Assembly (NCBI GenBank): GCA_965228875.1
Contig: OZ245843.1
Location: 2,276,616 to 2,340,615, forward strand
DNA: 64,000 bases
Direction: 5' to 3'
DNA from: Thalassobaculaceae bacterium
Lineage (GTDB): Bacteria > Pseudomonadota > Alphaproteobacteria > Thalassobaculales > Thalassobaculaceae
Below the pieces are notes generated by a model. The model made no database searches, had not been told where the DNA came from, and worked only from the letters and a program-made list of their open reading frames with translations. Positions 1 through 64,000 of this stretch are shown here, one piece after another. Both the position numbers and the translations under genes were made by a program. The first letter of the stretch is position 1; each line of letters starts with the position of its first letter.

Positions 1-877
1 GGACCATCCGACGGTGCAGGCGTTGATCCCCCGGGTCTCCGATCGACGGATCGTCACCTACGGTTTCGGCCCTCAGGCGGACGTGCGCGGCGTCGACGTC
101 GAGGTCACCGCCGCCGGGTCGCGCTTCACCGCCATCATCACCGACCGGGCCCACGGCGGCGAACGACGGATCGAGAACCTGCTGCTGCCGATGTACGGCC
201 GGCACAATGTGCAGAACGCGCTGGCCGCCATCGTCGTGGCCTCGGAGATGGGCATTCCCGACGAGCAGGTGCGGCGCGGTCTCGAGGGCTTCGCCGGCGT
301 GAAGCGGCGCTTCACCAAGACCGGAGAGGCCGGCGGCATCACCGTGATCGACGACTACGGCCACCATCCGGTGGAGATCTCCGCCGTGCTTTCCGCCGCC
401 CGCGCTGCCGCCGGCGACGCCAGGGTCGTCGCCGTGGTGCAGCCGCACCGCTTCACCCGGCTGCGCGACCTGTTCGAGGATTTCTGCACCTGCTTCAACG
501 ATGCCGACACGGTGATCGTCGCCGATGTCTACGCCGCCGGCGAGGCTCCGATCGACGGCGTCGACCGCGACGCGCTGGTCGCCGGTCTGCGTGCCCGCGG
601 CCACCGGCGGGTGCTGGCGCTCGCCGATCCGGTGGAGCTTGCCGCCATGGCCGTCGACCAGTGCGGCGCGGGCGACATGGTCGTCTGCCTCGGCGCCGGC
701 AGCATCACGAACTGGGCCCAGGCGCTGCCCGGCCAGATCGCCCATATCCTCGGGCCGGACGCCGCGGCGGGCGACAGCCAACGGGACAATGGCGGGCCGA
801 AAGGCGCCGATACGGACCCCGGCCGGACCGTTCCCTTCCCCCTGCGCCGACCCTCCGGCGAAGGCGGTGCAGCGTGA
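1..877 (+). CDS. murC: UDP-N-acetylmuramate--L-alanine ligase, 5'-truncated by window edge
   Basis: [26 protein letters not shown] and QPHRFTRL motifs; lies upstream of murB. Confidence 0.95.
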
Positions 878-909
878 TCATCCTGGCGAAACCACCGCGG
901 CGACGCGCC

Positions 910-1836
910 ATGACCAAACTGATCGACCGACTGCCGCAGGTGCGCGGCACGTACAGCGAGAACGCGCCGCTGGCGCCGCTGACCTGGTTCAAGGTCGGCG
1001 GCCCGGCGGAGGTTCTCTACCGGCCCGCCGACGAGGCGGACCTGATGGACTTTCTCGCCGGCCGCCCGGGCGACGTGCCGGTGACGGTCATCGGCATCGG
1101 TTCCAACCTGCTGGTGCGCTCCGGCGGCGTCGACGGCGTCGTGGTGCGGCTCGGCAAGACCTTCGCCAAGGTCGAGGTCGACGGCGAGCGGGTGATCGCC
1201 GGCGCGGCGGCGCTCGACGTCACCGTCGCCGCCACCGCCCAGAAGGCCTCGCTCGCCGGGCTGGAGTTCCTGTCCGGCATCCCCGGCTCGATCGGCGGAG
1301 CGGTGCGCATGAATGCCGGCGCCTACGGCAGCGAGGTCAGGGACACGCTGATTTCGGCCCGCGCCATCGACCCGCTCGGCCACGCCCATACCCTCACCGC
1401 CGACGACCTCGGCCTGTCCTACCGCCACAGCGACCTGCCCGAGGACTGGATCGTCACCGGCGCCGTCTTTCAGGCGCGGATCGGCGATCCGGCGTGGATC
1501 GCCCGTGCCATCCGTGACATCCGCGACGCGCGGGAGGACACCCAGCCGCGCCGGGTTCGGACCGGCGGCTCGACCTTCGCCAATCCGCCGGGCGGCAAGG
1601 CATGGCAGCTCATCGACGCCGCCGGGTGCCGGGGCCTGACGGTGGGCGGCGCGATAGTGTCGGAGCTGCACTGCAACTTCCTCCTCAATACCGGCGACGC
1701 CACCGCGGAGGATATCGAGACCCTCGGCGAGGAAGTCCGCCGGCGGGTGCAGGAGACCAGCGGCGTCGAGCTGCGCTGGGAGATCCGCCGGATCGGCAAG
1801 CCGGCCGGCACGGCCAGCGCGGGAGGTGCCGCATGA
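910..1836 (+). CDS. murB: UDP-N-acetylenolpyruvoylglucosamine reductase
   Basis: TWFKVGGPA, GSNLLV, GIPGSIGGAVRMNAGAYG, GSTFANP and HCNF motifs; ATG at 910 chosen. Confidence 0.95.
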   Translation: MTKLIDRLPQVRGTYSENAPLAPLTWFKVGGPAEVLYRPADEADLMDFLAGRPGDVPVTVIGIGSNLLVRSGGVDGVVVRLGKTFAKVEVDGERVIAGAAALDVTVAATAQKASLAGLEFLSGIPGSIGGAVRMNAGAYGSEVRDTLISARAIDPLGHAHTLTADDLGLSYRHSDLPEDWIVTGAVFQARIGDPAWIARAIRDIRDAREDTQPRRVRTGGSTFANPPGGKAWQLIDAAGCRGLTVGGAIVSELHCNFLLNTGDATAEDIETLGEEVRRRVQETSGVELRWEIRRIGKPAGTASAGGAA

Positions 1837-2753
1837 GCCGGACCGACACCCATGTCGCCGTCCTGAAGGGCGGCTGGTCGCCGGAGCGCGAGGTTTCGCT
1901 CTCCTCGGGACGGGAATGCGCCAAGGCCCTGCGCATGGCGGGCTTCAAGGTCAGCGAGATCGACGTCGACCGGAAGATCGCCGGCACGCTGGAGGCCATG
2001 CGCCCGGACGTGATCTTCAACGCGCTGCACGGCCCGGTCGGCGAGGACGGCACGATCCAGGGCATGCTGAACGTGCTCGGCATTCCCTACACCCATTCCG
2101 GCGTGCGCGCGTCGGCGGTCGCCATGGATAAGCCGACGGCGAAAGGCGTCTTCGCGCGCCACGGCCTGCGCTGCCCAGGCGGCATGGTCGTCGGCCTCGA
2201 CGCGTTCGAAGCGGGCGATCCGATGGACCGCCCCTATGTCATCAAGCCGATCGACCAGGGTTCCAGCGTCGGCGTCCACATCATGCGCGAGGGCTGCAAC
2301 TACCGTCCCACCGCCGGCGACTGGCCGTTCGGCGACCGGGTGCTGGTCGAGCCGTTCATCGACGGGCGCGAACTGACCGTCGCCGTGCTCGACGGCGAAC
2401 CGCTGGAGGTGACGGAGATCACGTCCGATCGCGGCTTCTACGACTACGAAGCCAAGTACGAGGAAGGCGGGTCGATCCACCTGCTGCCCGCCCCGATTCC
2501 GGACGCGATCCGCGAGGAGGCCCTGGAGACGGCACGCCGTGCCCACGAGGCGCTCGGCTGCCGGGGCGTGAGCCGCTGCGACTTCCGCTACGACGACACC
2601 GGGGGCGAGCCCGGCACCCTGTATCTGCTCGAGATCAACACCCAGCCGGGCATGACCCCGACCTCCCTGGTGCCGGAACAGGCCGCCTTCCGCGGCGTCT
2701 CCTTCCCGGATCTGGTCGCCCGCATGGTGGAGGGGGCGCGATGCGACTACTGA
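1833..2753 (+). CDS. ddl: D-alanine--D-alanine ligase
   Basis: GGWSPEREVSL, LHGPVGEDG, MDK, YDYEAKY and EINTQPGMT motifs; ATGA overlap with murB stop. Confidence 0.95.
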   Translation: MSRTDTHVAVLKGGWSPEREVSLSSGRECAKALRMAGFKVSEIDVDRKIAGTLEAMRPDVIFNALHGPVGEDGTIQGMLNVLGIPYTHSGVRASAVAMDKPTAKGVFARHGLRCPGGMVVGLDAFEAGDPMDRPYVIKPIDQGSSVGVHIMREGCNYRPTAGDWPFGDRVLVEPFIDGRELTVAVLDGEPLEVTEITSDRGFYDYEAKYEEGGSIHLLPAPIPDAIREEALETARRAHEALGCRGVSRCDFRYDDTGGEPGTLYLLEINTQPGMTPTSLVPEQAAFRGVSFPDLVARMVEGARCDY

Positions 2754-3622
2754 ACCCGTTCGCCGGCGCGAAGAGCAAGCCGGCCAAGCCGAAGAGCGGC
2801 AAGGCGACGCCGATCCGACGCCAGCGCCCGGCCTCGCCCTGGCGCGGCCGGCTGATCCGTCTCGCGGGCGTCGGGCTCGTCATCGCCGGCAGCGGCGCCG
2901 CCATCGGCTGGAGCGTGCAGTCCGGCCGGGCGGCGGACGCCTGGGCGACCCTGACCGCCGGCGCTGTGCGCATGACCGCCGATGCCGGCCTGCGGATCGA
3001 GGACGTACTGGTCGCCGGCCGCGATCAGACCGATCCGGGCGCACTGCTGGAGAAGGTCGGCGTGCGTCGCGGCACACCGATCCTGACCGTTGATCTCGCC
3101 GCCACCCGGGCACGGGTGTTGGACCTGCCCTGGGTGAAGGACGCCCGGGTCGAGCGCCGGCTGCCGGACACCCTTCACGTGACCCTGGTCGAGCGTCGGC
3201 CGATGGCCCTGTGGCAGCGCGGCCGCGACTTCACCCTGGTGGATGCCGACGGCATCGAGATCGCCGGTCAGGACGTCCGGCGCTTCCACGACCTGCCCAT
3301 CGTGATCGGCGACCGGGCACCGGAACGCGCCGCCGCCGCGCTGGCCATGCTGTCCGGAGAGCCGGAACTGAGCCAACGGGTGCGCGCCCTCACCTGGGTC
3401 GGCCAACGGCGCTGGACGGTACGCCTCGACAACGGGATGGACGTGCAGCTTCCCGAGGTCGACCCGGCCGGCGCCTGGACCCATCTCGCCACGCTGGCGC
3501 GCGAGCACGGCGTGCTCGAACGCGACGTGGTGACCATCGACCTGCGCATCCCCGACCAACTGATCATGCGGGTGACTCCGGCAGCGCGCGAACGCGCCAC
3601 GAGTCCCGGCGCCAACACCTGA
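2741..3622 (+). CDS. ftsQ: cell division protein FtsQ/DivIB
   Basis: N-terminal TM segment, POTRA-like LPWVKDARVERRLPDTL, C-terminal IDLR; between ddl and ftsA. Confidence 0.92.
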   Translation: MRLLNPFAGAKSKPAKPKSGKATPIRRQRPASPWRGRLIRLAGVGLVIAGSGAAIGWSVQSGRAADAWATLTAGAVRMTADAGLRIEDVLVAGRDQTDPGALLEKVGVRRGTPILTVDLAATRARVLDLPWVKDARVERRLPDTLHVTLVERRPMALWQRGRDFTLVDADGIEIAGQDVRRFHDLPIVIGDRAPERAAAALAMLSGEPELSQRVRALTWVGQRRWTVRLDNGMDVQLPEVDPAGAWTHLATLAREHGVLERDVVTIDLRIPDQLIMRVTPAARERATSPGANT

Positions 3623-3648
3623 CGAACCGAGCGAAGAAGGACCCCCTG

Positions 3649-4944
3649 GTGAGAAAGCCCCTCGGCAAAACGCGAAGCGGACTGGTTGCCGCCCTCGACA
3701 TCGGGTCGAGCAAGGTGTGCTGTTTCGTGGCCAAGATCGGCGATCCGCCCTCCAGCCCCCTGCTGGCGAGCGCCGGACTGCCGGCCGGCTCGATCCGCGT
3801 CGCCGGCATCGGCCACCAGGTCAGCCGTGGCGTGAAGGCCGGCCGGATCACCGATGTCGACCAGCTCGAGGCGTCGATCCTCAACGCCGTCCACGCCGCC
3901 GAGAAGATGGCGGGGGCCGAACTGCGCTCGGTCCTGGTCAACATCTCCGGCGGCTGGCCGGCCTCCCAGACCGTCGGCGTCGAGGTGTCGGTCGCCGGCC
4001 ATGAAGTCGGCGACAGCGACCTGCGCCGGGTCCTGGACCAGTGGCGGCATCTGGAGGGACTGGACGGCCAGGACCTGATCCATTCGATCCCGGTCGGCTT
4101 CACCATCGACGGAACCAACGGCATCCGCGACCCGCGCGGCATGTACGGCGAGATGCTCGGCGCGCACATGCATGTGGTCACCGCCAACAGCGGCGCGGTG
4201 CGGACGCTCTCGACGGTGCTGCAGCGCTGCCATCTGGACATGGACGCCCTGGTCGTCTCGCCCTACGCCTCCGGACTGGCCAGCCTGGTCGACGACGAGA
4301 TGGATCTCGGCGTCACCGTGATCGACATGGGCGGCGGCACCACGAGCTTCGCCGTCTTCTTCGACGGCAACGTGATCTACACCGACTGCATTCCGGTCGG
4401 CGGCCACCACGTCACCAACGACATCGCCCGCGGCCTCTCGACACCGATCCTCGCGGCCGAGCGGATCAAGACGCTGTACGGCAGCGCCCTGCCCTCGCCC
4501 CTCGACGACCAGGAGGCGATCGACGTCCCGCCGATCGGCGAGGAGGACCACGTCCAACCCAATCACGTCTCCAAGTCGCTGCTCGTCGGGATCATCCGGC
4601 CGCGCCTCGAGGAGACCTTCGAACTTGTCCGTTCCCGCCTCGAAGCCAGCGGGTTCGACAAGATCGCCGGCCGGCGCGTGGTGCTGACCGGTGGTGCCAG
4701 CCAGCTGCCGGGCGCGCGCGAGCTCGCCCAGCTCGTTCTCGACAAGCAGGTCCGCATGGGCCGGCCGATCCGCGTCCAGGGCCTTGCCGAGGCCGCGGGT
4801 GGCCCGGCCTTCGCGACCTGCGCCGGGCTGCTGGTCTACGCCGCCAATCCGCACCTCGACGCACCGCGGTTGGCACCGGTCCCGCAAACCGAGTCCGGCG
4901 GCCTGTTCGGCCGCATGGGCTCGTGGCTGAAGGAGCACTTCTGA
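3649..4944 (+). CDS. ftsA: cell division protein FtsA
   Basis: ALDIGSSKVCC, IDMGGGTT, GGHHVTNDIA, VVLTGGASQL and C-terminal amphipathic WLKEHF; GTG start inferred. Confidence 0.95.
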   Translation: MRKPLGKTRSGLVAALDIGSSKVCCFVAKIGDPPSSPLLASAGLPAGSIRVAGIGHQVSRGVKAGRITDVDQLEASILNAVHAAEKMAGAELRSVLVNISGGWPASQTVGVEVSVAGHEVGDSDLRRVLDQWRHLEGLDGQDLIHSIPVGFTIDGTNGIRDPRGMYGEMLGAHMHVVTANSGAVRTLSTVLQRCHLDMDALVVSPYASGLASLVDDEMDLGVTVIDMGGGTTSFAVFFDGNVIYTDCIPVGGHHVTNDIARGLSTPILAAERIKTLYGSALPSPLDDQEAIDVPPIGEEDHVQPNHVSKSLLVGIIRPRLEETFELVRSRLEASGFDKIAGRRVVLTGGASQLPGARELAQLVLDKQVRMGRPIRVQGLAEAAGGPAFATCAGLLVYAANPHLDAPRLAPVPQTESGGLFGRMGSWLKEHF

Positions 4945-5177
4945 TGCGCGCACGTCCCTCTCCGAGCCCCGCAACCGACCGAACCACCACCGTCCAGCCC
5001 TCGGTCGCTGCGAACGGCGCCTGCTGGCGTCGCCAGGCGGTGACGGTCGCGCCCAGCAGTCCCGCCACCGCGACCGCCGCCGCCGCACCCGGCGTCGGTC
5101 ACGCCGACACCCCCGTTCATTGCGGCAACGGCCGCTCCCCCATCACCGAGAAACGCTAAGAAGACCCGGAGGCACCC

Positions 5178-6815
5178 ATGACCATCAACATCACCGTTCC
5201 CAACGACGACAACGAACTGGCGCCGCACATCACCGTGGTCGGTGTCGGCGGCGCCGGCTGCAACGCCGTCAACAACATGATCAGCGCCAACCTGGGCGGC
5301 GTGAACTTCGTCGCCACCAACACCGACGCCCAGGCCCTCAAGCAGTCCATGGCCGAACGCCGGATCCAGCTCGGCACCGAGGTCACCCAGGGCCTCGGCG
5401 CCGGCTCGCGCCCGGATGTCGGACGGGCGGCCGCCGAAGAGTCCATCGAGGACATCCTCGACGCGCTCGGCGACGCCAACATGTGCTTCATCACCGCCGG
5501 CATGGGCGGCGGCACCGGCACCGGCGCCGCCCCCGTCATCGCCCGGGCGGCACGCGAGCGCGGCATCCTCACGGTCGGCGTCGTCACCAAGCCGTTCCAC
5601 TTCGAGGGCCAGCACCGCATGCGGCTCGCGGAAGGCGGGATCGAGGAACTGACCGGCTACGTCGATACGCTGATCATCATCCCGAACCAGAACCTGTTCC
5701 GTATCGCCAACGAGAAGACGACCTTCGCGGACGCCTTCAACATGGCCGACGACGTTCTGCACTCGGGCGTGCGCGGCGTCACCGACCTGATGGTCATGCC
5801 CGGCCTCATCAACCTCGACTTCGCCGACATCCGCACGGTGATGAGCGAGATGGGCAAGGCGATGATGGGCACCGGCGAGGCCAGCGGCGAGAAGCGCGCC
5901 ATCGACGCCGCCGAGGCCGCGATCAACAACCCGCTGCTGGAAGACGCCTCGATGAAGGGCGCGCGCGGCGTGCTCATCAACATCACGGGCGGCTTCGACA
6001 TGACCCTGTTCGAGGTCGACGAGGCCGCCAACAGGATCCGCGAGGAGGTCGACTCCGACGCCAACATCATCTTCGGCTCGACCTTCGACGAGAAGATGGA
6101 CGGCATCATGCGGGTCTCCGTGGTCGCCACCGGCATCGCCGCCGAGGGGCAGGCCGCCAAGCCGCGCCCGCAGCTTTCGGTGGTGACGCCGCGTCCGACC
6201 AAGCTGCCGGAAGCCGAACCGGCGGCTGAGACCGCGATCCGCGCCGAGGCGGCGGCACCGGCGGCCGCGGTCGCCGCAGCACCGAAGCCGGCGGCGTCGA
6301 TGTCCACCCTGGACATCACCCGTCAGGCCGAGAGCGGCATCGGCGAGCTGTCCTTTCCCGAGCCGGAGGTGGCCGAGGACGTGACCCCGCTGGAAGCCGC
6401 GATCGAGGAGACCGTGGAGGCGGTGGAGGCCGTCCCGGCCGCCCAGCCGGCGGTCGCGCGTGTGGTCGAGGACGCCTTCGTTCCCGGTGCGGCCACTCTG
6501 CCGCAGCGCCGGCCCGAGGCGACGCCGAAGGCGGCCGATCCGTTCCGCGGCAGCGACATGGTGAACGCCACCAAGACCGAAGCGGCCGAGGCCGCCCCGG
6601 CGAAGTCGCGCGGCCCGGGCCTGTTCCGCCAGATCACGGGCCTCGGCCTCAAAGGCGAGACGGCTCCGGCGAAACCGGCCGCCGCGCCGGCCCAGGCCGC
6701 ACAGAGCGCCCAGCCGCGGCTCGGCGCCCTGAACCCGGGCGACCGGGTCCGGGCCAGCCAGAACGAGGACGAGATGCTCGACATCCCGGCGTTTCTCCGC
6801 CGTCAGGCCAACTGA
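5178..6815 (+). CDS. ftsZ: cell division protein FtsZ (long alphaproteobacterial linker)
   Basis: GMGGGTGTG tubulin signature, NLDFAD, C-terminal [20 protein letters not shown]. Confidence 0.98.
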
Positions 6816-6885
6816 ACTGAGACCGACAACCTCCTGATAAATCAGGTATTTTTCGGTAACAGTCTGTAACAAAGAGTGAATTCCG

Positions 6886-6926
6886 CGACCCCGGTAAGAT
6901 TGCTAAATCTACCGGGGTCGTTTTTT
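6886..6926 (+). terminator. rho-independent terminator after ftsZ
   Basis: Stem CGACCCCGGTA (6886-6896) / TACCGGGGTCG (6910-6920) followed by TTTTTT. Confidence 0.75.
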
Positions 6927-6998
6927 GTCCGTTGCGGACAATCAGTAGACCGGAAACACGGCCGTATTTTGGCCGAATGACCGAATGAATGGGGCTCG

Positions 6999-7937
6999 AT
7001 GGTGACCAAGGCGACACGTATTCCCGGCTACGCGGGGGCGTCCCGACAGAAGACGCTCAAGCGTGCGATCCCGTGTCGCGGGGTCGGGTTGCATTCGGGC
7101 CGGCCGATCTCGATGACCCTGTGCCCGGCGCCGGTCGATCACGGTATCGTTTTCCATCGCGTCGATGTCGACGACCGCAACCCGCGGGTCGCGGCGCGTT
7201 TCGACAACGTGGTGGACACCCGGCTCTGTACGGTGATCGCCAACGAGGACGACGTCAGGATCGGCACGGTCGAGCATCTGATGGCGGCCTTCGCCGGCTG
7301 CGAGATCGACAATGCCCTGGTCGAGATCGACGGGGCCGAAGTTCCCATCATGGACGGCTCCTCGGAGCCGTTCGTCTTTCTGATCGACTGTGTCGGCGTG
7401 CATGAGCAGGACGCGCCGCGCCGCGCCATAGAGATCCGCAAGCCGGTGACCGTCGATCTCGACGGCAAACGCGTCACGCTCAGTCCCGCGGACCGCTACG
7501 CGATCGATTTCGAGATCGACTTCGCCAGCAAGGCGATCGGTCACGCCTCGCTCGGCGTCGAGATGGTCAACGGCACGTTCCGCCACGAGTTGGCCCAGGC
7601 CCGGACCTTCGGCTTCCTGGAGGAGGTCGAGCAGTTGCGGGCGATCGGTCTGGCGCGCGGCGGCAGCCTGGAGAATGCGGTCGTCGTCGATGGCGACAAG
7701 GTCCTCAACGAGGGGGGGCTGCGCTATCCCGACGAGTTCGTGCGTCACAAGGTGCTCGACTGCATCGGCGACCTCTATCTTGCCGGCGGTCCCCTGATCG
7801 GACACGTTGACGCGGTGAAGGCCGGTCACCAGATCAACAACGCCGCTCTGCGCGCCCTGTTCGCCGATCCCAGCGCCTATGCGATCGTCGACGCCGACTC
7901 CGTCTTCGCCGAACAGGCCCTGCCGGCGACGGCGTGA
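6999..7937 (+). CDS. lpxC: UDP-3-O-acyl-N-acetylglucosamine deacetylase
   Basis: GVGLHSG, TVEHLMAA, PIMDGSS, ARTFGF and HKVLDCIGDL motifs; start uncertain. Confidence 0.95.
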   Translation: MVTKATRIPGYAGASRQKTLKRAIPCRGVGLHSGRPISMTLCPAPVDHGIVFHRVDVDDRNPRVAARFDNVVDTRLCTVIANEDDVRIGTVEHLMAAFAGCEIDNALVEIDGAEVPIMDGSSEPFVFLIDCVGVHEQDAPRRAIEIRKPVTVDLDGKRVTLSPADRYAIDFEIDFASKAIGHASLGVEMVNGTFRHELAQARTFGFLEEVEQLRAIGLARGGSLENAVVVDGDKVLNEGGLRYPDEFVRHKVLDCIGDLYLAGGPLIGHVDAVKAGHQINNAALRALFADPSAYAIVDADSVFAEQALPATA

Positions 7938-8035
7938 CCCGGGCCCGCCGGCCTTTCCACCCAGTCGCCGCCTGACACGAGAACGGCCGCCCGAGGGCGG
8001 CCGCATCGCATCCGGTGCCGTTGTCGGACGGCGTT

Positions 8036-8938
8036 CTACTCGGCCGCCTGTACCGCCGATGCCGGCGTCCGCACCAGGGCGTCGTAGTCCTCGACCATCT
8101 GACGGGTCAGATCGCCCGGCGTGAAGCGGTACTCGCCGATCTCGCCCACAGGGGTGACCTCGGCCGCCGTACCGGTCAGGAAGCACTGCTCGGCGTCCGC
8201 CATCTCCTCCGGCTTGATGTGGCGCTCGACCACCTCGACGCCCCGCGCCTTGAGCAGGCCGATCACGGTCCGCCGGGTGATGCCGTCGAGGAAGCAGTCC
8301 GGCGTCGGCGTGTGGACCCGGCCGTCCTTCATGACGAAGAACACGTTGGCGCCGGTCGCCTCGGCGACATAACCGCGATAGTCCAGCATCATGGCGTCGT
8401 GGAAGCCTTCCTTCTCGGCCTTGTGCTTGGACAGGGTGCAGATCATGTACAGGCCCGCGGCCTTGGCATGCACCGGTGCCGTATCGGGTGCCGGGCGGCG
8501 CCACTTGGACAGCGCCAGGCGGATGCCCTTCATCTTGGCTTCCGGATCGAAGTAGGACGGCCACTCCCAGGCCGCGACGGCCAGATGAATGGTGTTCTGC
8601 TGTGCCGACACACCCATCATCTCGCTGCCACGCCAGGCGACGGGGCGGATATAGCCGTCGACGATCCCCATGCTGTCCAGGACCTCGCGCTTGGCGGTCT
8701 CGATCTCCTCGGCCGAGAACGGGATCTCGAAGTCGAGCGTGGCCGCCGAACGGTGCAGTCGCTCGGTATGCTCCTGCGATCTGAAGATGTTACCGCCATA
8801 AACGCGCTCGCCCTCGAACACGGAACTGGCATAATGCAGGCCGTGAGACAGCACGTGCACGGAGGCTTCGCGCCAGGGGACGAGTTTACCGTCGTACCAG
8901 ATCGCTCCATCGCGATCATCGAAGGGAATCAAGGACAT
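8036..8938 (-). CDS. ilvE: branched-chain amino acid aminotransferase (class IV PLP)
   Basis: HGLHYASSVFEG, AKAAGLY, EATGANVF, LDGITR and FLTGTAAEVTP motifs. Confidence 0.9.
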   Translation of the reverse strand: MSLIPFDDRDGAIWYDGKLVPWREASVHVLSHGLHYASSVFEGERVYGGNIFRSQEHTERLHRSAATLDFEIPFSAEEIETAKREVLDSMGIVDGYIRPVAWRGSEMMGVSAQQNTIHLAVAAWEWPSYFDPEAKMKGIRLALSKWRRPAPDTAPVHAKAAGLYMICTLSKHKAEKEGFHDAMMLDYRGYVAEATGANVFFVMKDGRVHTPTPDCFLDGITRRTVIGLLKARGVEVVERHIKPEEMADAEQCFLTGTAAEVTPVGEIGEYRFTPGDLTRQMVEDYDALVRTPASAVQAAE

Positions 8939-9064
8939 GGTTTCGTTTCCTACCTGAAGTCGAAGGGCTCACGCCGTCACATACCGTCGCGAAACCCAAC
9001 GATCGTGTACTTTTGTTACCCTCATCAGCTGAAACGACTAACATTCGGAAGAAAGTAAGTCAAC

Positions 9065-9667
9065 ATGGTTGACGTAAAAGGCGTCGCAAATCCGCTTTTC
9101 CTGCGCGAGGAGGAATTGCGCCAGGCGATCGAGATGCTGTTCTTCGCGTACCGGGACTTCACCGGCGGCCCCGACGAGATGCTGGCGGAGATCGGTCTCG
9201 GCCGCGCCCACCACCGGGTCATCTATTTCGTCGGCCGGAACCCCGGTATCACCGTGTCGGAGCTGCTGAGAATCCTGCGGATCACCAAGCAGAGCCTGAG
9301 CCGGGTCCTCAGTCACCTGGTCGAGGAGGCGTACATCACCCAGACCCCGGGTGAGAAGGATCGCCGCCAGCGTCTGCTCACCCTCACGCAGAAGGGCGTG
9401 GAGTTGGAGCGCCGGCTGACCGCCGATCAGCGCGAACGGATCGCCGACGCGTTCCGCAAGGCCGGCGCCGAGGCCGTCCAAGGGTTCAAGCTTGTACTCC
9501 ACGGCATCATCGACGAGCAGGACCGCGCCCAGTTCGACGTCTCCGGCGGCCCCGCCCATCTGCCGACGGCCCGCGTCGCCGGCAAGATCGACGGCGCCAA
9601 GACCGATGGCGCCAAGATCGTGGGTGCCAAGGCCGCAGGCGGTAAGATCGCCGGCGGCAATCGGTAG
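9065..9667 (+). CDS. MarR-family transcriptional regulator (PetP-like)
   Basis: [25 protein letters not shown] and DRRQRLL winged-helix motifs; repetitive C-terminal tail. Confidence 0.88.
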
Positions 9668-9672
9668 ACGGT

Positions 9673-10383
9673 GTGAGCGAGGACGCGCCGCATATCCTGG
9701 TCGTCGATGACGACGCTCGGCTGCGCAATCTGCTGCGCCGGTTCCTCGTGGAGAACGGCTTTCGGGTCTCGGTCGCCGCCGACGCCGCGAAGGCCAGGGC
9801 GCACCTCGGCAGCCTGGTCTTCGACCTGATCGTCCTCGATGTCATGATGCCGGGCGAGAATGGGGTCGAACTGACGCGGTCGCTGCGGGCGGAATCGCTT
9901 GTGCCGATCCTGCTGCTGACCGCCATGGGCGAGACGGACGATCGGATCGCCGGGCTGGAGAGCGGCGCCGACGACTATCTCACCAAGCCGTTCGAACCGC
10001 GCGAGCTGGTGCTGCGGATCCGCACGATCCTGCGCCGCGTCACGGTCCCGGCGGAAATGCCGGCCCAGACGGAAACCGGCGGCGAGGTGAGTTTCGGGGA
10101 GTTCCGCTTCGATCCGGTCCGCAACATGCTCTGGCGCGGCGAGGAGCCGGTGCGGCTGACCGAGTCCGAGGGTGCGCTGCTGGCGGTGTTCGCCGCCGCG
10201 CCGGGCACCGTCTTCACCCGCGAGGACCTGGCCGACGGCGAAGGCGGCGTCGGCGGTGGCAATGCCCGAACCATCGACGTTCAGATCACCCGCCTGCGCC
10301 GGAAGATCGAACCGGACCCGAAGTTCCCACGCTTCCTGCAGACCGTGCGCGGCCGCGGCTACGTGCTGCGGCCGGATAGCTGA
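9673..10383 (+). CDS. OmpR-family DNA-binding response regulator
   Basis: [24 protein letters not shown] receiver; [15 protein letters not shown] and TVRGRGY output domain. Confidence 0.92.
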
Positions 10384-10496
10384 CGGCGTCGACCGGCAGG
10401 CCGCGACCGAAAGTCCCAGCCGCCGAGGGGTCATTGCCGGCGACCGGAGCGGCCGGCAGAATGTCGTTCCTTCCTGTTCTGGAAATGTCCGATTCC

Positions 10497-12206
10497 ATGG
10501 ACATCAAAATGCGCGACACACCGCCGTCCCTGGCGCCCAGCACGGTCGAGCTGTTTACGCCGAAGCTCGTCACCGTCCTGCGCGAGGGCTATTCCGCCGC
10601 CCATCTCCGGCGCGACGCCATCGCCGGCCTGACCGTCGCGATTGTCGCCCTGCCGCTGTCCATGGCGATCGCCATCGCCTCCGGCGCCACGCCGGCGCAG
10701 GGACTGTACACCGCCATCGTCGGAGGCTTCCTGGTCTCGGCGCTCGGTGGGAGCCGGTTCCAGATCGGCGGGCCGGCCGGTGCCTTCATCGTCCTGGTCG
10801 CGGCCACGGTCCAGGCCCACGGCATGGAGGGCGCGATCCTGGCCACCCTGATGGCCGGGGTGATCCTCGCCGTCATCGGCGCACTTCGGCTCGGCACCTT
10901 CATCAAGTTCATCCCCTATCCGGTCACCGTGGGCTTCACCGCGGGGATCGCGGTCATCATCTTCGCCAGTCAGATCCGCCCGCTTCTCGGCCTCAGCCTG
11001 TCCGGGCCGGAACCGGGGCCGCTCGCCGACAAACTGCCGGCGCTCGGAGCCGCGCTGGGGACGGCCGACGCGGCGGCGATCGCGCTTTCGCTCGGCTCGG
11101 TCGCGGTGATCGTCCTTCTCAAGCGTCTGCGGCCCGACTGGCCCGGCATGCTGATCGCCGTGGCCGGCGCCGCCGTCGCCACCGCGCTGTTCGATCTCGA
11201 GGTCGAGACCATCGGCAGCGTGTTCGGCGGCATTCCGCAGAGCGTCCCGATGCCGTCCCTGCCGGAGATCAGCCTGGACAAGATGCAGGCGGTGCTGCCC
11301 GCCGCCATCGCCTTCGCCCTGCTCGGCTCGATCGAGTCCCTGCTCTCCGCCGTGGTCGCCGACGGCATGACCGGACGGCGTCACCGCTCGAACTGCGAAC
11401 TGGTGGCCCAGGGTGTCGCCAATATCGGCTCGGCCCTGTTCGGCGGGATCTGCGTGACCGGCACCATCGCCCGCACCGCCACCAATGTCCGCGCCGCCGC
11501 CCATGGCCCGGTATCGGGCATTCTGCACGCCGTCTTCCTGCTGGCCTTCGTTCTCGTGGCCGCCCCGCTGGCGAGCTTCATTCCGCTGGCGGCTCTCGCC
11601 GGCGTGCTCGCCTTCGTCGCCTGGAACATGGTGGAGAAGCATGCCTTCGTGACCCTGCTGCGGGCGTCGCGCGGCGACGCGGCCGTGCTGCTCGCGACCT
11701 TCGGACTGACGGTGTTCCGCGATCTGACCGAAGCCATCGTCGTCGGCTTCGCCCTCGGCTCGGTCCTGTTCATCTACCGGATGTCGAAGGTCACCGCGAT
11801 CGAGAGCCAGGTGCCCTTCGTCGCCGAGGACGAGCGCGACGACCGGCCCGACTACCACGAGCAGACGGCCGCCGATCCGGATACGGTGATCTACCGGATC
11901 TCCGGCGCCTTCTTCTTCGGCGCCGCCGCCTCCATCGGCTCGGTGCTCGACCGCATCGCCGACAGCCACCGACGGCTGATCCTCGACCTGGCCGCCGTGC
12001 CGTTCATCGACAGCACCGCCGCCAACACCATCGAGGGGCTGCTCACCCGCGCCCGCTGCCACGGCGTCGAGGTGGTGCTGACCGGCGCCTCGGCCGATAT
12101 CCGCCGGGAACTCGCCGCCCACGGCATCGCCCCTCCGGCGGTCGCGGTCGAACCGACCGTCGAGGCCGCGCTCGCCCGCCCGCTTTCCGCGACCGGCGCC
12201 GGTTAG
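10497..12206 (+). CDS. SulP-family inorganic anion transporter with STAS domain
   Basis: DAIAGLTVAIVALPLSMA, GLYTAIVGG, SIESLLSA, NCELVAQG and FIDST STAS motif; start uncertain. Confidence 0.9.
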   Translation: MDIKMRDTPPSLAPSTVELFTPKLVTVLREGYSAAHLRRDAIAGLTVAIVALPLSMAIAIASGATPAQGLYTAIVGGFLVSALGGSRFQIGGPAGAFIVLVAATVQAHGMEGAILATLMAGVILAVIGALRLGTFIKFIPYPVTVGFTAGIAVIIFASQIRPLLGLSLSGPEPGPLADKLPALGAALGTADAAAIALSLGSVAVIVLLKRLRPDWPGMLIAVAGAAVATALFDLEVETIGSVFGGIPQSVPMPSLPEISLDKMQAVLPAAIAFALLGSIESLLSAVVADGMTGRRHRSNCELVAQGVANIGSALFGGICVTGTIARTATNVRAAAHGPVSGILHAVFLLAFVLVAAPLASFIPLAALAGVLAFVAWNMVEKHAFVTLLRASRGDAAVLLATFGLTVFRDLTEAIVVGFALGSVLFIYRMSKVTAIESQVPFVAEDERDDRPDYHEQTAADPDTVIYRISGAFFFGAAASIGSVLDRIADSHRRLILDLAAVPFIDSTAANTIEGLLTRARCHGVEVVLTGASADIRRELAAHGIAPPAVAVEPTVEAALARPLSATGAG

Positions 12207-13075
12207 ACCGGCTCGCCCGTGAACAGCTTGAGCACGGCGATGCCGTCCTCCTCCTCGTGCCCGCGGGCCGCCATCAGACGGAACAGCTCCGCCGCCTGGG
12301 TCGACATCGGGATCGCCGCCCCAAGGTCGTGCGCAAGGTCATGGACCATGTCCAGGTCCTTGAGGACCTGGCGCAGATAACCGGCCGGTGCGTAGTCGCG
12401 CTCCATCATCCGCGGCCACATCGCCGCCATCAGGTTCGAGCCGGCATAGCCGGTCTCCAGCGCCGCCTGCAGCCGAGAGGTGTCGACGCCGCCGCGCTCG
12501 GCCAGGTTCAACGCCTCGGCCAGCACGACAAAATTGGTCAACACACAGACCTGGTTGACCATCTTCGTCACCTGGCCGGCACCGACCGGTCCGAGATGCA
12601 CCAGGCTCGCCGCCAGCCCCTCCAGCACGGGGCGGGCGCGCGCGACATCCACCTCCTCCCCGCCCATCATGATGGCCAGCGTGCCGGCCTGCGCCGCCGG
12701 CGGACCTCCGGAGACCGGCGCGTCGATCCAGCCCGCTCCACGCTCCAGCTTCAGGCGCTCGGCCATCGTCTTGGTGCGGGCGACCACCGTGGTCGAGAAA
12801 TCGACGACGATCGCGTCGGCCGACATCGTGTCGACGGCACCGTCGGCGCCGAACAGCGTCCCCTCCAGGTCGTCCGTCGTGGTCACGCAGGTCATGACCA
12901 GATCCGCGCCGGCGGCGGCACCCGCCGGCGTGTCGGCGGGCGTGACGCCCCAACCCGAGGCCGCCTGCCGCCGCTCCATCTTCGGATCGAAGCCGGATAC
13001 CGAGTGACCGAGTTCGATCAATCGGCGGGTGAAGCCCTCGCCCATAAGGCCAAGGCCGAGAAACGCGATGCGCAT
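12203..13075 (-). CDS. NAD(P)-dependent oxidoreductase, 3-hydroxyisobutyrate dehydrogenase family
   Basis: FLGLGLMG, DAPVSGG, catalytic K in TKMVNQ, KDL. Confidence 0.88.
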   Translation of the reverse strand: MRIAFLGLGLMGEGFTRRLIELGHSVSGFDPKMERRQAASGWGVTPADTPAGAAAGADLVMTCVTTTDDLEGTLFGADGAVDTMSADAIVVDFSTTVVARTKTMAERLKLERGAGWIDAPVSGGPPAAQAGTLAIMMGGEEVDVARARPVLEGLAASLVHLGPVGAGQVTKMVNQVCVLTNFVVLAEALNLAERGGVDTSRLQAALETGYAGSNLMAAMWPRMMERDYAPAGYLRQVLKDLDMVHDLAHDLGAAIPMSTQAAELFRLMAARGHEEEDGIAVLKLFTGEPV

Positions 13076-13100
13076 GGCGGTCCCCAAGGTCGGTGTGCGG

Positions 13101-14066
13101 TCAGTGCAACTGCGGGCCCTTAAGCAACTGGCCCCGGGCGACCGACGAGACGGTCAGGTCCAGGCGCTCCCCCTCACGGATGACGGTGACCGGAATATCC
13201 GCCCCGGCCGGCCCGACCGACCAGACCCGACGGAACATCTCGGCCAGCGTGGCGACGGGCGCGCCGTTCACCTTCTCGATGATGTCGCCGACCTGCACGT
13301 CGGCCGTCTCCGCCGGTCCGTCATCGGCGACGCCGGCCACCACCAGCCGATCCTCGACCTCCGTGCAGTACATTCCGAGCCAGGGTCGCGGGATCCGGCC
13401 CGACGTCCCGCGGGTGACCATGCTCTCGTAGATCGGCTTGATCAGGTCGATCGGCACCATCATGTTGCCGTCGATCGGCGTCTCGTCGCCCTGGCTCTGC
13501 TGGATGAACAGGGAGCCGATGCCGACCAGGCGTCCATCCTGATCGAACAGCCCGGTGCCACCCCAGTTCGGATGCGCCGGCGAGGTGAAGATCGCCTCGT
13601 CCAGCAGGTACTCCCAGTATCCGGCGAACTCGCGCACAGCGATGACCCGCGCGTTGATCGCCGACCTGCGGCCGCCATGACCGACGACGATGACAGCATC
13701 GCCCTCCATCACGTCGGATGACACGCCCATCTCGACCGCCGGCAGGTCCATGCAGCCGAGCGCCTGGACCAGGCCCAATCCGGTCTCCTGGTCATAGGCC
13801 AGGACGGTTCCGGGATAGGCCCGGCCCTGGTTGTCGGTGATCCAGATCGTCTCGGCTTCCGTGATCAGGTAGCCGATGGTCAGGATCAGACCGTCGCCGC
13901 GGATCACCACCCCGTTGCCCGACCGTTCCGTGCCGAGCACCGACGCGGTGAAGGCATCCTCGGGGATGTGGCAACTCACGCCGACGACGGCGGAAAGGAT
14001 CCTGTTCAGGTCGAATCCCACGTGTTCCTGGCGCGGATTCTCTGGTGCGGGCGAGTCCTCGGCCAT
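13101..14066 (-). CDS. trypsin-like (S1C) peptidase-domain protein with PDZ domain
   Basis: SGNGVVI, ILTIGYLI, PNWGG and C-terminal PDZ (GPAETADVQVGDII); canonical catalytic His/Ser not evident. Confidence 0.75.
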   Translation of the reverse strand: MAEDSPAPENPRQEHVGFDLNRILSAVVGVSCHIPEDAFTASVLGTERSGNGVVIRGDGLILTIGYLITEAETIWITDNQGRAYPGTVLAYDQETGLGLVQALGCMDLPAVEMGVSSDVMEGDAVIVVGHGGRRSAINARVIAVREFAGYWEYLLDEAIFTSPAHPNWGGTGLFDQDGRLVGIGSLFIQQSQGDETPIDGNMMVPIDLIKPIYESMVTRGTSGRIPRPWLGMYCTEVEDRLVVAGVADDGPAETADVQVGDIIEKVNGAPVATLAEMFRRVWSVGPAGADIPVTVIREGERLDLTVSSVARGQLLKGPQLH

Positions 14067-14213
14067 CTCTTTTCCATCGGTGGGTGATCGTGATTACGCG
14101 CAATCTAACACGCATTCAGGACATTTCAGCCCGGCCGTCACGCATGCCTGTCGTCTCTGTCGGCAGCTGGTCTATGCTCGTTCCGTTCTACAGCTCGGGC
14201 CAGGAACGGGGAC

Positions 14214-15143
14214 ATGGCGAACGACACGGTTCTTATCACCGGCGGCAGCGGTCTTCTGGGACATTTCGTCGTCGAGGCGATGCTGCCGGACCATCGCGTC
14301 GAGGTGCTGGACGTCAGGCCCCCGACCCAGGACGTGATCTACCGCGAGGTCGACATCCGCGACATCGAGGCGGTGCGCAGCGCCGTGCGGGGCCATGACC
14401 GGATCATTCACCTGGCCGGTATCGACGATGGTGTCGACGTGCCCGACCACACCTACTTCGAGGTCAATGTCCAAGGCACCTGGAACCTTCTGCGCGCCGC
14501 CGAGGAGGAAGGCGTGCGCAAGGTGGTCGTCGCGTCTTCCGCCGCTTCCTTCGGCTTCGCCGCAGACACCCCGCCCGACCGCCTGCCGATCGACGAGACC
14601 CACCCCCAGCGGCCGCGCCGGACATACGACCTGACCAAGCAACTGATGGAACGCACGGCGGAAAGCTTCGCGCGGCGTGGACGCGGCGGTGACGGCGGCA
14701 TCGCCTCGATCGTCTGCCTGCGTCCGACCCTGGTAGCCCGGCCGGTGAAGATCCCCGAGATGCTGGCGGAGCTCGCGACCCTGTCGGTGGAGGACGGTCA
14801 TCCCGGCGTCGCGGTCGACGCGCCGCTCTACGGCGGCCTGCCGCTCCTGCGGACCTACGTCACCTCCCGCGACGCCGCCGCGGCGTTCCGCGCGGCACTC
14901 CTGGCCGACACCGCGCCCTACGCGGTCTATCTGATCGCCGCCCGCGACACCCTGGGCAGCGTCGATACGCTCGCGTTCCTCGACCGCAACGGGAGCATGC
15001 GCCCGGACGTCCGGGACACCGCGTGGTTCGCCCGAAGCGACGCCAGTCCGTTCGACACCCGCGCCGCCGAGCAGGACCTCGGCTGGGTCGCCGGCGACGA
15101 CTGGCCGTCGGTGGTCGCGGCCGCGACCGGAGCCGGCGGATGA
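14214..15143 (+). CDS. NAD-dependent epimerase/dehydratase
   Basis: ITGGSGLLG, IIHLAG, NVQGTWN and YxxxK (YDLTK). Confidence 0.88.
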   Translation: MANDTVLITGGSGLLGHFVVEAMLPDHRVEVLDVRPPTQDVIYREVDIRDIEAVRSAVRGHDRIIHLAGIDDGVDVPDHTYFEVNVQGTWNLLRAAEEEGVRKVVVASSAASFGFAADTPPDRLPIDETHPQRPRRTYDLTKQLMERTAESFARRGRGGDGGIASIVCLRPTLVARPVKIPEMLAELATLSVEDGHPGVAVDAPLYGGLPLLRTYVTSRDAAAAFRAALLADTAPYAVYLIAARDTLGSVDTLAFLDRNGSMRPDVRDTAWFARSDASPFDTRAAEQDLGWVAGDDWPSVVAAATGAGG

Positions 15144-16402
15144 CGGACCGGCCCGATGCCGCCGCCTTCGAAGCCTCGATGCGCCAGGAGTTCCTGAAGA
15201 AGGAGAACCTGGCCAAGCTGTTCAACCTCGTCCTGCCTCATCTGACGCCCGGCAGTCCGGCACTGGTCTACATCCTGGCCCAGACCGACCGGATCGGCCA
15301 TTTCATGATCGAAGCGCAGATCCTGAAGTCGCTCTACGGCGACTGCTATTCGCGCATCGTCGTCGTCACCCCGCCGATGGATCAGCCCGGCACCAACACC
15401 GCCGTGCGCGCCTGTTTCGGCGACCCGTTCGTCTGGGTCGAGAGCGACGACCCGGTGTTCAAGGCGATGGGCTTCATCGACGGCGGCCTTGCGGACCTCC
15501 AGCACCTGCACCTGCTGCTGAAGTCGCCACGCCTGCTGATCGTCGATTTCTGGCGCGAGGTGGTCGCCGGGCTGCGCCCTGCCCGGCTCGACCTGCCGGA
15601 GGCGGTGCGCGGGCGCGGGCGCGCCCAACTGAGCGCCATCGGCATCGACCCCGAGGCGCCCTTCGTCTTCTTCCACGTCCGCACGACCAAGTATCAGGCG
15701 GGACACGAGGTCCACAGCCACCGCACCACCAGTATCGAGCCCTATGCCGCCTCGATCCGTCGGATTCTGGACGCCGGCTATCAGGTGGTGCGGATCGGCG
15801 AGCCGGGGCTCGAGCCCGAGGGCTGGATGGGCGACGGCTATGTCAGCCTGCCGGACGCCCTGCCCGGACTGGCGCCCGATGACCGGGCGGTCGACCTGAC
15901 GGTGCTGGCCGACGCCGCGTTCGGCACGGCGCAGAACTCCGGCCCGATCTGGGTCGCCGCCGCGTTCGGCACGCCGACCCTGCGGACCAGCACGCCCTTC
16001 GAGCACCTGAACCTGCCGTACAACCGCGACCTGACCGTGTTCAAGAGCTACCGCGACCGGGAGAGCGGCCGGTTGCTGAACTATCGCGAGATCCTGGAGC
16101 GCCGGTTGCCGGCGGTGCTGCGCGATGCCGATTTCGCCGCCAAGGGCGTCGACCTGATCGACAACACCGCCGAGCAGATCGACGCCGCGACGGCGGAGTT
16201 CCTAGCGTTCCACACCGGCGGTCCGGGCGGCCTCGAAGCGACCGACGCCGCGCGGTTCCTGGCCCTCGGCCGGGACTACGAGGCCGCCATCAGCGCCGAC
16301 CCCTGGTTTCGCCGCGAGAACCTGGACTTCTACGGCTACGCCCACGACTTCGGCACCATCTCCACCGCCCAACTGGCCGGACATCCGGAGTTCCTCGCAT
16401 GA
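15140..16402 (+). CDS. putative glycosyltransferase (TIGR04372-like), copy 1
   Basis: DRIGH, FVFFHVR, GYQVVRIG and NSGP...AAAFG motifs; ATGA overlap with epimerase. Confidence 0.7.
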   Translation: MTDRPDAAAFEASMRQEFLKKENLAKLFNLVLPHLTPGSPALVYILAQTDRIGHFMIEAQILKSLYGDCYSRIVVVTPPMDQPGTNTAVRACFGDPFVWVESDDPVFKAMGFIDGGLADLQHLHLLLKSPRLLIVDFWREVVAGLRPARLDLPEAVRGRGRAQLSAIGIDPEAPFVFFHVRTTKYQAGHEVHSHRTTSIEPYAASIRRILDAGYQVVRIGEPGLEPEGWMGDGYVSLPDALPGLAPDDRAVDLTVLADAAFGTAQNSGPIWVAAAFGTPTLRTSTPFEHLNLPYNRDLTVFKSYRDRESGRLLNYREILERRLPAVLRDADFAAKGVDLIDNTAEQIDAATAEFLAFHTGGPGGLEATDAARFLALGRDYEAAISADPWFRRENLDFYGYAHDFGTISTAQLAGHPEFLA

Positions 16403-17637
16403 CCGACAAGTTCGCGGCGGCCGCGGGCCGGTTCACCGTCGAGACGATGCGCGAGGCGACAGCCGAGGCGGTGAAGCTGGTCGCGCCACATCTGATCCCC
16501 GGCGAGCGTACCCTGGTCTACATCCTGTCGCAGTCGGATCGGATCGGCCATTTCGGTCTGGAGACCCAGATCATCCGCACGCTGTACGAGGACGAATACG
16601 ACCGCATCCTCATCATCACCCACCTGATGTCGGCGCCCGGAACGAACCCGTGGATCCGCGCCTGCGCCGGTCCGAAGATCCGCTTCGTCGAGGTCGACAA
16701 TTTCAACATCCAGATGCTGGGGCAGATCGATGCCGGTCTCCAGCGGATCAGCATTCTGGACACGCTGTTCGCCAAGCCGCGCACGATCATCACGCGCTTC
16801 TATCGGCACATCCTCGACGGTGGCACCGTCAAGCCGCTGGACCTGGCGCCGGAGGTCGAGGACATCGCCCGCTCCGTCCTGCGCGAGCGTGGGATCGATC
16901 CGGACGCGCCCTTCGTGTTCTTTCACAACCGAACGCTCGACTACATACCGGGCATGACCTACCACGCCTACCGCACCGCCGAGATCATGACCTACCGACC
17001 GGCGATCGCCCGGCTGATCGATGCCGGCTACCGGGTCATCCGCCTCGGCGAACCGGGGCTCGACACGATGGGGTTGCCGGCCGATGCCTATGTCAACGTG
17101 CCTGACTGGGGCGGCGTCGACCGGGCGGTCGATCTGTTTGTCCTCGCCCGCAACGCCTTCGGACTGGCGCAGAACTCCGGCCCGATCTGGGTCGCCGCCG
17201 CCTTCGGCCGCCAGGTCGTCCGCACCAACGCGCCGTTCGAGCACCTCAACATGCCGTACAACGACGACATTTCGCTGTTCAAACACTATCGCCGGTCGGG
17301 TTCGGCGGAACGGATGACCTATCGCGAGATCCTGGACGCCGGCGTTCCGGCGATGTTGAGCAGCGAGGACATTGCCGCCGCCGGGATCGAGGTCGAGGGC
17401 AATACGCCGGACGAACTGCTGGCGACGACCGAGGAGATGCTGCATCGTGCCGACGGCCGCTGGCAGCCCGACGAAGTGATCGACTCCCGGTTCCGCGCGC
17501 TCGGCGCGACCTACGAGACCCGGATCAAGGCCGACCCGGAAATGCGACGCGCGACGCTGGACTTCTACGGCTACGCCCAACCCTTCGGCAGCCTGGCCCG
17601 GGCCATGACCACGTTCAGTCCGCGGTTCCTCGACTGA
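16399..17637 (+). CDS. putative glycosyltransferase (TIGR04372-like), copy 2
   Basis: Paralog of the upstream ORF (shared AQNSGPIWVAAAFG, PFEHLN, LDFYGYA); ATGA overlap. Confidence 0.7.
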   Translation: MTDKFAAAAGRFTVETMREATAEAVKLVAPHLIPGERTLVYILSQSDRIGHFGLETQIIRTLYEDEYDRILIITHLMSAPGTNPWIRACAGPKIRFVEVDNFNIQMLGQIDAGLQRISILDTLFAKPRTIITRFYRHILDGGTVKPLDLAPEVEDIARSVLRERGIDPDAPFVFFHNRTLDYIPGMTYHAYRTAEIMTYRPAIARLIDAGYRVIRLGEPGLDTMGLPADAYVNVPDWGGVDRAVDLFVLARNAFGLAQNSGPIWVAAAFGRQVVRTNAPFEHLNMPYNDDISLFKHYRRSGSAERMTYREILDAGVPAMLSSEDIAAAGIEVEGNTPDELLATTEEMLHRADGRWQPDEVIDSRFRALGATYETRIKADPEMRRATLDFYGYAQPFGSLARAMTTFSPRFLD

Positions 17638-17838
17638 GGACGCGTGCCGGAAGCCTGTGGCCCGTAAACCTGCACCCGCTGTACGCGAGCCCCCCTTTGC
17701 CCTCCCCCACCCCATCGCGTTTCGGATCCAGCGAAGATGATTTTGGGGTGACGACAGGCGCCGCCCGCCGCCGCTAGACTGAAAGAAAAAGTGGCCACAG
17801 GGGCCCGGATCGGCGCCCCCGACGGGAGGACAAGGCGC

Positions 17839-18141
17839 ATGTATACGATCGATCCCGATCGCATAGACCTGATCGAGGAATTCAAGGCGAGCCCGTTCGG
17901 CGAGCACAGCCCGGATCTCCAGTACATGCTGAACCAGTTGCGCCGCGACGTCGGCGACGAGTTCCCGGTACTGGTCATGACCAAGCCGCACGAGCAGTGG
18001 ACGCTTGCCTGGATGAAGACCGGCGTCGTGGCGCCGCCGCGCCGGACCAACACCACCTTCGACAGCGTCGAGGAAGCGGAATGGGAGGTGTTCAAGCTCC
18101 GTTTCCACACGGCCACCGGCCGCCCCTGTCCGATCTCCTGA
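17839..18141 (+). CDS. N,N-dimethylformamidase small (alpha) subunit-like protein
   Basis: EEFKASPFG..SPDLQ and F.S.EEAE..VF..R pattern resembles DmfA1; 10 nt upstream of the large subunit; GGAGG RBS. Confidence 0.6.
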   Translation: MYTIDPDRIDLIEEFKASPFGEHSPDLQYMLNQLRRDVGDEFPVLVMTKPHEQWTLAWMKTGVVAPPRRTNTTFDSVEEAEWEVFKLRFHTATGRPCPIS

Positions 18142-18151
18142 GGAGGCCGCG

Positions 18152-20401
18152 ATGACCGCCATTCTGGCCTACTCGGACCGGTTCCGCGCCCGCGCCGGAG
18201 AGACCCTTGCCTTCAAGGTGTCGCGAGAGACACCGGGTCCGTTCACCGCCACGATCATGAAGCTGACCGGGCCTGAAGCCGGACCGCAGGGGCCGGGCTG
18301 GGCGCCGGTCCCGATCGACCGCCTGTCCGGCACGGCTCCGCACCAGCCCACCCTGGCCGGATCCTTCGCCGCGATCTCCGCGCACCCGCTGTTCGCCGGA
18401 CTGCGCGACCTCACCCTGGCCGCCTATGTCTGGCCGACCACGCCGACCAAAGGCGAGCAGGCGATCGCCGGGTGCTGGTGCGCGGAGAGCGGACGCGGCT
18501 TCCAGTTGGCGATAGACGACGATGGCCGGCTGGAGGCCCGGGTCGGCGACGGGCGCACGATCGCCAGGGCGACGGTTGACACGCCGCTGCCGGAGCGCCG
18601 CTGGATGCTCGCGGCGATGACCCTCGACACCGCGGCCGGTACCCTCACGATCCGACAATGGCCGGTGGGCGAGGCGCGGTTCGATACCGAGGTGGCCCGC
18701 AGCGCCCGCACCGAGACCAATGTACGCCCGGATGCCCAGGGCCTTCCGTTCCTGATGGCCGCGTCCCGAGCGGGCGACGGCGGACCGACCGCCCCCTGGT
18801 CCGGTATCGCCGGCGGCGCCTTCTACAACGGCAAGATCGACCGGCCGCGCCTGTCGTCCCGGGCGCTCGACGCCGCCGGGATCCGCGCCCTCATGGCCGA
18901 CCGGATCGACGCCGACATCCGCGCCGGACTGGTGGCCGCCTGGGATTTCTCGCGGGACATCCCGACAGAGACGCTTCGAGACAGCGGACCGAACCGGCTG
19001 GACGGCTGCACCGTCAACCTGCCGGCCCGCGCCATGACCGGGCACAACTGGACCGGCGAGACCATGGCGTGGACGCAGCGGCCGGAGCACTACGGCGCCA
19101 TCCATTTCCACGACGACGACCTGGCCGACTGCAAATGGCAGACCGTCGCGGAGTGGACGGTGCCGTCTGACCTGGCGAGCGGCGTGTACTGCGCCCGCTT
19201 CGATGCCGACGGCTTCCCCTTCGACGTGCCTTTCGTGGTCAGTCCGCCGGTCGGCGTCGCCACCAACCGGGTCGCCTTCCTCGCGTCCTCGGCGACCTAC
19301 ACCGTCTATCTGAACAACCGGGGCCGCTTCGTCTCGCCGCTCACCCACCTCTATCACGGCCGTATGATCGTGCTCGACGACACCGACGAGCTGATGCTGC
19401 GGTTTCCGGAGATCGGCGTCTCGACCTACGACCGCCACTCGGACGGGTCGGGCGTGTGCTACTCAAGCCGCCACCGGCCTGCGACCAACATCCGCCCGAC
19501 CGGCCGGCACTGGAACTTCCACTGCGACCTGTTCATCGTGCACTGGCTGGAGACGCTGGCGGTCGACGGCGCCATCGACGGCTACGACGTCATCACGGAC
19601 GAGGACCTGCACACTCACGGCCTCGACCTGCTGCGGCCCTATGGCGTCGTTCTCACCGGCACCCATCCGGAATACGACAGCACCGAAATGCTCGACGCGC
19701 TCGACGGCTACATGCGGTCCGGCGGTCGTTTCATGTACATGGGCGGCAACGGCTTCTACTGGCGCATCGCCCATCACCCGACGCGCGCGGGCGTGATCGA
19801 GGTGCGCCGACCGGAGACCGGGGTGCGCGCCTGGATCGCCGAGCCGGGCGAGGCGCATCTCGGCTTCACCGGCGAACATGGTGGCCTGTGGCGGCGCCAG
19901 GGCCGGGCCCCGAACGCGCTGGCCGGGGTCGGGTTCATCTCCCAGGGGTTCGACCACTGCTCCTACTACCGCCGACAGGAGGGCGCGGACGATCCGCGCG
20001 CCGCGTTCGTCTTCGCCGGCGTGACAGACACCGTTCTCGGCGATTTCGGCCTGCTGCAGGGAGGGGCGGCGGGGCTCGAGATCGACAGCGCCGACACCAG
20101 GCTCGGCACGCCGCCGCACGCGCTGGTCCTGGCGACGTCGGAGAACCACTCGAACACCTACGAACTGGTCCCGGAGGAGGTGGCAATTCCGCACGGCGCC
20201 AGCAACGCGGTGCAGAACCGGGACGTGCACGCCGACATGGTGTTCTTCGAGACACCGAACGGCGGAGCGGTATGGTCATCCGGCTCGATCGCGTATGCCG
20301 GATCGCTCAGTTGGAACGGCTACGACAACAACATCGCCCGCCTGACCACCAACGTTCTGGTCCGGTTCGCCGACCCGACACCGTTCGAGATGCCGCAATG
20401 A
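18152..20401 (+). CDS. N,N-dimethylformamidase large (beta) subunit family protein
   Basis: YGAIHFHDDDL, SGVY, TY..Y.N, STYDRHSDGSG, THPEY, MYMGGNGFYW and GLEID motifs; LamG-like N-terminal region. Confidence 0.85.
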   Translation: MTAILAYSDRFRARAGETLAFKVSRETPGPFTATIMKLTGPEAGPQGPGWAPVPIDRLSGTAPHQPTLAGSFAAISAHPLFAGLRDLTLAAYVWPTTPTKGEQAIAGCWCAESGRGFQLAIDDDGRLEARVGDGRTIARATVDTPLPERRWMLAAMTLDTAAGTLTIRQWPVGEARFDTEVARSARTETNVRPDAQGLPFLMAASRAGDGGPTAPWSGIAGGAFYNGKIDRPRLSSRALDAAGIRALMADRIDADIRAGLVAAWDFSRDIPTETLRDSGPNRLDGCTVNLPARAMTGHNWTGETMAWTQRPEHYGAIHFHDDDLADCKWQTVAEWTVPSDLASGVYCARFDADGFPFDVPFVVSPPVGVATNRVAFLASSATYTVYLNNRGRFVSPLTHLYHGRMIVLDDTDELMLRFPEIGVSTYDRHSDGSGVCYSSRHRPATNIRPTGRHWNFHCDLFIVHWLETLAVDGAIDGYDVITDEDLHTHGLDLLRPYGVVLTGTHPEYDSTEMLDALDGYMRSGGRFMYMGGNGFYWRIAHHPTRAGVIEVRRPETGVRAWIAEPGEAHLGFTGEHGGLWRRQGRAPNALAGVGFISQGFDHCSYYRRQEGADDPRAAFVFAGVTDTVLGDFGLLQGGAAGLEIDSADTRLGTPPHALVLATSENHSNTYELVPEEVAIPHGASNAVQNRDVHADMVFFETPNGGAVWSSGSIAYAGSLSWNGYDNNIARLTTNVLVRFADPTPFEMPQ

Positions 20402-20772
20402 TCGACCACGTGTCCATTCCGGTCAGCGACCTGAAACGCGCGGCAGACTTCTGGGAACGGGTGCTGGCGCCGCTCGGGCTGAAGCGTTTCGTCGAGCGCG
20501 AACGGACGGTCGGCTTCGGCAAGACCTATCCCGAGTTCTGGCTGAACCGGCGCGACGACCTGCCGCCGGCGCCGGACAACACGGGCTACCACATCTGCAT
20601 GCGCGCGCCGGACCGGGCGGCGGTCGACGCCTTCCATGCGGCCGCCCTGGAGCAGGGCGGTCGCAGCGACGGGGCGCCGGGACCGCGCAAGGCGGAGGTG
20701 ACGCCCTACTACGGCGCCTTCGTGCGCGATCCCGACGGCAACAAGGTCGAGGCGATCACCTTTCCGCGGTGA
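20398..20772 (+). CDS. VOC/glyoxalase family protein
   Basis: MIDHVSIPV, H ICMRA, VDAFH, YYGAFVRDPDGNKVE; ATGA overlap. Confidence 0.88.
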   Translation: MIDHVSIPVSDLKRAADFWERVLAPLGLKRFVERERTVGFGKTYPEFWLNRRDDLPPAPDNTGYHICMRAPDRAAVDAFHAAALEQGGRSDGAPGPRKAEVTPYYGAFVRDPDGNKVEAITFPR

Positions 20773-20795
20773 CCGCCGCCGGGGCCGGACCGGGG

Positions 20796-21128
20796 TCAGA
20801 CGGCGGGGACGCCCGCTATCGGGCGGTGAAGGTGGCGATCCGGGCCGAGCGTCCGCCAGGCCACGATGCCCAGAACGATCAGGGCCAGGAAATAGCCCGG
20901 AATCAGGATCCAACTTGCGAGACCGCCGAACCGTGACAGGCCGATCACCATGCAGATCGCGCCGACGCCGACGCAGCCGGTAATCAGCAGACCGAGGATC
21001 GTCGTGGGGACGAAGCCGGCCTCGGGGTCGTTCATGCGATGGGTCACGCGGGCGGCGAGCGGTGTGGCGACGAGGGAGAAGGCGGACAGGCCCAGACCTG
21101 TCAGCAGGGTCAGGAGGGTCGAGGACAT
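20796..21128 (-). CDS. hypothetical membrane protein (~3 TM)
   Basis: Three hydrophobic segments; host-like codon usage. Confidence 0.55.
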   Translation of the reverse strand: MSSTLLTLLTGLGLSAFSLVATPLAARVTHRMNDPEAGFVPTTILGLLITGCVGVGAICMVIGLSRFGGLASWILIPGYFLALIVLGIVAWRTLGPDRHLHRPIAGVPAV

Positions 21129-21355
21129 GGATGGAAAACCTGGGCTCTGGAGCGCGGACCGGTCGCCGAGCACGGGCCAACCGGTAAGCGCTCATATGAT
21201 CCGTTTCCCAGCCGTGAGTAAGGGGGTCAAGCGCATGGGCCGACGTGCGAATTTCGCATGGCTGACGTCAGCCCCGGAAGACGTCAGCCTCTAAGACGTC
21301 AGCCCCGGAAGCGGAGTCGCCCCCGCGCAGAGCCCGGGAGCGTGTACCACGCGCC

Positions 21356-22210
21356 CTACCGCAGCCCGACCAGCGTCATCGGCGCCTGGGCGACGTAGCG
21401 GTTGACCGCGGTCAGGTCGGGCATCCCCTCGGTCCAGGCGATCAGGTCGCGCCCGGCCTGCATGTCCTCCTCGGTCACCGTGTAGCCGTAGCGTTTTCCG
21501 GGCCGCTCCCAGCGGCAGACCGTGCCGGCCTCCAGGTCCGGGTCGGTCAGCATCGCCACCGTCGGCACCGGCGGCGAGCCCGTGGCGTACAGGGTCAGGG
21601 CGTCGTAGTCGTCGTCGACCAGGGCGAGCCGCGCGCCGCGCCGCCGCGCCTGCTCCAGACGCAGCCGGTGCGAGATATGGTCATCGAAGACGCAGAGCGT
21701 GTCCTCGGGAAGCGGCTCCAGATCGGCCGCGTCGCTCCAGTCGCCGAGCCGGTATTCGACCCGCGGGTCGCGCAGTCGGCCGTCCTCGCGCATGACATCG
21801 AAGGTGACGATCCGCGCGTCCGGCAGGGCCTCGGCAATGAGCCAGGACGAATGGCCCCGGAACGTGCCGCATTCGACGACCGTCGACGGCCGCAGCAGCG
21901 CGGCGACAGCGAACAGCCATGTCGAGGAGTTGCGCATTGTGCCGCCGGCATTGTCGCGCAGGGGCCGGCGGGCGTAGCTGAGTTCGAACGCCTCGACGAT
22001 GGCGCCGCCGTCGGGGGCGTCGGCCGCCAGCACGCCGCGATCCCGCATCCTCTCGCGCAGGGCATCGATCCGCGACGCCACCACCGCCCGCGCCCGTCGA
22101 ACCAGGGTCTCGGTAATGAGGTGCCGGCCGACCTCGCGCTCGGCCTTGCCGCCTGTCGGAACTTCGGATTCGATCCCTTCGACCGTGTAGATCTGCCGGG
22201 CCTTGGGCAT
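21356..22210 (-). CDS. hypothetical protein with class I SAM-methyltransferase-like fold
   Basis: VVECGTFRGHSSW...IVTFD motif-I-like sequence; follows plsC in the same direction. Confidence 0.6.
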   Translation of the reverse strand: MPKARQIYTVEGIESEVPTGGKAEREVGRHLITETLVRRARAVVASRIDALRERMRDRGVLAADAPDGGAIVEAFELSYARRPLRDNAGGTMRNSSTWLFAVAALLRPSTVVECGTFRGHSSWLIAEALPDARIVTFDVMREDGRLRDPRVEYRLGDWSDAADLEPLPEDTLCVFDDHISHRLRLEQARRRGARLALVDDDYDALTLYATGSPPVPTVAMLTDPDLEAGTVCRWERPGKRYGYTVTEEDMQAGRDLIAWTEGMPDLTAVNRYVAQAPMTLVGLR

Positions 22211-22215
22211 GGGGT

Positions 22216-22956
22216 TCAGCCTTTCTCGGGTTTCGCCACACCGCACAGAACGTCTGAGTCGGCGCTGACCGTCTCGACCAGGGCGGCCATGTCGCCGCGG
22301 CCGAACTGGGACACGTCCGAGATCGCCGGCAGAAACCGGATGACGATCGTCCCCGGCCGGCGCAGCAGCGACTTGCGCGGCCAGAACAGGCCGGAGTTGA
22401 GGGAGACCGGAACCACCGGCAGCTTCACCGCCCTGACCAGGGCGATCAGGCCGGGATGAGCAGTACCGCGGTCGCCGACGGGCACCCGCGTCCCCTCCGG
22501 AAAGATCAGCAGGCTGCGGCCCTTACCGGCTTCTTCTCGGGCGTTCTCCAGCATCCGGCGGAGGGCTTTCGCGCCGCCGGTCCGGTCGACCGACACCATG
22601 CGCGACCGCCGCAGGAACCAGCCGAACAGCGGGATCGCATCCAGCTCCCTCTTGTAGATGATGCAGACGTCCGGAACGATCGCGTTCATCACGAACGTCT
22701 CGAACGCCGACTGATGCTTGCAGGCCAGGATCGCCGGTCCGTCCGGCAGGTGCTCGCGCCCCTCGACCCGATACCGCAGACCGCACACCACCGCCAACAG
22801 CCAGACCAGCCCGTACGACCAGAACCGGCTGACCCGGCGGGCGAAACGACCGTCATCGTCGCGGTGAAACAGCTCGCTGACCGGAATCGCCGCCGCCATC
22901 AGAACGGACCACGCGATCCACAACAAATTGAACAGGGCGGATCGCAGGAGGGTCAC
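22216..22956 (-). CDS. plsC: lysophospholipid (1-acyl-glycerol-3-phosphate) acyltransferase
   Basis: KHQSAFE, VDR, IFPEGTR and PVVPV acyltransferase motifs; GTG start inferred. Confidence 0.85.
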   Translation of the reverse strand: MTLLRSALFNLLWIAWSVLMAAAIPVSELFHRDDDGRFARRVSRFWSYGLVWLLAVVCGLRYRVEGREHLPDGPAILACKHQSAFETFVMNAIVPDVCIIYKRELDAIPLFGWFLRRSRMVSVDRTGGAKALRRMLENAREEAGKGRSLLIFPEGTRVPVGDRGTAHPGLIALVRAVKLPVVPVSLNSGLFWPRKSLLRRPGTIVIRFLPAISDVSQFGRGDMAALVETVSADSDVLCGVAKPEKG

Positions 22957-23120
22957 GCGCGCACCGTCATCGTGAAAGTTCCGTTTTCTTAAGCAGTTCG
23001 TCCCGGCTTGAAAATACCCCAGGCGCGACACCGGCCGCGGATGCGCGTTCTTGCCATCTGGGGACGGCGGACGAGACGCGCTATAGCAGTCGGCATCGTC
23101 GACTGAGGAGGACTTCGCCC

Positions 23121-23495
23121 ATGTCCCGTCACCTCGCGGCGTTCGCCGCCACCTCCCTGGCGCTTGCCGTCGTCCTCGGCGCGGTCGGCGCCCACGCCAT
23201 CGGCGATGATCCGACCGCCCGGTCGATGTGGCAGACGGCATCGTTCTGGCACACCGCCAACAGCCTCGGCCTGCTCGCCATCGCGGCGCTGTGGGGTCGG
23301 ATAGCGCCACGGATCGGCGGCGCGGGCGCACTGTCCCTGGCCTTCGGCGCCATCGCGTTCTGCGGTTCGGTCTATGTCCAGGCCGCAAGCGGGTCGGCAC
23401 CGGTGCCTATGCTCGCGCCCGCCGGGGGGACGCTGCAGATCCTCGGCTGGCTGCTCGTCGCCATTGCTTTCCTGCGGGCGCCGGCCCCACGGTAG
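23121..23495 (+). CDS. DUF423 (YgdD/TMEM256) membrane protein
   Basis: LGAVGAH, WQTASFWH, FCGSVY, APAGG...ILGW; GAGGAGG RBS. Confidence 0.85.
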   Translation: MSRHLAAFAATSLALAVVLGAVGAHAIGDDPTARSMWQTASFWHTANSLGLLAIAALWGRIAPRIGGAGALSLAFGAIAFCGSVYVQAASGSAPVPMLAPAGGTLQILGWLLVAIAFLRAPAPR

Positions 23496-23660
23496 CCGTG
23501 CCCCGCCTGATCCGCGGCCATCAGGCCCGCTGCCGTCAGGACCGCTGCCACCAGGCCCACTGCCACCGGATCCGCTGCGGCACCGTGACGCGAGAAAGCG
23601 TTCGCAAGCCTCCCTACACTGCCTGAGAGTCCGATCGCGCCCCGAACGAGGATCGCCGCC

Positions 23661-24164
23661 ATGCAAGGCAAGACGACGGTGACGCTGTCCAGGCTCCCGG
23701 ACGACAGTCGGCTGCATGGTCGGGTCGGCACCGGCGACTTTCTCGACTGTTACGCCGTCGACGCCGAGGTCGCCCCCCGACAGGCCGCCGAGATCGTGGT
23801 GCGGTTTCCCGGCTGGGCCCGCGCCCTGCTGCTGCTGCGCCGGGTCCTGACCGCGCCCTTCGGCCTCTCCAATGACGGACCCGAGGCCGCGGACAAGCTC
23901 GGCCCGTTTCCCGTCGAACTGGAGACCGGGCGGGAGGTCATCGCAGGTTTCGACGACCGGCATCTCGATTTCCGGGTGTCGGTCTATGCTGCCGGCGGTC
24001 GCGTCTTTCTGGCGACCTGGGTGCACCCGCACAACCTCGGCGGCCGTCTCTACCTCGCCGCGATCATGCCGTTCCACGTCGCCATCGCCCGCGACGCGCT
24101 GGCCCGGGTCGCCGTTGCCTGCCGCGCCAACACCCCATTCTCCACCTCGCCGACGGCGCCCTAG
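23661..24164 (+). CDS. DUF2867 domain protein
   Basis: FLDCY, GFDDRHLDFRVS, HNLGGRLYL...PFH. Confidence 0.8.
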   Translation: MQGKTTVTLSRLPDDSRLHGRVGTGDFLDCYAVDAEVAPRQAAEIVVRFPGWARALLLLRRVLTAPFGLSNDGPEAADKLGPFPVELETGREVIAGFDDRHLDFRVSVYAAGGRVFLATWVHPHNLGGRLYLAAIMPFHVAIARDALARVAVACRANTPFSTSPTAP

Positions 24165-24211
24165 GTTCGCTATGACTGTCGGACAACGACAGCAAACGGA
24201 GGAAGACGCGC

Positions 24212-25015
24212 ATGGCCGACCGGGTGAAGGACAAAGTCGTGGTGGTTGCGGGGGCCGGTTCGGTCGGGCCCGGCTGGGGCAATGGAAAGGCCTGCGCCGT
24301 GCTGTACGCCCGCGAGGGCGCGAGCCTGTACCTGATCGACCGGGACCGCGACGCGGTCGACGAGACCGCCAGGCTGGTCGCCGCCGAGGGCGCGAAGGTT
24401 CATGCCGAGACCGGCGACCTGACGAACGACGACACGGTGGAGCGGCTGCTGTCCGACTGCGTGGCGCGGTTCGGTCGGATCGACGTGATGCACAACAATG
24501 TCGGCGGCTCGGCGCCGGGTACCGTCGAGGAGATGGACGTGACCACCTGGGACGCCCAGATGGATCACAACCTGAAGACCGTCTATCTCGGCTGTCACCA
24601 CGCGGTCCCGCACCTGCGGGCTGCCGGCGGGGGCGCCATCGTCAACGTCGCCTCGGTCGCCGGCTATCGCCATATCGGGACGCCGATCCACGCCTATGCC
24701 GCCGCCAAGGCCGGCGTTGTGCAGCTCTCGCGGGCGATCGGCGTGACCTACGCCAAGGAACGGATCCGCTGCAACACGGTGGTGCCGGGCCTGATGCACA
24801 CGCCGCTTGTCGAGGCCCGTCTGGCCCACCAGCGCGGCAACAATGACGCCGAGGCGCTCATCGCCCGGCGCAACGCCCAGGTGCCGATGGGCCATATGGG
24901 CGACGCATGGGATATCGCCTACGCCGCCCTGTTCCTGGCAAGCGACGAGGCCAAGTACGTGACCGCCACCGAGATCGTCGTCGACGGTGGCCTGGTCATG
25001 AGCGCGCCGGTGTAG
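24212..25015 (+). CDS. short-chain dehydrogenase/reductase
   Basis: GAG..GPG.GNG, NNVG, YAAAK, PG and DGG motifs; GGAGG RBS. Confidence 0.9.
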   Translation: MADRVKDKVVVVAGAGSVGPGWGNGKACAVLYAREGASLYLIDRDRDAVDETARLVAAEGAKVHAETGDLTNDDTVERLLSDCVARFGRIDVMHNNVGGSAPGTVEEMDVTTWDAQMDHNLKTVYLGCHHAVPHLRAAGGGAIVNVASVAGYRHIGTPIHAYAAAKAGVVQLSRAIGVTYAKERIRCNTVVPGLMHTPLVEARLAHQRGNNDAEALIARRNAQVPMGHMGDAWDIAYAALFLASDEAKYVTATEIVVDGGLVMSAPV

Positions 25016-25172
25016 CGCGCGATCGGCAACGCTCGGGTCGAGCCGGTCGCGACCCTCTCCGGAAAGGGCTTCCCCTCACCGGCGATCACGATCGGCTGAA
25101 AGCGGCGCGAGGTCGTTTCGGCGGTGCATGCGGACGCCTACCTTCCAGCGGCGACCGTTCCAGGAGACCGCC

Positions 25173-25439
25173 ATGGGCATCGTCCTCCCCTTCCCGACCC
25201 GTCGACCCCGAAGCGGCGGGTGGACCGCCGGCGAGCGCGCCGCGCTCGACCGGCTGACGGACCGGGTGGCGGGCGCGACCGGCTGGGAGGCGGAGGTCGG
25301 CGGGACGCGGGCCTTCATCATCGGCGCCGAGGACGAGACGCTGCTGATCGTCAGCCGCGGCGCCAACGGTCTCGCCGTGTCCAGCGGCTGGAACGGCGCG
25401 CCGCACTGGCGGGGCGCCTCGCTCGAACACTACCGCTGA
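25173..25439 (+). CDS. hypothetical protein
   Basis: AGGAG RBS before ATG 25173; host-like codon usage; no recognised family. Confidence 0.45.
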   Translation: MGIVLPFPTRRPRSGGWTAGERAALDRLTDRVAGATGWEAEVGGTRAFIIGAEDETLLIVSRGANGLAVSSGWNGAPHWRGASLEHYR

Positions 25440-25577
25440 GCCCGGCGGGGCGACGACGCCCCTCTCACCGCCCCCCTCTGTTGCCCGGTCTTGGTCGGCC
25501 TGGGTGTTCGCGACTATGCTTGACGGCCAAGTGCCGGCGCGTACGGTGGAAGCGGTGGCGGCTCGCGGGAGGATCCC

Positions 25578-25829
25578 ATGGCGTTCGACATTTTCGGTGA
25601 GCCCGGGGACGACGACGGCCCGGAGCCGACGTATCAGGCGGTCAACGGCCTCGACAAGCTGGCGATCCTGGTCGGCCTTCTCGACGCGACCATCGACCAT
25701 GAGCGTCACAAGGACACACCGTTCGAGGCGCCGGAGTGGCTGGTGAAACACTATCCCCACGTCCATCCGAATGACCTCGACCACGTGCTCGACGCCGGGC
25801 GTCAGGCGCTGAGCCGACTGCTGCGCTGA
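25578..25829 (+). CDS. hypothetical protein
   Basis: GGGAGG RBS; plausible globular acidic 83-aa protein. Confidence 0.6.
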   Translation: MAFDIFGEPGDDDGPEPTYQAVNGLDKLAILVGLLDATIDHERHKDTPFEAPEWLVKHYPHVHPNDLDHVLDAGRQALSRLLR

Positions 25830-25895
25830 ACAGTTCGCTGCGCCGGACCACCCGCTGCGCCAAACTACCCGCTGCGGTGGGCCGGCCCCGCCCGA

Positions 25896-26468
25896 TCAGG
25901 CCGGGGTGAGCCGTTGCAGGAACTTGCCGAAGGTCATCAGCCCTTCCGGCCAGGGTCCGTGGCCGCTGTGCGGATCGACGGTACCGCTCTCTCTGAGATC
26001 GACCACGCGGGCGCCCCACGCGGCCGCCAGATCCTCGGCCACGGCGAAGGCACAGTACGGGTCGTTTCGGCTGGCCAGCACCAGCGACGGAAACGGCAGC
26101 GGATCGCGGGGAACCGGCCGGTAGCTGGCCGCAACGTCCGGCACCGACCGGGAGGCCGGGGCCGACGCGTCGATATCGGGCACTGCCGCCAGGAACGCGC
26201 CGCGCACCTTGCCGACGGGCAGTCCGGGCGCGGCATGCACCGCCGCCAGGGCGCCGAAGCCGTGGGCGACGAGCACGACCGGCCGGTCCGCCCTCGCCAC
26301 CGCCCCGACGATCGCCGCGCCGTAGCGTTCGCGGTCCGGGCTGGACCAGTCGTCGAGGGCGACCCACTCGGCCGTGCGCAGTCCGGCCTGCCAACGGGCG
26401 TACCAGTGCCCGTCGGTGCCGCCGCCGAGGCCAGGCAGCACCAGGATCGTCGCGTCGGAAGACTTCAT
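25896..26468 (-). CDS. RBBP9/YdeN-family alpha/beta hydrolase
   Basis: LPGLGG...HW, ASRNDPY and GPWPEG; nucleophile elbow reads AHGFG (Gly where Ser is usual), so possibly inactive. Confidence 0.8.
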   Translation of the reverse strand: MKSSDATILVLPGLGGGTDGHWYARWQAGLRTAEWVALDDWSSPDRERYGAAIVGAVARADRPVVLVAHGFGALAAVHAAPGLPVGKVRGAFLAAVPDIDASAPASRSVPDVAASYRPVPRDPLPFPSLVLASRNDPYCAFAVAEDLAAAWGARVVDLRESGTVDPHSGHGPWPEGLMTFGKFLQRLTPA

Positions 26469-27409
26469 GCCGCTCCACCGAGGGCCGATTTCGGCAGCAC
26501 CACGTGGATGCCCTTCTCCTGATTGACCAGTTGGGTGACGCGCACGTCGGCCGCGAGGCTCATCAGCATGAAGGCCTGGCTGCGCGACAGGTTGGTGGTC
26601 TCGACCGTCCAGTCGATCATCTGCCGCAGGGCGTGACTCGCCGCGTCGTCCAGGTCGGCGCTCATGCCCATGGTGATGCGGGCGTCCGGCGACTCGGCCC
26701 GGGGATAGTCCAGGTCGAGATCCTTGCGCAGATGCACCTCGATGTCGCCTTCGAGCGCTGTTTCGATGGCGGTCACGCAGACCTCTCCGTCGCCCTGAAC
26801 CCCGTGGCCGTCGCCAAGCGAAAGCTTGCCCCCCTCGGTCCAGACAGGGAGATACAGCGTGGTGCCGGCGATCAGTTCCTTATTGTCCAGATTGCCGCCG
26901 TTCTTGCGCGGCTGAATGGTCGAGATCGGCCCCCAGCCGGGCGGCGGGGCGACGCCAATGACCCCGAAGAACGGCCGCAGCGGCAGTTCGGTTCCCCAGG
27001 GCAGCCGGCCGATGTTGCGCTCCGCGTCCAGGTCCACCGTCATGCGGTCGGGCTCGTCGAAATCCTCGGGCAGCGCGCCGGCCAGCGGCCGGACCTTGGT
27101 GTAGCCCCAGTCCTGCCGGAGCCGGATGTTATGCAGCCGGATCTCCAGCACGTCGCCCGGCTCCGCCCCCTCGACCGCGATCGGCCCGGTCAGCAGATGG
27201 CCGGGCATCCGGCGTTCGGAGCGGGCATGGATGTCCAGCAGCTCGGGCGGAACGTGATAACCGTCACCGGGCAGATCCTCAGGCGCGCCGGAGACCGTGC
27301 CCACGGTCACCGTATCGCCGCTGGAGATGGTGAGCACCGGGGGCATCGCGGCGTCGAACCACCCCCAGTGGCAGGTCTCGGGGGATGCGGAAAGATGATG
27401 ATGGGCCAT
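26465..27409 (-). CDS. acetamidase/formamidase family protein
   Basis: H.LTGPIAVEGAEPGDVL, GGNLD, GDGHGVQGDGEV...AIE. Confidence 0.9.
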   Translation of the reverse strand: MAHHHLSASPETCHWGWFDAAMPPVLTISSGDTVTVGTVSGAPEDLPGDGYHVPPELLDIHARSERRMPGHLLTGPIAVEGAEPGDVLEIRLHNIRLRQDWGYTKVRPLAGALPEDFDEPDRMTVDLDAERNIGRLPWGTELPLRPFFGVIGVAPPPGWGPISTIQPRKNGGNLDNKELIAGTTLYLPVWTEGGKLSLGDGHGVQGDGEVCVTAIETALEGDIEVHLRKDLDLDYPRAESPDARITMGMSADLDDAASHALRQMIDWTVETTNLSRSQAFMLMSLAADVRVTQLVNQEKGIHVVLPKSALGGAA

Positions 27410-27569
27410 GCTGTCTCCCGTCGATCAGGGTGCAACTTTGGCCGCAATGATGCGACGCAGGACGCCTGCACCGCAATCCGCCGCGCGCGCCGGACGCCGG
27501 AAGGGCCGGTCTGTGGCGGAATTATCGGTTGTATGGCGGCTTTTTTTTCCGGCCCGAAAGAAAGGGGAT

Positions 27570-28232
27570 CTAGGCCAGCCCGCTGCCCAGCGACCACGAG
27601 GCGGGCGAGGAGGATTGTCGGGTCACTGCCGAGACCGCCGGTTCGTCGGCATCGACATCGAGGCGGGTCAGGATGGCCGGCCAGGCCGCCGCCGGGTCCC
27701 GCCGCAACCACGCCTCGTCGATCCGATGGATCCGCTCGCCGCCGAGACCGAAGCTCGCGACCCGGCGCTCGAACGCCGACAACGCCTCCGTCGCGGCATC
27801 CACGACCCGCGAGATGCCGCCGGCACCAACGGTCGCGGCGACGGAAGCCGCATCCCGGCTGAGAACCAGGAGGTGGAGTCCGGGCGGGTTGAGCAGCGGG
27901 AACATCGGCCCCCCCGGATCGTGCAGAACCACGGCGCTGGCGGCGATGGAGGCGCGCAGCGACGCAAAGTACGCCGCGAGAGCCGCTCCTCCCTGCTCGC
28001 GGGCACGGGCCACCAACCCACCCGCGGCGGGGTCGGGTTCCGCAGCACCGCCACCATGACCGCCTCTCTCACCGCCGGCATCGGCCGCATCCACCGTACG
28101 GCGGGCAACGGCGTGCAGGGCGTTGCCGAGAGACACCGGTGGAAGCGCGGCCACATCCGGGTGACGATCGAGCTCCGCCATGAAGCGGCGGGGGTCTGTA
28201 ACCGGACCGGAGAGCAGAAGAAAATTGCGCAT
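27570..28232 (-). CDS. hypothetical protein, possibly degenerate sulfotransferase-like fold
   Basis: LD.HPDV, LSRD...VAA and L.RDP...L segments loosely recall sulfotransferases; no PAPS-binding loop seen. Confidence 0.4.
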   Translation of the reverse strand: MRNFLLLSGPVTDPRRFMAELDRHPDVAALPPVSLGNALHAVARRTVDAADAGGERGGHGGGAAEPDPAAGGLVARAREQGGAALAAYFASLRASIAASAVVLHDPGGPMFPLLNPPGLHLLVLSRDAASVAATVGAGGISRVVDAATEALSAFERRVASFGLGGERIHRIDEAWLRRDPAAAWPAILTRLDVDADEPAVSAVTRQSSSPASWSLGSGLA

Positions 28233-28430
28233 CGGCGTTTCCCAGCGATTGACGGGTCGTCTGCACGCCCCCATCGACGCAACCGAGTTTTCACGGTTTC
28301 TTCGCAGACTGCAAGTCTTGGTGGAAAGAATATCGCGAATCGTTGCTGTGCCTCACGAAACGCGACTCCGGCCTTGACCCTACGGTCGTTGCGGCGATCA
28401 TGGAGAGACAGAACTGGCAAGGTCGCGAGC

Positions 28431-29333
28431 ATGTTGTCCGCCGTGCGCAAGACGGGATTGATCGGCATCACCACCCAGTGGATCGACGAGTCCGGACAGG
28501 TGGCGGATCTGGCCGCCAAGCTGGGCCGGCTCGGGGAGGATGTCAGCGATTTCGCGCTCCACACGATGGGCTGGATCCGGTGCACCTCCATAGGCGCGTT
28601 CGAGGAATACGCCTTCGACACCCGATCGGTTCACCTCGCATCGCTGCAGACGCTGCTGGATCGCCTGACCGTCGACGATGCGCCACGCGCGCTCGGCATG
28701 CGCCTGCGCTGTATCGAGGTGACGACGGCCTTCGGGACCACGAAGATCTCCGACGATCATCCGAGCCGGCTGGTAAGCCTGGTTCTCAAGTGCATGGAAA
28801 TCGCCGATCCGCGGTCGCCCCAGGACTCGATCCGGCGCGGCCGGATGGAGCTTTCCGCCCTGCCGTCCCTTGGCGACGAGGTGGCGAACAGGCTGATCGC
28901 GGCGTGGCGCGCCTCCGGTGGCACACTGCGCGCGCCGATCTCGGAGTTGATCGCCGACGCGGGCCTCAACCGCAGCATCAAGATCATGGTGCCGCAGGGC
29001 GAGACCTTCCGGTTCCTGCGCTACAAGGGATCGCCGAACGCGCCATGGGACAAGGCCACCTGGCGGGGATTCGAGGGGGGGACGATCGACCAGGTGGTGC
29101 CCGACCGGGGCATGATCGAATCGGTCAAGGCCTCCACCCGCAGCGCGCTGGCCACGAAGCAGCCGGTGATCGAGCGCTGCGAGGGCGTGGTTCTCGCCAG
29201 CGACGGCCTGAAGGAATTCGCCTGGTACCGCATCTCGGTGCCGGTCGACCTGCCGAAATCGCCGTTCGAGACCGCCGATCAGGGGGTGATCGCCCTGCTG
29301 GCCCCGGTACCGGGCGGGCGCAACGCGGCCTGA
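28431..29333 (+). CDS. hypothetical protein, possible C-terminal PAS-like domain
   Basis: Strong third-position GC bias in this frame; FRFLRY.G...QPV...Y.RISVPV recalls PAS_5-like domains. Confidence 0.6.
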   Translation: MLSAVRKTGLIGITTQWIDESGQVADLAAKLGRLGEDVSDFALHTMGWIRCTSIGAFEEYAFDTRSVHLASLQTLLDRLTVDDAPRALGMRLRCIEVTTAFGTTKISDDHPSRLVSLVLKCMEIADPRSPQDSIRRGRMELSALPSLGDEVANRLIAAWRASGGTLRAPISELIADAGLNRSIKIMVPQGETFRFLRYKGSPNAPWDKATWRGFEGGTIDQVVPDRGMIESVKASTRSALATKQPVIERCEGVVLASDGLKEFAWYRISVPVDLPKSPFETADQGVIALLAPVPGGRNAA

Positions 29334-29385
29334 GCCCGCTATCCGGCCCCAGGGCCCCGGCCGCGCCGTCGCTTCGGCGGAGACG

Positions 29386-30174
29386 TCACGCGATGTGACG
29401 TCGGCGCTCCTCCTCGCGATAGACCAGCGGCACCTCGCCTGTACTGTGGATCTGCGTCTGCCGCCCGATGTAGTCGGCATCCTTGGCGATCAGCACCCAT
29501 TCCCGCTTTTCCGGCCGCGCCGGGTGGGTCCATAGAATGGTGTCCAGGATGTGCTGGATGTCGTAGCTCTTCGACACCAGCCCGCGATCGACCATCACCT
29601 TCTCGGTGACGCTGACCATGCCGACCTTGCCCCACCGGGCGTGCGCCATCGAGCCGGCGGCGATGCCGAGGATGCGCGGGAAGTTGGTCTGGCGTCCCCG
29701 CAGGTCCGGACGCACCCACAGCCCGCCGGTCCAGAACACCTTCTCGTCGATCCGCGAGGCGTAGGCGTCGGCCTCGCCCTGAATGCTCAGGCGTTCGCCG
29801 GGCACCATCTGCTCCGCCGGATTGGCGTAGAACAGGCTGAGGGTCTCCAGCTGGTCGGCGAGCGACGTGACGGTGAAGCGGTAGAGGCGCACCCCCAGCG
29901 TCGCCGCGATGCCATCGTCATCGCGTACGGTCAGGCCGATGCAGTCGCCGGCCTTGGCCGGCTTGAAGCGGCTGTCGAAAGCGCTCGGCACGTACTTGCC
30001 GACCTCGCGCAATCGCTCCTTGAAGGTGTCGATGTCGTCGCAGGCCTTCAGATCAAGTTTGCGTTGATGGAAGTCGCGGTCGACACGGATGAGCGACTCC
30101 TGAATCTCGCTCCGTCTCGACTCGCTCTCGCCGTGGATCGGGCCGATCCCGGACAGGAAGGGTCTTTCAGTCAT
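29386..30174 (-). CDS. hypothetical protein, possible GNAT-like fold
   Basis: Host-like codon usage; GGLWVRPDLRG resembles a GNAT acyl-CoA-binding motif. Confidence 0.6.
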   Translation of the reverse strand: MTERPFLSGIGPIHGESESRRSEIQESLIRVDRDFHQRKLDLKACDDIDTFKERLREVGKYVPSAFDSRFKPAKAGDCIGLTVRDDDGIAATLGVRLYRFTVTSLADQLETLSLFYANPAEQMVPGERLSIQGEADAYASRIDEKVFWTGGLWVRPDLRGRQTNFPRILGIAAGSMAHARWGKVGMVSVTEKVMVDRGLVSKSYDIQHILDTILWTHPARPEKREWVLIAKDADYIGRQTQIHSTGEVPLVYREEERRRHIA

Positions 30175-30450
30175 CGTTGTATCCCCCACTCGGCGCGAAG
30201 TGCGCCCCGCAACCGTAGGGTGCCAGGGGGACGGACAGCGACAGTGGCGATACGACTCGCCGGGACGGGTCGAGTCCCGGTGGCGAACAGCATGGCTGGC
30301 GGATCAGCGACTCGGATCGTCTGCCATACCCGGGTGTGCGGCCGATGTGGGATAGCTCACTGCGTTCGGCTCGCGCGCCCCCTCCACCGCGACAAACCGC
30401 CCGTCCGGGCGCTAGACTGGCGGCAAAGGGAGCAACCGGAGGAGAAGCCG

Positions 30451-30840
30451 ATGGGCACCGACCAGGGAACCACTATCCGCGACACCGCCGCGGTCGACAG
30501 CTGGCACGCCCATGTCTATTTCGACGCGGAGACGACGGCGCCGGCCCGCGCCCTGTACGAGCGGATCGCCGCCGCGTTCCCGCAGGCGGAGATGGGGCGC
30601 TTCCACGAGAAGCCGGTCGGCCCGCATCCGATGTGGAGCTATCAGGTGGCGTTCGCGCCGCCCCTGCTGGCGGACATCCTGCCCTGGCTGGCGCTCAACC
30701 GGACGGGCCTCGACGTGTTCGTCCATCCCAATACCGGCGACGACCTGGCCGACCACCGCGACCACGTCCTCTTCCTCGGCCGTTCCTACCCGCTGAAGCT
30801 GTCGATCTTCACCGCCGAGGACGACTCTCGGACAACCTGA
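30451..30840 (+). CDS. DOPA 4,5-dioxygenase family protein
   Basis: WHAHVYF, PVGPHP..SYQ, VHPNTG...DH; GGAGGAG RBS. Confidence 0.88.
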   Translation: MGTDQGTTIRDTAAVDSWHAHVYFDAETTAPARALYERIAAAFPQAEMGRFHEKPVGPHPMWSYQVAFAPPLLADILPWLALNRTGLDVFVHPNTGDDLADHRDHVLFLGRSYPLKLSIFTAEDDSRTT

Positions 30841-30980
30841 CGGCGGACGGCGCCGACAACAGTCGTCGGCACACCCACGGTGCCGTCCGCGCGCCACGGG
30901 AAGCCACTGAACGCGCCCCCGAGACCGGGAAAGCGCGTTTCAGGACAACATCTTGTCCGCAGATCGGGAACTTGGAAGGG

Positions 30981-31029
30981 AAGTGGTAGCGGAGGAGGGA
31001 CTTGAACCCCCGACACGCGGATTATGATT
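30981..31029 (-). repeat. att site: 49-bp duplicate of the tRNA-Met 3' half
   Basis: AAGTGGTAGCGGAGGAGGGACTTGAACCCCCGACACGCGGATTATGATT is identical to 40371-40419. Confidence 0.95.
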
Positions 31030-31267
31030 GGATTAGATTACAATAATCCAATATGTTTCAACCATTTACTTCGTAAGAATACAAGTGCACTACAAAATGC
31101 GCTACACTACCAAGCATTTATGACGCGCGGATTACTGTCGTTAACACTGTAATCTGAAACGCTCTTGTGCCCTCTTGACGCGTAATTTGATCATCCGAAT
31201 ATACACCAATGTATGGTATCCTGTTTCCCCGCGGCAATTCCGGTGCCCCTGCGAACGGAGAGCGCTA

Positions 31268-32116
31268 ATGCACAAAGCGATGTCTGACTATATGCTCCAA
31301 CCTCAACGATCACACGTAGATATGATCTATATGGAGTCGAGAGGTATCTATGTTCGTGTTCCGCACTATTTACGTGGAAAATGGTGGTCCGTTATTCATC
31401 TCGGCCGCTGCAATTTTAATTGTGGCTATTGCAAGCCTGGGGGATTTCTGCCGAGGGCAAAGAAACAGGTATTTCCGAACTCCCGAAAAATTCCAATGAA
31501 CGATGTTTTGGCATTCGTTCGAAATGAAGCATTAGAGGGCAATTTACTCAAGATCACAGGTGGCGAGCCAACGCTTGACTATGCGGAAGTCGAAGCAATG
31601 ATAGATTGCGCGCTCGCCCACGGCGGCTATGTTTGCTTGGATTCGAACGGATGGAATCCTGACCGCCTTTATTCTTTGGGCAAAAAGTGCCATCAGATAG
31701 CTATCGATATCAAGGGAAACAGAGAAACAGTTGAAACAATAACCGGTCGACCGCCAGAAATTTCCTTTGACCGAGCCGTTGAGTCGCTGCGGGCGATTTC
31801 GAAGCTGAATGGAACCAAAACCATTGAAGTTCGAACCCCAATTTTCTCACAAACCACAATTTCTGAACTATGCGATGTCGCCGAGGTGATTCCTTCAAAC
31901 GCATACTGGATCCTTCGCAATTTTACGGACGATGCTCTTGATGGAGACACCACGGGAATTAACGCTCCGCCGTACGCGGAGTGGGCAAAACCTGCATCAG
32001 AATCCCACGTCCTCCAGCTTCACAACACTCTCTTGGAGCATTTTCCAGACCTCTCCTCACGACTCATTTCCCTTCCAGGTTCGGCTCGAACGGAGGAGAT
32101 CTATGAGATGGCATAA
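31268..32116 (+). CDS. radical SAM protein (activating-enzyme/PflA-NrdG-like core, no SPASM domain)
   Basis: CNFNCGYC (CxxxCxxC), ITGGEPTL, DSNG, IDIKG and EVRT; GGAG RBS before ATG 31268. Confidence 0.88.
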   Translation: MHKAMSDYMLQPQRSHVDMIYMESRGIYVRVPHYLRGKWWSVIHLGRCNFNCGYCKPGGFLPRAKKQVFPNSRKIPMNDVLAFVRNEALEGNLLKITGGEPTLDYAEVEAMIDCALAHGGYVCLDSNGWNPDRLYSLGKKCHQIAIDIKGNRETVETITGRPPEISFDRAVESLRAISKLNGTKTIEVRTPIFSQTTISELCDVAEVIPSNAYWILRNFTDDALDGDTTGINAPPYAEWAKPASESHVLQLHNTLLEHFPDLSSRLISLPGSARTEEIYEMA

Positions 32117-33452
32117 GCATATACGCCGTCCCTCCTATCTGTTGCTGCAAGATGCTTTGTTCCGAGGCAGCGGAGACCTCATGCCTTCCCTTATTGGTAC
32201 ACCGCACGATAACGTTTCTGCTTTCACGTCAAACGGGATGGCTCAGCTCTACAAAGATCCTGCAGAGCATAAGAAAATCAGCGAACATCTGGGCGCCATT
32301 CTATCTAATCGAGATCGTCTTGCTGAACTTGTTTTACGCTGGCAACAGACAAAAAGTGATATTGACGATAGTCGCGAGATAGAAAAATCTCTAGCGTCTC
32401 TCCACATAGCTCTTGCACACACTCGCCTCCTAGCTCCCTGGCAACTGATTTGGTCACGCGCCGCTGAGCTGCAATTTGACAGAGCATTAGCGTCGTGTGG
32501 CGGATCCACAGAACGTCTTCAAGACCTCGTAGAGCAACGCCTTGGCCGTTATGTAATGTCAACCATTGGCGAGTTCCGAATCTCTCAATCCGCCCATTTA
32601 CTTAGAGAGGGATCTAACCCCACACAAATATCCACAACCTGGAAGCAACGACTTTGGTCTCCAGGTTTCGCTAATCCCGTAAATATATTTAATCTATCCA
32701 ATAAGGCAAATAGAGAGAGAGAACTGAATCAATCTATCCTCTTTTTATCACATGATACTATTTTCGATCATTTCGACGATCCAATAATTTTATTAGGACT
32801 AATGATCCGCGCACGCGAAGAACGTCGATCATATTTAAATACAGCACTTTATCTTATCGATCAATCATTTTCAGAAATGAAATCAGACCCCTCGCTTCCG
32901 AAACCAATCTCCAACATCCTAGACTATACGTTGGATGAACTATTTTCTATAGGAACCTTTACTGAACTTCCTAGCCGCATTCAACCGTATCTTTACATTA
33001 AGACTGGTCCAACTCCATGCGTTATGTGCGGGACCCAAGCTGAAGACATACTGCAGTACGCTATCTTGGATGCATCCGAGGATGTCCCTGCCGGACAGAA
33101 AACGTTTAATACGCGGATGACGGCCTCACGAGGTAGAACGGTCGGAAATGCCGTGGTCATACAAGATACACTATTTGCGCCTCTGGATATCGAACCTGGC
33201 TCCGTACTTGTAGTGCATGATGCGGGAACCCACGCGTGGACTGCAGCAGCTTTCTCTCGCGCAAGTGGCGTGATAACAGAGCGAGGTGGTTTTACTAGTC
33301 ATGGAGCAACGATAGCCCGAGAGATGAACATTCCATGTATAGTTGGCGCTACAGGGATCGTGTCGAAAATTCAATCCGGCGAGCGAGTTCGAATGGATGC
33401 AGATGCCTGCCGTGTTGAAGTTTGGAAGGATGCTAAATGGACGCGGGTGTAA
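32103..33452 (+). CDS. PEP-utilizing enzyme mobile (phosphohistidine) domain protein with unrecognised N-terminal domain
   Basis: C-terminal ASRG..VG.A, PGSVLV, GVITERGGFTSHGATIAREMNIPCIVG; GGAGGAG RBS; overlaps the radical SAM stop. Confidence 0.88.
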   Translation: MRWHKHIRRPSYLLLQDALFRGSGDLMPSLIGTPHDNVSAFTSNGMAQLYKDPAEHKKISEHLGAILSNRDRLAELVLRWQQTKSDIDDSREIEKSLASLHIALAHTRLLAPWQLIWSRAAELQFDRALASCGGSTERLQDLVEQRLGRYVMSTIGEFRISQSAHLLREGSNPTQISTTWKQRLWSPGFANPVNIFNLSNKANRERELNQSILFLSHDTIFDHFDDPIILLGLMIRAREERRSYLNTALYLIDQSFSEMKSDPSLPKPISNILDYTLDELFSIGTFTELPSRIQPYLYIKTGPTPCVMCGTQAEDILQYAILDASEDVPAGQKTFNTRMTASRGRTVGNAVVIQDTLFAPLDIEPGSVLVVHDAGTHAWTAAAFSRASGVITERGGFTSHGATIAREMNIPCIVGATGIVSKIQSGERVRMDADACRVEVWKDAKWTRV

Positions 33453-34231
33453 AGAATTTATCAGATCTGTCCTATGATGATAGAATCTGGGTTGGCGCTA
33501 AAACTTGGAACCTTTATTTAATAGAACAACTAGTCCCCGTGCCTCTCGCCTTTGTCGTAAACCCCAGCGCCGACAACGAACAGGTAAAGGATCACTATCT
33601 TAAAATTGGCCTAGGGGCGTCCACTCCGGTTGCTGTTCGATCATCTTTTTCTCTTGAAAACTCCGCTTCTCAGAGTTTCTCCGGAATGTTCCCAACATTC
33701 CTAAATATTACACATCAAGAAGAACTTTTTTCCGCGATTGATAAAGTATCAGAAAGTTGGAAGGATGCAAAAATCGATCGTGACTTTACTACGGCTAGAA
33801 CTGCTACGTCTCCTAGTGGAAGCGTCTTAGTCCAAATGCTCATCGCATGCTCTTTCAGTATTTTTGGTACATATAAGACCGAGGATCGCCAATGGATTTT
33901 CGAAGGATGCTGGGGGCTAGGAACTCCACTGGCTGATGGGTTGATATTACCTGAACGTGCCGTCTGTCAGAAATTTGGAAAAGACTGGCATATAGTGCAT
34001 CGCTCCGCAGTATGCCAAGAGATCATCTGCGTACCTGGATTGGTCGGTACCACTATAGGCCCCTGTCCAGTCTCTCTGTCAGGTCGATCTTGTCTCGACA
34101 TGAGCGCCATCGAAACAATTCTAGCGCAAATCGACATAATAGAAGCCAACGTCGGCAATCTTTCTGATATTGAGCTCGGGAATTCCTCTGGAAAAATGTA
34201 CGTGTTTCAAGCTCGCTTCATTGATCAATGA
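33437..34231 (+). CDS. stand-alone PEP-synthase/PPDK N-terminal ATP-grasp domain protein
   Basis: GAK..NL, VP.AFV, VAVRSS...E.....SFSG, VLVQ, WGLG...G and DIE......Y.FQAR motifs. Confidence 0.85.
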   Translation: MDAGVKNLSDLSYDDRIWVGAKTWNLYLIEQLVPVPLAFVVNPSADNEQVKDHYLKIGLGASTPVAVRSSFSLENSASQSFSGMFPTFLNITHQEELFSAIDKVSESWKDAKIDRDFTTARTATSPSGSVLVQMLIACSFSIFGTYKTEDRQWIFEGCWGLGTPLADGLILPERAVCQKFGKDWHIVHRSAVCQEIICVPGLVGTTIGPCPVSLSGRSCLDMSAIETILAQIDIIEANVGNLSDIELGNSSGKMYVFQARFIDQ

Positions 34232-34965
34232 TGCGTATTTTCCAGCGTACCATCTATGAGGTCCGCCGAAGCGTTAGCGCACTATATAGCTCTATTCCGA
34301 GCAGTGAAATAAAATATCTTTCTCAACTCGTTGATAAAGACGGAATAGTAATCGACATAGGAGCAAATGTCGGCAGATATACAAGGACTTTTGCTAACTT
34401 ATGCCCAAAAGGCCAAGTCATCGCATTTGAACCTGGGAGCTGGGCATTTCGGAGACTTTGGTTTGCCACCATCTTCTTACGCGCTCGACTGAAAGTCAGG
34501 ATCTATCAAACCGCACTAGGATCACAAAATGCGCTTATGGATCTAAAGATCCCAATCAAGGAATCTGGGGTGCCGAGGTATGGACTAGCGCATCTTGGAG
34601 CGGCATACGACGAACGTGAGCGCGAATTTGAGATTGTTCCCGTAAATCGGCTTGATGATTTCTTGATCGTGCGACAGCTCGCCCGCATTGACTTGATAAA
34701 AATGGATGTGGAGGGTTGGGAGTATCACGTATTGTGTGGTGCGCTCAACATGGTTCAACAATTTCGACCAATCGTGGTTATAGAAGTATCAGAAATTTTG
34801 TTGTCTAGCGCTGCATCGTCGAAGAGTGATCTGTTCGAGTTGTTGCGGAGCCTAGAATACCAGTCACTAGAAATACTAGATGGAACATTGAGAGTTTGCG
34901 ACAATCCTAATTCATGGGACACAGTGTGGGTTCCGAATGAACGTCTACGACACCTAGTTCTTTGA
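34228..34965 (+). CDS. FkbM-family methyltransferase
   Basis: IDIGANVG, VIAFEP, LDD and LIKMDVEGWE; ATGA overlap. Confidence 0.9.
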   Translation: MMRIFQRTIYEVRRSVSALYSSIPSSEIKYLSQLVDKDGIVIDIGANVGRYTRTFANLCPKGQVIAFEPGSWAFRRLWFATIFLRARLKVRIYQTALGSQNALMDLKIPIKESGVPRYGLAHLGAAYDEREREFEIVPVNRLDDFLIVRQLARIDLIKMDVEGWEYHVLCGALNMVQQFRPIVVIEVSEILLSSAASSKSDLFELLRSLEYQSLEILDGTLRVCDNPNSWDTVWVPNERLRHLVL

Positions 34966-34986
34966 TATTCGTTTGGGAGGAGCGGC

Positions 34987-36210
34987 ATGAGGATAGAACA
35001 TCGAAAAGGATATTTGGCAATTAATGGCCTTTGTGAATGGCTTCCAAATTTCGAAGAGTCGTGCAAGTCTGCGTTTTCTCTTGCAGAGCGAGCCGCTTTT
35101 GATCCGGACCGCCCCCTATCGCGGCGTACATCGAACAAAAATGGGTCGTTAAGCGAAAATGCAAGGAACGATTTCCGTAAGAGCGCTCACAAGTTTCATT
35201 GGCGCGAATGCCTTGAAACGCGAATGCGCATTCTGGAAACTCAGCATCAAGAATTAACAGAAGACAATATTAGCGGGCTCAAAGAATGTTTAATTAGGAA
35301 TCCCGCTGCGCATCGATCATACGATTTTGGCTGGAGTGACAAAGGTACATTAGAACGCGATAATTCGGGAATTGGTGAATTTGTTCATGCGGTGGATAAC
35401 CCAATTTCTTCAGCAGTAGATGAATACCTATGCCGTAGTTCGAAAAATAGATTTGACGCGTTGCGAAGACCTGGATCTCTGAAAGTAATTGGTCACGTCT
35501 ACAATGTGGGAGGAGGTGATGCGCCGGATTTAGCCGATATCGGTCATATCGATATGTCCATATATACAATTGTTTATAGCACCCAAGGCGCTTGTTTAGA
35601 GTTCTTTGAGGGGGGGCAGTGGCTATCTGTTGGTCAATGTGATTGCGTGGTGATTTTTGGGTGGCTCTTGGAGCGCCTTGGATATCCTGAGTTTCATGCT
35701 GGTATCCATCGAGTTCGGTCAGTTACCAAGAGGCGTGTAAGTCTGACTTCATTCCACGAGTTGAATTCCAGCGTCAAAAGCTTGGTACTAGGGGGGCGGG
35801 AGTTTGCTCGTGAAGAAGTAAATGTAATTAAACGGTATGCTGGTTGGAGAACCAGAGGCTGCTACGGAGAATCATTGACACATTTCGCGGCGCGAACTGC
35901 CGATGTGGAAATGATGCGGCACTTGCTACGTTCACCTGTGCTATCAGGCACTGAGAGGTGTGCGCTTGGCCGCACTCCGATGCATCTGGCCGTGCTTCGC
36001 GGTGCGTTCGATGTCGTTAACGATTTACTGATGCATGGTGTTTGTTCTGATTTATGTGATGCGTATGGTGTTACACCGCTCCATCTTGCGTACTTTACGA
36101 ACAACGCTGCCGCCGTGGATGTGTTGCTTAAAAGTGGAGCTTCTCCGGATCTATTGACCAAATGGGGAAGTTCCCCGAAAAAGTGGAGCGGTCTGCACTC
36201 ATCCGCTTAG
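34987..36210 (+). CDS. 2OG-Fe(II) oxygenase (IPNS-like) fused to C-terminal ankyrin repeats
   Basis: HID...HRV...RVS (HxD/H/RxS); ankyrin repeats GESLTHFAA, GRTPMHLA and GVTPLHLA; GGGAGG RBS. Confidence 0.8.
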   Translation: MRIEHRKGYLAINGLCEWLPNFEESCKSAFSLAERAAFDPDRPLSRRTSNKNGSLSENARNDFRKSAHKFHWRECLETRMRILETQHQELTEDNISGLKECLIRNPAAHRSYDFGWSDKGTLERDNSGIGEFVHAVDNPISSAVDEYLCRSSKNRFDALRRPGSLKVIGHVYNVGGGDAPDLADIGHIDMSIYTIVYSTQGACLEFFEGGQWLSVGQCDCVVIFGWLLERLGYPEFHAGIHRVRSVTKRRVSLTSFHELNSSVKSLVLGGREFAREEVNVIKRYAGWRTRGCYGESLTHFAARTADVEMMRHLLRSPVLSGTERCALGRTPMHLAVLRGAFDVVNDLLMHGVCSDLCDAYGVTPLHLAYFTNNAAAVDVLLKSGASPDLLTKWGSSPKKWSGLHSSA

Positions 36211-36214
36211 GAGA

Positions 36215-37113
36215 TGGAGTGCTCCCGGACGTGCCCTAGGCTGGGGCTCGAGTTTCCGGACCGTGTCATCATCACGGGCTGGCAACGTGTGCTGATTTCA
36301 TGAGCGCTTCCGGGGCCTTGTTCCCGATTGCGCTGTGTGGCCGCTGTTCGTTGTAGTCTCTACGCCAAGCATCCAACTTTTCCGCTGCATCGGCAAGGCT
36401 CGGGAACCAGTGGGTGTTCAGGCATTCCGCCCAGAGTCGACCGTTGAACGCCTTGATGAACGCGTTGTCGGTGGTCTTTCGAGGACGCGAGAAGTCGAGC
36501 GTGACGTCTTTCTGGTAAGCCCACAGGTCCATGTCCCGGGAGATGAACTCCGAGCCCTGGTTGACCCGGGGCGTCTTCGGATAGCCGATTTGTCGGCGGA
36601 CACGTTCCAAAGTCGCCACCACGTTCTCGCCCCGGTAGCTGAACCTCAGATCAAGCAACGGGACATAGCGTGAGTAAGTATCGACCACCATCAGCACACG
36701 GACCTTACGGCCCGTCGCCAAATGGTCGTGCACGAAGTCCCCTTTCTGCGATTGCAAGCAATCGCCTGCCGGGCAGCGATCGCCCACACGTCCCTTGGCC
36801 CGATGGCTTCAGCGCGATCGTCACGCAACTTGGCCTTCACCCGCCGCTTCGGCGACTTGTTGCGCAGCTGCATGACCAACTCCCTGAAAACTCGGTAGAT
36901 CTTCTTCATGTTGATCGCCCAGCCCTCCCGCGTGAAAAGGACATGGACCCGTCGGTAGCCGAAGCGCACGCGGGTCTTACAGATCTCCTTGATCCGCTGT
37001 TCCAAAGCGGCCTGGTCGGGTCGACGCGAGGTGTATCGGTAGGTCTTGGGATTCAGCAGGATCGCCGCACAGGCGCGGCGGATCGGGACCGTCCATTCCG
37101 ATCGCATCGCATC
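36215..37113 (-). pseudogene. truncated, frameshifted IS3-family element (orfB only)
   Basis: Close paralog of the orfB at 37224-38021; terminal IR begins TGGAGTGCTCCC at 36215; 38-bp insertion at 36741-36778; cut at 37113. Confidence 0.88.
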
Positions 37114-37165
37114 TGACCTGAGCCCCGCAAACTCCTCCAGATTTGAGTAGAGTCCGTCACCAGAT

Positions 37166-38402
37166 TGAAGTGCTCCCGAACCTGCCCCCAGCCGTGGCTA
37201 GAGTTTTCGGGCCTCGGTCAGCATCACGGGCTGGTTACGTGTGCTGATTTCATGAGCGCTGCCGGGACCTTGTTCCCGATTGCGCTGTGCGGTCGCTGTT
37301 CGTTGTAGTCTCTACGCCAAGCCTCCAACTTTTCCGCCGCATCGGCAAGGCTCAGGAACCAGTGGGCGTTCAGACATTCCGCCCGCAGACGGCCGTTGAA
37401 CGCCTCGATGAAGGCGTTGTCGGTGGGCTTTCCAGGGCGTGAGAAGTCGAGTGTGACGCCCCGCCGGTAGGCCCACAGGTCCATGTCGCGGGAGATGAAC
37501 TCTGAGCCCTGGTCCACCCGGATCGTCTTCGGATAGCCGATCTGACCGCAGACCCGTTCCAGTGTTGCGACCACGTCTTCGCCCCGGTAGCTGAACCGCG
37601 GATCAAGCACCGGGACATAGCGCGAGTAGGTATCGACGATCGTCAGCACGCGGATCTTGCGGCCCGTTGCCAGCTGATCGTGCACGAAGTCCATTGCCCA
37701 GACATCGTTGGAGCCAACGGCTTCGGTACGGTCGTCACGCAGCTTGGCCTTGACCCGCCGCTTCGGCGTCTTGTTGCGCAGCTGCATGCCCAACTCCCTG
37801 TAAACGCGGTAGGTCTTCTTCATGTTGATCGTCCAACCCTCCCGCGTGAGAAGGACATGGACCCGTCGGTAGCCGAAGCGCACACGGGTCTGACAGATCT
37901 CCCTGATCCGCTGTTCCAAAGCGGCCTGGTCGGGTCGACGCGAGGTGTATCGGTAGGTCTTGGGATCGAGCAGGATCGCCGCGCAGGCGCGGCGGATCGA
38001 GACCGCCCACTCCGATCGCATCGCATCGACCAGCGTTCTCTTCCGACCAGGCCTCAGAGCTTTCGTTTGATGACGTCCTGCAGCATCTCCTTGTCGAGCG
38101 ACAAGTCGGCAACGATCTTCTTCAGCCGAGCGTTCTCATGCTCAAGCTCGCGCATCCGCCGCATCTCCGACGGCATCATGCCTGCGTACTTCTTCTTCCA
38201 ATTGAAATACGTCGCCTGGCTGATCCCAGCCTGACGGCAAACTTCTGCCACTGGCGTTCCGTCCTCGCCCTGCTTGATGATGAACGCCTTCTGCGCGTCC
38301 GTGAATCTCGATGCCTTCATCGTCTCCCGCTCCTCTTCCAGCCAAGGAATCAGACCCGGAAAACTCTAACCAAATTCGAGGGCGTTTCGCGGAGGCACAT
38401 CA
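37166..38402 (-). mobile_element. IS3-family element (nested, apparently intact)
   Basis: Imperfect IRs TGAAGTGC...TAGAGTTTTC and TGATGTGC...TAGAGTTTTC; 1237 bp; orfA plus orfB. Confidence 0.9.
37224..38320 (-). CDS. IS3 transposase OrfAB (orfA 38054-38320, orfB -1 frame to 37224)
   Basis: orfA HTH MKASRFTDAQK; orfB WAMDF, DQGSEF and PGKPTDNAFIE DDE motifs; CGA_AAG shift site at 38060-38065. Confidence 0.9.
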
Positions 38403-38421
38403 CAGACAGGAGACGGATCAG

Positions 38422-39578
38422 ATGAAGCGCAGTCGGTTCAGCGAAGAGCAGATCATCGCGATTTTGCGTGAGCAGGAGGCCGGTCAGAAGACGGCGGATG
38501 TGTGCCGCCGCCACGGGATCAGCGACGCGACGTTCTATAAGTGGAAGGCGAAGTACGGGGGCTTGGAGGTGTCGGAGGCCAAGCGGCTGAAGGGGCTGGA
38601 GGACGAGAACGCGCGGCTGAAGAAGCTGCTGGCGGAGGCGATGCTGGACAACGCCATGTTGAAGGACATCGTGTCAAAAAAATGGTGACGCCCGCGGCGA
38701 GGCGGGAGGCCGTTGCTCACCTGCGTGCGGTGCACGCGGTGAGCGAGCGGCGGGCGTGTTGTGTCCTGTCGGTGGATCGGTCGTCGGTGCGCTACCGATC
38801 GTGCAGACCTGACGACGTGGAGGTCCGCGAGCGTCTGCGGGCGCTCTCGCGCGAGCGGCGTCGCTTCGGCTACCGGCGCCTGCACTTGCTGCTGGCCCGC
38901 GAGGGGATCGCGATGAACCACAAGAAGCTCAGGCGGCTGTATCGCGAGGAGAAGCTCCAGGTGCGCCGCCGGGGTGGGCGTAAGCGGGCGTTGGGAACAC
39001 GCGCGCCCTTAAATCTGCCGCAGGGACCGAACCAGCGTTGGTCCTTGGACTTCGTGTCCGACGCATTGTCGGACGGACGGCGTTTCCGGATCCTGGCGAT
39101 CGTCGACGACTTCACCCGCGAGTGCCTGGCCCTGGTGGCCGACACCTCGCTCTCGGGCCAGCGCGTGGTGCGGGAGCTCGACACCCTGATCTGGCGGCGG
39201 CGGGCCAGGCCGCAGACCATCGTCAGCGATAACGGCACCGAACTCACCAGCATGGCGGTGCTGCGCTGGAGCCAGGAGCGTGCCGTTGAATGGCACTACA
39301 TCGCGCCGGGCAAGCCGATGCAGAACGGCTTCGTGGAGAGCTTCAACGGGCGCCTGCGCGACGAGTGCCTCAACGAGACACTGTTCGCCTCGCTGGGCCA
39401 CGCCCGCGCCGTGCTCGGCGCCTGGAAGGAGGACTACAACACCGTTAGACCGCACTCGAGCCTGGGCGGCAGAACACCCTCCGAGATCGCCGACCAAGCA
39501 GGCGCGGGGCATGCCCCGCACCTGCTTGCCATCCCATCAACAAATAGCCATCAATCGATGCCCGGGCTCTACCAATAG
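38422..39578 (+). CDS. IS3 transposase OrfAB (orfA 38422-38688, orfB -1 frame to 39578)
   Basis: MKRSRFSEEQI; A7 slippery run at 38676-38682; WSLDF, DNGTE and PGKPMQNGFVESFNG. Confidence 0.92.
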
Positions 39579-39604
39579 CCGGAGGAAACTCGGGGCTCAG
39601 GTCA

Positions 39605-40149
39605 TCGCGCCCATTGTTGACGAGGACTGGCACATGGGCGCGGTTCATGTATCCCTGGGCTACAGCCTCGTCGAACACGCGATTAAGCGCCGAATTATGC
39701 GTGTTCAAGGTCGAGGCCTTCGGCTCCCGCCCCATTTTTTCCGCCCGCCACTTCGCGAACTTCTGAAGCTCCTCATAGGTGATCGAGGTGATGAATTTGT
39801 CACCGAAATAGGGGATCAGATATTTTTCGAGGACAATCTTGTAGTCACGGAAGCTCTTTTTGCCCGTCCCCGCCGCAACCTGCTTGTCCATGTTGGCGAT
39901 GGCCACCTTTGCCACATCGGCAAATCGCTTACTGATGATCGGCAGCCCGTTCTTCTCGCGCGCCTGATACTCGTAGTACAGCTCCCGCGCCCGTTTCTTG
40001 GCATCTGCCAGCTGCTTGCACTTGGTGGTAACGCGTACCCACCGTCCGCCCATCTTGAACGTCGCCTGCCAGGCCCGACTCCGGTCCCGCTTGAACAGGC
40101 GGACATCCCCATCGAGCATAGTGACGGTATTCGGAGCGAGTTTGGGCAT
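39605..40149 (-). pseudogene. tyrosine integrase, N-terminal arm/core-binding part only
   Basis: Arm-binding-like N-terminus, YLIPYFG...I.SIT and ASTLN...SAL..VF SAM-like domain; broken by the IS end at 39604; no R-H-R-Y catalytic region. Confidence 0.82.
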
Positions 40150-40373
40150 GTCTACGGCGGAATGGCGTTTCTCAATTAGGCTACGACTGGCTTGCTGGTG
40201 ATAAATCAGAAAGCCGAAAAAATGTGCCCCAACAGCGTTTTAGAACGCTGTGTCGAACACACCAAACTTACAATCTAAGCGGCTGAAATGCGACGGCAAG
40301 AGTGCGCTACAGGTGCGCTACGCCTCTGCAGGCGCCGCGCATCCATGTAACGCATTGAAAATATAAAAGAAAG

Positions 40374-40450
40374 TGGTAGCGGAGGAGGGACTTGAACCCC
40401 CGACACGCGGATTATGATTCCGCTGCTCTAACCAGCTGAGCTACTCCGCC
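40374..40450 (-). tRNA. tRNA-Met (CAT), elongator type
   Basis: GGCGGAGTAGCTCAGCTGGTTAGAGCAGCGGAATCATAATCCGCGTGTCGGGGGTTCAAGTCCCTCCTCCGCTACCA; cloverleaf with encoded CCA. Confidence 0.95.
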
Positions 40451-41694
40451 ACGGAGACCGGCGATATACGGGGGGGGCTCGCCGGTGTCAAGCGCCGTGG
40501 GGTCGGTTCGGCGCGGGTCGCATCGGTTCCCAGGATCCAGCCGCCGCCGAGGACCCGCTCGCCCGTGCCGGAGCCGGAAGCAAGACCGTAGAACACCGCC
40601 GCCTGGCCGGCGGAGATGCCGAACTGCGGATCGTCGAGCTCCAGCCAGGCGCCGTCGCCGTCTGCCCGTAGTATCCCAGGCACCGGATCCTGGGCGGAGC
40701 GCAGCTTCGCCGCCACCCGCACGCCGCCGCCCCCGGCGGCGAGTTCCCCCAGACCGAGCCAGTTGACCCGGCCGACCCGGACCCGCGACGCCCCCAGCGC
40801 CTCGCGCGGACCGACGACGACGCGGCGGCGCTCCGGCTCAAGGCGCACGACGTAGAGTGGATCGGTATCCGGGGTCCCGTCCTCGCCCTTGCGGCCGCCG
40901 ATGCCGAGCCCCCGGCGCTGGCCGACCGTGTAGTGCACGATCCCCTCGTGCCGCCCCATCACGGTGCCGTCCAGATGCACGATCTCGCCCGGATCGGCCG
41001 CATCGGGGCGGAGTTTCCTGACAATCTCGGCGTAGTTGCCGTTCGGTACGAAGCAGATGTCCTGACTGTCCGGCTTGTCCTGGACGACGAGCCCGAGCCG
41101 CCGGGCCTGGTCCCGGGTCTGCTCCTTGGTCAGGCCGCCGAGCGGGAAGCGCAGGAAAGCGAGCTGCTCGCGGGTGGTGGCGAACAGGAAATAGCTCTGA
41201 TCCTTGGCCGGATCGACGGCGCGGTGCAGCTCCGGTCCCTGCGGTCCGGCGACCCGGCGCACGTAATGTCCGGTGGCCAGCGCCTCGGCGCCGAGATCGC
41301 GGGCCGTCGCCAGGAGATCGCGGAACTTGACCGTCTGGTTGCAGCGCACGCAGGGGATCGGCGTCTCGCCCCGCAGGTAGCTGTCGGCGAAGTCGTCGAT
41401 CACGCTCTCGCGGAACCGGCTCTCGTAGTCGAGCACGTAGTGCGGGATGCCGATGCGCTCGGCGACCATGCGGGCGTCGTGGATGTCCTGGCCGGCGCAG
41501 CACGCACCCTTGCGGCCGACCGCGCCGCCATGGTCGTAGAGCTGCAGGGTGATGCCGACCACGTCGTACCCCGCCTCCGCCAGCAGCGCGGCGGTGACCG
41601 AACTGTCGACGCCGCCGGACATGGCGACGACGACGCGGCGCTCGGCGCGCGGGCCGGCCAGGCCGAGATCGAGATCGGGGACAGGATCGCTCAT
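40441..41694 (-). CDS. mnmA: tRNA 2-thiouridine(34) synthase
   Basis: [11 protein letters not shown]-loop, [37 protein letters not shown] and GQAAVFY. Confidence 0.95.
40463..40491 (-). promoter_or_regulatory. sigma70-like promoter of tRNA-Met
   Basis: TTGACA (40491-40486), 17-bp spacer, TATATC (40468-40463). Confidence 0.65.
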
Positions 41695-41758
41695 GGCCGA
41701 GACATATGACGGCGCCGGCCCGGTATCGCAAGTCCGGCGGCCCCGGGCCAGTCCGGCA

Positions 41759-42463
41759 TCAGCCGGCCGCGTCGAGCCCCATCTGCCAGAACCCGACCTC
41801 CAGTTCCGTCGCCGCGGCGAAGGTCCGAGCCAGAGAGTCGAACCGCGCCTCCCCGCCGCGGCGGGCCGCCAGGCGCTCGAGAAGCTCTCCGGAGCCGCGG
41901 GCGACGTCCATGTACTCGTCGCCGGAATACATCGCGATCCAGGCCTCGTAGGGGTTGGCGTCGCCGCGCAGAGTCGCCGGGTCGCCGGCCAGACGGGCGC
42001 CAATCACCCCATAACCGACCACACAGGGCACCAGCGCGGCGTGCAGGTCGAGCACGTCGCCGGCCAGACCGCGGTCGAGCACGAACCGGGTATAGGCGAC
42101 GCAGGCCGGATCCTCCGGCACCGCCGCCATCTCCGCCTCGTTCAGCCCCCAGCCCGCACAGTACCGCACATGCAGGCTCATCTCGGTGTCGAGGAGCGCG
42201 TTGACGGTGGCCGCGGCGGCGCGCATGTCCGCGAGATCGTCGGCCTTGTACACCGCCAGGGCGTAGGCCCGGGCGAAGTGGATCAGGAACAGGTAGTCCT
42301 GCGCCAGATAGTGGCGGAACGCGTCCGGCGCCAGCGTCCCGTCGGCCATGCCGGCGACGAACGGGTGGGTCGTGTAGCGCTCCCAGGCGTCGGGACAGGC
42401 GTCGATCAGGCGGCCAAGGAAGGATCCGGCGGGCACGATGTCCGTGCGGTCGAACTCGGTCAT
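41759..42463 (-). CDS. tenA: thiaminase II / aminopyrimidine aminohydrolase
   Basis: [26 protein letters not shown] and E..FW. Confidence 0.85.
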
Positions 42464-43596
42464 TCGGCGGTGCTCTCGTCAGCGGAGGCGGAAGGGCGGG
42501 CGGCGGGGGACAGACGGTCGCGCATCGCCCCCCAGGCCCGCAAGAGCCTATCGACGTCGACCACCCCGGTGGCCCATCCGAGACTGATCCGGATCGCCTC
42601 GCCGGCGACGGGGTCGCCCGGTGCCATCGCGTCGAGAACATGGGAGCGGCGGACCTTACCGGAGGAGCAGGCGGAACCGGCGCTGACCGCGACCCCGGCC
42701 AGATCCAGCGCCATGACCTGCGTCTCCGCCGCCACCCCCGGCAGGGCGACGGAGAGGGTATTGGACAACCGGTCGGCGTCCGCACCCATGACGCGGATCT
42801 CGGGGGCCCGGGCACGGAGCCCCACCTCGATCCGGTCCCGCAGACCGCGCAGCCGGTGCGCCTCGGCCTCCCGGTCGTCGGCGGCGATGCGCGCCGCGAC
42901 GGCGAAACCGGCGATGCCGACATCGTTCTCCGTACCGGATCGGCGGCCGCGCTCCTGCCCGCCGCCGGCGATCAGCGGCGTCACGGTCAGGCCGTCGCGG
43001 ACCACCAGGGCGCCGACGCCCGGCGGGCCGCCAAGCTTGTGGGCGGAAAGCGCGATCGAGTCGGCGCCGGCGAGGGCGGCGGGATCGAGCCGCCCCGCCC
43101 CCTGGACAGCGTCCACATGGAGCAGCCATCCGGCGGCGTGCGCCAGGGCGGCGGCCTCCGCCACGGGCTGCACGACGCCCGTCTCGTTGTTCGCCCACTG
43201 GAGGCAGAGCAGACCCGGATGGTCGGGATCGAGCGCCGTGTCCAGGGCGCCGAGATCGACCACGCCGGCGGATGTGACCGGGATGCGGGGCGCGTCGGGA
43301 GCGGCGGCGAGGATCGCGTCGTGCTCGATCGCGCTCACCAGCAACCGCCGGCGCCCGAGGCCGCGGACGGCGAGCGCGTCCGCCTCGGTGCCGCCGGAGG
43401 TGAAGATGACGTCACCGTCATCGCGGCCGACCAGGGCTGCGACCGACGCGCGGGCGCTCTCGATGCGGTGGCGCGCGGCCCGGCCAGAGGCGTGGACCGA
43501 CGACGCATTGCCGTGCGCGCCCGCCGCTTCGATCAGCGCCTCGATCACCTCCGGGCGGATCGGTGCGGTTGCGTTGTAGTCGAGATAAAGGACCAT
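42460..43596 (-). CDS. cysteine desulfurase (NifS/IscS family)
   Basis: YLDYNATAP, FTSGGTE, ANNETG, SAHKLGGP and SAGSACSSG. Confidence 0.92.
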   Translation of the reverse strand: MVLYLDYNATAPIRPEVIEALIEAAGAHGNASSVHASGRAARHRIESARASVAALVGRDDGDVIFTSGGTEADALAVRGLGRRRLLVSAIEHDAILAAAPDAPRIPVTSAGVVDLGALDTALDPDHPGLLCLQWANNETGVVQPVAEAAALAHAAGWLLHVDAVQGAGRLDPAALAGADSIALSAHKLGGPPGVGALVVRDGLTVTPLIAGGGQERGRRSGTENDVGIAGFAVAARIAADDREAEAHRLRGLRDRIEVGLRARAPEIRVMGADADRLSNTLSVALPGVAAETQVMALDLAGVAVSAGSACSSGKVRRSHVLDAMAPGDPVAGEAIRISLGWATGVVDVDRLLRAWGAMRDRLSPAARPSASADESTAE

Positions 43597-43736
43597 CGCG
43601 GAATCGCCGCCTCGGGGTCGCGGGGAACGCGGTTCGGACGATCAGGCTTAGGACCCGCGGGCCGGCCGGTCAACGGTCGTGCCGCCGCTTTCTGCCCGAC
43701 CGGCTGACGCTGGGAGCCAAGCGGCAGCGGGCGCGC

Positions 43737-44228
43737 TCAGTCGCCGGCGGCCTGGAGCGTCGGCGCCTTCGACCGCGATGGTTTCAATTCCGCTGGCGTC
43801 GCCCCCGCTGCCCCCGGCACCCGGCCGGCCAGCACGTCTTCGACGCTCACCCGGCCGAGGAACCAGAGAATCTGGTTACCGAGCTGATCCCACAGGTCAT
43901 GGGTCAGACAGCTCTGACCGGCACGCGCGCAGCGCTCGGAAAGGTCCGGCGCGTTCCTGTCTCTGTCGGCTTCCGCCTCCACCGCCTGGATGATCGCAGC
44001 GATGGAGATGTCGGCCAGCGGCGCCGCCGGCAGATAGCCGCCTCCCGGGCCGCGAACGCTCTTCACCAGACCGCCGCGGCGAAGCCGGGCGAACAATTGC
44101 TCCAGGTAGGACAACGAGATTTCCTGGCGCTGGGCGATGTCCGCGAGCGACACGGGTTTCCCGCCCGATCTGGACGCGAGGTCGCACATCGCCATCACGG
44201 CATATCGGCTCTTCGTGCTGAGTCTCAC
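43737..44228 (-). CDS. Rrf2-family (IscR-like) transcriptional regulator
   Basis: RLSTKSRYAV, ISLSYLEQLF, SVRGPGGGY and CLTHDLW; GTG start inferred. Confidence 0.88.
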   Translation of the reverse strand: MRLSTKSRYAVMAMCDLASRSGGKPVSLADIAQRQEISLSYLEQLFARLRRGGLVKSVRGPGGGYLPAAPLADISIAAIIQAVEAEADRDRNAPDLSERCARAGQSCLTHDLWDQLGNQILWFLGRVSVEDVLAGRVPGAAGATPAELKPSRSKAPTLQAAGD

Positions 44229-44536
44229 GATCAGACCTCCCCCGTGCCCGCGCTCCGGCCTGTCGCCACCGCATCGGACAATTATTCGAGCGTGGGGAGG
44301 TCCCGTTCCCAACGCATCTTTGAGCCGTCACAAAACTAGGTCGCGAATTGGGGTTGTTCAAGGCGCAGAGCCGGCCGAACGTGGCGATGGACGGCGGCTT
44401 CGGCGACCGCCGCCTTGATGTCGCGGCCGTCCATCCCGATCTCCCATCGGCCGCCCGGCTCCGCGACGGATTAGACAAGTCGGGCGGGGCGCGCTATTTG
44501 GTCCCGTTCCACGCCGTTCCGGAGGATTCCGCCAGC

Positions 44537-45196
44537 ATGCCCGAGGTCATGATCAACGGCCCCGAGGGCCGCATCGAAGCGCGTTACCTGCACGCCCAGG
44601 AGCCCGGCGCGCCGATCGCCTTGATGCTGCACCCGCATCCGCAGCACGGCGGCACCATGAACAACAAGGTCGTGTACTCGCTCTACCAGACCTTCGTGGA
44701 CCGCGGTTTCTCGACCCTGCGGTTCAATTTCCGCGGCGTCGGCCGCTCCCAGGGCGTCTACTCCGGCGGCGAGGGTGAACTGTCCGATGCCGCCTCGGCG
44801 CTCGACTGGCTGCAGACGTACAATCCCAACGCGCGCTACTGCTGGATCGCCGGCTTCTCGTTCGGCGCCTGGATCGGGATGCAGTTGCTCATGCGCCGTC
44901 CGGAGATCAGCGGGTTCGTCTCGATCGCCCCGCCGGCCAACCTGTTCGACTTCACCTTCCTCGCCCCGTGCCCGGCCTCCGGTCTGGTCGTCAACGGCGA
45001 CAAGGACGACATCGTTCCGCCGGATTCGGTGAAGAAGCTCGTCGACAAGCTGTCGACCCAGAAGGGCATCACGATCACCCACAACGTGATCAAGGGCGCC
45101 AACCACTTCTTCGGCCCCCAGATCGACAATCTGAGCACCATGGTCGGCGACTACCTCGACGCCAACGTCCCGGCCGCGGAGCCCGAAGAGACGTAA
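44537..45196 (+). CDS. alpha/beta hydrolase (conserved alphaproteobacterial, Fe-S locus associated)
   Basis: HPHPQHGGTMNNKV, RFNFRGVG, GFSFG and HFF. Confidence 0.9.
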   Translation: MPEVMINGPEGRIEARYLHAQEPGAPIALMLHPHPQHGGTMNNKVVYSLYQTFVDRGFSTLRFNFRGVGRSQGVYSGGEGELSDAASALDWLQTYNPNARYCWIAGFSFGAWIGMQLLMRRPEISGFVSIAPPANLFDFTFLAPCPASGLVVNGDKDDIVPPDSVKKLVDKLSTQKGITITHNVIKGANHFFGPQIDNLSTMVGDYLDANVPAAEPEET

Positions 45197-46302
45197 CGAC
45201 GGCCGCCGGTTCGCGCCGACGCGACCCCCGTCGTCCCCGGGAAGGTAATATCGAGCCCGAGGATCGAGCGAACCGCGAGGTAGGCGAAGGCCTGCGCCTC
45301 CAGGGCGTCCCCATCCCATCCGAGGCTGTCGGCATCGACCACCGGGGCCGACACCGCCGCGGCGATCGCCGCCATCAGGGCCGGGTTGTGGCGCCCGCCG
45401 CCGGTCGCGATCCAGCGGGTCGGCGGCGCGGGAAACCACCGGGCGGACGCGGCGATGGTCTCGGCACTGAACGCCACCAGGGTCGCGGCCCCGTCCTCCG
45501 GCGACAGCCCCGCGACCGCATCGGCGACCCGGCCGTGAAAGGCGTCGCGGTCGAGCGACTTGGGCGGCGGCCGCTCGAAATACGGATCCGCCAGCATCCG
45601 CGCCAGCCGATCGCGATCGACACGCCCGGCCCGGGCAAGCGCCCCGTCCTCGTCGAACATCCGCCCGAGCGTCCGCCAGCACCAGTCGTCGATCGGCGCG
45701 TTGCCGGGACCGGTGTCGAAGGCGATCAGGTCACCCTCGCCGCGACCGAGCCAGGTGACGTTGGCCACCCCGCCCATGTTCAGCACCACCACCGGCCGCG
45801 CCTCCGCTCCGGCGAGCGCGCGGTGGAACACCGGCGCCACCGGCGCCCCCTGGCCGCCGGCCGCCATGTCGGCGAGACGCAGGTCGCCGACCACGTCGAT
45901 GCCCAGATGGTCCGCCAGGCGCTGGCTGAGGCCGATCTGGCGGGTACGACCGACATCAGGCTCGTGCAGCACCGTATGGCCATGGAAGCCGACGATATCC
46001 ACGTCGGCCGCCGCCAGCCCCGCGCGGCGCATCAGTTCGCGCACGGCATCGCGATGCAGGTCGGTGATCTCCACCTCGACCTCATCCATGTCTGCGGTGC
46101 CTGCGTCTGCGGTGCCTGCGTCTGCGATGCCCGCGATCGCGGCACGCAGCCGACCGCGGAACGCATCGTCATAGGCCAGGGTCAGCGCGGGGCCGGTTTC
46201 CAGATGGTCGCGGCCGTCGGTTACCAGCAGGGCGGCGTCGACACCGTCCATGGAGGTACCGCTCATCAGGCCGATGGCGGTGAAGCGGGTGTTCTGGGTC
46301 AT
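45151..46302 (-). CDS. anmK: anhydro-N-acetylmuramic acid kinase
   Basis: IGLMSGTSMDGVD, GFHGHT, GGQGAP, FDTGPGN, PKSLDR and GGGRHN; divergent from tyrS. Confidence 0.93.
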   Translation of the reverse strand: MTQNTRFTAIGLMSGTSMDGVDAALLVTDGRDHLETGPALTLAYDDAFRGRLRAAIAGIADAGTADAGTADMDEVEVEITDLHRDAVRELMRRAGLAAADVDIVGFHGHTVLHEPDVGRTRQIGLSQRLADHLGIDVVGDLRLADMAAGGQGAPVAPVFHRALAGAEARPVVVLNMGGVANVTWLGRGEGDLIAFDTGPGNAPIDDWCWRTLGRMFDEDGALARAGRVDRDRLARMLADPYFERPPPKSLDRDAFHGRVADAVAGLSPEDGAATLVAFSAETIAASARWFPAPPTRWIATGGGRHNPALMAAIAAAVSAPVVDADSLGWDGDALEAQAFAYLAVRSILGLDITFPGTTGVASARTGGRRYVSSGSAAGTLASR

Positions 46303-46416
46303 GGCCGCAGTCTCCGGTGAGTCGGCGCGGTTTGTCACCCATGCCCGTACTTCATCCCACACCGCGCCTGTGCTACATCGCCTCGCCCGCAACAGAAGCA
46401 ACCGGCGGACCCAGCC

Positions 46417-47670
46417 ATGTCTACGCCCAAATCGGACTTCCTCAACGCGATCACCGAGCGCGGCTTCTTCCACCAGTGCACTGACCTGGAGGCGCTGGAC
46501 CGCGAACTGACAGAGGGCATGGTCACCGCGTATATCGGCTTCGACTGCACCGCCGACAGCCTGCATGTGGGGTCGCTGCTGCAGATCATGATGCTGCGCT
46601 GGCTGCAGAAGACCGGCAACAAGCCGATCGTGCTGATGGGCGGGGGCACTTCGAAGGTCGGCGACCCGTCGTTCAAGGACGAGGCGCGCAAGCTGCTGAG
46701 CGAAGAGGATATCGCCCGCAACAAGGCCGGCATCCAGACCATCTTCGACAAGTATCTGAGCTTCGGCGACGGCCCGAGCGATGCCGTGATGGTCGACAAC
46801 GCCGACTGGCTCGACAAGCTCGAGTACATCAAGTTCCTGCGCGACTACGGCGCCCATTTCTCCGTGAACCGGATGCTGAGCTTCGACAGCGTGAAGCTGC
46901 GCCTGGACCGCGAACAGTCGCTGAGCTTCCTCGAGTTCAACTACATGATCCTGCAGGCCTACGACTTCCTGGAGCTGCGCCGGCGCTACGGCTGCGTGCT
47001 GCAGATGGGCGGATCGGACCAGTGGGGCAACATCGTCAACGGCGTCGAACTGACCCGCCGGGTCGACCAGCAGACGATCTACGGCCTGACCTCACCGCTG
47101 ATCACCACGTCGTCCGGCGCCAAGATGGGCAAGACCGCCCAGGGCGCGATCTGGCTGAACGAGGACCGGCTCAGCGTCTATGACTTCTGGCAGTACTGGC
47201 GCAACACCGAGGACGGCGACGTCGGCCGGTTCCTGCGGCTGTTCACCGAGATGCCGCTGGACGAGATCGCCCGGCTCGAAAAACTCGGCGGGGCCGAGAT
47301 CAACGAAGCCAAGAAGGTCCTCGCCACCGAGATCACCAAGCTCTGCCACGGGGAAGAGGCGGCGATCGCCGCGGCCGAAACCGCGCACCAGACCTTCGTC
47401 GCCGGCGCGGCGAGCGAGGGCCTGCCGACCGTCGACATCCCCCGCGCCGATCTCGTTGCCGGGATCGCCATAGTCGATGCGCTCGTCGAGGCCGGTCTGG
47501 CGGCGTCCAAGGGCGAGGCGAGGCGACTGATCCGCGGCGGCGGGGCCCGGGTGAACGACGCCGCGGTCGCCGACGAGGCGGCGACCGTCGGCGGCGACGC
47601 CCTGGACGGTGACGGCGTCGTCAAGCTGTCGGCGGGAAAGAAGCGCCACGCCCTGCTGCGCGCGGTCTGA
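46417..47670 (+). CDS. tyrS: tyrosine--tRNA ligase
   Basis: [28 protein letters not shown] and C-terminal S4 domain. Confidence 0.97.
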
Positions 47671-47688
47671 GCGTCCCGGGGTCCGGTC

Positions 47689-50600
47689 CTACCGGCCCCG
47701 GCTCTCGTCCAGTCCCGGGCTCGGCGCCGGTGTCCAGGTCGCCGGCCCCTCGCCCGGGCGGCTGGCGGCGTCGATGATGTCGCGCAGAAAGCCCGGAGCC
47801 AGGGCGGTCAGCGGATTGACGGTGATCTGCGGTTCCTGGGAGGTGCCGGTCACGGCATAGGACGTGGCGAGCAGCCCCTCCCCTTCGCCGCCGGTGAGCA
47901 GCTCGCCGATCACGGGAACCACGTCGATCAGCCGAGACAGGGAATAGGCCGGCGCGATCAGTCCGCGGATATCGATCGTATCGTCGTTGCGACCCAGCGT
48001 GCCCTCCACCTTCAGGCCGAGGCCGGGTCCGTACGCCAGGCCTTTGCCGATCCGGATGATGTCCGGACCGAGGTCGATGTCGCCGGTCGCCCGGGCGAAG
48101 CGGATGCCGTCGCCGGACAGGGTGTCGAACAGACCGGTGAAGGACGCGACCGACAGCAACCGGGCGAAGACCGGCGCGTCGGCGATGCGGAACTCGTCGA
48201 TGCGCACGGCGAGATCCATGGCGTCGCCGAACCCGTTGCCGATCAGTTCGCCGTCCACCCGCAGCCGACCGCCACGGATCGAGTCCGCGATGCCGAAGGC
48301 ACGCAGGAAACTGCCGGCGTCATTGGTCGCGACCGTCACCAGACGCCGTCCCTGGGCCGGCTGCACCACGAGGCGCATCGGCTCCCCCAGGAGCCGTCCG
48401 GTCAGGCCCAAGTCTTCTATACGCGGGCCGGCCTGGCGGACTGACAGCGTTCCCTCCTTCAGGGAGACGCCGTCGAGCAGATGCAGGGTATCGGCGACGA
48501 ACCGCGCCTCGATGCGTCGGGTCGTCGCCTCGTCGCTAGTGTCGGACGTCAGCGGCAGGAGGTCGATGACCGGCCCCTCCATGGCGATCCGCAGACTGCC
48601 GTCGCTCGCGCTCGTCACTCGGCCCGCCGCCTCCGTCCGGCCGAGACGGAACCTGGACAGCGATGTGATCGACCCGCCCGCCTCGGGAAAATCGACCGCA
48701 CCCGCCGCGAACAGGGGACCGGCGCGGAACTCGAACCCTGGGATCGACAGCACGCCGTCGGCGGTCCGGCTGACATCGACGCGCACGATGCCGACGGAAT
48801 CCGCCGGTTTCGACCACGCCAGGTCCGACACCACCATCGCCGTGCCCTGAAGGTCGGCGTCGATCGTGGCCGTGAGATGACCGGAGATGTCGGTGTTCAC
48901 CTTGGCGTCGACGGCGACCGGACCCGAGGCGAAATCGCTCAGATCCAGCCCGAACGTGGCCAGTTGTGCAACGTCGGGTGTCGCCTGCAGGGAAGACCGC
49001 GAGCGGAACGGACCGGTGTCCTGGAACCGCTCCTCATGGGTTATTGTCGCCGGGACCCCGCCGATCCTCGCCTCGCCGGCCAGAGTCAGGCCGGCCCCTG
49101 TCAGGTTGAGGGCCAGGGACCCGTCGGTCAGCGGCTGGCCGGCCAGAACGTCCGGTACGACCGCGCCGCGCAGGTTGGCCGCCGCGGCGATGCCGATGTC
49201 CTCGACCTGGAGAGTCCTCAGAAGCGGGATCTCGAAACGCAGCCTGGCCCCGAACTCCCCATCCGTCGCCTCGGCGTCGAGACCGATGCGCGTCGGATAG
49301 CCGAGCGGCTCCCGGTCGATCAGTTCGAGCGCCTCGCGGACCGGACCGCGCACGACGACATCGAGGTCCGCGCGCTCGCCCACGTCCCGGTCCAGGTTGA
49401 CGAGGGCAATGGTCGACGGCTCGACCTCCATGGTGCCGAGACGGCCGCCCTGGACGTCGATGTCCATGCGCGTCGCGTCGAACACGGCACTCCCCCGTGT
49501 CGCGACCACGGGCGGCAGAGGGCGGAAGTAGTGGGTCTCGACGCCCTCGAAATCGATCTTGCCGGTCAGGGCGTCGAGGTCGTGCACCGACGGATCGGTC
49601 GCGTCGACCCACCCCTCGGCCCGCAGGGTCGCGGTGGTGACGCGCCCTTCGCGCAGGTTCTCGGTGACCCATTCGCGGGCACCGTCGGACACCGTCTCCG
49701 GCCAGTACCGCTCGATGCTGTTCACCGGCAGGTCCGACACGACGGCATCCACGATCATGGCATAGCCTGCGCGGTCCCGGTTGGCCCGCGCCTTCAGCGC
49801 CACCAGGGTTCCGTCGAGGTCGAGCGAGCCGTCGAGGGCGATCCATTCGACCGCCGGTGCGACGTTCACGGTGACATTCCCGCCAGCCACGTCGAGCCAG
49901 TCCGCATTGACCTCGGGAATGCGCACGCGACCGGCGCCGAACGTGAGCCGCGCGATCCCGCCGACGCCGCTTCCGTCGAGCGCGGAGTCGATCTCGACGC
50001 GCCCCGACACCGGCAGGTCCAGGTCGCCGAACCGCGCCAGCCGCGGCTCGATCGCGGTCAGCGCCTCGGGCCCCAGCAGATCGAACCGCAGGTCCGCGTG
50101 CACCCGGTTGCTCTCCGGACGATACTCGCCGACGACCGACACCGGAGTCGGCGCCGCGCCGGGCCACTCGGCGCGCCCGCTCATCCGAAAGCTCATGCCC
50201 TCGGCCACCAGTTCGATACCGCCGGAGACGTTTGTCAGCACATGGGTCCGCGCCCGCGTGTCGTCGACCAGTCGGACCGTCGCGCCGCGAACCTCGGCCG
50301 CACGCAGGTAGGAAAGGCTGCCTCCCAGGGGCTGGTCATCGACCATCGGGCCGAGCATCGCGCCGAGGTCCACCGGTTCGCGCGCCGCGCCGGTACCGGG
50401 ATCGTTGGGGGTCAGCGTCCAGGCCCCGTCGGCGCCCTTGACCACGGTCACCACGGGATGGAGCACGTCGATGCGCTTCGGCGCCAGCCGTCCGGACAAC
50501 AGCGCCTCGGGGCTGAGGGCGACCGAAACGGCACCGATTCGCGCCCGCACCGCTCCCTCGCGGTCGACGACCACCACGTCCTGGGCGACCACGTCGAAGG

Positions 50601-50817
50601 CCCGTTCCCAGGTGCTCAACGCCAGCGTCGCGCGTCCGATCCGCGTACTGATCCCGGCCTGCTCGTCGCTCAAGGCGGCGGCAAGATGATCGCGTGCCCA
50701 GGCGATCTCGATCGGCCCGTCGGACAGTCTCCAGGCGAACGCACCGACGGCGACGACCGTCAGAAGGACGAGCGCGAGCAGGACCTCTAGAAACAGGACC
50801 GTGGTTCTTCTGATCAC
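47689..50817 (-). CDS. YhdP/AsmA-like (DUF3971) lipid-bridge protein
   Basis: N-terminal TM, long beta-rich body, YWP...AREWV and C-terminal PVIG.LL.GGEGEGL...NPLTALAPGFLR; start inferred. Confidence 0.85.
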   Translation of the reverse strand: MIRRTTVLFLEVLLALVLLTVVAVGAFAWRLSDGPIEIAWARDHLAAALSDEQAGISTRIGRATLALSTWERAFDVVAQDVVVVDREGAVRARIGAVSVALSPEALLSGRLAPKRIDVLHPVVTVVKGADGAWTLTPNDPGTGAAREPVDLGAMLGPMVDDQPLGGSLSYLRAAEVRGATVRLVDDTRARTHVLTNVSGGIELVAEGMSFRMSGRAEWPGAAPTPVSVVGEYRPESNRVHADLRFDLLGPEALTAIEPRLARFGDLDLPVSGRVEIDSALDGSGVGGIARLTFGAGRVRIPEVNADWLDVAGGNVTVNVAPAVEWIALDGSLDLDGTLVALKARANRDRAGYAMIVDAVVSDLPVNSIERYWPETVSDGAREWVTENLREGRVTTATLRAEGWVDATDPSVHDLDALTGKIDFEGVETHYFRPLPPVVATRGSAVFDATRMDIDVQGGRLGTMEVEPSTIALVNLDRDVGERADLDVVVRGPVREALELIDREPLGYPTRIGLDAEATDGEFGARLRFEIPLLRTLQVEDIGIAAAANLRGAVVPDVLAGQPLTDGSLALNLTGAGLTLAGEARIGGVPATITHEERFQDTGPFRSRSSLQATPDVAQLATFGLDLSDFASGPVAVDAKVNTDISGHLTATIDADLQGTAMVVSDLAWSKPADSVGIVRVDVSRTADGVLSIPGFEFRAGPLFAAGAVDFPEAGGSITSLSRFRLGRTEAAGRVTSASDGSLRIAMEGPVIDLLPLTSDTSDEATTRRIEARFVADTLHLLDGVSLKEGTLSVRQAGPRIEDLGLTGRLLGEPMRLVVQPAQGRRLVTVATNDAGSFLRAFGIADSIRGGRLRVDGELIGNGFGDAMDLAVRIDEFRIADAPVFARLLSVASFTGLFDTLSGDGIRFARATGDIDLGPDIIRIGKGLAYGPGLGLKVEGTLGRNDDTIDIRGLIAPAYSLSRLIDVVPVIGELLTGGEGEGLLATSYAVTGTSQEPQITVNPLTALAPGFLRDIIDAASRPGEGPATWTPAPSPGLDESRGR

Positions 50818-50952
50818 CGGCGGGGCATCCCGGTCGCGTTGTTCACCGGCATTCCTACCATGATCGCCGGGCCGGGACGACCGCGCGACTTGACCGCGAC
50901 CGCGAGATTTCCGCACTCTCGTGAAGTTCCGATACCGATCACCGAGCCCGCT

Positions 50953-53907
50953 GTGCCGTTCGCCCTCGCCCCCCGGATCGTTCCCATCGCCGTCGATCCG
51001 GATGCGGCGGCCGTCGGCATGGACCGCTGCCGCGAGCGGCTCGCCGATCTGAAGGACAGCGCCGAGGCGGATCGCGCCGCCGCCATGCTCGACGACGGTC
51101 CGAGCCGGGCGCTGATCGAGGGGATCGCCGTCCACTCGCCCTATCTCACCCGCGAACTGGTCCGCGAACTCGGCTTCGCCGGCGGCATCTTCGCCGATGG
51201 CGTCGGCCCGGCCATGGAGCGGATCGGCGACGACCTCGCCACCGTCGATCCGCGCGCCGACACGCCGACGGTGATGCGGGCCCTAAGGGTGGCGAAGCGC
51301 CGTGCCGCCCTGACCATCGCGCTCGCCGACATCGCCGGGCTGTGGAATCTGATCGAGGTGACGGGGGCGATCTCGGACGTGGCCGAGCGGACGCTGGAAC
51401 TTTCCTGGCGCCACGCCCTGGCAGAGGCGATCCGACGCAAGAAACTGCCGCTCTCCGGCGAGGGCGACCCGATCGAGGGATCCGGCTTGGTCTGTCTCGC
51501 CATGGGCAAATTCGGCGCCGGCGAGTTGAACTATTCCAGCGATATCGACCTGATCGTCCTGTTCGACGACACGCTCGACATCTACGCCGACCATCTGGAG
51601 CTGCGCCACGCCTTCGTGCAGGCGACCCAGACCATGGTGAAGCTGATGGAGGAACGCACCGCCGACGGCTACGTGTTCCGCACCGACCTGCGCCTGCGGC
51701 CGGACCCGGCCTCGACCCCGCCGGCGATCTCGCTGACCGCCGCCGAGACCTATTACGAGAGCATGGGGCAGAACTGGGAACGGGCGGCGATGATCAAGGC
51801 ACGCCCGGTGGCGTCGGACAGGGACTCGGCGACCGGGTTCCAGGCGGCGATGACGCCGTTCGTGTGGCGTCGCCACCTGGATTTCGCGGCGATCCAGGAC
51901 GTCCATTCGATCAAGCGCCAGATCGCGGTTCATCGCAAGGCGGCCGTGGTCAAGGCCGAGGGGCAGAACGTCAAGCTCGGCCGCGGCGGCATCCGGGAGA
52001 TCGAGTTCTTCGCCCAGACGCAGCAGCTGATCTGGGGCGGGCGGGACGCGCGACTGCGGGTGCGCGGCACCGAGGACGCGCTGAAGGCGCTCGTCCAGGC
52101 CGGGCGCGTGCGCGAGGAGGTGGCGAGCGACCTCAAGCTCTCCTACCGCTTCCTGCGCAAGGTCGAGCATCGCCTGCAGATGATCGAAGACAAGCAGACC
52201 CAGGAACTGCCCGAGGATCCGGCGGCCCTCGACCGCTTCGCCGCCTTCCTGGGCTACGAGGATCCGAAGCGCTTCCGTGGCGACCTCGCCCACCATCTAC
52301 ACACCGTGGCCTACCATTACGGCCGCCTGTTCGAGGAGGCTCCGGCCTTGTCCGTGCCGACCCGCGAGGCCGGAAGCCTCGTCTTCACCGGAAGCGAGGA
52401 CGACCCGGAAACGCTGAAGACGCTGCATGAGCTCGGCTTCACCGATCCCCCGGCCGTTGCCGAGACGGTCCGCAACTGGCACCGCGGCCATGCGCGCGCG
52501 ACCCGCAGCGAACGGGCCCGGCAGATCCTGACCGAGATCACCCCGGCGCTGCTGGAGGCGATCGGCCGGATGCCGCAACCGGACCAGGCGTTCCGCCGGC
52601 TCGACCGGTTCCTGGAGGCGCTGCCGGCCGGCGTGCAGATCTTCAGCCTGTTCCACGCCAACCCGACGCTGATCCAGGTGGTGGCGGAGATCCTCGGCAT
52701 GGCACCGTCGCTCGCCGGCCAGCTCGGACGCGAGCCGGCATTGTTCGAGGGAATCCTGACCCACGACGTGATGCAGCCGCTGCCCGACGCCACAGCGCTG
52801 ACCGGGGAACTGGAACGCCATCTGACGGCCACGGACGACTACGAGACCGCGCTCGACACCACCCGGCGGTGGACCGGCGATCGGCGCTTCCAGATCGGCG
52901 TGCAGATCATCCGCGCCCATCTCGACGCCGACCGGGCCGGGGCGACCTACTCCGACGTCGCCGACGCGACGATCAACGCCCTCCTGCCCTGGGTGGAGCG
53001 CGACTTCGCCCGACGCCACGGCCGGCTCCCCGAGGTGGAGACGCCCGCCCTGGCGGTCATCGCACTCGGCAAATACGGCGGCCGCGAACTGAGCTATGGC
53101 TCCGACCTCGACCTGGTGTTCCTGTACGATGCACCGCTGGACATCGAGTCGGACGGCGAGAAGCCGCTCTACACGTCCGCCTACATGATCCGCCTCGGCC
53201 AGCGCCTGATCTCCGCTTTGAGCGCGAAGACCGCCGAGGGGGCGCTGTACGAGGTCGACATGCGGCTGCGACCGACCGGCAACAAGGGTCCCGTCGCGAT
53301 CAGCATGGAGGCGTTCCGGAAGTACCACGACGAGGACGCCTGGACCTGGGAGCGGATGGCCCTGACCCGCGCCCGCGTCGTCGCCGCCCCGGCGGAGTTC
53401 AAGGGAAGGATCGAGGAGAGCATCCGCGCCATCCTCACCCAGGAGCGCGACCCCAAGGCGCTCGCGACCGACGTCGCCGACATGCGCGACCGCACCGCCA
53501 AGGAGCACAGGTCGGACAGTCCCTGGACCGTGAAGCACTGGCGGGGCGGCCTGCTCGACCTGGAGTTCATCGCCCAGTTCCTGCAGCTTCGCCACGCCCA
53601 CGACCACCCCGAGATCCTCGACGGAAACACGGCCAACGCCTTCCTGAAGCTCGGCGCCGCCGGCCTGCTGCCGGAGGACGAGGCGACCTTCCTCGCGAAC
53701 TCCGTCCAGATCTGGCGCAACATCCAGGGCCTGCTGCGCCTGACCGTCGGCGCCGAGTTCGATCCCGAGACCGCGCCGGAGGCGCTCAAGTCCCGCCTCG
53801 CCAAGACCAGCCGGGCGATCGACTTCGCCACCCTGGAACGGGTGATCGAGAAGATGAGCGCGGTGGTGATGCGCACCTACGACCGCTACGTGGTCGAGGG
53901 GCGCTGA
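50953..53907 (+). CDS. glnE: glutamine synthetase adenylyltransferase/adenylyl-removing enzyme
   Basis: Duplicated MGKFGAGELNYSSDIDL and LGKYGGRELSYGSDLDL, D.RLRP, WER, KLGRGGIREIEF; start uncertain. Confidence 0.95.
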   Translation: MPFALAPRIVPIAVDPDAAAVGMDRCRERLADLKDSAEADRAAAMLDDGPSRALIEGIAVHSPYLTRELVRELGFAGGIFADGVGPAMERIGDDLATVDPRADTPTVMRALRVAKRRAALTIALADIAGLWNLIEVTGAISDVAERTLELSWRHALAEAIRRKKLPLSGEGDPIEGSGLVCLAMGKFGAGELNYSSDIDLIVLFDDTLDIYADHLELRHAFVQATQTMVKLMEERTADGYVFRTDLRLRPDPASTPPAISLTAAETYYESMGQNWERAAMIKARPVASDRDSATGFQAAMTPFVWRRHLDFAAIQDVHSIKRQIAVHRKAAVVKAEGQNVKLGRGGIREIEFFAQTQQLIWGGRDARLRVRGTEDALKALVQAGRVREEVASDLKLSYRFLRKVEHRLQMIEDKQTQELPEDPAALDRFAAFLGYEDPKRFRGDLAHHLHTVAYHYGRLFEEAPALSVPTREAGSLVFTGSEDDPETLKTLHELGFTDPPAVAETVRNWHRGHARATRSERARQILTEITPALLEAIGRMPQPDQAFRRLDRFLEALPAGVQIFSLFHANPTLIQVVAEILGMAPSLAGQLGREPALFEGILTHDVMQPLPDATALTGELERHLTATDDYETALDTTRRWTGDRRFQIGVQIIRAHLDADRAGATYSDVADATINALLPWVERDFARRHGRLPEVETPALAVIALGKYGGRELSYGSDLDLVFLYDAPLDIESDGEKPLYTSAYMIRLGQRLISALSAKTAEGALYEVDMRLRPTGNKGPVAISMEAFRKYHDEDAWTWERMALTRARVVAAPAEFKGRIEESIRAILTQERDPKALATDVADMRDRTAKEHRSDSPWTVKHWRGGLLDLEFIAQFLQLRHAHDHPEILDGNTANAFLKLGAAGLLPEDEATFLANSVQIWRNIQGLLRLTVGAEFDPETAPEALKSRLAKTSRAIDFATLERVIEKMSAVVMRTYDRYVVEGR

Positions 53908-54030
53908 AGCCCCCATTATCCCCGCGCCGCGGCCCGGGACTGCGAGATTAGGACGCCGGCACGATCGCCCGGTGACCCGCCCGCCGATCGGCTCTAGGAT
54001 CGGCGAAAAGCAGAAAATATGGAGGGAACC

Positions 54031-55089
54031 ATGCAGGCTGAACCGATCACCGGCCGCTGCGTGTGGACCGGCGCCGAAATGGAGGCGTCCGGCGACTGGC
54101 TGCGCACCTGGCCCGAGGAGGCAATCCCCGCCATCGACGCCGCCCTTGCCCATGCCAGGGCCGGCGGCAAGGCGCTGACGGAACTCACCGCCGACGATTT
54201 CCCGCTGCCGGGCCTCGCGGGTTTCTTCGCCGACATTCTGGACGAACTGGAGGACGGGCGCGGCGCCGTCCGCATCACCGGGTTTCCAGTGGCCCGCTAC
54301 GACGAGGACGCGCTGCGTACGATCTTCTGGGGGATCGGACAGCATCTCGGCACCCCGCTGAACCAGACCGCGTTCGGCGAGATCCTGGGCGAGGTGCGCG
54401 ACGAGTCCCACGACGACGGCCGGGTCACTCAGCAGCTCGCCGAGCATCGCCACGGCGCCGACAGTGTGCTGGCGTCGCGCGCCCGCGCCCGCTCGACGGG
54501 GCCGTTGCGCTTCCATACCGACCGCTGCGACGTGATCGCCCTGTTCTGCGTCGCCAACGGGATCGACGGCGGCGTCAGCAAGCTTGCCAGCATCCCCCAC
54601 ATCCACAACGCGATCCTTCAGCGCCGCCCCGACCTGCATGCGCTGCTGATGCAGGACTACTGGCGCTCACGGCCGGAGGACGAGGAAGGGGTGCGTAAGG
54701 ACAAGGTGTTCGCGCTGCCGGTCTTCGGCGTGCGCGACGGCAAGATCACCAGCCAGTACAGCCGGACCTACGTGGAACAGGCGCAGGAAACCGCGGACGT
54801 GCCGCGCCTGACCGCCGCGCAGAACGAGGCGCTCGATCTGCTCGCCGAGGTGGCGGAGGAGAGCTGTCTGCACTCGGCCTTCGCACCGGGCGATATCCAG
54901 TTGCTCAACAACCACGTCGTCTATCACGGCCGCACGGCCTACGACGACGACCGTTCATCCGGACAGGTCCGCTGCCTGCTGCGACTCTGGCTGAGCGTCG
55001 CCAACAGCCGGGCGCTGCCGGAGGGTTTCGAGGTGCTGTGGGGTGCGACCGAGCCGGGGGCCCTGCGCGGCGGGGTGTTCCCGGGATAG
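54031..55089 (+). CDS. TauD/TfdA-family dioxygenase
   Basis: FHTD, GDIQLLNN...HGR and LLRLW. Confidence 0.88.
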   Translation: MQAEPITGRCVWTGAEMEASGDWLRTWPEEAIPAIDAALAHARAGGKALTELTADDFPLPGLAGFFADILDELEDGRGAVRITGFPVARYDEDALRTIFWGIGQHLGTPLNQTAFGEILGEVRDESHDDGRVTQQLAEHRHGADSVLASRARARSTGPLRFHTDRCDVIALFCVANGIDGGVSKLASIPHIHNAILQRRPDLHALLMQDYWRSRPEDEEGVRKDKVFALPVFGVRDGKITSQYSRTYVEQAQETADVPRLTAAQNEALDLLAEVAEESCLHSAFAPGDIQLLNNHVVYHGRTAYDDDRSSGQVRCLLRLWLSVANSRALPEGFEVLWGATEPGALRGGVFPG

Positions 55090-55092
55090 CCG

Positions 55093-55479
55093 CTACTCGA
55101 TCCGGATCGCGACCTTCTGCGGGTAGAACGCCACGTGCTTCACCAGTGCGAGGCACTCGTCATAGGGCAGGTCGTAGGACCAGGCGGCGTTGTCCGCTTT
55201 CGTCCCGCCGGCGTCGATCGACCAGTAGCTGGCCGTCCCCTTGTACGGACAGTAGGTCGACCGCGAGGTCGGGGTGAAGGCGTCGGCCCGCGTGTCGACC
55301 ATCGGCACGTAGTAGACCGGCGCGTGGCCGCTCTCCTCGCAGAGCAGCGCGTCGGCGCTGTCGGCGATCACGTCGCCGGCCAGCGTGACGACCACCCGTT
55401 TGTCGGACGGTGTGAGAACGACCCTGTGTTCGGGCTTCCGGACGAAACCGGGAGCGGGATTGGTTCCGGCATCGGGCAT
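55093..55479 (-). CDS. DUF427 domain protein
   Basis: E....PVYY.P, TYCPYKGTASYW and AWSY. Confidence 0.88.
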   Translation of the reverse strand: MPDAGTNPAPGFVRKPEHRVVLTPSDKRVVVTLAGDVIADSADALLCEESGHAPVYYVPMVDTRADAFTPTSRSTYCPYKGTASYWSIDAGGTKADNAAWSYDLPYDECLALVKHVAFYPQKVAIRIE

Positions 55480-55631
55480 GGAGCGTCCTCCCTGTTGCTG
55501 CCGACAGTTTGGCCGGATCGGCGGAGACCGCAAGGCCCGCAGAGCCCCCATTGCCACCTGCTCGCGCAACCGTGCATCCTGACGGCGAAGGCGCTGAGAT
55601 CGACAACAAGAGCGCCGACAGGAGGATCCTG

Positions 55632-56531
55632 ATGAGCAATCCCCAGTTCTGGGGCATCTATCCGATGCTCTACGCCTGGTTCGGCGCCGACGGAAAGCTC
55701 GACCGCGGCGCCAACGCCGCCCAGGTCCAGGCCTGCATCGCCGGCGGCGTGCATGGCCTCGCCGTGGGCGGGCTGGCCAGCGAGTGCAACAAGCTGACCG
55801 TCGAGGAACGCCGCGACCATGCGCGCTGGACCATCGAGGCCGCCGGCAACGAGGTGCCGGTCAGCGTCACCGTCTCCGACAACACGGTCGGCGGCCAGAT
55901 CGAAAGCGTGAAGCGCGCCGCCGATGCCGGCGCCGCATGGGCGGTGCTGCAGCCGCCGCCGGTGAAGTCGGCCAGCGAGGAGGCGCTGATCGAGTTCTTC
56001 GGCGCCGTCGCCGACGCGTCGCCGGTTCCGGTCGGCATTCAGAACGCGCCGGAGTACATCGGCATCGGCCTGTCCAACGCCGGCCTGATCGAGCTGCGCC
56101 GCCGCCACCCCAACGTCTCCATCCTCAAGGCCGAGGGCAACGGGCTCTACATCGGCAAGCTCGCTGAGGACTCGGGCGGCGCGTTCACCCTGTTCAACGG
56201 CCGCAACGGCATCGAATTGCTGGACAGCCTGCGCCACGGCTGCGCCGGGCTGATCCCCGGGGTCGAGGCCTGCGACGTCGAGAGCCGGATCTACGAGCAC
56301 CACGTTGCCGGCCGCGCCGACGAGGCCGACCGGGAGTTCCGAGAAATTCTGCCGCTGCTGCATTTCCTCATGCATACGATCGACCACCTGCTGTGCTACG
56401 GGAAGCGCCTGGCCGCGTGGCGCCTCGGCATCGAGGAGGTGCACGACCGCGGTCCGGCCCAGACCCCGCACGCCGTGGGGATGGCCATCCTCAATCACTG
56501 GTCCCGCGACCTCGGGAGGCTCGGACAATGA
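55632..56531 (+). CDS. dihydrodipicolinate synthase-family aldolase/lyase (non-canonical)
   Basis: G..SE...LT.EER, Schiff-base K in ILKAE; GLASE in place of GTTGE. Confidence 0.82.
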   Translation: MSNPQFWGIYPMLYAWFGADGKLDRGANAAQVQACIAGGVHGLAVGGLASECNKLTVEERRDHARWTIEAAGNEVPVSVTVSDNTVGGQIESVKRAADAGAAWAVLQPPPVKSASEEALIEFFGAVADASPVPVGIQNAPEYIGIGLSNAGLIELRRRHPNVSILKAEGNGLYIGKLAEDSGGAFTLFNGRNGIELLDSLRHGCAGLIPGVEACDVESRIYEHHVAGRADEADREFREILPLLHFLMHTIDHLLCYGKRLAAWRLGIEEVHDRGPAQTPHAVGMAILNHWSRDLGRLGQ

Positions 56532-57232
56532 CCACCTTCGTTCTCGTTCACGGCGCCTGGCATGGCGGCTGGTGCTGGGTGCGCGTCGCCGAGCGCCTGC
56601 GCGCCGCCGGCCATACGGTCTTCACGCCGACCCTGACCGGCCTTGCCGACCGCGCCCATCTGATGAGCCCGACGCTCAGCCTGATGACGCACATCAAGGA
56701 CGTCACCGGCCTGCTGCGATGGGAGGACCTGTCGGACGTGGTGCTGGTCGGCCATTCCTATGGCGGCGTGGTCATCACCGGCGCCGCCGACCGCGAGGCC
56801 GAGCGGGTTAAGTCGCTGATCTACCTCGATGCCCTTGTTCCGGGCCACGGCCAGTGCGCCATGGACCTGCGCCGGCCCGACCAGGTCGAGGCCACCCTGG
56901 CCGCCGCCCGCGCCAGGGGAGCGGGCTGGCGCATCCCGCCGACCACCGCCGCGACCTTCAAGGTGAACGAGGCCGATCAGGCCTGGGTCGACGCCAAGTG
57001 CACCGACCTGCCGCTCGCCTGCTTCACAGAGCCGCTGTACCTGAACGGTGCGGTCGACCGGATCAGGACCCGCGCCTATATCCGGGCGGCCGGCTATCCG
57101 GCGGAGAATTTCGACGCCGCACTGGAGAAGTTCCGGGCCGAGGACTTCGACACCTATGCCCTCGACTGCGGCCACGACGTCATGGTCGACATGCCGGAAG
57201 AGCTGACCCGGATCCTGCTGGACTACGCGTGA
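56528..57232 (+). CDS. alpha/beta hydrolase (esterase)
   Basis: VLVHGAWHGGWCW, GHSYGG and GHD; ATGA overlap. Confidence 0.9.
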   Translation: MTTFVLVHGAWHGGWCWVRVAERLRAAGHTVFTPTLTGLADRAHLMSPTLSLMTHIKDVTGLLRWEDLSDVVLVGHSYGGVVITGAADREAERVKSLIYLDALVPGHGQCAMDLRRPDQVEATLAAARARGAGWRIPPTTAATFKVNEADQAWVDAKCTDLPLACFTEPLYLNGAVDRIRTRAYIRAAGYPAENFDAALEKFRAEDFDTYALDCGHDVMVDMPEELTRILLDYA

Positions 57233-57304
57233 GTCACTGAGACCGGGTTCCGGACGTCCCCGGCTCCGGGCCGAGGGCTGTCCGGACCGCGGGAGGGAGT
57301 CCGG

Positions 57305-57769
<465 letters not shown>

Positions 57770-57945
57770 GGATCGCGTCTCCCTCTGCTTGGTCTGCCCG
57801 ACATTTCGGTCATCGCCGGCGGAAGTCAATCCGGGCCGGATCCGCTGGCGGCATTGGCCGGCGGCGAGCGACGGTAGCCTTGCCGCGCCCGCGTCACGCT
57901 GCTAATCACGCGACTCCGCAGAATCCCTAGAGTGCGAGGGCCCTT

Positions 57946-59565
57946 ATGGCCGGCGAGGACCGCGTCTACCTGTTCGACACCACCCTGCGCGACGGTCAGC
58001 AGACCCGTGGCGTCGATTTCACCGTCGCCGACAAGGCGGCCATCGCCCGCGCGCTCGATCAGCTTGGCATCGACTACATCGAGGGTGGCTGGCCGGGTGC
58101 GAACCCGACCGACGACCGGTTCTTCGCCGAGCCGCCGAAGATGGAGAGCGCCCGGATCGTCGCCTTCGGCATGACCCGGCGGCCCGGGCGCAGCGCCGAG
58201 AACGACCCCGGTCTCGCCGGGATCTTCGACGCCCGCGTCCCGGCCGTCTGTCTGGTCGGCAAGACCTGGGACTTCCACGTCGACGTGGCCCTGGAGATCG
58301 ACCGCGACGAGAACATCGCGATGATCCGCGACAGCATGGCCCGCGCGGTCACGCTCGACCGCGAGCCAATGTTCGACTGCGAGCACTTCTTCGACGGGTT
58401 CAAGGCCAACCCCGACTATGCCCTGGCCTGCGCCGAGGCCGCCCACGAGGCCGGCGCGCGCTGGGTGGTGCTGTGCGACACCAACGGCGGAACCCTGCCG
58501 CACGAGATCGAGGAGATCGTGTCCAAGGTCGTGGATCGCATTCCCGGAACCCATGTCGGCATCCATTGCCACAACGACACCGGCAACGCCGTCGCGAACT
58601 CCCTGGCGGCGATCCGCGCCGGCGCCCGCCAGGTCCAGGGAACCATCAACGGCCTCGGCGAGCGCTGCGGCAACGCGGATCTGATGGCGATCATTCCCAA
58701 CCTGGTCCTGAAGATGGGCCTGGAGACCGGCGTGAACGCCGACAGGCTGACCCATCTGACGGCGGTCTCGCGGATGCTGGACGAGCGGCTGAACCGGGCG
58801 AGCGACCCGCACCGCGCCTATGTCGGCGCCGCCGCCTTCGCCCACAAGGGCGGCCTGCACGTCTCGGCGGTGCAGAAGGACCCCAAGACCTACGAGCACG
58901 TGGAGCCGTCCAGCATCGGCAACCAGCGCCACATCCTGGTCTCCGACCAGGCCGGACGTTCCAACATCCTGGCCCGCTTCGCCGAGATCGGCGTCGAGAT
59001 CGACCCCAAGCACCCGAAGGTCCAGCGCCTGGTCGAGGAGGTGAAGGAGAAGGAATTCCTCGGCTACTCCTACGACAGCGCCGAGGCCAGCTTCGAACTG
59101 CTGGCCCGCCGGCTGATCGAAGGGGTGCCGGAATACTTCACCATCGAGCGCTGGCGGGTCATGGACGAGCGGCGGTTCAACGCCCGCGGCCAACTAGTCA
59201 TCGAGTCCGAGGCGACGGCGACGCTGAAGGTCGGCGGCAACGCCCATCACGAGGTCGCCGTCGGCAACGGCCCGGTCAACGCCCTCGACACGGCGATCCG
59301 CAAGGCGCTGACGCCGTCCCTGCCAGGCATCGGGGCAATGCGGCTGATCGACTACAAGGTCCGCATCCTGCCTCCTGCCCGCGACGGCGACGGCACGGAC
59401 GCCACCACCCGCGTGATGATCGAGAGCGAGGACGACGAGGGCCGGACCTGGCGCACCGTCGGCGTCAGCCCGAACATCATCGACGCCTCGATCGCCGCGC
59501 TGTCCGACGCCATCACCTGGAAGCTGCTGCGCGACGGCGTGGCGGTACCCGACGCGGACGCCTGA
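57946..59565 (+). CDS. cimA: citramalate synthase
   Basis: DTTLRDG, EGGWPGANP, EHFFDG, HCHND, GERCGNA, FAHKGGLH and NGPVNALD. Confidence 0.9.
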   Translation: MAGEDRVYLFDTTLRDGQQTRGVDFTVADKAAIARALDQLGIDYIEGGWPGANPTDDRFFAEPPKMESARIVAFGMTRRPGRSAENDPGLAGIFDARVPAVCLVGKTWDFHVDVALEIDRDENIAMIRDSMARAVTLDREPMFDCEHFFDGFKANPDYALACAEAAHEAGARWVVLCDTNGGTLPHEIEEIVSKVVDRIPGTHVGIHCHNDTGNAVANSLAAIRAGARQVQGTINGLGERCGNADLMAIIPNLVLKMGLETGVNADRLTHLTAVSRMLDERLNRASDPHRAYVGAAAFAHKGGLHVSAVQKDPKTYEHVEPSSIGNQRHILVSDQAGRSNILARFAEIGVEIDPKHPKVQRLVEEVKEKEFLGYSYDSAEASFELLARRLIEGVPEYFTIERWRVMDERRFNARGQLVIESEATATLKVGGNAHHEVAVGNGPVNALDTAIRKALTPSLPGIGAMRLIDYKVRILPPARDGDGTDATTRVMIESEDDEGRTWRTVGVSPNIIDASIAALSDAITWKLLRDGVAVPDADA

Positions 59566-59569
59566 GCCG

Positions 59570-60334
59570 GTGGCGGGGACGGATCACGCCAGATCGGCCA
59601 CCGGCGCCGGCCCGGCAATCGTGCTGGTCGAGCCGCAGCTCGGCGAGAACATCGGCGCCTGCGCCCGCGCGATGCTGAACTGCGGGCTTACCGACATGCG
59701 CCTGGTCAGCCCGCGCGACGGCTGGCCGAACCCCGCGGCCGAGGCCATGGCCGCCGGCGCCATCGAGGTGCTGCAGAAGGCGCGGGTCTATCCGACCACG
59801 GCCGAGGCCTGCGCCGACCTCACCTACGTGCTCGCAACGACGGCCCGTCCGCGCGGCGTCACCAAGGAGGCGCTCGTCCCCCGCACCGCAGCGGAGCGAC
59901 TCCGTAGCCGCATCGGCGCCGGCCAGCCGGCCGGCGTGCTGTTCGGACCGGAACGGGCCGGGCTGGTGAACGAGGACGTCACCCTTGCCGACGCGGTCAT
60001 CACGGTCCCGCTCAATCCAGGTTTCGCGTCCCTGAACCTGGCCCAGGCGGTGCTGCTCGTGGGATACGAGTGGTTCCAGGGTGGCGACGACACCCCGGGC
60101 GCCCAGTTGATGACGGACAGCCCTCCGGCTCCGGTTGAGACCAGGGAGTTCTTCTTCCGCCGGCTGGAGGAGGAGCTGGAGGAGGTCGGGTTCTTCTTTC
60201 CGGAGCATCTCGGCCCCACCATGAAGCGCAACCTGCGCACTCTGTTCACCCGCGCCGGGATGACCGATCAGGAAGTGCAGAGCCTGCACGGGGTGATCAA
60301 GGCCCTGACCGGCAAGCGTCGCCGCAGGACGTAG
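59570..60334 (+). CDS. TrmJ/LasT-family SPOUT RNA methyltransferase
   Basis: [22 protein letters not shown] and SLNLAQAV. Confidence 0.9.
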
Positions 60335-60402
60335 CGCGCAGCATCGGCTGCATACACCGCCTCCGGAGCGCCCGGCAAACCACCCTGCGGGTCGCGACGT
60401 AT

Positions 60403-60430
60403 TTGACATTTCCACGACGACCCGTATAAC
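60403..60430 (+). promoter_or_regulatory. sigma70-like promoter of rpsD
   Basis: TTGACA (60403-60408), 16-bp spacer, TATAAC (60425-60430). Confidence 0.6.
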
Positions 60431-60575
60431 CCCGCGCATTCCTGAGAAAGTGGAGCATGCGATCCGGCATGTTCCCGGCCTGGACATCGTTACACGGTGT
60501 CCGGGATCCCTATCGGGACAACCCGCCCGGCGGCCCGTGCAGGCCGCACCAGGGCTCAAGACGAAGGAGACCGCG

Positions 60576-61190
60576 ATGGCCAAGCGCATCGCTGCGAAGC
60601 ACAAGATCGATCGCCGCCTCGGTGTGAACCTCTGGGGCCGCCCCAAATCCCCGATCAACAACCGCGAGTACGGCCCCGGCCAGCACGGGCAGCGCCGCCG
60701 CAAGCCGACCGATTTCGGCGTGCAGCTGATGGCGAAGCAGAAGCTGAAGGGCTACTACGGCAACATCGGCGAGAAGCAGTTCCGCAAGTACTACGCCGAG
60801 GCCGTACGCCGTAAGGGCGACACCGGCGAGAACCTGATCGGCATTCTGGAGACCCGCCTCGACGCCGTTGTCTACCGCATGAAGTTCGTCCCGACCGTGT
60901 TCGCCGCCCGCCAGCTGGTCAACCACGGCCACGTCAAGGTCAACGGAAAGCGCGTCAACGTTCCCTCCTATCTGGTCCGCGAAGGCGACGTGGTCGAGGT
61001 CAAGGAGAAGTCGCGCGAGCTGCCGGTGGTGCTGGAAGGCGCGCAGTCGAACGAGCGCGACGTTCCGGACTACCTGGAGGTCGATCATTCGAAGATGACC
61101 GGGTCCTTCATCCGCATTCCGAAGCTCGAGGACGTGCCCTATCCGGTTCAGATGGAACCGAACCTCGTGGTCGAGTTCTACTCCCGCTGA
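60576..61190 (+). CDS. rpsD: 30S ribosomal protein S4
   Basis: [31 protein letters not shown] and [16 protein letters not shown]. Confidence 0.98.
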
Positions 61191-61217
61191 TCCGTCTTCC
61201 CCGAAAGTCTTTGCGTG

Positions 61218-61242
61218 GGCCGGCCCTTGTGGCCGGCCTTTT
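61218..61242 (+). terminator. rho-independent terminator after rpsD
   Basis: GGCCGGCC-cttgt-GGCCGGCC stem followed by TTTT. Confidence 0.65.
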
Positions 61243-61351
61243 GCATTAAGCTTCACTGCGCGTTTCCGTGGGGGGGACCGCCGGCCCGTTAACCAATTGT
61301 TATGCGGGTTTGAGCGATATACCGTTTTGGCATCGGTGGGTGGAGCAACAC

Positions 61352-62665
61352 ATGGCGACAGTGACGGCGGAGCCTCCCGCTCCGGTTCTGGTCCTGCAGG
61401 CCGTTCGGGAACATCAGTTGGGCCACCTCGACAGCGCGGAGGAACTCTACGGCCGCGCTCTGAACCTCGATCCGAGCGAGCCGGACGCGCTCAATCTCAT
61501 GGGGACCCTGCATCTTCAGCGCGGCGATCTGGGGGCGGCCGTCCCCTTCGCCGCCAAGGCGGTGCTCGTCGACCCGCGCTCGCCCTCCGCGTTCAACAAT
61601 CTCGGCATGATCCTGAAGCAGGCGGGTCAGGCGGCCGCCGCCGCGAGCTGCTACCAGAAGGCCGTGCTGATCGACAACGGGTTCGCTGACGCCCACAGCA
61701 ATCTCGGCGTGATCCTGAAAGCCGAGGGACACGTGCTGCGGGCGATCGACTGCTACAAGCGGGCGATCGAGGCGAACCCGACCCTGGGCGAGGCCTACAA
61801 CAATCTGGCCAACGCCTATCAGGAGATCGGCGAGCTTCCCGAAGCGGTCGACGCCTACCTCCTGGCGGCGGAACGAATGCCCGACAGCGACACCGTCCAC
61901 TACAATGTCGGGATGCTTCTGGACCGGCAGGGTCAGTCCCAGGACGCGCTGGTCCACCTGCGCCGGGCCCTGGAACTCAATCCGGAACGCAGTGACGCTA
62001 GGCATCTGGTCGCCGCGCTGGAGGGCCGTACCACCCGGACAGCGCCGACCGACTACGTCCGCAAGCTGTTCGACGACTACGCCCCGCGGTTCGAGGCACA
62101 CCTGGTCGGAGACCTGCAGTACCGGACCCATACCGAGATGGTCGGCCTGCTGAACCGCTACCGACGCGGGCGGCAGTTCGCCCACGCCCTCGATCTGGGG
62201 TGCGGAACCGGACTGGTCGGCGGCGCCGTCCGCGAATTCGTCGACCGGCTGATCGGCATCGACCTGTCCGAGAAGATGCTGCGGCAGGCCGAGGTCAAAG
62301 GGATCTACGAGAGCCTGCATGCCCGCGACATCGACGGCTACCTCACCGACAGCGAGGCGGTCTTCGACCTGATGCTGGCCAGCGACGTGTTCGTCTATAT
62401 CGGCGCCCTGGACGAGACCATCCGCCTGATCTCCGAGCACCTGACACCCGGCGGACTGCTCGCCTTCTCCGTCGAGGCCGAGGTCCCGGCGGCAGCCTGG
62501 GTCCTGCGTCCGTCGGGCCGTTATGGGCACGGCGACGCCTACATCGCGTCGCTGATGGCGGAAAACGGGTTCCTGATCGTCGACAAGCTCCGCACGGTGC
62601 TGCGAAAGGATCGCGGCAAACCGGTCGCCGGTATCGTATACTTGGTCGAGAAATTCGCCGACTGA
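61352..62665 (+). CDS. TPR-repeat protein with C-terminal SAM-dependent methyltransferase
   Basis: Repeated A..NLG TPR motifs; LFDDYA, LDLGCGTG, DVFVYIG and GRYGH. Confidence 0.9.
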   Translation: MATVTAEPPAPVLVLQAVREHQLGHLDSAEELYGRALNLDPSEPDALNLMGTLHLQRGDLGAAVPFAAKAVLVDPRSPSAFNNLGMILKQAGQAAAAASCYQKAVLIDNGFADAHSNLGVILKAEGHVLRAIDCYKRAIEANPTLGEAYNNLANAYQEIGELPEAVDAYLLAAERMPDSDTVHYNVGMLLDRQGQSQDALVHLRRALELNPERSDARHLVAALEGRTTRTAPTDYVRKLFDDYAPRFEAHLVGDLQYRTHTEMVGLLNRYRRGRQFAHALDLGCGTGLVGGAVREFVDRLIGIDLSEKMLRQAEVKGIYESLHARDIDGYLTDSEAVFDLMLASDVFVYIGALDETIRLISEHLTPGGLLAFSVEAEVPAAAWVLRPSGRYGHGDAYIASLMAENGFLIVDKLRTVLRKDRGKPVAGIVYLVEKFAD

Positions 62666-62786
62666 CGGCTTTTTCCTCCGTCGTGAGGCGACGGATTGCG
62701 GTCGGTCGCGCGTTGCGGTCTAGATTACCCAGCGTTACCCGAACCCGTCGGAGGACGACTCCCGGGCCCGCCAGCGGAGGGGCTGA

Positions 62787-63908
62787 ATGAGTCTCGTGCG
62801 TCAAATCCTGCTCATCGGACTTCTCGTTGCGCTGGCGATCAGCGGCTGGACCGTCGGTGGGCCGATGCTGTCCGACGCGCGCGACGCCGAGGGCGGCGCA
62901 AGGCGCGGCGGGGGCGACAGGCCGGCCGCCGCCGTCGTCGCCGAGGTGAGCTTCGCCGCCGAGCGCATTCGCGTCGAAGCGGTCGGCAACGGGCGCGCCC
63001 TGCGCTCCGCCACCCTGTTCGCCCCCACCGCCGGCGAGGTCGAGGCGATCAACTTCACCGCCGACGCGGTCGTCGAGCAGGGCGACGTCCTGCTCGAGCT
63101 CGACCGGGAGGCCGAGGAACTGGCGGTCGAGCTTGCGCGGGTACGGCTGACCGACGCGGACCGGATCGTCAAGCGCCTCACCCGTCTCAGCAATACCGGC
63201 GCCGTCGCCCAGGCGACGCTCGACGACGCGCTGACCACGCTGGAAGCCGCCCGGATCGAGCTCAAGCGGGCCGAAGTGGCACTCTCCGACAGGTTCGTCG
63301 TCGCGCCCTTCTCCGGCCGCATCGGGCTGACCGATCTGGACATCGGCGACCGGGTCGCGCCGGATACCCGGATCGCCACACTCGACGACCGGTCGACCCT
63401 GCTCGTCCGCTTCGACGTGCCGGAGGCGCTGCTGGGCCGTATCCGCGTCGGCGAGACGGCGTCGGTGGTTCCCTGGTCCAGCGCCGACATCTCCGCCGTG
63501 GGGACGGTGTACGACGTCGACAGCCGCGTCGACGAGAGCACCCGCTCCTTCACGGCACGGGCCCAGATCCCGAACGAGGGCGACCGCCTGCGCCCCGGCA
63601 TGAGCTTCCGGGTGTCGCTCGACATTCGCGGCGCCGAGTACCCGCGGGTCCCGGAAGTGGCGATCCAGTGGGGCGGCGACGGCTCCTACGTCTGGGTGGT
63701 CGGCGAGGGAACGGCCCGGCGGGAGCCGGTGACCATCGTCCAGCGCCAGGAAGCCCAAGTCCTGATCGACGGCGACGTCGCGCCCGGCGCGCTCGTCGTG
63801 GTCGAGGGCCTGCACCGCATGCGCCCCGGAATCGGGGTCGAGCTGCTGGACGATCGCCAGATGGCGCCACCGCCGGTTCCCGCCCGGCTGCAGGACGCTC
63901 AATCGTGA
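62787..63908 (+). CDS. RND efflux periplasmic adaptor subunit
   Basis: APFSGRIG, LRPGM, VP..A and VVEG; N-terminal anchor. Confidence 0.9.
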   Translation: MSLVRQILLIGLLVALAISGWTVGGPMLSDARDAEGGARRGGGDRPAAAVVAEVSFAAERIRVEAVGNGRALRSATLFAPTAGEVEAINFTADAVVEQGDVLLELDREAEELAVELARVRLTDADRIVKRLTRLSNTGAVAQATLDDALTTLEAARIELKRAEVALSDRFVVAPFSGRIGLTDLDIGDRVAPDTRIATLDDRSTLLVRFDVPEALLGRIRVGETASVVPWSSADISAVGTVYDVDSRVDESTRSFTARAQIPNEGDRLRPGMSFRVSLDIRGAEYPRVPEVAIQWGGDGSYVWVVGEGTARREPVTIVQRQEAQVLIDGDVAPGALVVVEGLHRMRPGIGVELLDDRQMAPPPVPARLQDAQS

Positions 63909-64000
63909 CCGCGCCCGTTCCGCCGCCGGCCGGCATCAGCGACCTGCCGTCGCTCAGCGTCCGACGGCCGCTTCTGGCGATGGTCCTCAACCTGCTGATC
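63905..64000 (+). CDS. RND efflux permease, N-terminus only (window edge)
   Basis: GTGA overlap with the adaptor; SLSVRRPLLAMVLNLLI is typical of AcrB-family N-termini. Confidence 0.7.
   Translation, partial: MTAPVPPPAGISDLPSLSVRRPLLAMVLNLLI

Follow-up and report, generated by a model that had tools for sequence, protein, structure and literature searches.

A tRNA-linked genomic island of a Thalassobaculaceae bacterium carries a five-gene operon for a radical SAM enzyme, a predicted split dikinase, an FkbM-family methyltransferase and an oxygenase–ankyrin fusion

Organization and composition of the island

The window analysed here is a stretch of 64,000 nucleotides from a Thalassobaculaceae bacterium (contig OZ245843.1). 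It contains an island of 9.4 kb, whose site differs from species to species, and within this island lie five intact genes (31268–36210, from ORF coordinates), all on the + strand. The features of the island, by position in the window, are as follows.

30976–31029, no strand: attL-like left boundary, a copy of the tRNA-Met 3' half; 54-nt direct repeat with 40366–40419 (96% identity)
31268–32116, +: gene 1, compact radical SAM enzyme, 282 aa (Pfam Radical_SAM, 52.8 bits)
32103–33452, +: gene 2, swivel component of the predicted dikinase, 449 aa (PEP-utilizers, 71 bits)
33437–34231, +: gene 3, stand-alone ATP-grasp (PPDK_N) component, 264 aa (PPDK_N, 77.4 bits)
34228–34965, +: gene 4, FkbM-family SAM-dependent methyltransferase, 245 aa (TIGR01444, PF05050)
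34987–36210, +: gene 5, Fe(II)/2-oxoglutarate oxygenase–ankyrin fusion (PF03171, 29.1 bits, and ankyrin families)
36215–37165, −: partial, frameshifted IS3-family copy, an orfB remnant (rve/rve_3 and HTH_21 on two broken ORFs)
37166–38330, −: IS3-family copy, ends approximate; orfB 37224–38021, orfA 38054–38320 (rve, rve_3, HTH_21; HTH_Tnp_1, 79.5 bits)
38311–39578, +: third IS3-family element, ends approximate; orfA 38311–38688, orfB 38541–39578 (HTH_Tnp_1, 91.4 bits; rve_3, 113.7 bits)
39445–40149, −: tyrosine integrase remnant of the island (Phage_int_M, Phage_int_SAM_3 and Phage_int_SAM_5 only)
40374–40450, −: tRNA-Met (CAT), integration target (ARAGORN; Rfam tRNA, 65 bits)

The first four genes overlap by 14, 16 and 4 nt, gene 5 follows after a gap of 21 nt, and GGAGGA lies 5 nt upstream of the gene 2 ATG at 32103. 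The five genes have 45–48% G+C in a genome of 65–72%. In 1-kb windows the G+C content is 0.45–0.48 over 31001–36000 compared with 0.62–0.73 elsewhere, and GC3 is 0.40–0.48 in the five genes compared with 0.73–0.79 in two flanking ORFs. A reading made earlier from the sequence only had described five co-oriented AT-rich genes with these overlaps and this gap; the description holds, and the overlaps and gap agree with it exactly. The ORFs, of 245–449 aa, contain no frameshift or internal stop, and every one has a Pfam match above its curated cut-off, which bears out the five enzyme classes named in that reading; five consecutive ORFs, each with a curated family match, exclude a chance pattern. 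The catalytic motifs of the operon's enzymes, as read in the translations, are complete.

The right-hand repeat, at 40366–40419, overlaps the tRNA-Met gene, and the 54-nt tRNA-Met repeat at both ends, together with the low G+C content, supports the foreign, island-borne origin proposed earlier. The partial IS3 copy beginning at 36215 and the copy after it have the direct repeats D1, D2 and D4 in common (77–90% identity), and the first 86 nt of the partial copy are found again in the genome and in relatives. The integrase remnant retains only the N-terminal SAM-like and central domains, without the catalytic domain, and its ORF enters an IS3 element. Since the rest of the island consists of IS3-family sequence and this remnant, the five genes are its sole non-mobile cargo and had correctly been called the whole surviving cargo; likewise, no scaffold synthase, transporter or regulator lies inside the island, as had been noted.

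The encoded enzymes

The gene 1 protein is PflA/QueE-like, with the cluster motif C48-x3-C52-x2-C55 (CNFNCGYC at residue 48) and GGEPT. Its NCBIfam scores for PFLA, NrdG2 and QueE are all far under the cut-offs (NrdG2 TIGR02495, 65.7 bits against 131), and domain searches found no SPASM/twitch or RRE domain. The closest fold to its AF2 model (pLDDT 78) is that of PflA (3c8f; Z 19.8, rmsd 3.0 over 223 aligned residues), followed by QueE (Z 16.6). These two proteins are likewise compact and without an auxiliary cluster domain, but sequence identity to them is just 14–16%. Viperin (Z 15.4) is outranked by PflA, QueE and NifB, and further structural matches include the peptide maturases SuiB and SkfB. 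A role as glycyl-radical activase in this host was rejected, because neither Gly_radical nor NRDD had a match in the genome, which is 100% complete.

Gene 2 comprises a unique helical N-terminal region (about residues 1–335) and a C-terminal phosphohistidine swivel domain with the motif TERGGFTSH and His400. The swivel region has rifampin phosphotransferase (RPH; 5fbs/5hv1, E 1.1e-9) as its best PDB match. The N-terminal region, which may bind the substrate, has no family match in the domain searches and belongs to a low-confidence AF2 model (pLDDT 41.7). Among PDB sequences gene 3 matches HpeI best (9GOJ, E 2.9e-5), and its ATP-grasp also matches RPH (5hv6) over a non-significant stretch (E 0.0051). 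Against a cut-off of 999, the rph models of NCBIfam reach 47 and 29 bits, and domain searches found no PEP/pyruvate barrel in genes 2 and 3. Between them, these two genes have the domains that make up a dikinase of the rifampin-phosphotransferase type in two components. The 'split dikinase' of the sequence-only reading thus stands as to its domains, but not as a novelty, for the predicted enzyme is of an already known kind, like HpeHI, CreHI and PpsAB.

Gene 4, which joins gene 3 by an ATGA overlap, matches TIGR01444 with 100.6 bits (cut-off 37.7) and Methyltransf_21 (PF05050) with 72.2 bits, and carries the motif DIGANVG. In gene 5 an oxygenase domain (about residues 1–290), with the motif residues H187-x-D189, H241 and R250-x-S252, is followed by three to four ankyrin repeats (about 293–400). 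Its weak PDB matches, H6H, deoxypodophyllotoxin synthase and IPNS, are not significant (E 0.17–1.4). The substrates of PF03171 oxygenases are mostly small molecules, and ankyrin repeats are usually protein binders.

Relatives and distribution

Protein collections yielded one close relative of gene 1 (P0025, 53% identity) and one full-length relative of gene 2 (P0032, 27% identity). Both are JGI singletons, each from a contig of 9266 nt, and this equal size suggests that they probably come from the same contig. Residues 1–230 of gene 2 are common only to P0032, and otherwise only the swivel region is shared with anything. The protein search found no relative of the gene 5 oxygenase domain (residues 1–290). 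The co-occurrence raised by the sequence-only reading is thus probable for genes 1 and 2, through one relative each, and was not seen for the oxygenase. DNA of the five-gene set was found in none of 40 relatives and the gene 1 protein in none of 400 further genomes from the phylum, and 2.9 million viral contigs gave no relatives apart from three distant radical SAM matches. With the proteins of gene 1, gene 2 and the gene 5 oxygenase as queries, the set appears nearly unique in public sequence data. The combination had been called undescribed, and our literature searches likewise found no paper joining these enzyme families.

Comparison with known systems

HpeHI, CreHI and PpsAB are reported to be two-component split homologues of RPH. 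Like genes 2 and 3, they comprise a substrate and swivel His protein with a separate ATP-grasp partner, share the T/SxxGGxxxH motif and lack a PEP/pyruvate barrel. However, HpeH is reported to be about 71 kDa, compared with 449 aa for gene 2, gene 3 is a short version of the ATP-grasp partner, and gene 2 has Thr at −2 from the His where the available text gives Met for HpeH and its homologues. Their setting is an aromatic catabolic cluster, whereas that of genes 2 and 3 is a radical SAM/FkbM/oxygenase operon. RPH shares the three-part mechanism, but is a single chain in the order ATP-grasp, substrate domain, swivel.

The nearest parallels are at the level of enzyme class only, namely the agrocin 84 cluster and the N–P-forming kinases TalE and Cj1418. 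In agnD1/agnD2 of pAgK84 the swivel gene also comes first and the junction overlaps, with identities of 28% and 29% to genes 2 and 3, and the cluster likewise has a radical SAM-like AgnC7, an Fe/2OG-type AgnC6 and a SAM methyltransferase, AgnC3. These other enzymes belong to families different from the island's (the radical SAM match reaches only E 0.008), the island lacks equivalents of AgnA, AgnB and AgnC1 as well as of the resistant LeuRS and the exporter, and the roles of AgnD1/D2 are, in the available text, themselves only proposed. TalE (phosphoramidon) and Cj1418 (the glutamine kinase of the O-methyl phosphoramidate pathway) are described as N–P-bond-forming PEPS/PPDK-like enzymes, which by description places them in the superfamily of genes 2 and 3, acting on small molecules; in Campylobacter the phosphoramidate is reported to be O-methylated as well. 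Glycosyltransferase, cytidylyltransferase and ATP-grasp ligase are all absent from the island. In the pythonamide RiPP pathway an FkbM enzyme (EreM), radical SAM enzymes (EreD/EreB) and hydroxylation reportedly meet on one substrate, but the island encodes neither a precursor peptide nor a protease, nor any SPASM/B12 radical SAM enzyme, and the available portion of that report mentions no dikinase.

Possible functions of the operon

That the operon modifies a protein or peptide is unlikely. The target of gene 1 would then be a polypeptide, whether a precursor that was lost or went unrecognised or one of the operon's own proteins; the dikinase would act on Ser, Thr or an amine, and FkbM on the backbone or a side chain, and the ankyrin–oxygenase would dock on its protein substrate and hydroxylate it. 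The nearness of gene 1 to PflA, whose target is a protein loop, the SuiB and SkfB matches and the protein-binding ankyrin repeats are consistent with such a system, as is EreM, reported to N-methylate a RiPP backbone beside a radical SAM epimerase and hydroxylation. However, the lack of SPASM/twitch and RRE domains in gene 1 and the substrates typical of PF03171 argue against it, no peptidase or exporter is present, and the five translations show no glycyl-radical motif of the RV-x-G type; the sole upstream ORF (31024–31152, 42 aa) begins within the att repeat and is unsupported as a precursor. Rather unlikely, too, is a catabolic or detoxifying cassette, in which the dikinase would activate or protect an aromatic or phenolic compound by phosphorylating a phenolic hydroxyl. 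The oxygenase and radical SAM enzyme would then oxidise or rearrange the compound, and FkbM would cap a hydroxyl. All three characterised dikinases of the HpeHI paper are reported to initiate aromatic catabolism, HpeI heads the matches of gene 3, and the absence of a scaffold synthase fits, RPH itself inactivating an antibiotic. Yet HpeH, CreH and PpsA are reportedly about 45% identical to one another, gene 2 resembles them in the swivel region only and differs at the −2 residue, carboxylase, phosphatase, ring-cleavage enzyme, regulator and transporter are all absent from the island, and methylation is unusual in catabolism.

An anti-phage or conflict module, an idea of the sequence-only reading, is improbable. 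Gene 1 would make a viperin-like modified nucleotide, which the kinase, methyltransferase and oxygenase would turn into an active chain terminator or signal. The tRNA-linked island with its variable site, the structural likeness to viperin, the weak viperin matches (NCBIfam, 32.3 bits; PADLOC pVip, 28.7 bits) and a match of the ankyrin region to the PADLOC candidate PDC-M72A (31.7 bits) would suit such a module. However, PADLOC called no system, its matches being sub-threshold and that to PDC-M72A limited to the repeats, and on the whole an anti-phage role gains no support. The NCBIfam viperin score is far under the curated cut-off of 180, three other folds outrank viperin, genes 2–4 match no PADLOC model, and the viral contigs gave only the three distant matches. 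It is equally improbable that the operon is a functionless relic, made up of foreign genes left behind in a decaying island and silent in the host. Decay is visible in the truncated integrase and the three IS3 copies, one of them broken; GC3 lies far from the host's, so that codon usage is poorly matched, and the IS3 end at 36215 abuts the gene 5 stop, so that further genes may have been lost. Against a relic stand the intact ORFs, complete motifs and coupled junctions.

Tentatively, we consider it most likely that the five genes, acquired horizontally as one operon, tailor a small molecule by way of an intermediate that is phosphorylated. We favour this role because the junctions overlap tightly and the catalytic motifs are intact; because PPDK_N and PEP-utilizers occur without the PEP/pyruvate barrel and have RPH and HpeI as best PDB matches; because agnD1/agnD2 share the gene order and overlapping junction; because HpeHI, CreHI, PpsAB, RPH, TalE and Cj1418 are reported to phosphorylate small molecules; because gene 5 belongs to PF03171 and its weak, non-significant PDB matches are all small-molecule oxygenases; because gene 1 would have no glycyl-radical enzyme to activate; and because the sole relatives of gene 1 and full-length gene 2 both lie on 9266-nt JGI contigs. 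The earlier idea of a phosphorylated, perhaps phosphoramidate-like, product has precedents, shown for TalE, reportedly shown for Cj1418 and, in the available texts, proposed for AgnD1/D2 and PhtL. Some observations point the other way: the fold of gene 1 is closer to the protein-acting PflA than to QueE, gene 5 bears ankyrin repeats, and its oxygenase has no detectable relative, which makes its place in a conserved pathway only tentative. Antibiotic pathways are usually accompanied by a transporter, resistance gene or regulator, and none lies beside these genes. Nor was the set found in any other genome searched, either as DNA in the 40 relatives or, for gene 1, in the 400 genomes; it may represent genes brought together by chance, or an incomplete remainder truncated by the IS3 insertion at 36215.

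In the proposed tailoring pathway, ATP would be bound by the gene 3 protein and, by the mechanism of the family, its beta-phosphate would pass to His400 on the gene 2 swivel domain and from there to the substrate on gene 2's own helical N-terminal domain, with release of AMP and phosphate. As the island lacks a scaffold synthase, the pathway would start either from a metabolite common in cells (a nucleotide, an amino acid or a sugar) or from a compound that is imported. Judged by their classes, the radical SAM enzyme and the gene 5 oxygenase would each functionalise a C–H bond of the same substrate, and FkbM would place a methyl group on a hydroxyl or on the newly introduced phosphate or phosphoramidate. 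The proteins of genes 1 and 2 would form the conserved core of the set. The pathway would yield a phosphorylated derivative that is also methylated and oxidised, possibly an antimetabolite.

Organization of the operon and of its island

All five genes lie on the forward strand within a stretch of low G+C content (45–48% over 31001–36000, compared with 62–73% in the rest of the window, as measured in 1-kb windows), and the G+C content at third codon positions is 0.40–0.48 in genes 1–5 versus 0.73 and 0.79 in two flanking ORFs. The junctions agree with the sequence-only reading of this DNA, which had given overlaps of 14, 16 and 4 nt and then a gap of 21 nt between the co-oriented genes. The ATG at 32103 is preceded at 5 nt by a GGAGGA box.

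Features of the operon and of the island (window coordinates)
31268–32116, forward: gene 1, radical SAM enzyme, ORF of 282 aa
32103–33452, forward: gene 2, dikinase swivel component, ORF of 449 aa
33437–34231, forward: gene 3, ATP-grasp component, ORF of 264 aa
34228–34965, forward: gene 4, FkbM methyltransferase, ORF
34987–36210, forward: gene 5, Fe/2OG oxygenase–ankyrin fusion, ORF
36215–37165: broken IS3-family copy, mobile remnant
37224–38021 (orfB) and 38054–38320 (orfA), reverse: fuller IS3-family copy
38311–39578, forward: third IS3-family element
39445–40149, reverse: integrase remnant of 234 aa, with N-terminal and central domains and without the catalytic domain
40374–40450, reverse: tRNA-Met, which holds the right-hand repeat

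A 54-nt direct repeat (30976–31029 and 40366–40419, 96% identical) corresponds to the 3' half of tRNA-Met. Only the remains of mobile elements lie between the operon and the tRNA, so that the five genes are indeed, as had been proposed, the sole non-mobile cargo of the island, which contains no transporter, regulator or scaffold enzyme. The segment 36215–39578 consists of three nested IS3-family copies, one broken and two apparently whole, in opposite orientations.

In five same-genus genomes that have both flanks on one contig, some 19–86 kb separate the left flank from the one on the tRNA side, and extra partial tRNA-Met repeats (98–100% identical over 46–49 nt) are found in three related genomes (G001, G003 and G007); the tRNA-Met site is a variable integration hotspot. 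Among the 41 genomes searched (the window's own plus 40 relatives), the cargo DNA matched only its own. Eight other genomes match at the 86-nt IS end (36215–36300) only, except for one extra 83-nt match in G003; this IS end also occurs at four further places in the own genome, and is present in seven same-genus relatives and in one genome from a different genus within the family. The extra match (G003:C42:16112–16194) is 83% identical to 31085–31167, an AT-rich, non-coding segment just within the left island end, and lies about 200 nt from the partial tRNA-Met repeat there, which suggests that a related island backbone may carry a different cargo in that genome.

To the left of the island, a 429-aa ORF (29551–30840) has a DOPA 4,5-dioxygenase family domain in its last 100 residues only (114.5 bits), and no Pfam match was found in its first 317 residues. 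Two long ORFs in the high-G+C flanks, at 27408–29333 (641 aa) and 41549–43579 (676 aa), are without a Pfam match and may result from reading GC-rich DNA in the wrong frame. A 42-aa ORF (31024–31152), the ATG of which lies within the att repeat, is located upstream of the radical SAM gene; neither homology nor other support was found for it, and we do not regard it as encoding a precursor.

A promoter and terminator scan yielded no more sites than did shuffled sequences. In Rfam, the sole match above the gathering threshold over 30800–40600 was the tRNA, and PHROGs gave generic matches only. The search of sequencing runs listed no RNA run carrying the operon DNA, which is present in two runs of a single study, possibly the source itself.

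Genes 2 and 3 resemble a two-component dikinase

The C-terminus of the gene 2 protein is a PEP-utilizers swivel domain (71 bits), in which the T/SxxGGxxxH motif of two-component dikinases is present as TERGGFTSH at residues 392–400, with His400 as the catalytic residue; its closest PDB matches are the Listeria rifampin phosphotransferase (RPH) entries 5fbs and 5hv1. Gene 3 encodes a stand-alone PPDK_N ATP-grasp protein (77.4 bits). Its top PDB match, 9GOJ (E 2.9e-5), is HpeI, identified in the HpeHI paper as the ATP-grasp component of a two-component dikinase; 5hv6 also matched (E 0.0051), no stretch of it passing alone.

According to the published descriptions, the ATP-grasp component of HpeHI, CreHI and PpsAB phosphorylates the swivel His, and the phosphate is then carried to the substrate domain. 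Genes 2 and 3 share with these enzymes a separate RPH/PEPS-type ATP-grasp protein, a swivel-His partner and the lack of the PEP/pyruvate-binding TIM barrel (PF02896, absent from both at E up to 10), and appear from their sequences to have every part of a two-component RPH-type small-molecule dikinase, the substrate domain being putative. In the HpeHI paper, however, HpeH, CreH and PpsA are about 45% mutually identical and have Met two residues before the His, whereas gene 2 has Thr398 there; this published description sets it apart, and it probably falls outside their clade.

Residues 1 to ~335 of the gene 2 protein matched no family, even with E values up to 10 allowed, and hhalign against 11 long relatives, which carry two swivel domains, confined the homology to residues 235–445. 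AF2 with a two-row alignment gave a model too poor for use (pLDDT 41.7). Atlas feature matching pointed to a cluster with Rph_4th (score 0.92, 104 shared features), as a lead only, and to a PEP-utilising cluster. Two swivel His domains per chain are common among the swivel-region relatives (P0072, P0171, P0155 and eight more in alignment A5; also P0087 and P0121); such chains are about 800–920 aa long, and short forms about 460–480 aa.

Gene 1 encodes an activase-like radical SAM enzyme

The gene 1 protein contains the motifs C48-x3-C52-x2-C55 and GGEPT. Its top curated family is NrdG2 (65.7 bits versus a cut-off of 131.15), below which the NCBIfam-type viperin, MoaA, PflA and QueE models score; PFLA gave 23.1 bits (cut-off 231.75), viperin NF038283 32.3 bits (cut-off 180), and the PADLOC prokaryotic viperin (pVip) models 28.7 and 23.2 bits. 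The protein thus passes neither the NrdG2 and PFLA cut-offs nor that for pVip. An AF2 model from a 12-row alignment (pLDDT 78, pTM 0.81) had PflA 3c8f as the first Foldseek match (E 1.4e-8, TM 0.66/0.75), followed by QueE. VIA-align against 48,161 chains likewise placed PflA 3c8f_A first (Z 19.8, rmsd 3.0, 223 of 245 residues aligned), with QueE (Z 16.6), NifB (Z 16.5) and, fourth, viperin (Z 15.4) behind it. The modelled fold is accordingly compact and activase-like.

The 100%-complete host genome gave no match to PF01228 (glycyl-radical) or PF13597 (NrdD), searches that were positive in 3 and 6 of 14 control genomes, respectively. Because the complete genome lacks both the glycyl-radical domain and NrdD, the gene 1 enzyme cannot be a conventional activase in this host. 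A predicted complex of the radical SAM and swivel proteins scored 0.00, which counts neither for nor against an association.

Genes 4 and 5

Gene 4 encodes a clear FkbM methyltransferase (TIGR01444, 100.6 bits versus a cut-off of 37.7; PF05050, 72.2 bits versus 22.7), with the SAM-binding motif DIGANVG at residue 43. Gene 5 combines a PF03171 Fe/2OG oxygenase core (29.1 bits versus a cut-off of 23) with three or four ankyrin repeats, and has the iron triad H187xD189 and H241 and the 2OG-binding R250xS252. In the PDB, its oxygenase part alone matched nothing but small-molecule oxygenases, none of them significantly, and its Atlas leads are 2OG-FeII_Oxy clusters.

Occurrence of the gene set

A word-index search of 5.8 billion clusters with gene 1 retained three proteins among 552 candidates, namely the query, P0025, which is 53% identical to it across 93% of its length, and one match of 25%. 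For gene 2, 8000 candidates were scored in the same kind of search and 23 proteins were retained; apart from the query itself, each of these matches in the swivel region only. HMMER on 1.84 billion representatives returned 12,780 matches to gene 2 at E ≤ 0.001 and four at E ≤ 1e-30, and only P0032 (451 aa, 27% identity) aligned from end to end. It was also the only protein besides the query in a local phmmer search of residues 1–340 against 176 proteins, and no other protein examined shares residues 1–230. P0025 and P0032 each form a single-member JGI/IMG cluster, and since the sole contig of each is 9266 nt long, their genes probably co-occur on one contig. The gene 5 oxygenase region matched only itself among 1203 word-index candidates; as this search missed P0032 for gene 2, distant relatives of genes 3–5 may exist.

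Two metagenome scans (queries A1 and A2) found no relative, and a viral-contig scan found only three distant radical SAM loci, with ≤34% identity. One genome per species from 185,579 species gave at least 599 pattern matches; among the matches listed were 454 radical SAM relatives (the best 80 of which were kept), the closest being 29% identical. Using tblastn, the five proteins were compared with 90 retrieved loci (L002–L091), in which genes 2, 3 and 5 had no match and FkbM one weak match. None of these loci therefore carries the set, and the co-occurrence elsewhere that the sequence-only reading had proposed to check extends, probably, to the radical SAM and swivel relatives on their one contig. 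The best distant locus, L009, differs in context, with an ABC transporter, a second radical SAM enzyme and a PHP domain. No radical SAM match at E ≤ 1e-15 occurred in 400 other genomes of the phylum.

Among plasmids, tblastn with gene 1 found NrdG-like and Clostridium radical SAM genes (24–34% identity), with gene 3 mostly PEPS-like proteins, with gene 4 ordinary FkbM matches (≤34% identity), and with the gene 5 oxygenase domain nothing. A Phaeobacter plasmid match of gene 3 was rejected, since it lies within a protein of 1341 aa whose context is unrelated.

Comparison with known clusters

When the five proteins were compared by tblastn with bases 1–16461 of the plasmid pAgK84, only agnD1 (E 7.6e-14), agnD2 (E 2.3e-4) and, weakly, agnC7 (E 0.008) were matched. 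The products of agnD1 and agnD2 are 28% and 29% identical to those of genes 2 and 3, and are likewise encoded swivel-first with an overlapping junction. The agn cluster, which is that of agrocin 84, also has radical SAM-like, Fe/2OG-type and SAM methyltransferase genes, but these belong to other families, so that the parallel appears to hold at the level of enzyme class only. Save for the weak agnC7 match, the island has no homologues of AgnA, AgnB1/B2 or AgnC1–C7 and is thus not a cluster of the agn type. The PLSDB feature table of pAgK84 (L092) omits agnD2 (7448–8353), which encodes the ATP-grasp protein and follows agnD1; the ORF is intact, has 301 codons and shares 26 nt with the end of agnD1.

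The pathway of O-methyl phosphoramidate (Cj1415–Cj1420) comprises a glutamine kinase together with a cytidylyltransferase, a hydrolase and a CDP-amidate kinase; the domains detected in the island include neither a nucleotidyltransferase nor a P-loop kinase. In the literature, TalE, a PEPS/PPDK-like kinase, was shown to make a phosphoramidate, whereas this activity is reported for Cj1418 and proposed for AgnD and PhtL.

In the literature searched, mostly open journals with little of the subscription literature, no paper joins a radical SAM enzyme, a split dikinase, FkbM and a 2OG-oxygenase. The suggestion of an undescribed system therefore stands for the combination, but not for its component families or the two-component dikinase architecture, which have already been described.

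Possible functions

The operon itself displays its domain content, motifs, coupling and rarity only; from these we infer every chemical step. The two-component RPH-type dikinase parts, the agnD1/agnD2 parallel and the precedents of TalE and Cj1418 point to a small-molecule pathway with a phosphorylated intermediate, to which we give somewhat less than an even chance. In such a pathway the dikinase of genes 2 and 3 would phosphorylate the substrate, the radical SAM enzyme and the oxygenase would functionalise C–H bonds, and FkbM would methylate a hydroxyl or phospho group. More doubtful is a fuller version, in which an as yet undescribed mobile pathway would have the radical SAM and swivel proteins as its conserved core, and the activase-like enzyme, a dikinase with a new-fold substrate domain, FkbM and the ankyrin-oxygenase would together turn an ordinary metabolite (e.g. 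a nucleotide or amino acid) into an antimetabolite for microbial conflict, methylated and bearing a phospho or phosphoramidate group.

Modification of a protein or peptide is an unlikely alternative, to which the PflA-like fold, the ankyrin repeats and a RiPP precedent combining FkbM, radical SAM and hydroxylation would be suited. A precursor gene is absent, however, as is a SPASM or RRE domain on the radical SAM enzyme (E up to 10), and a RiPP maturation cluster, for which only the unsupported 42-aa ORF lies upstream, was rejected; a precursor gene may have been lost to IS3 insertion. Characterised two-component dikinases act in aromatic catabolism or detoxification, but gene 2, with Thr and not Met before the His, probably lies outside their clade, and downstream catabolic genes are absent, which makes such a role rather improbable here. 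The anti-phage function entertained in the sequence-only reading was not borne out, since the viperin and ankyrin matches are all sub-threshold and PADLOC made no pVip call; we consider it very unlikely. The decayed state of the island would fit a silent relic, yet all five ORFs are intact and coupled, and we would be surprised if the operon were one.

Significance

What is new here is the gene combination, the unique N-terminal region of gene 2, and an activase-like radical SAM enzyme without a glycyl-radical partner. The operon is real and clean and would be cheap to test, but it is nearly a singleton, and its predicted function comes from sequence and models. As the set is almost confined to one example in public data, it carries little general biological weight unless the same genes turn up on the related contig. 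For annotation, the standard names of genes 1–3 would mislead: 'anaerobic ribonucleotide reductase activating protein' (an NrdG-type activase), the likely label of gene 1, and 'phosphoenolpyruvate synthase', that of genes 2 and 3, are both misfits.

To our knowledge, only a small number of natural metabolites have been found to be phosphoramidates or methyl phosphates. Several of them, such as agrocin 84, phaseolotoxin and phosphoramidon, are potent antimetabolites, and a five-gene, 5-kb cassette without a scaffold synthase would be an unusually simple and easily expressed route to such chemistry. If active, the operon would extend the RPH-type small-molecule dikinases by a substrate class and a substrate-binding domain that are both new, and would tie the function of these dikinases to that of a PflA-like radical SAM enzyme lacking a glycyl-radical partner.
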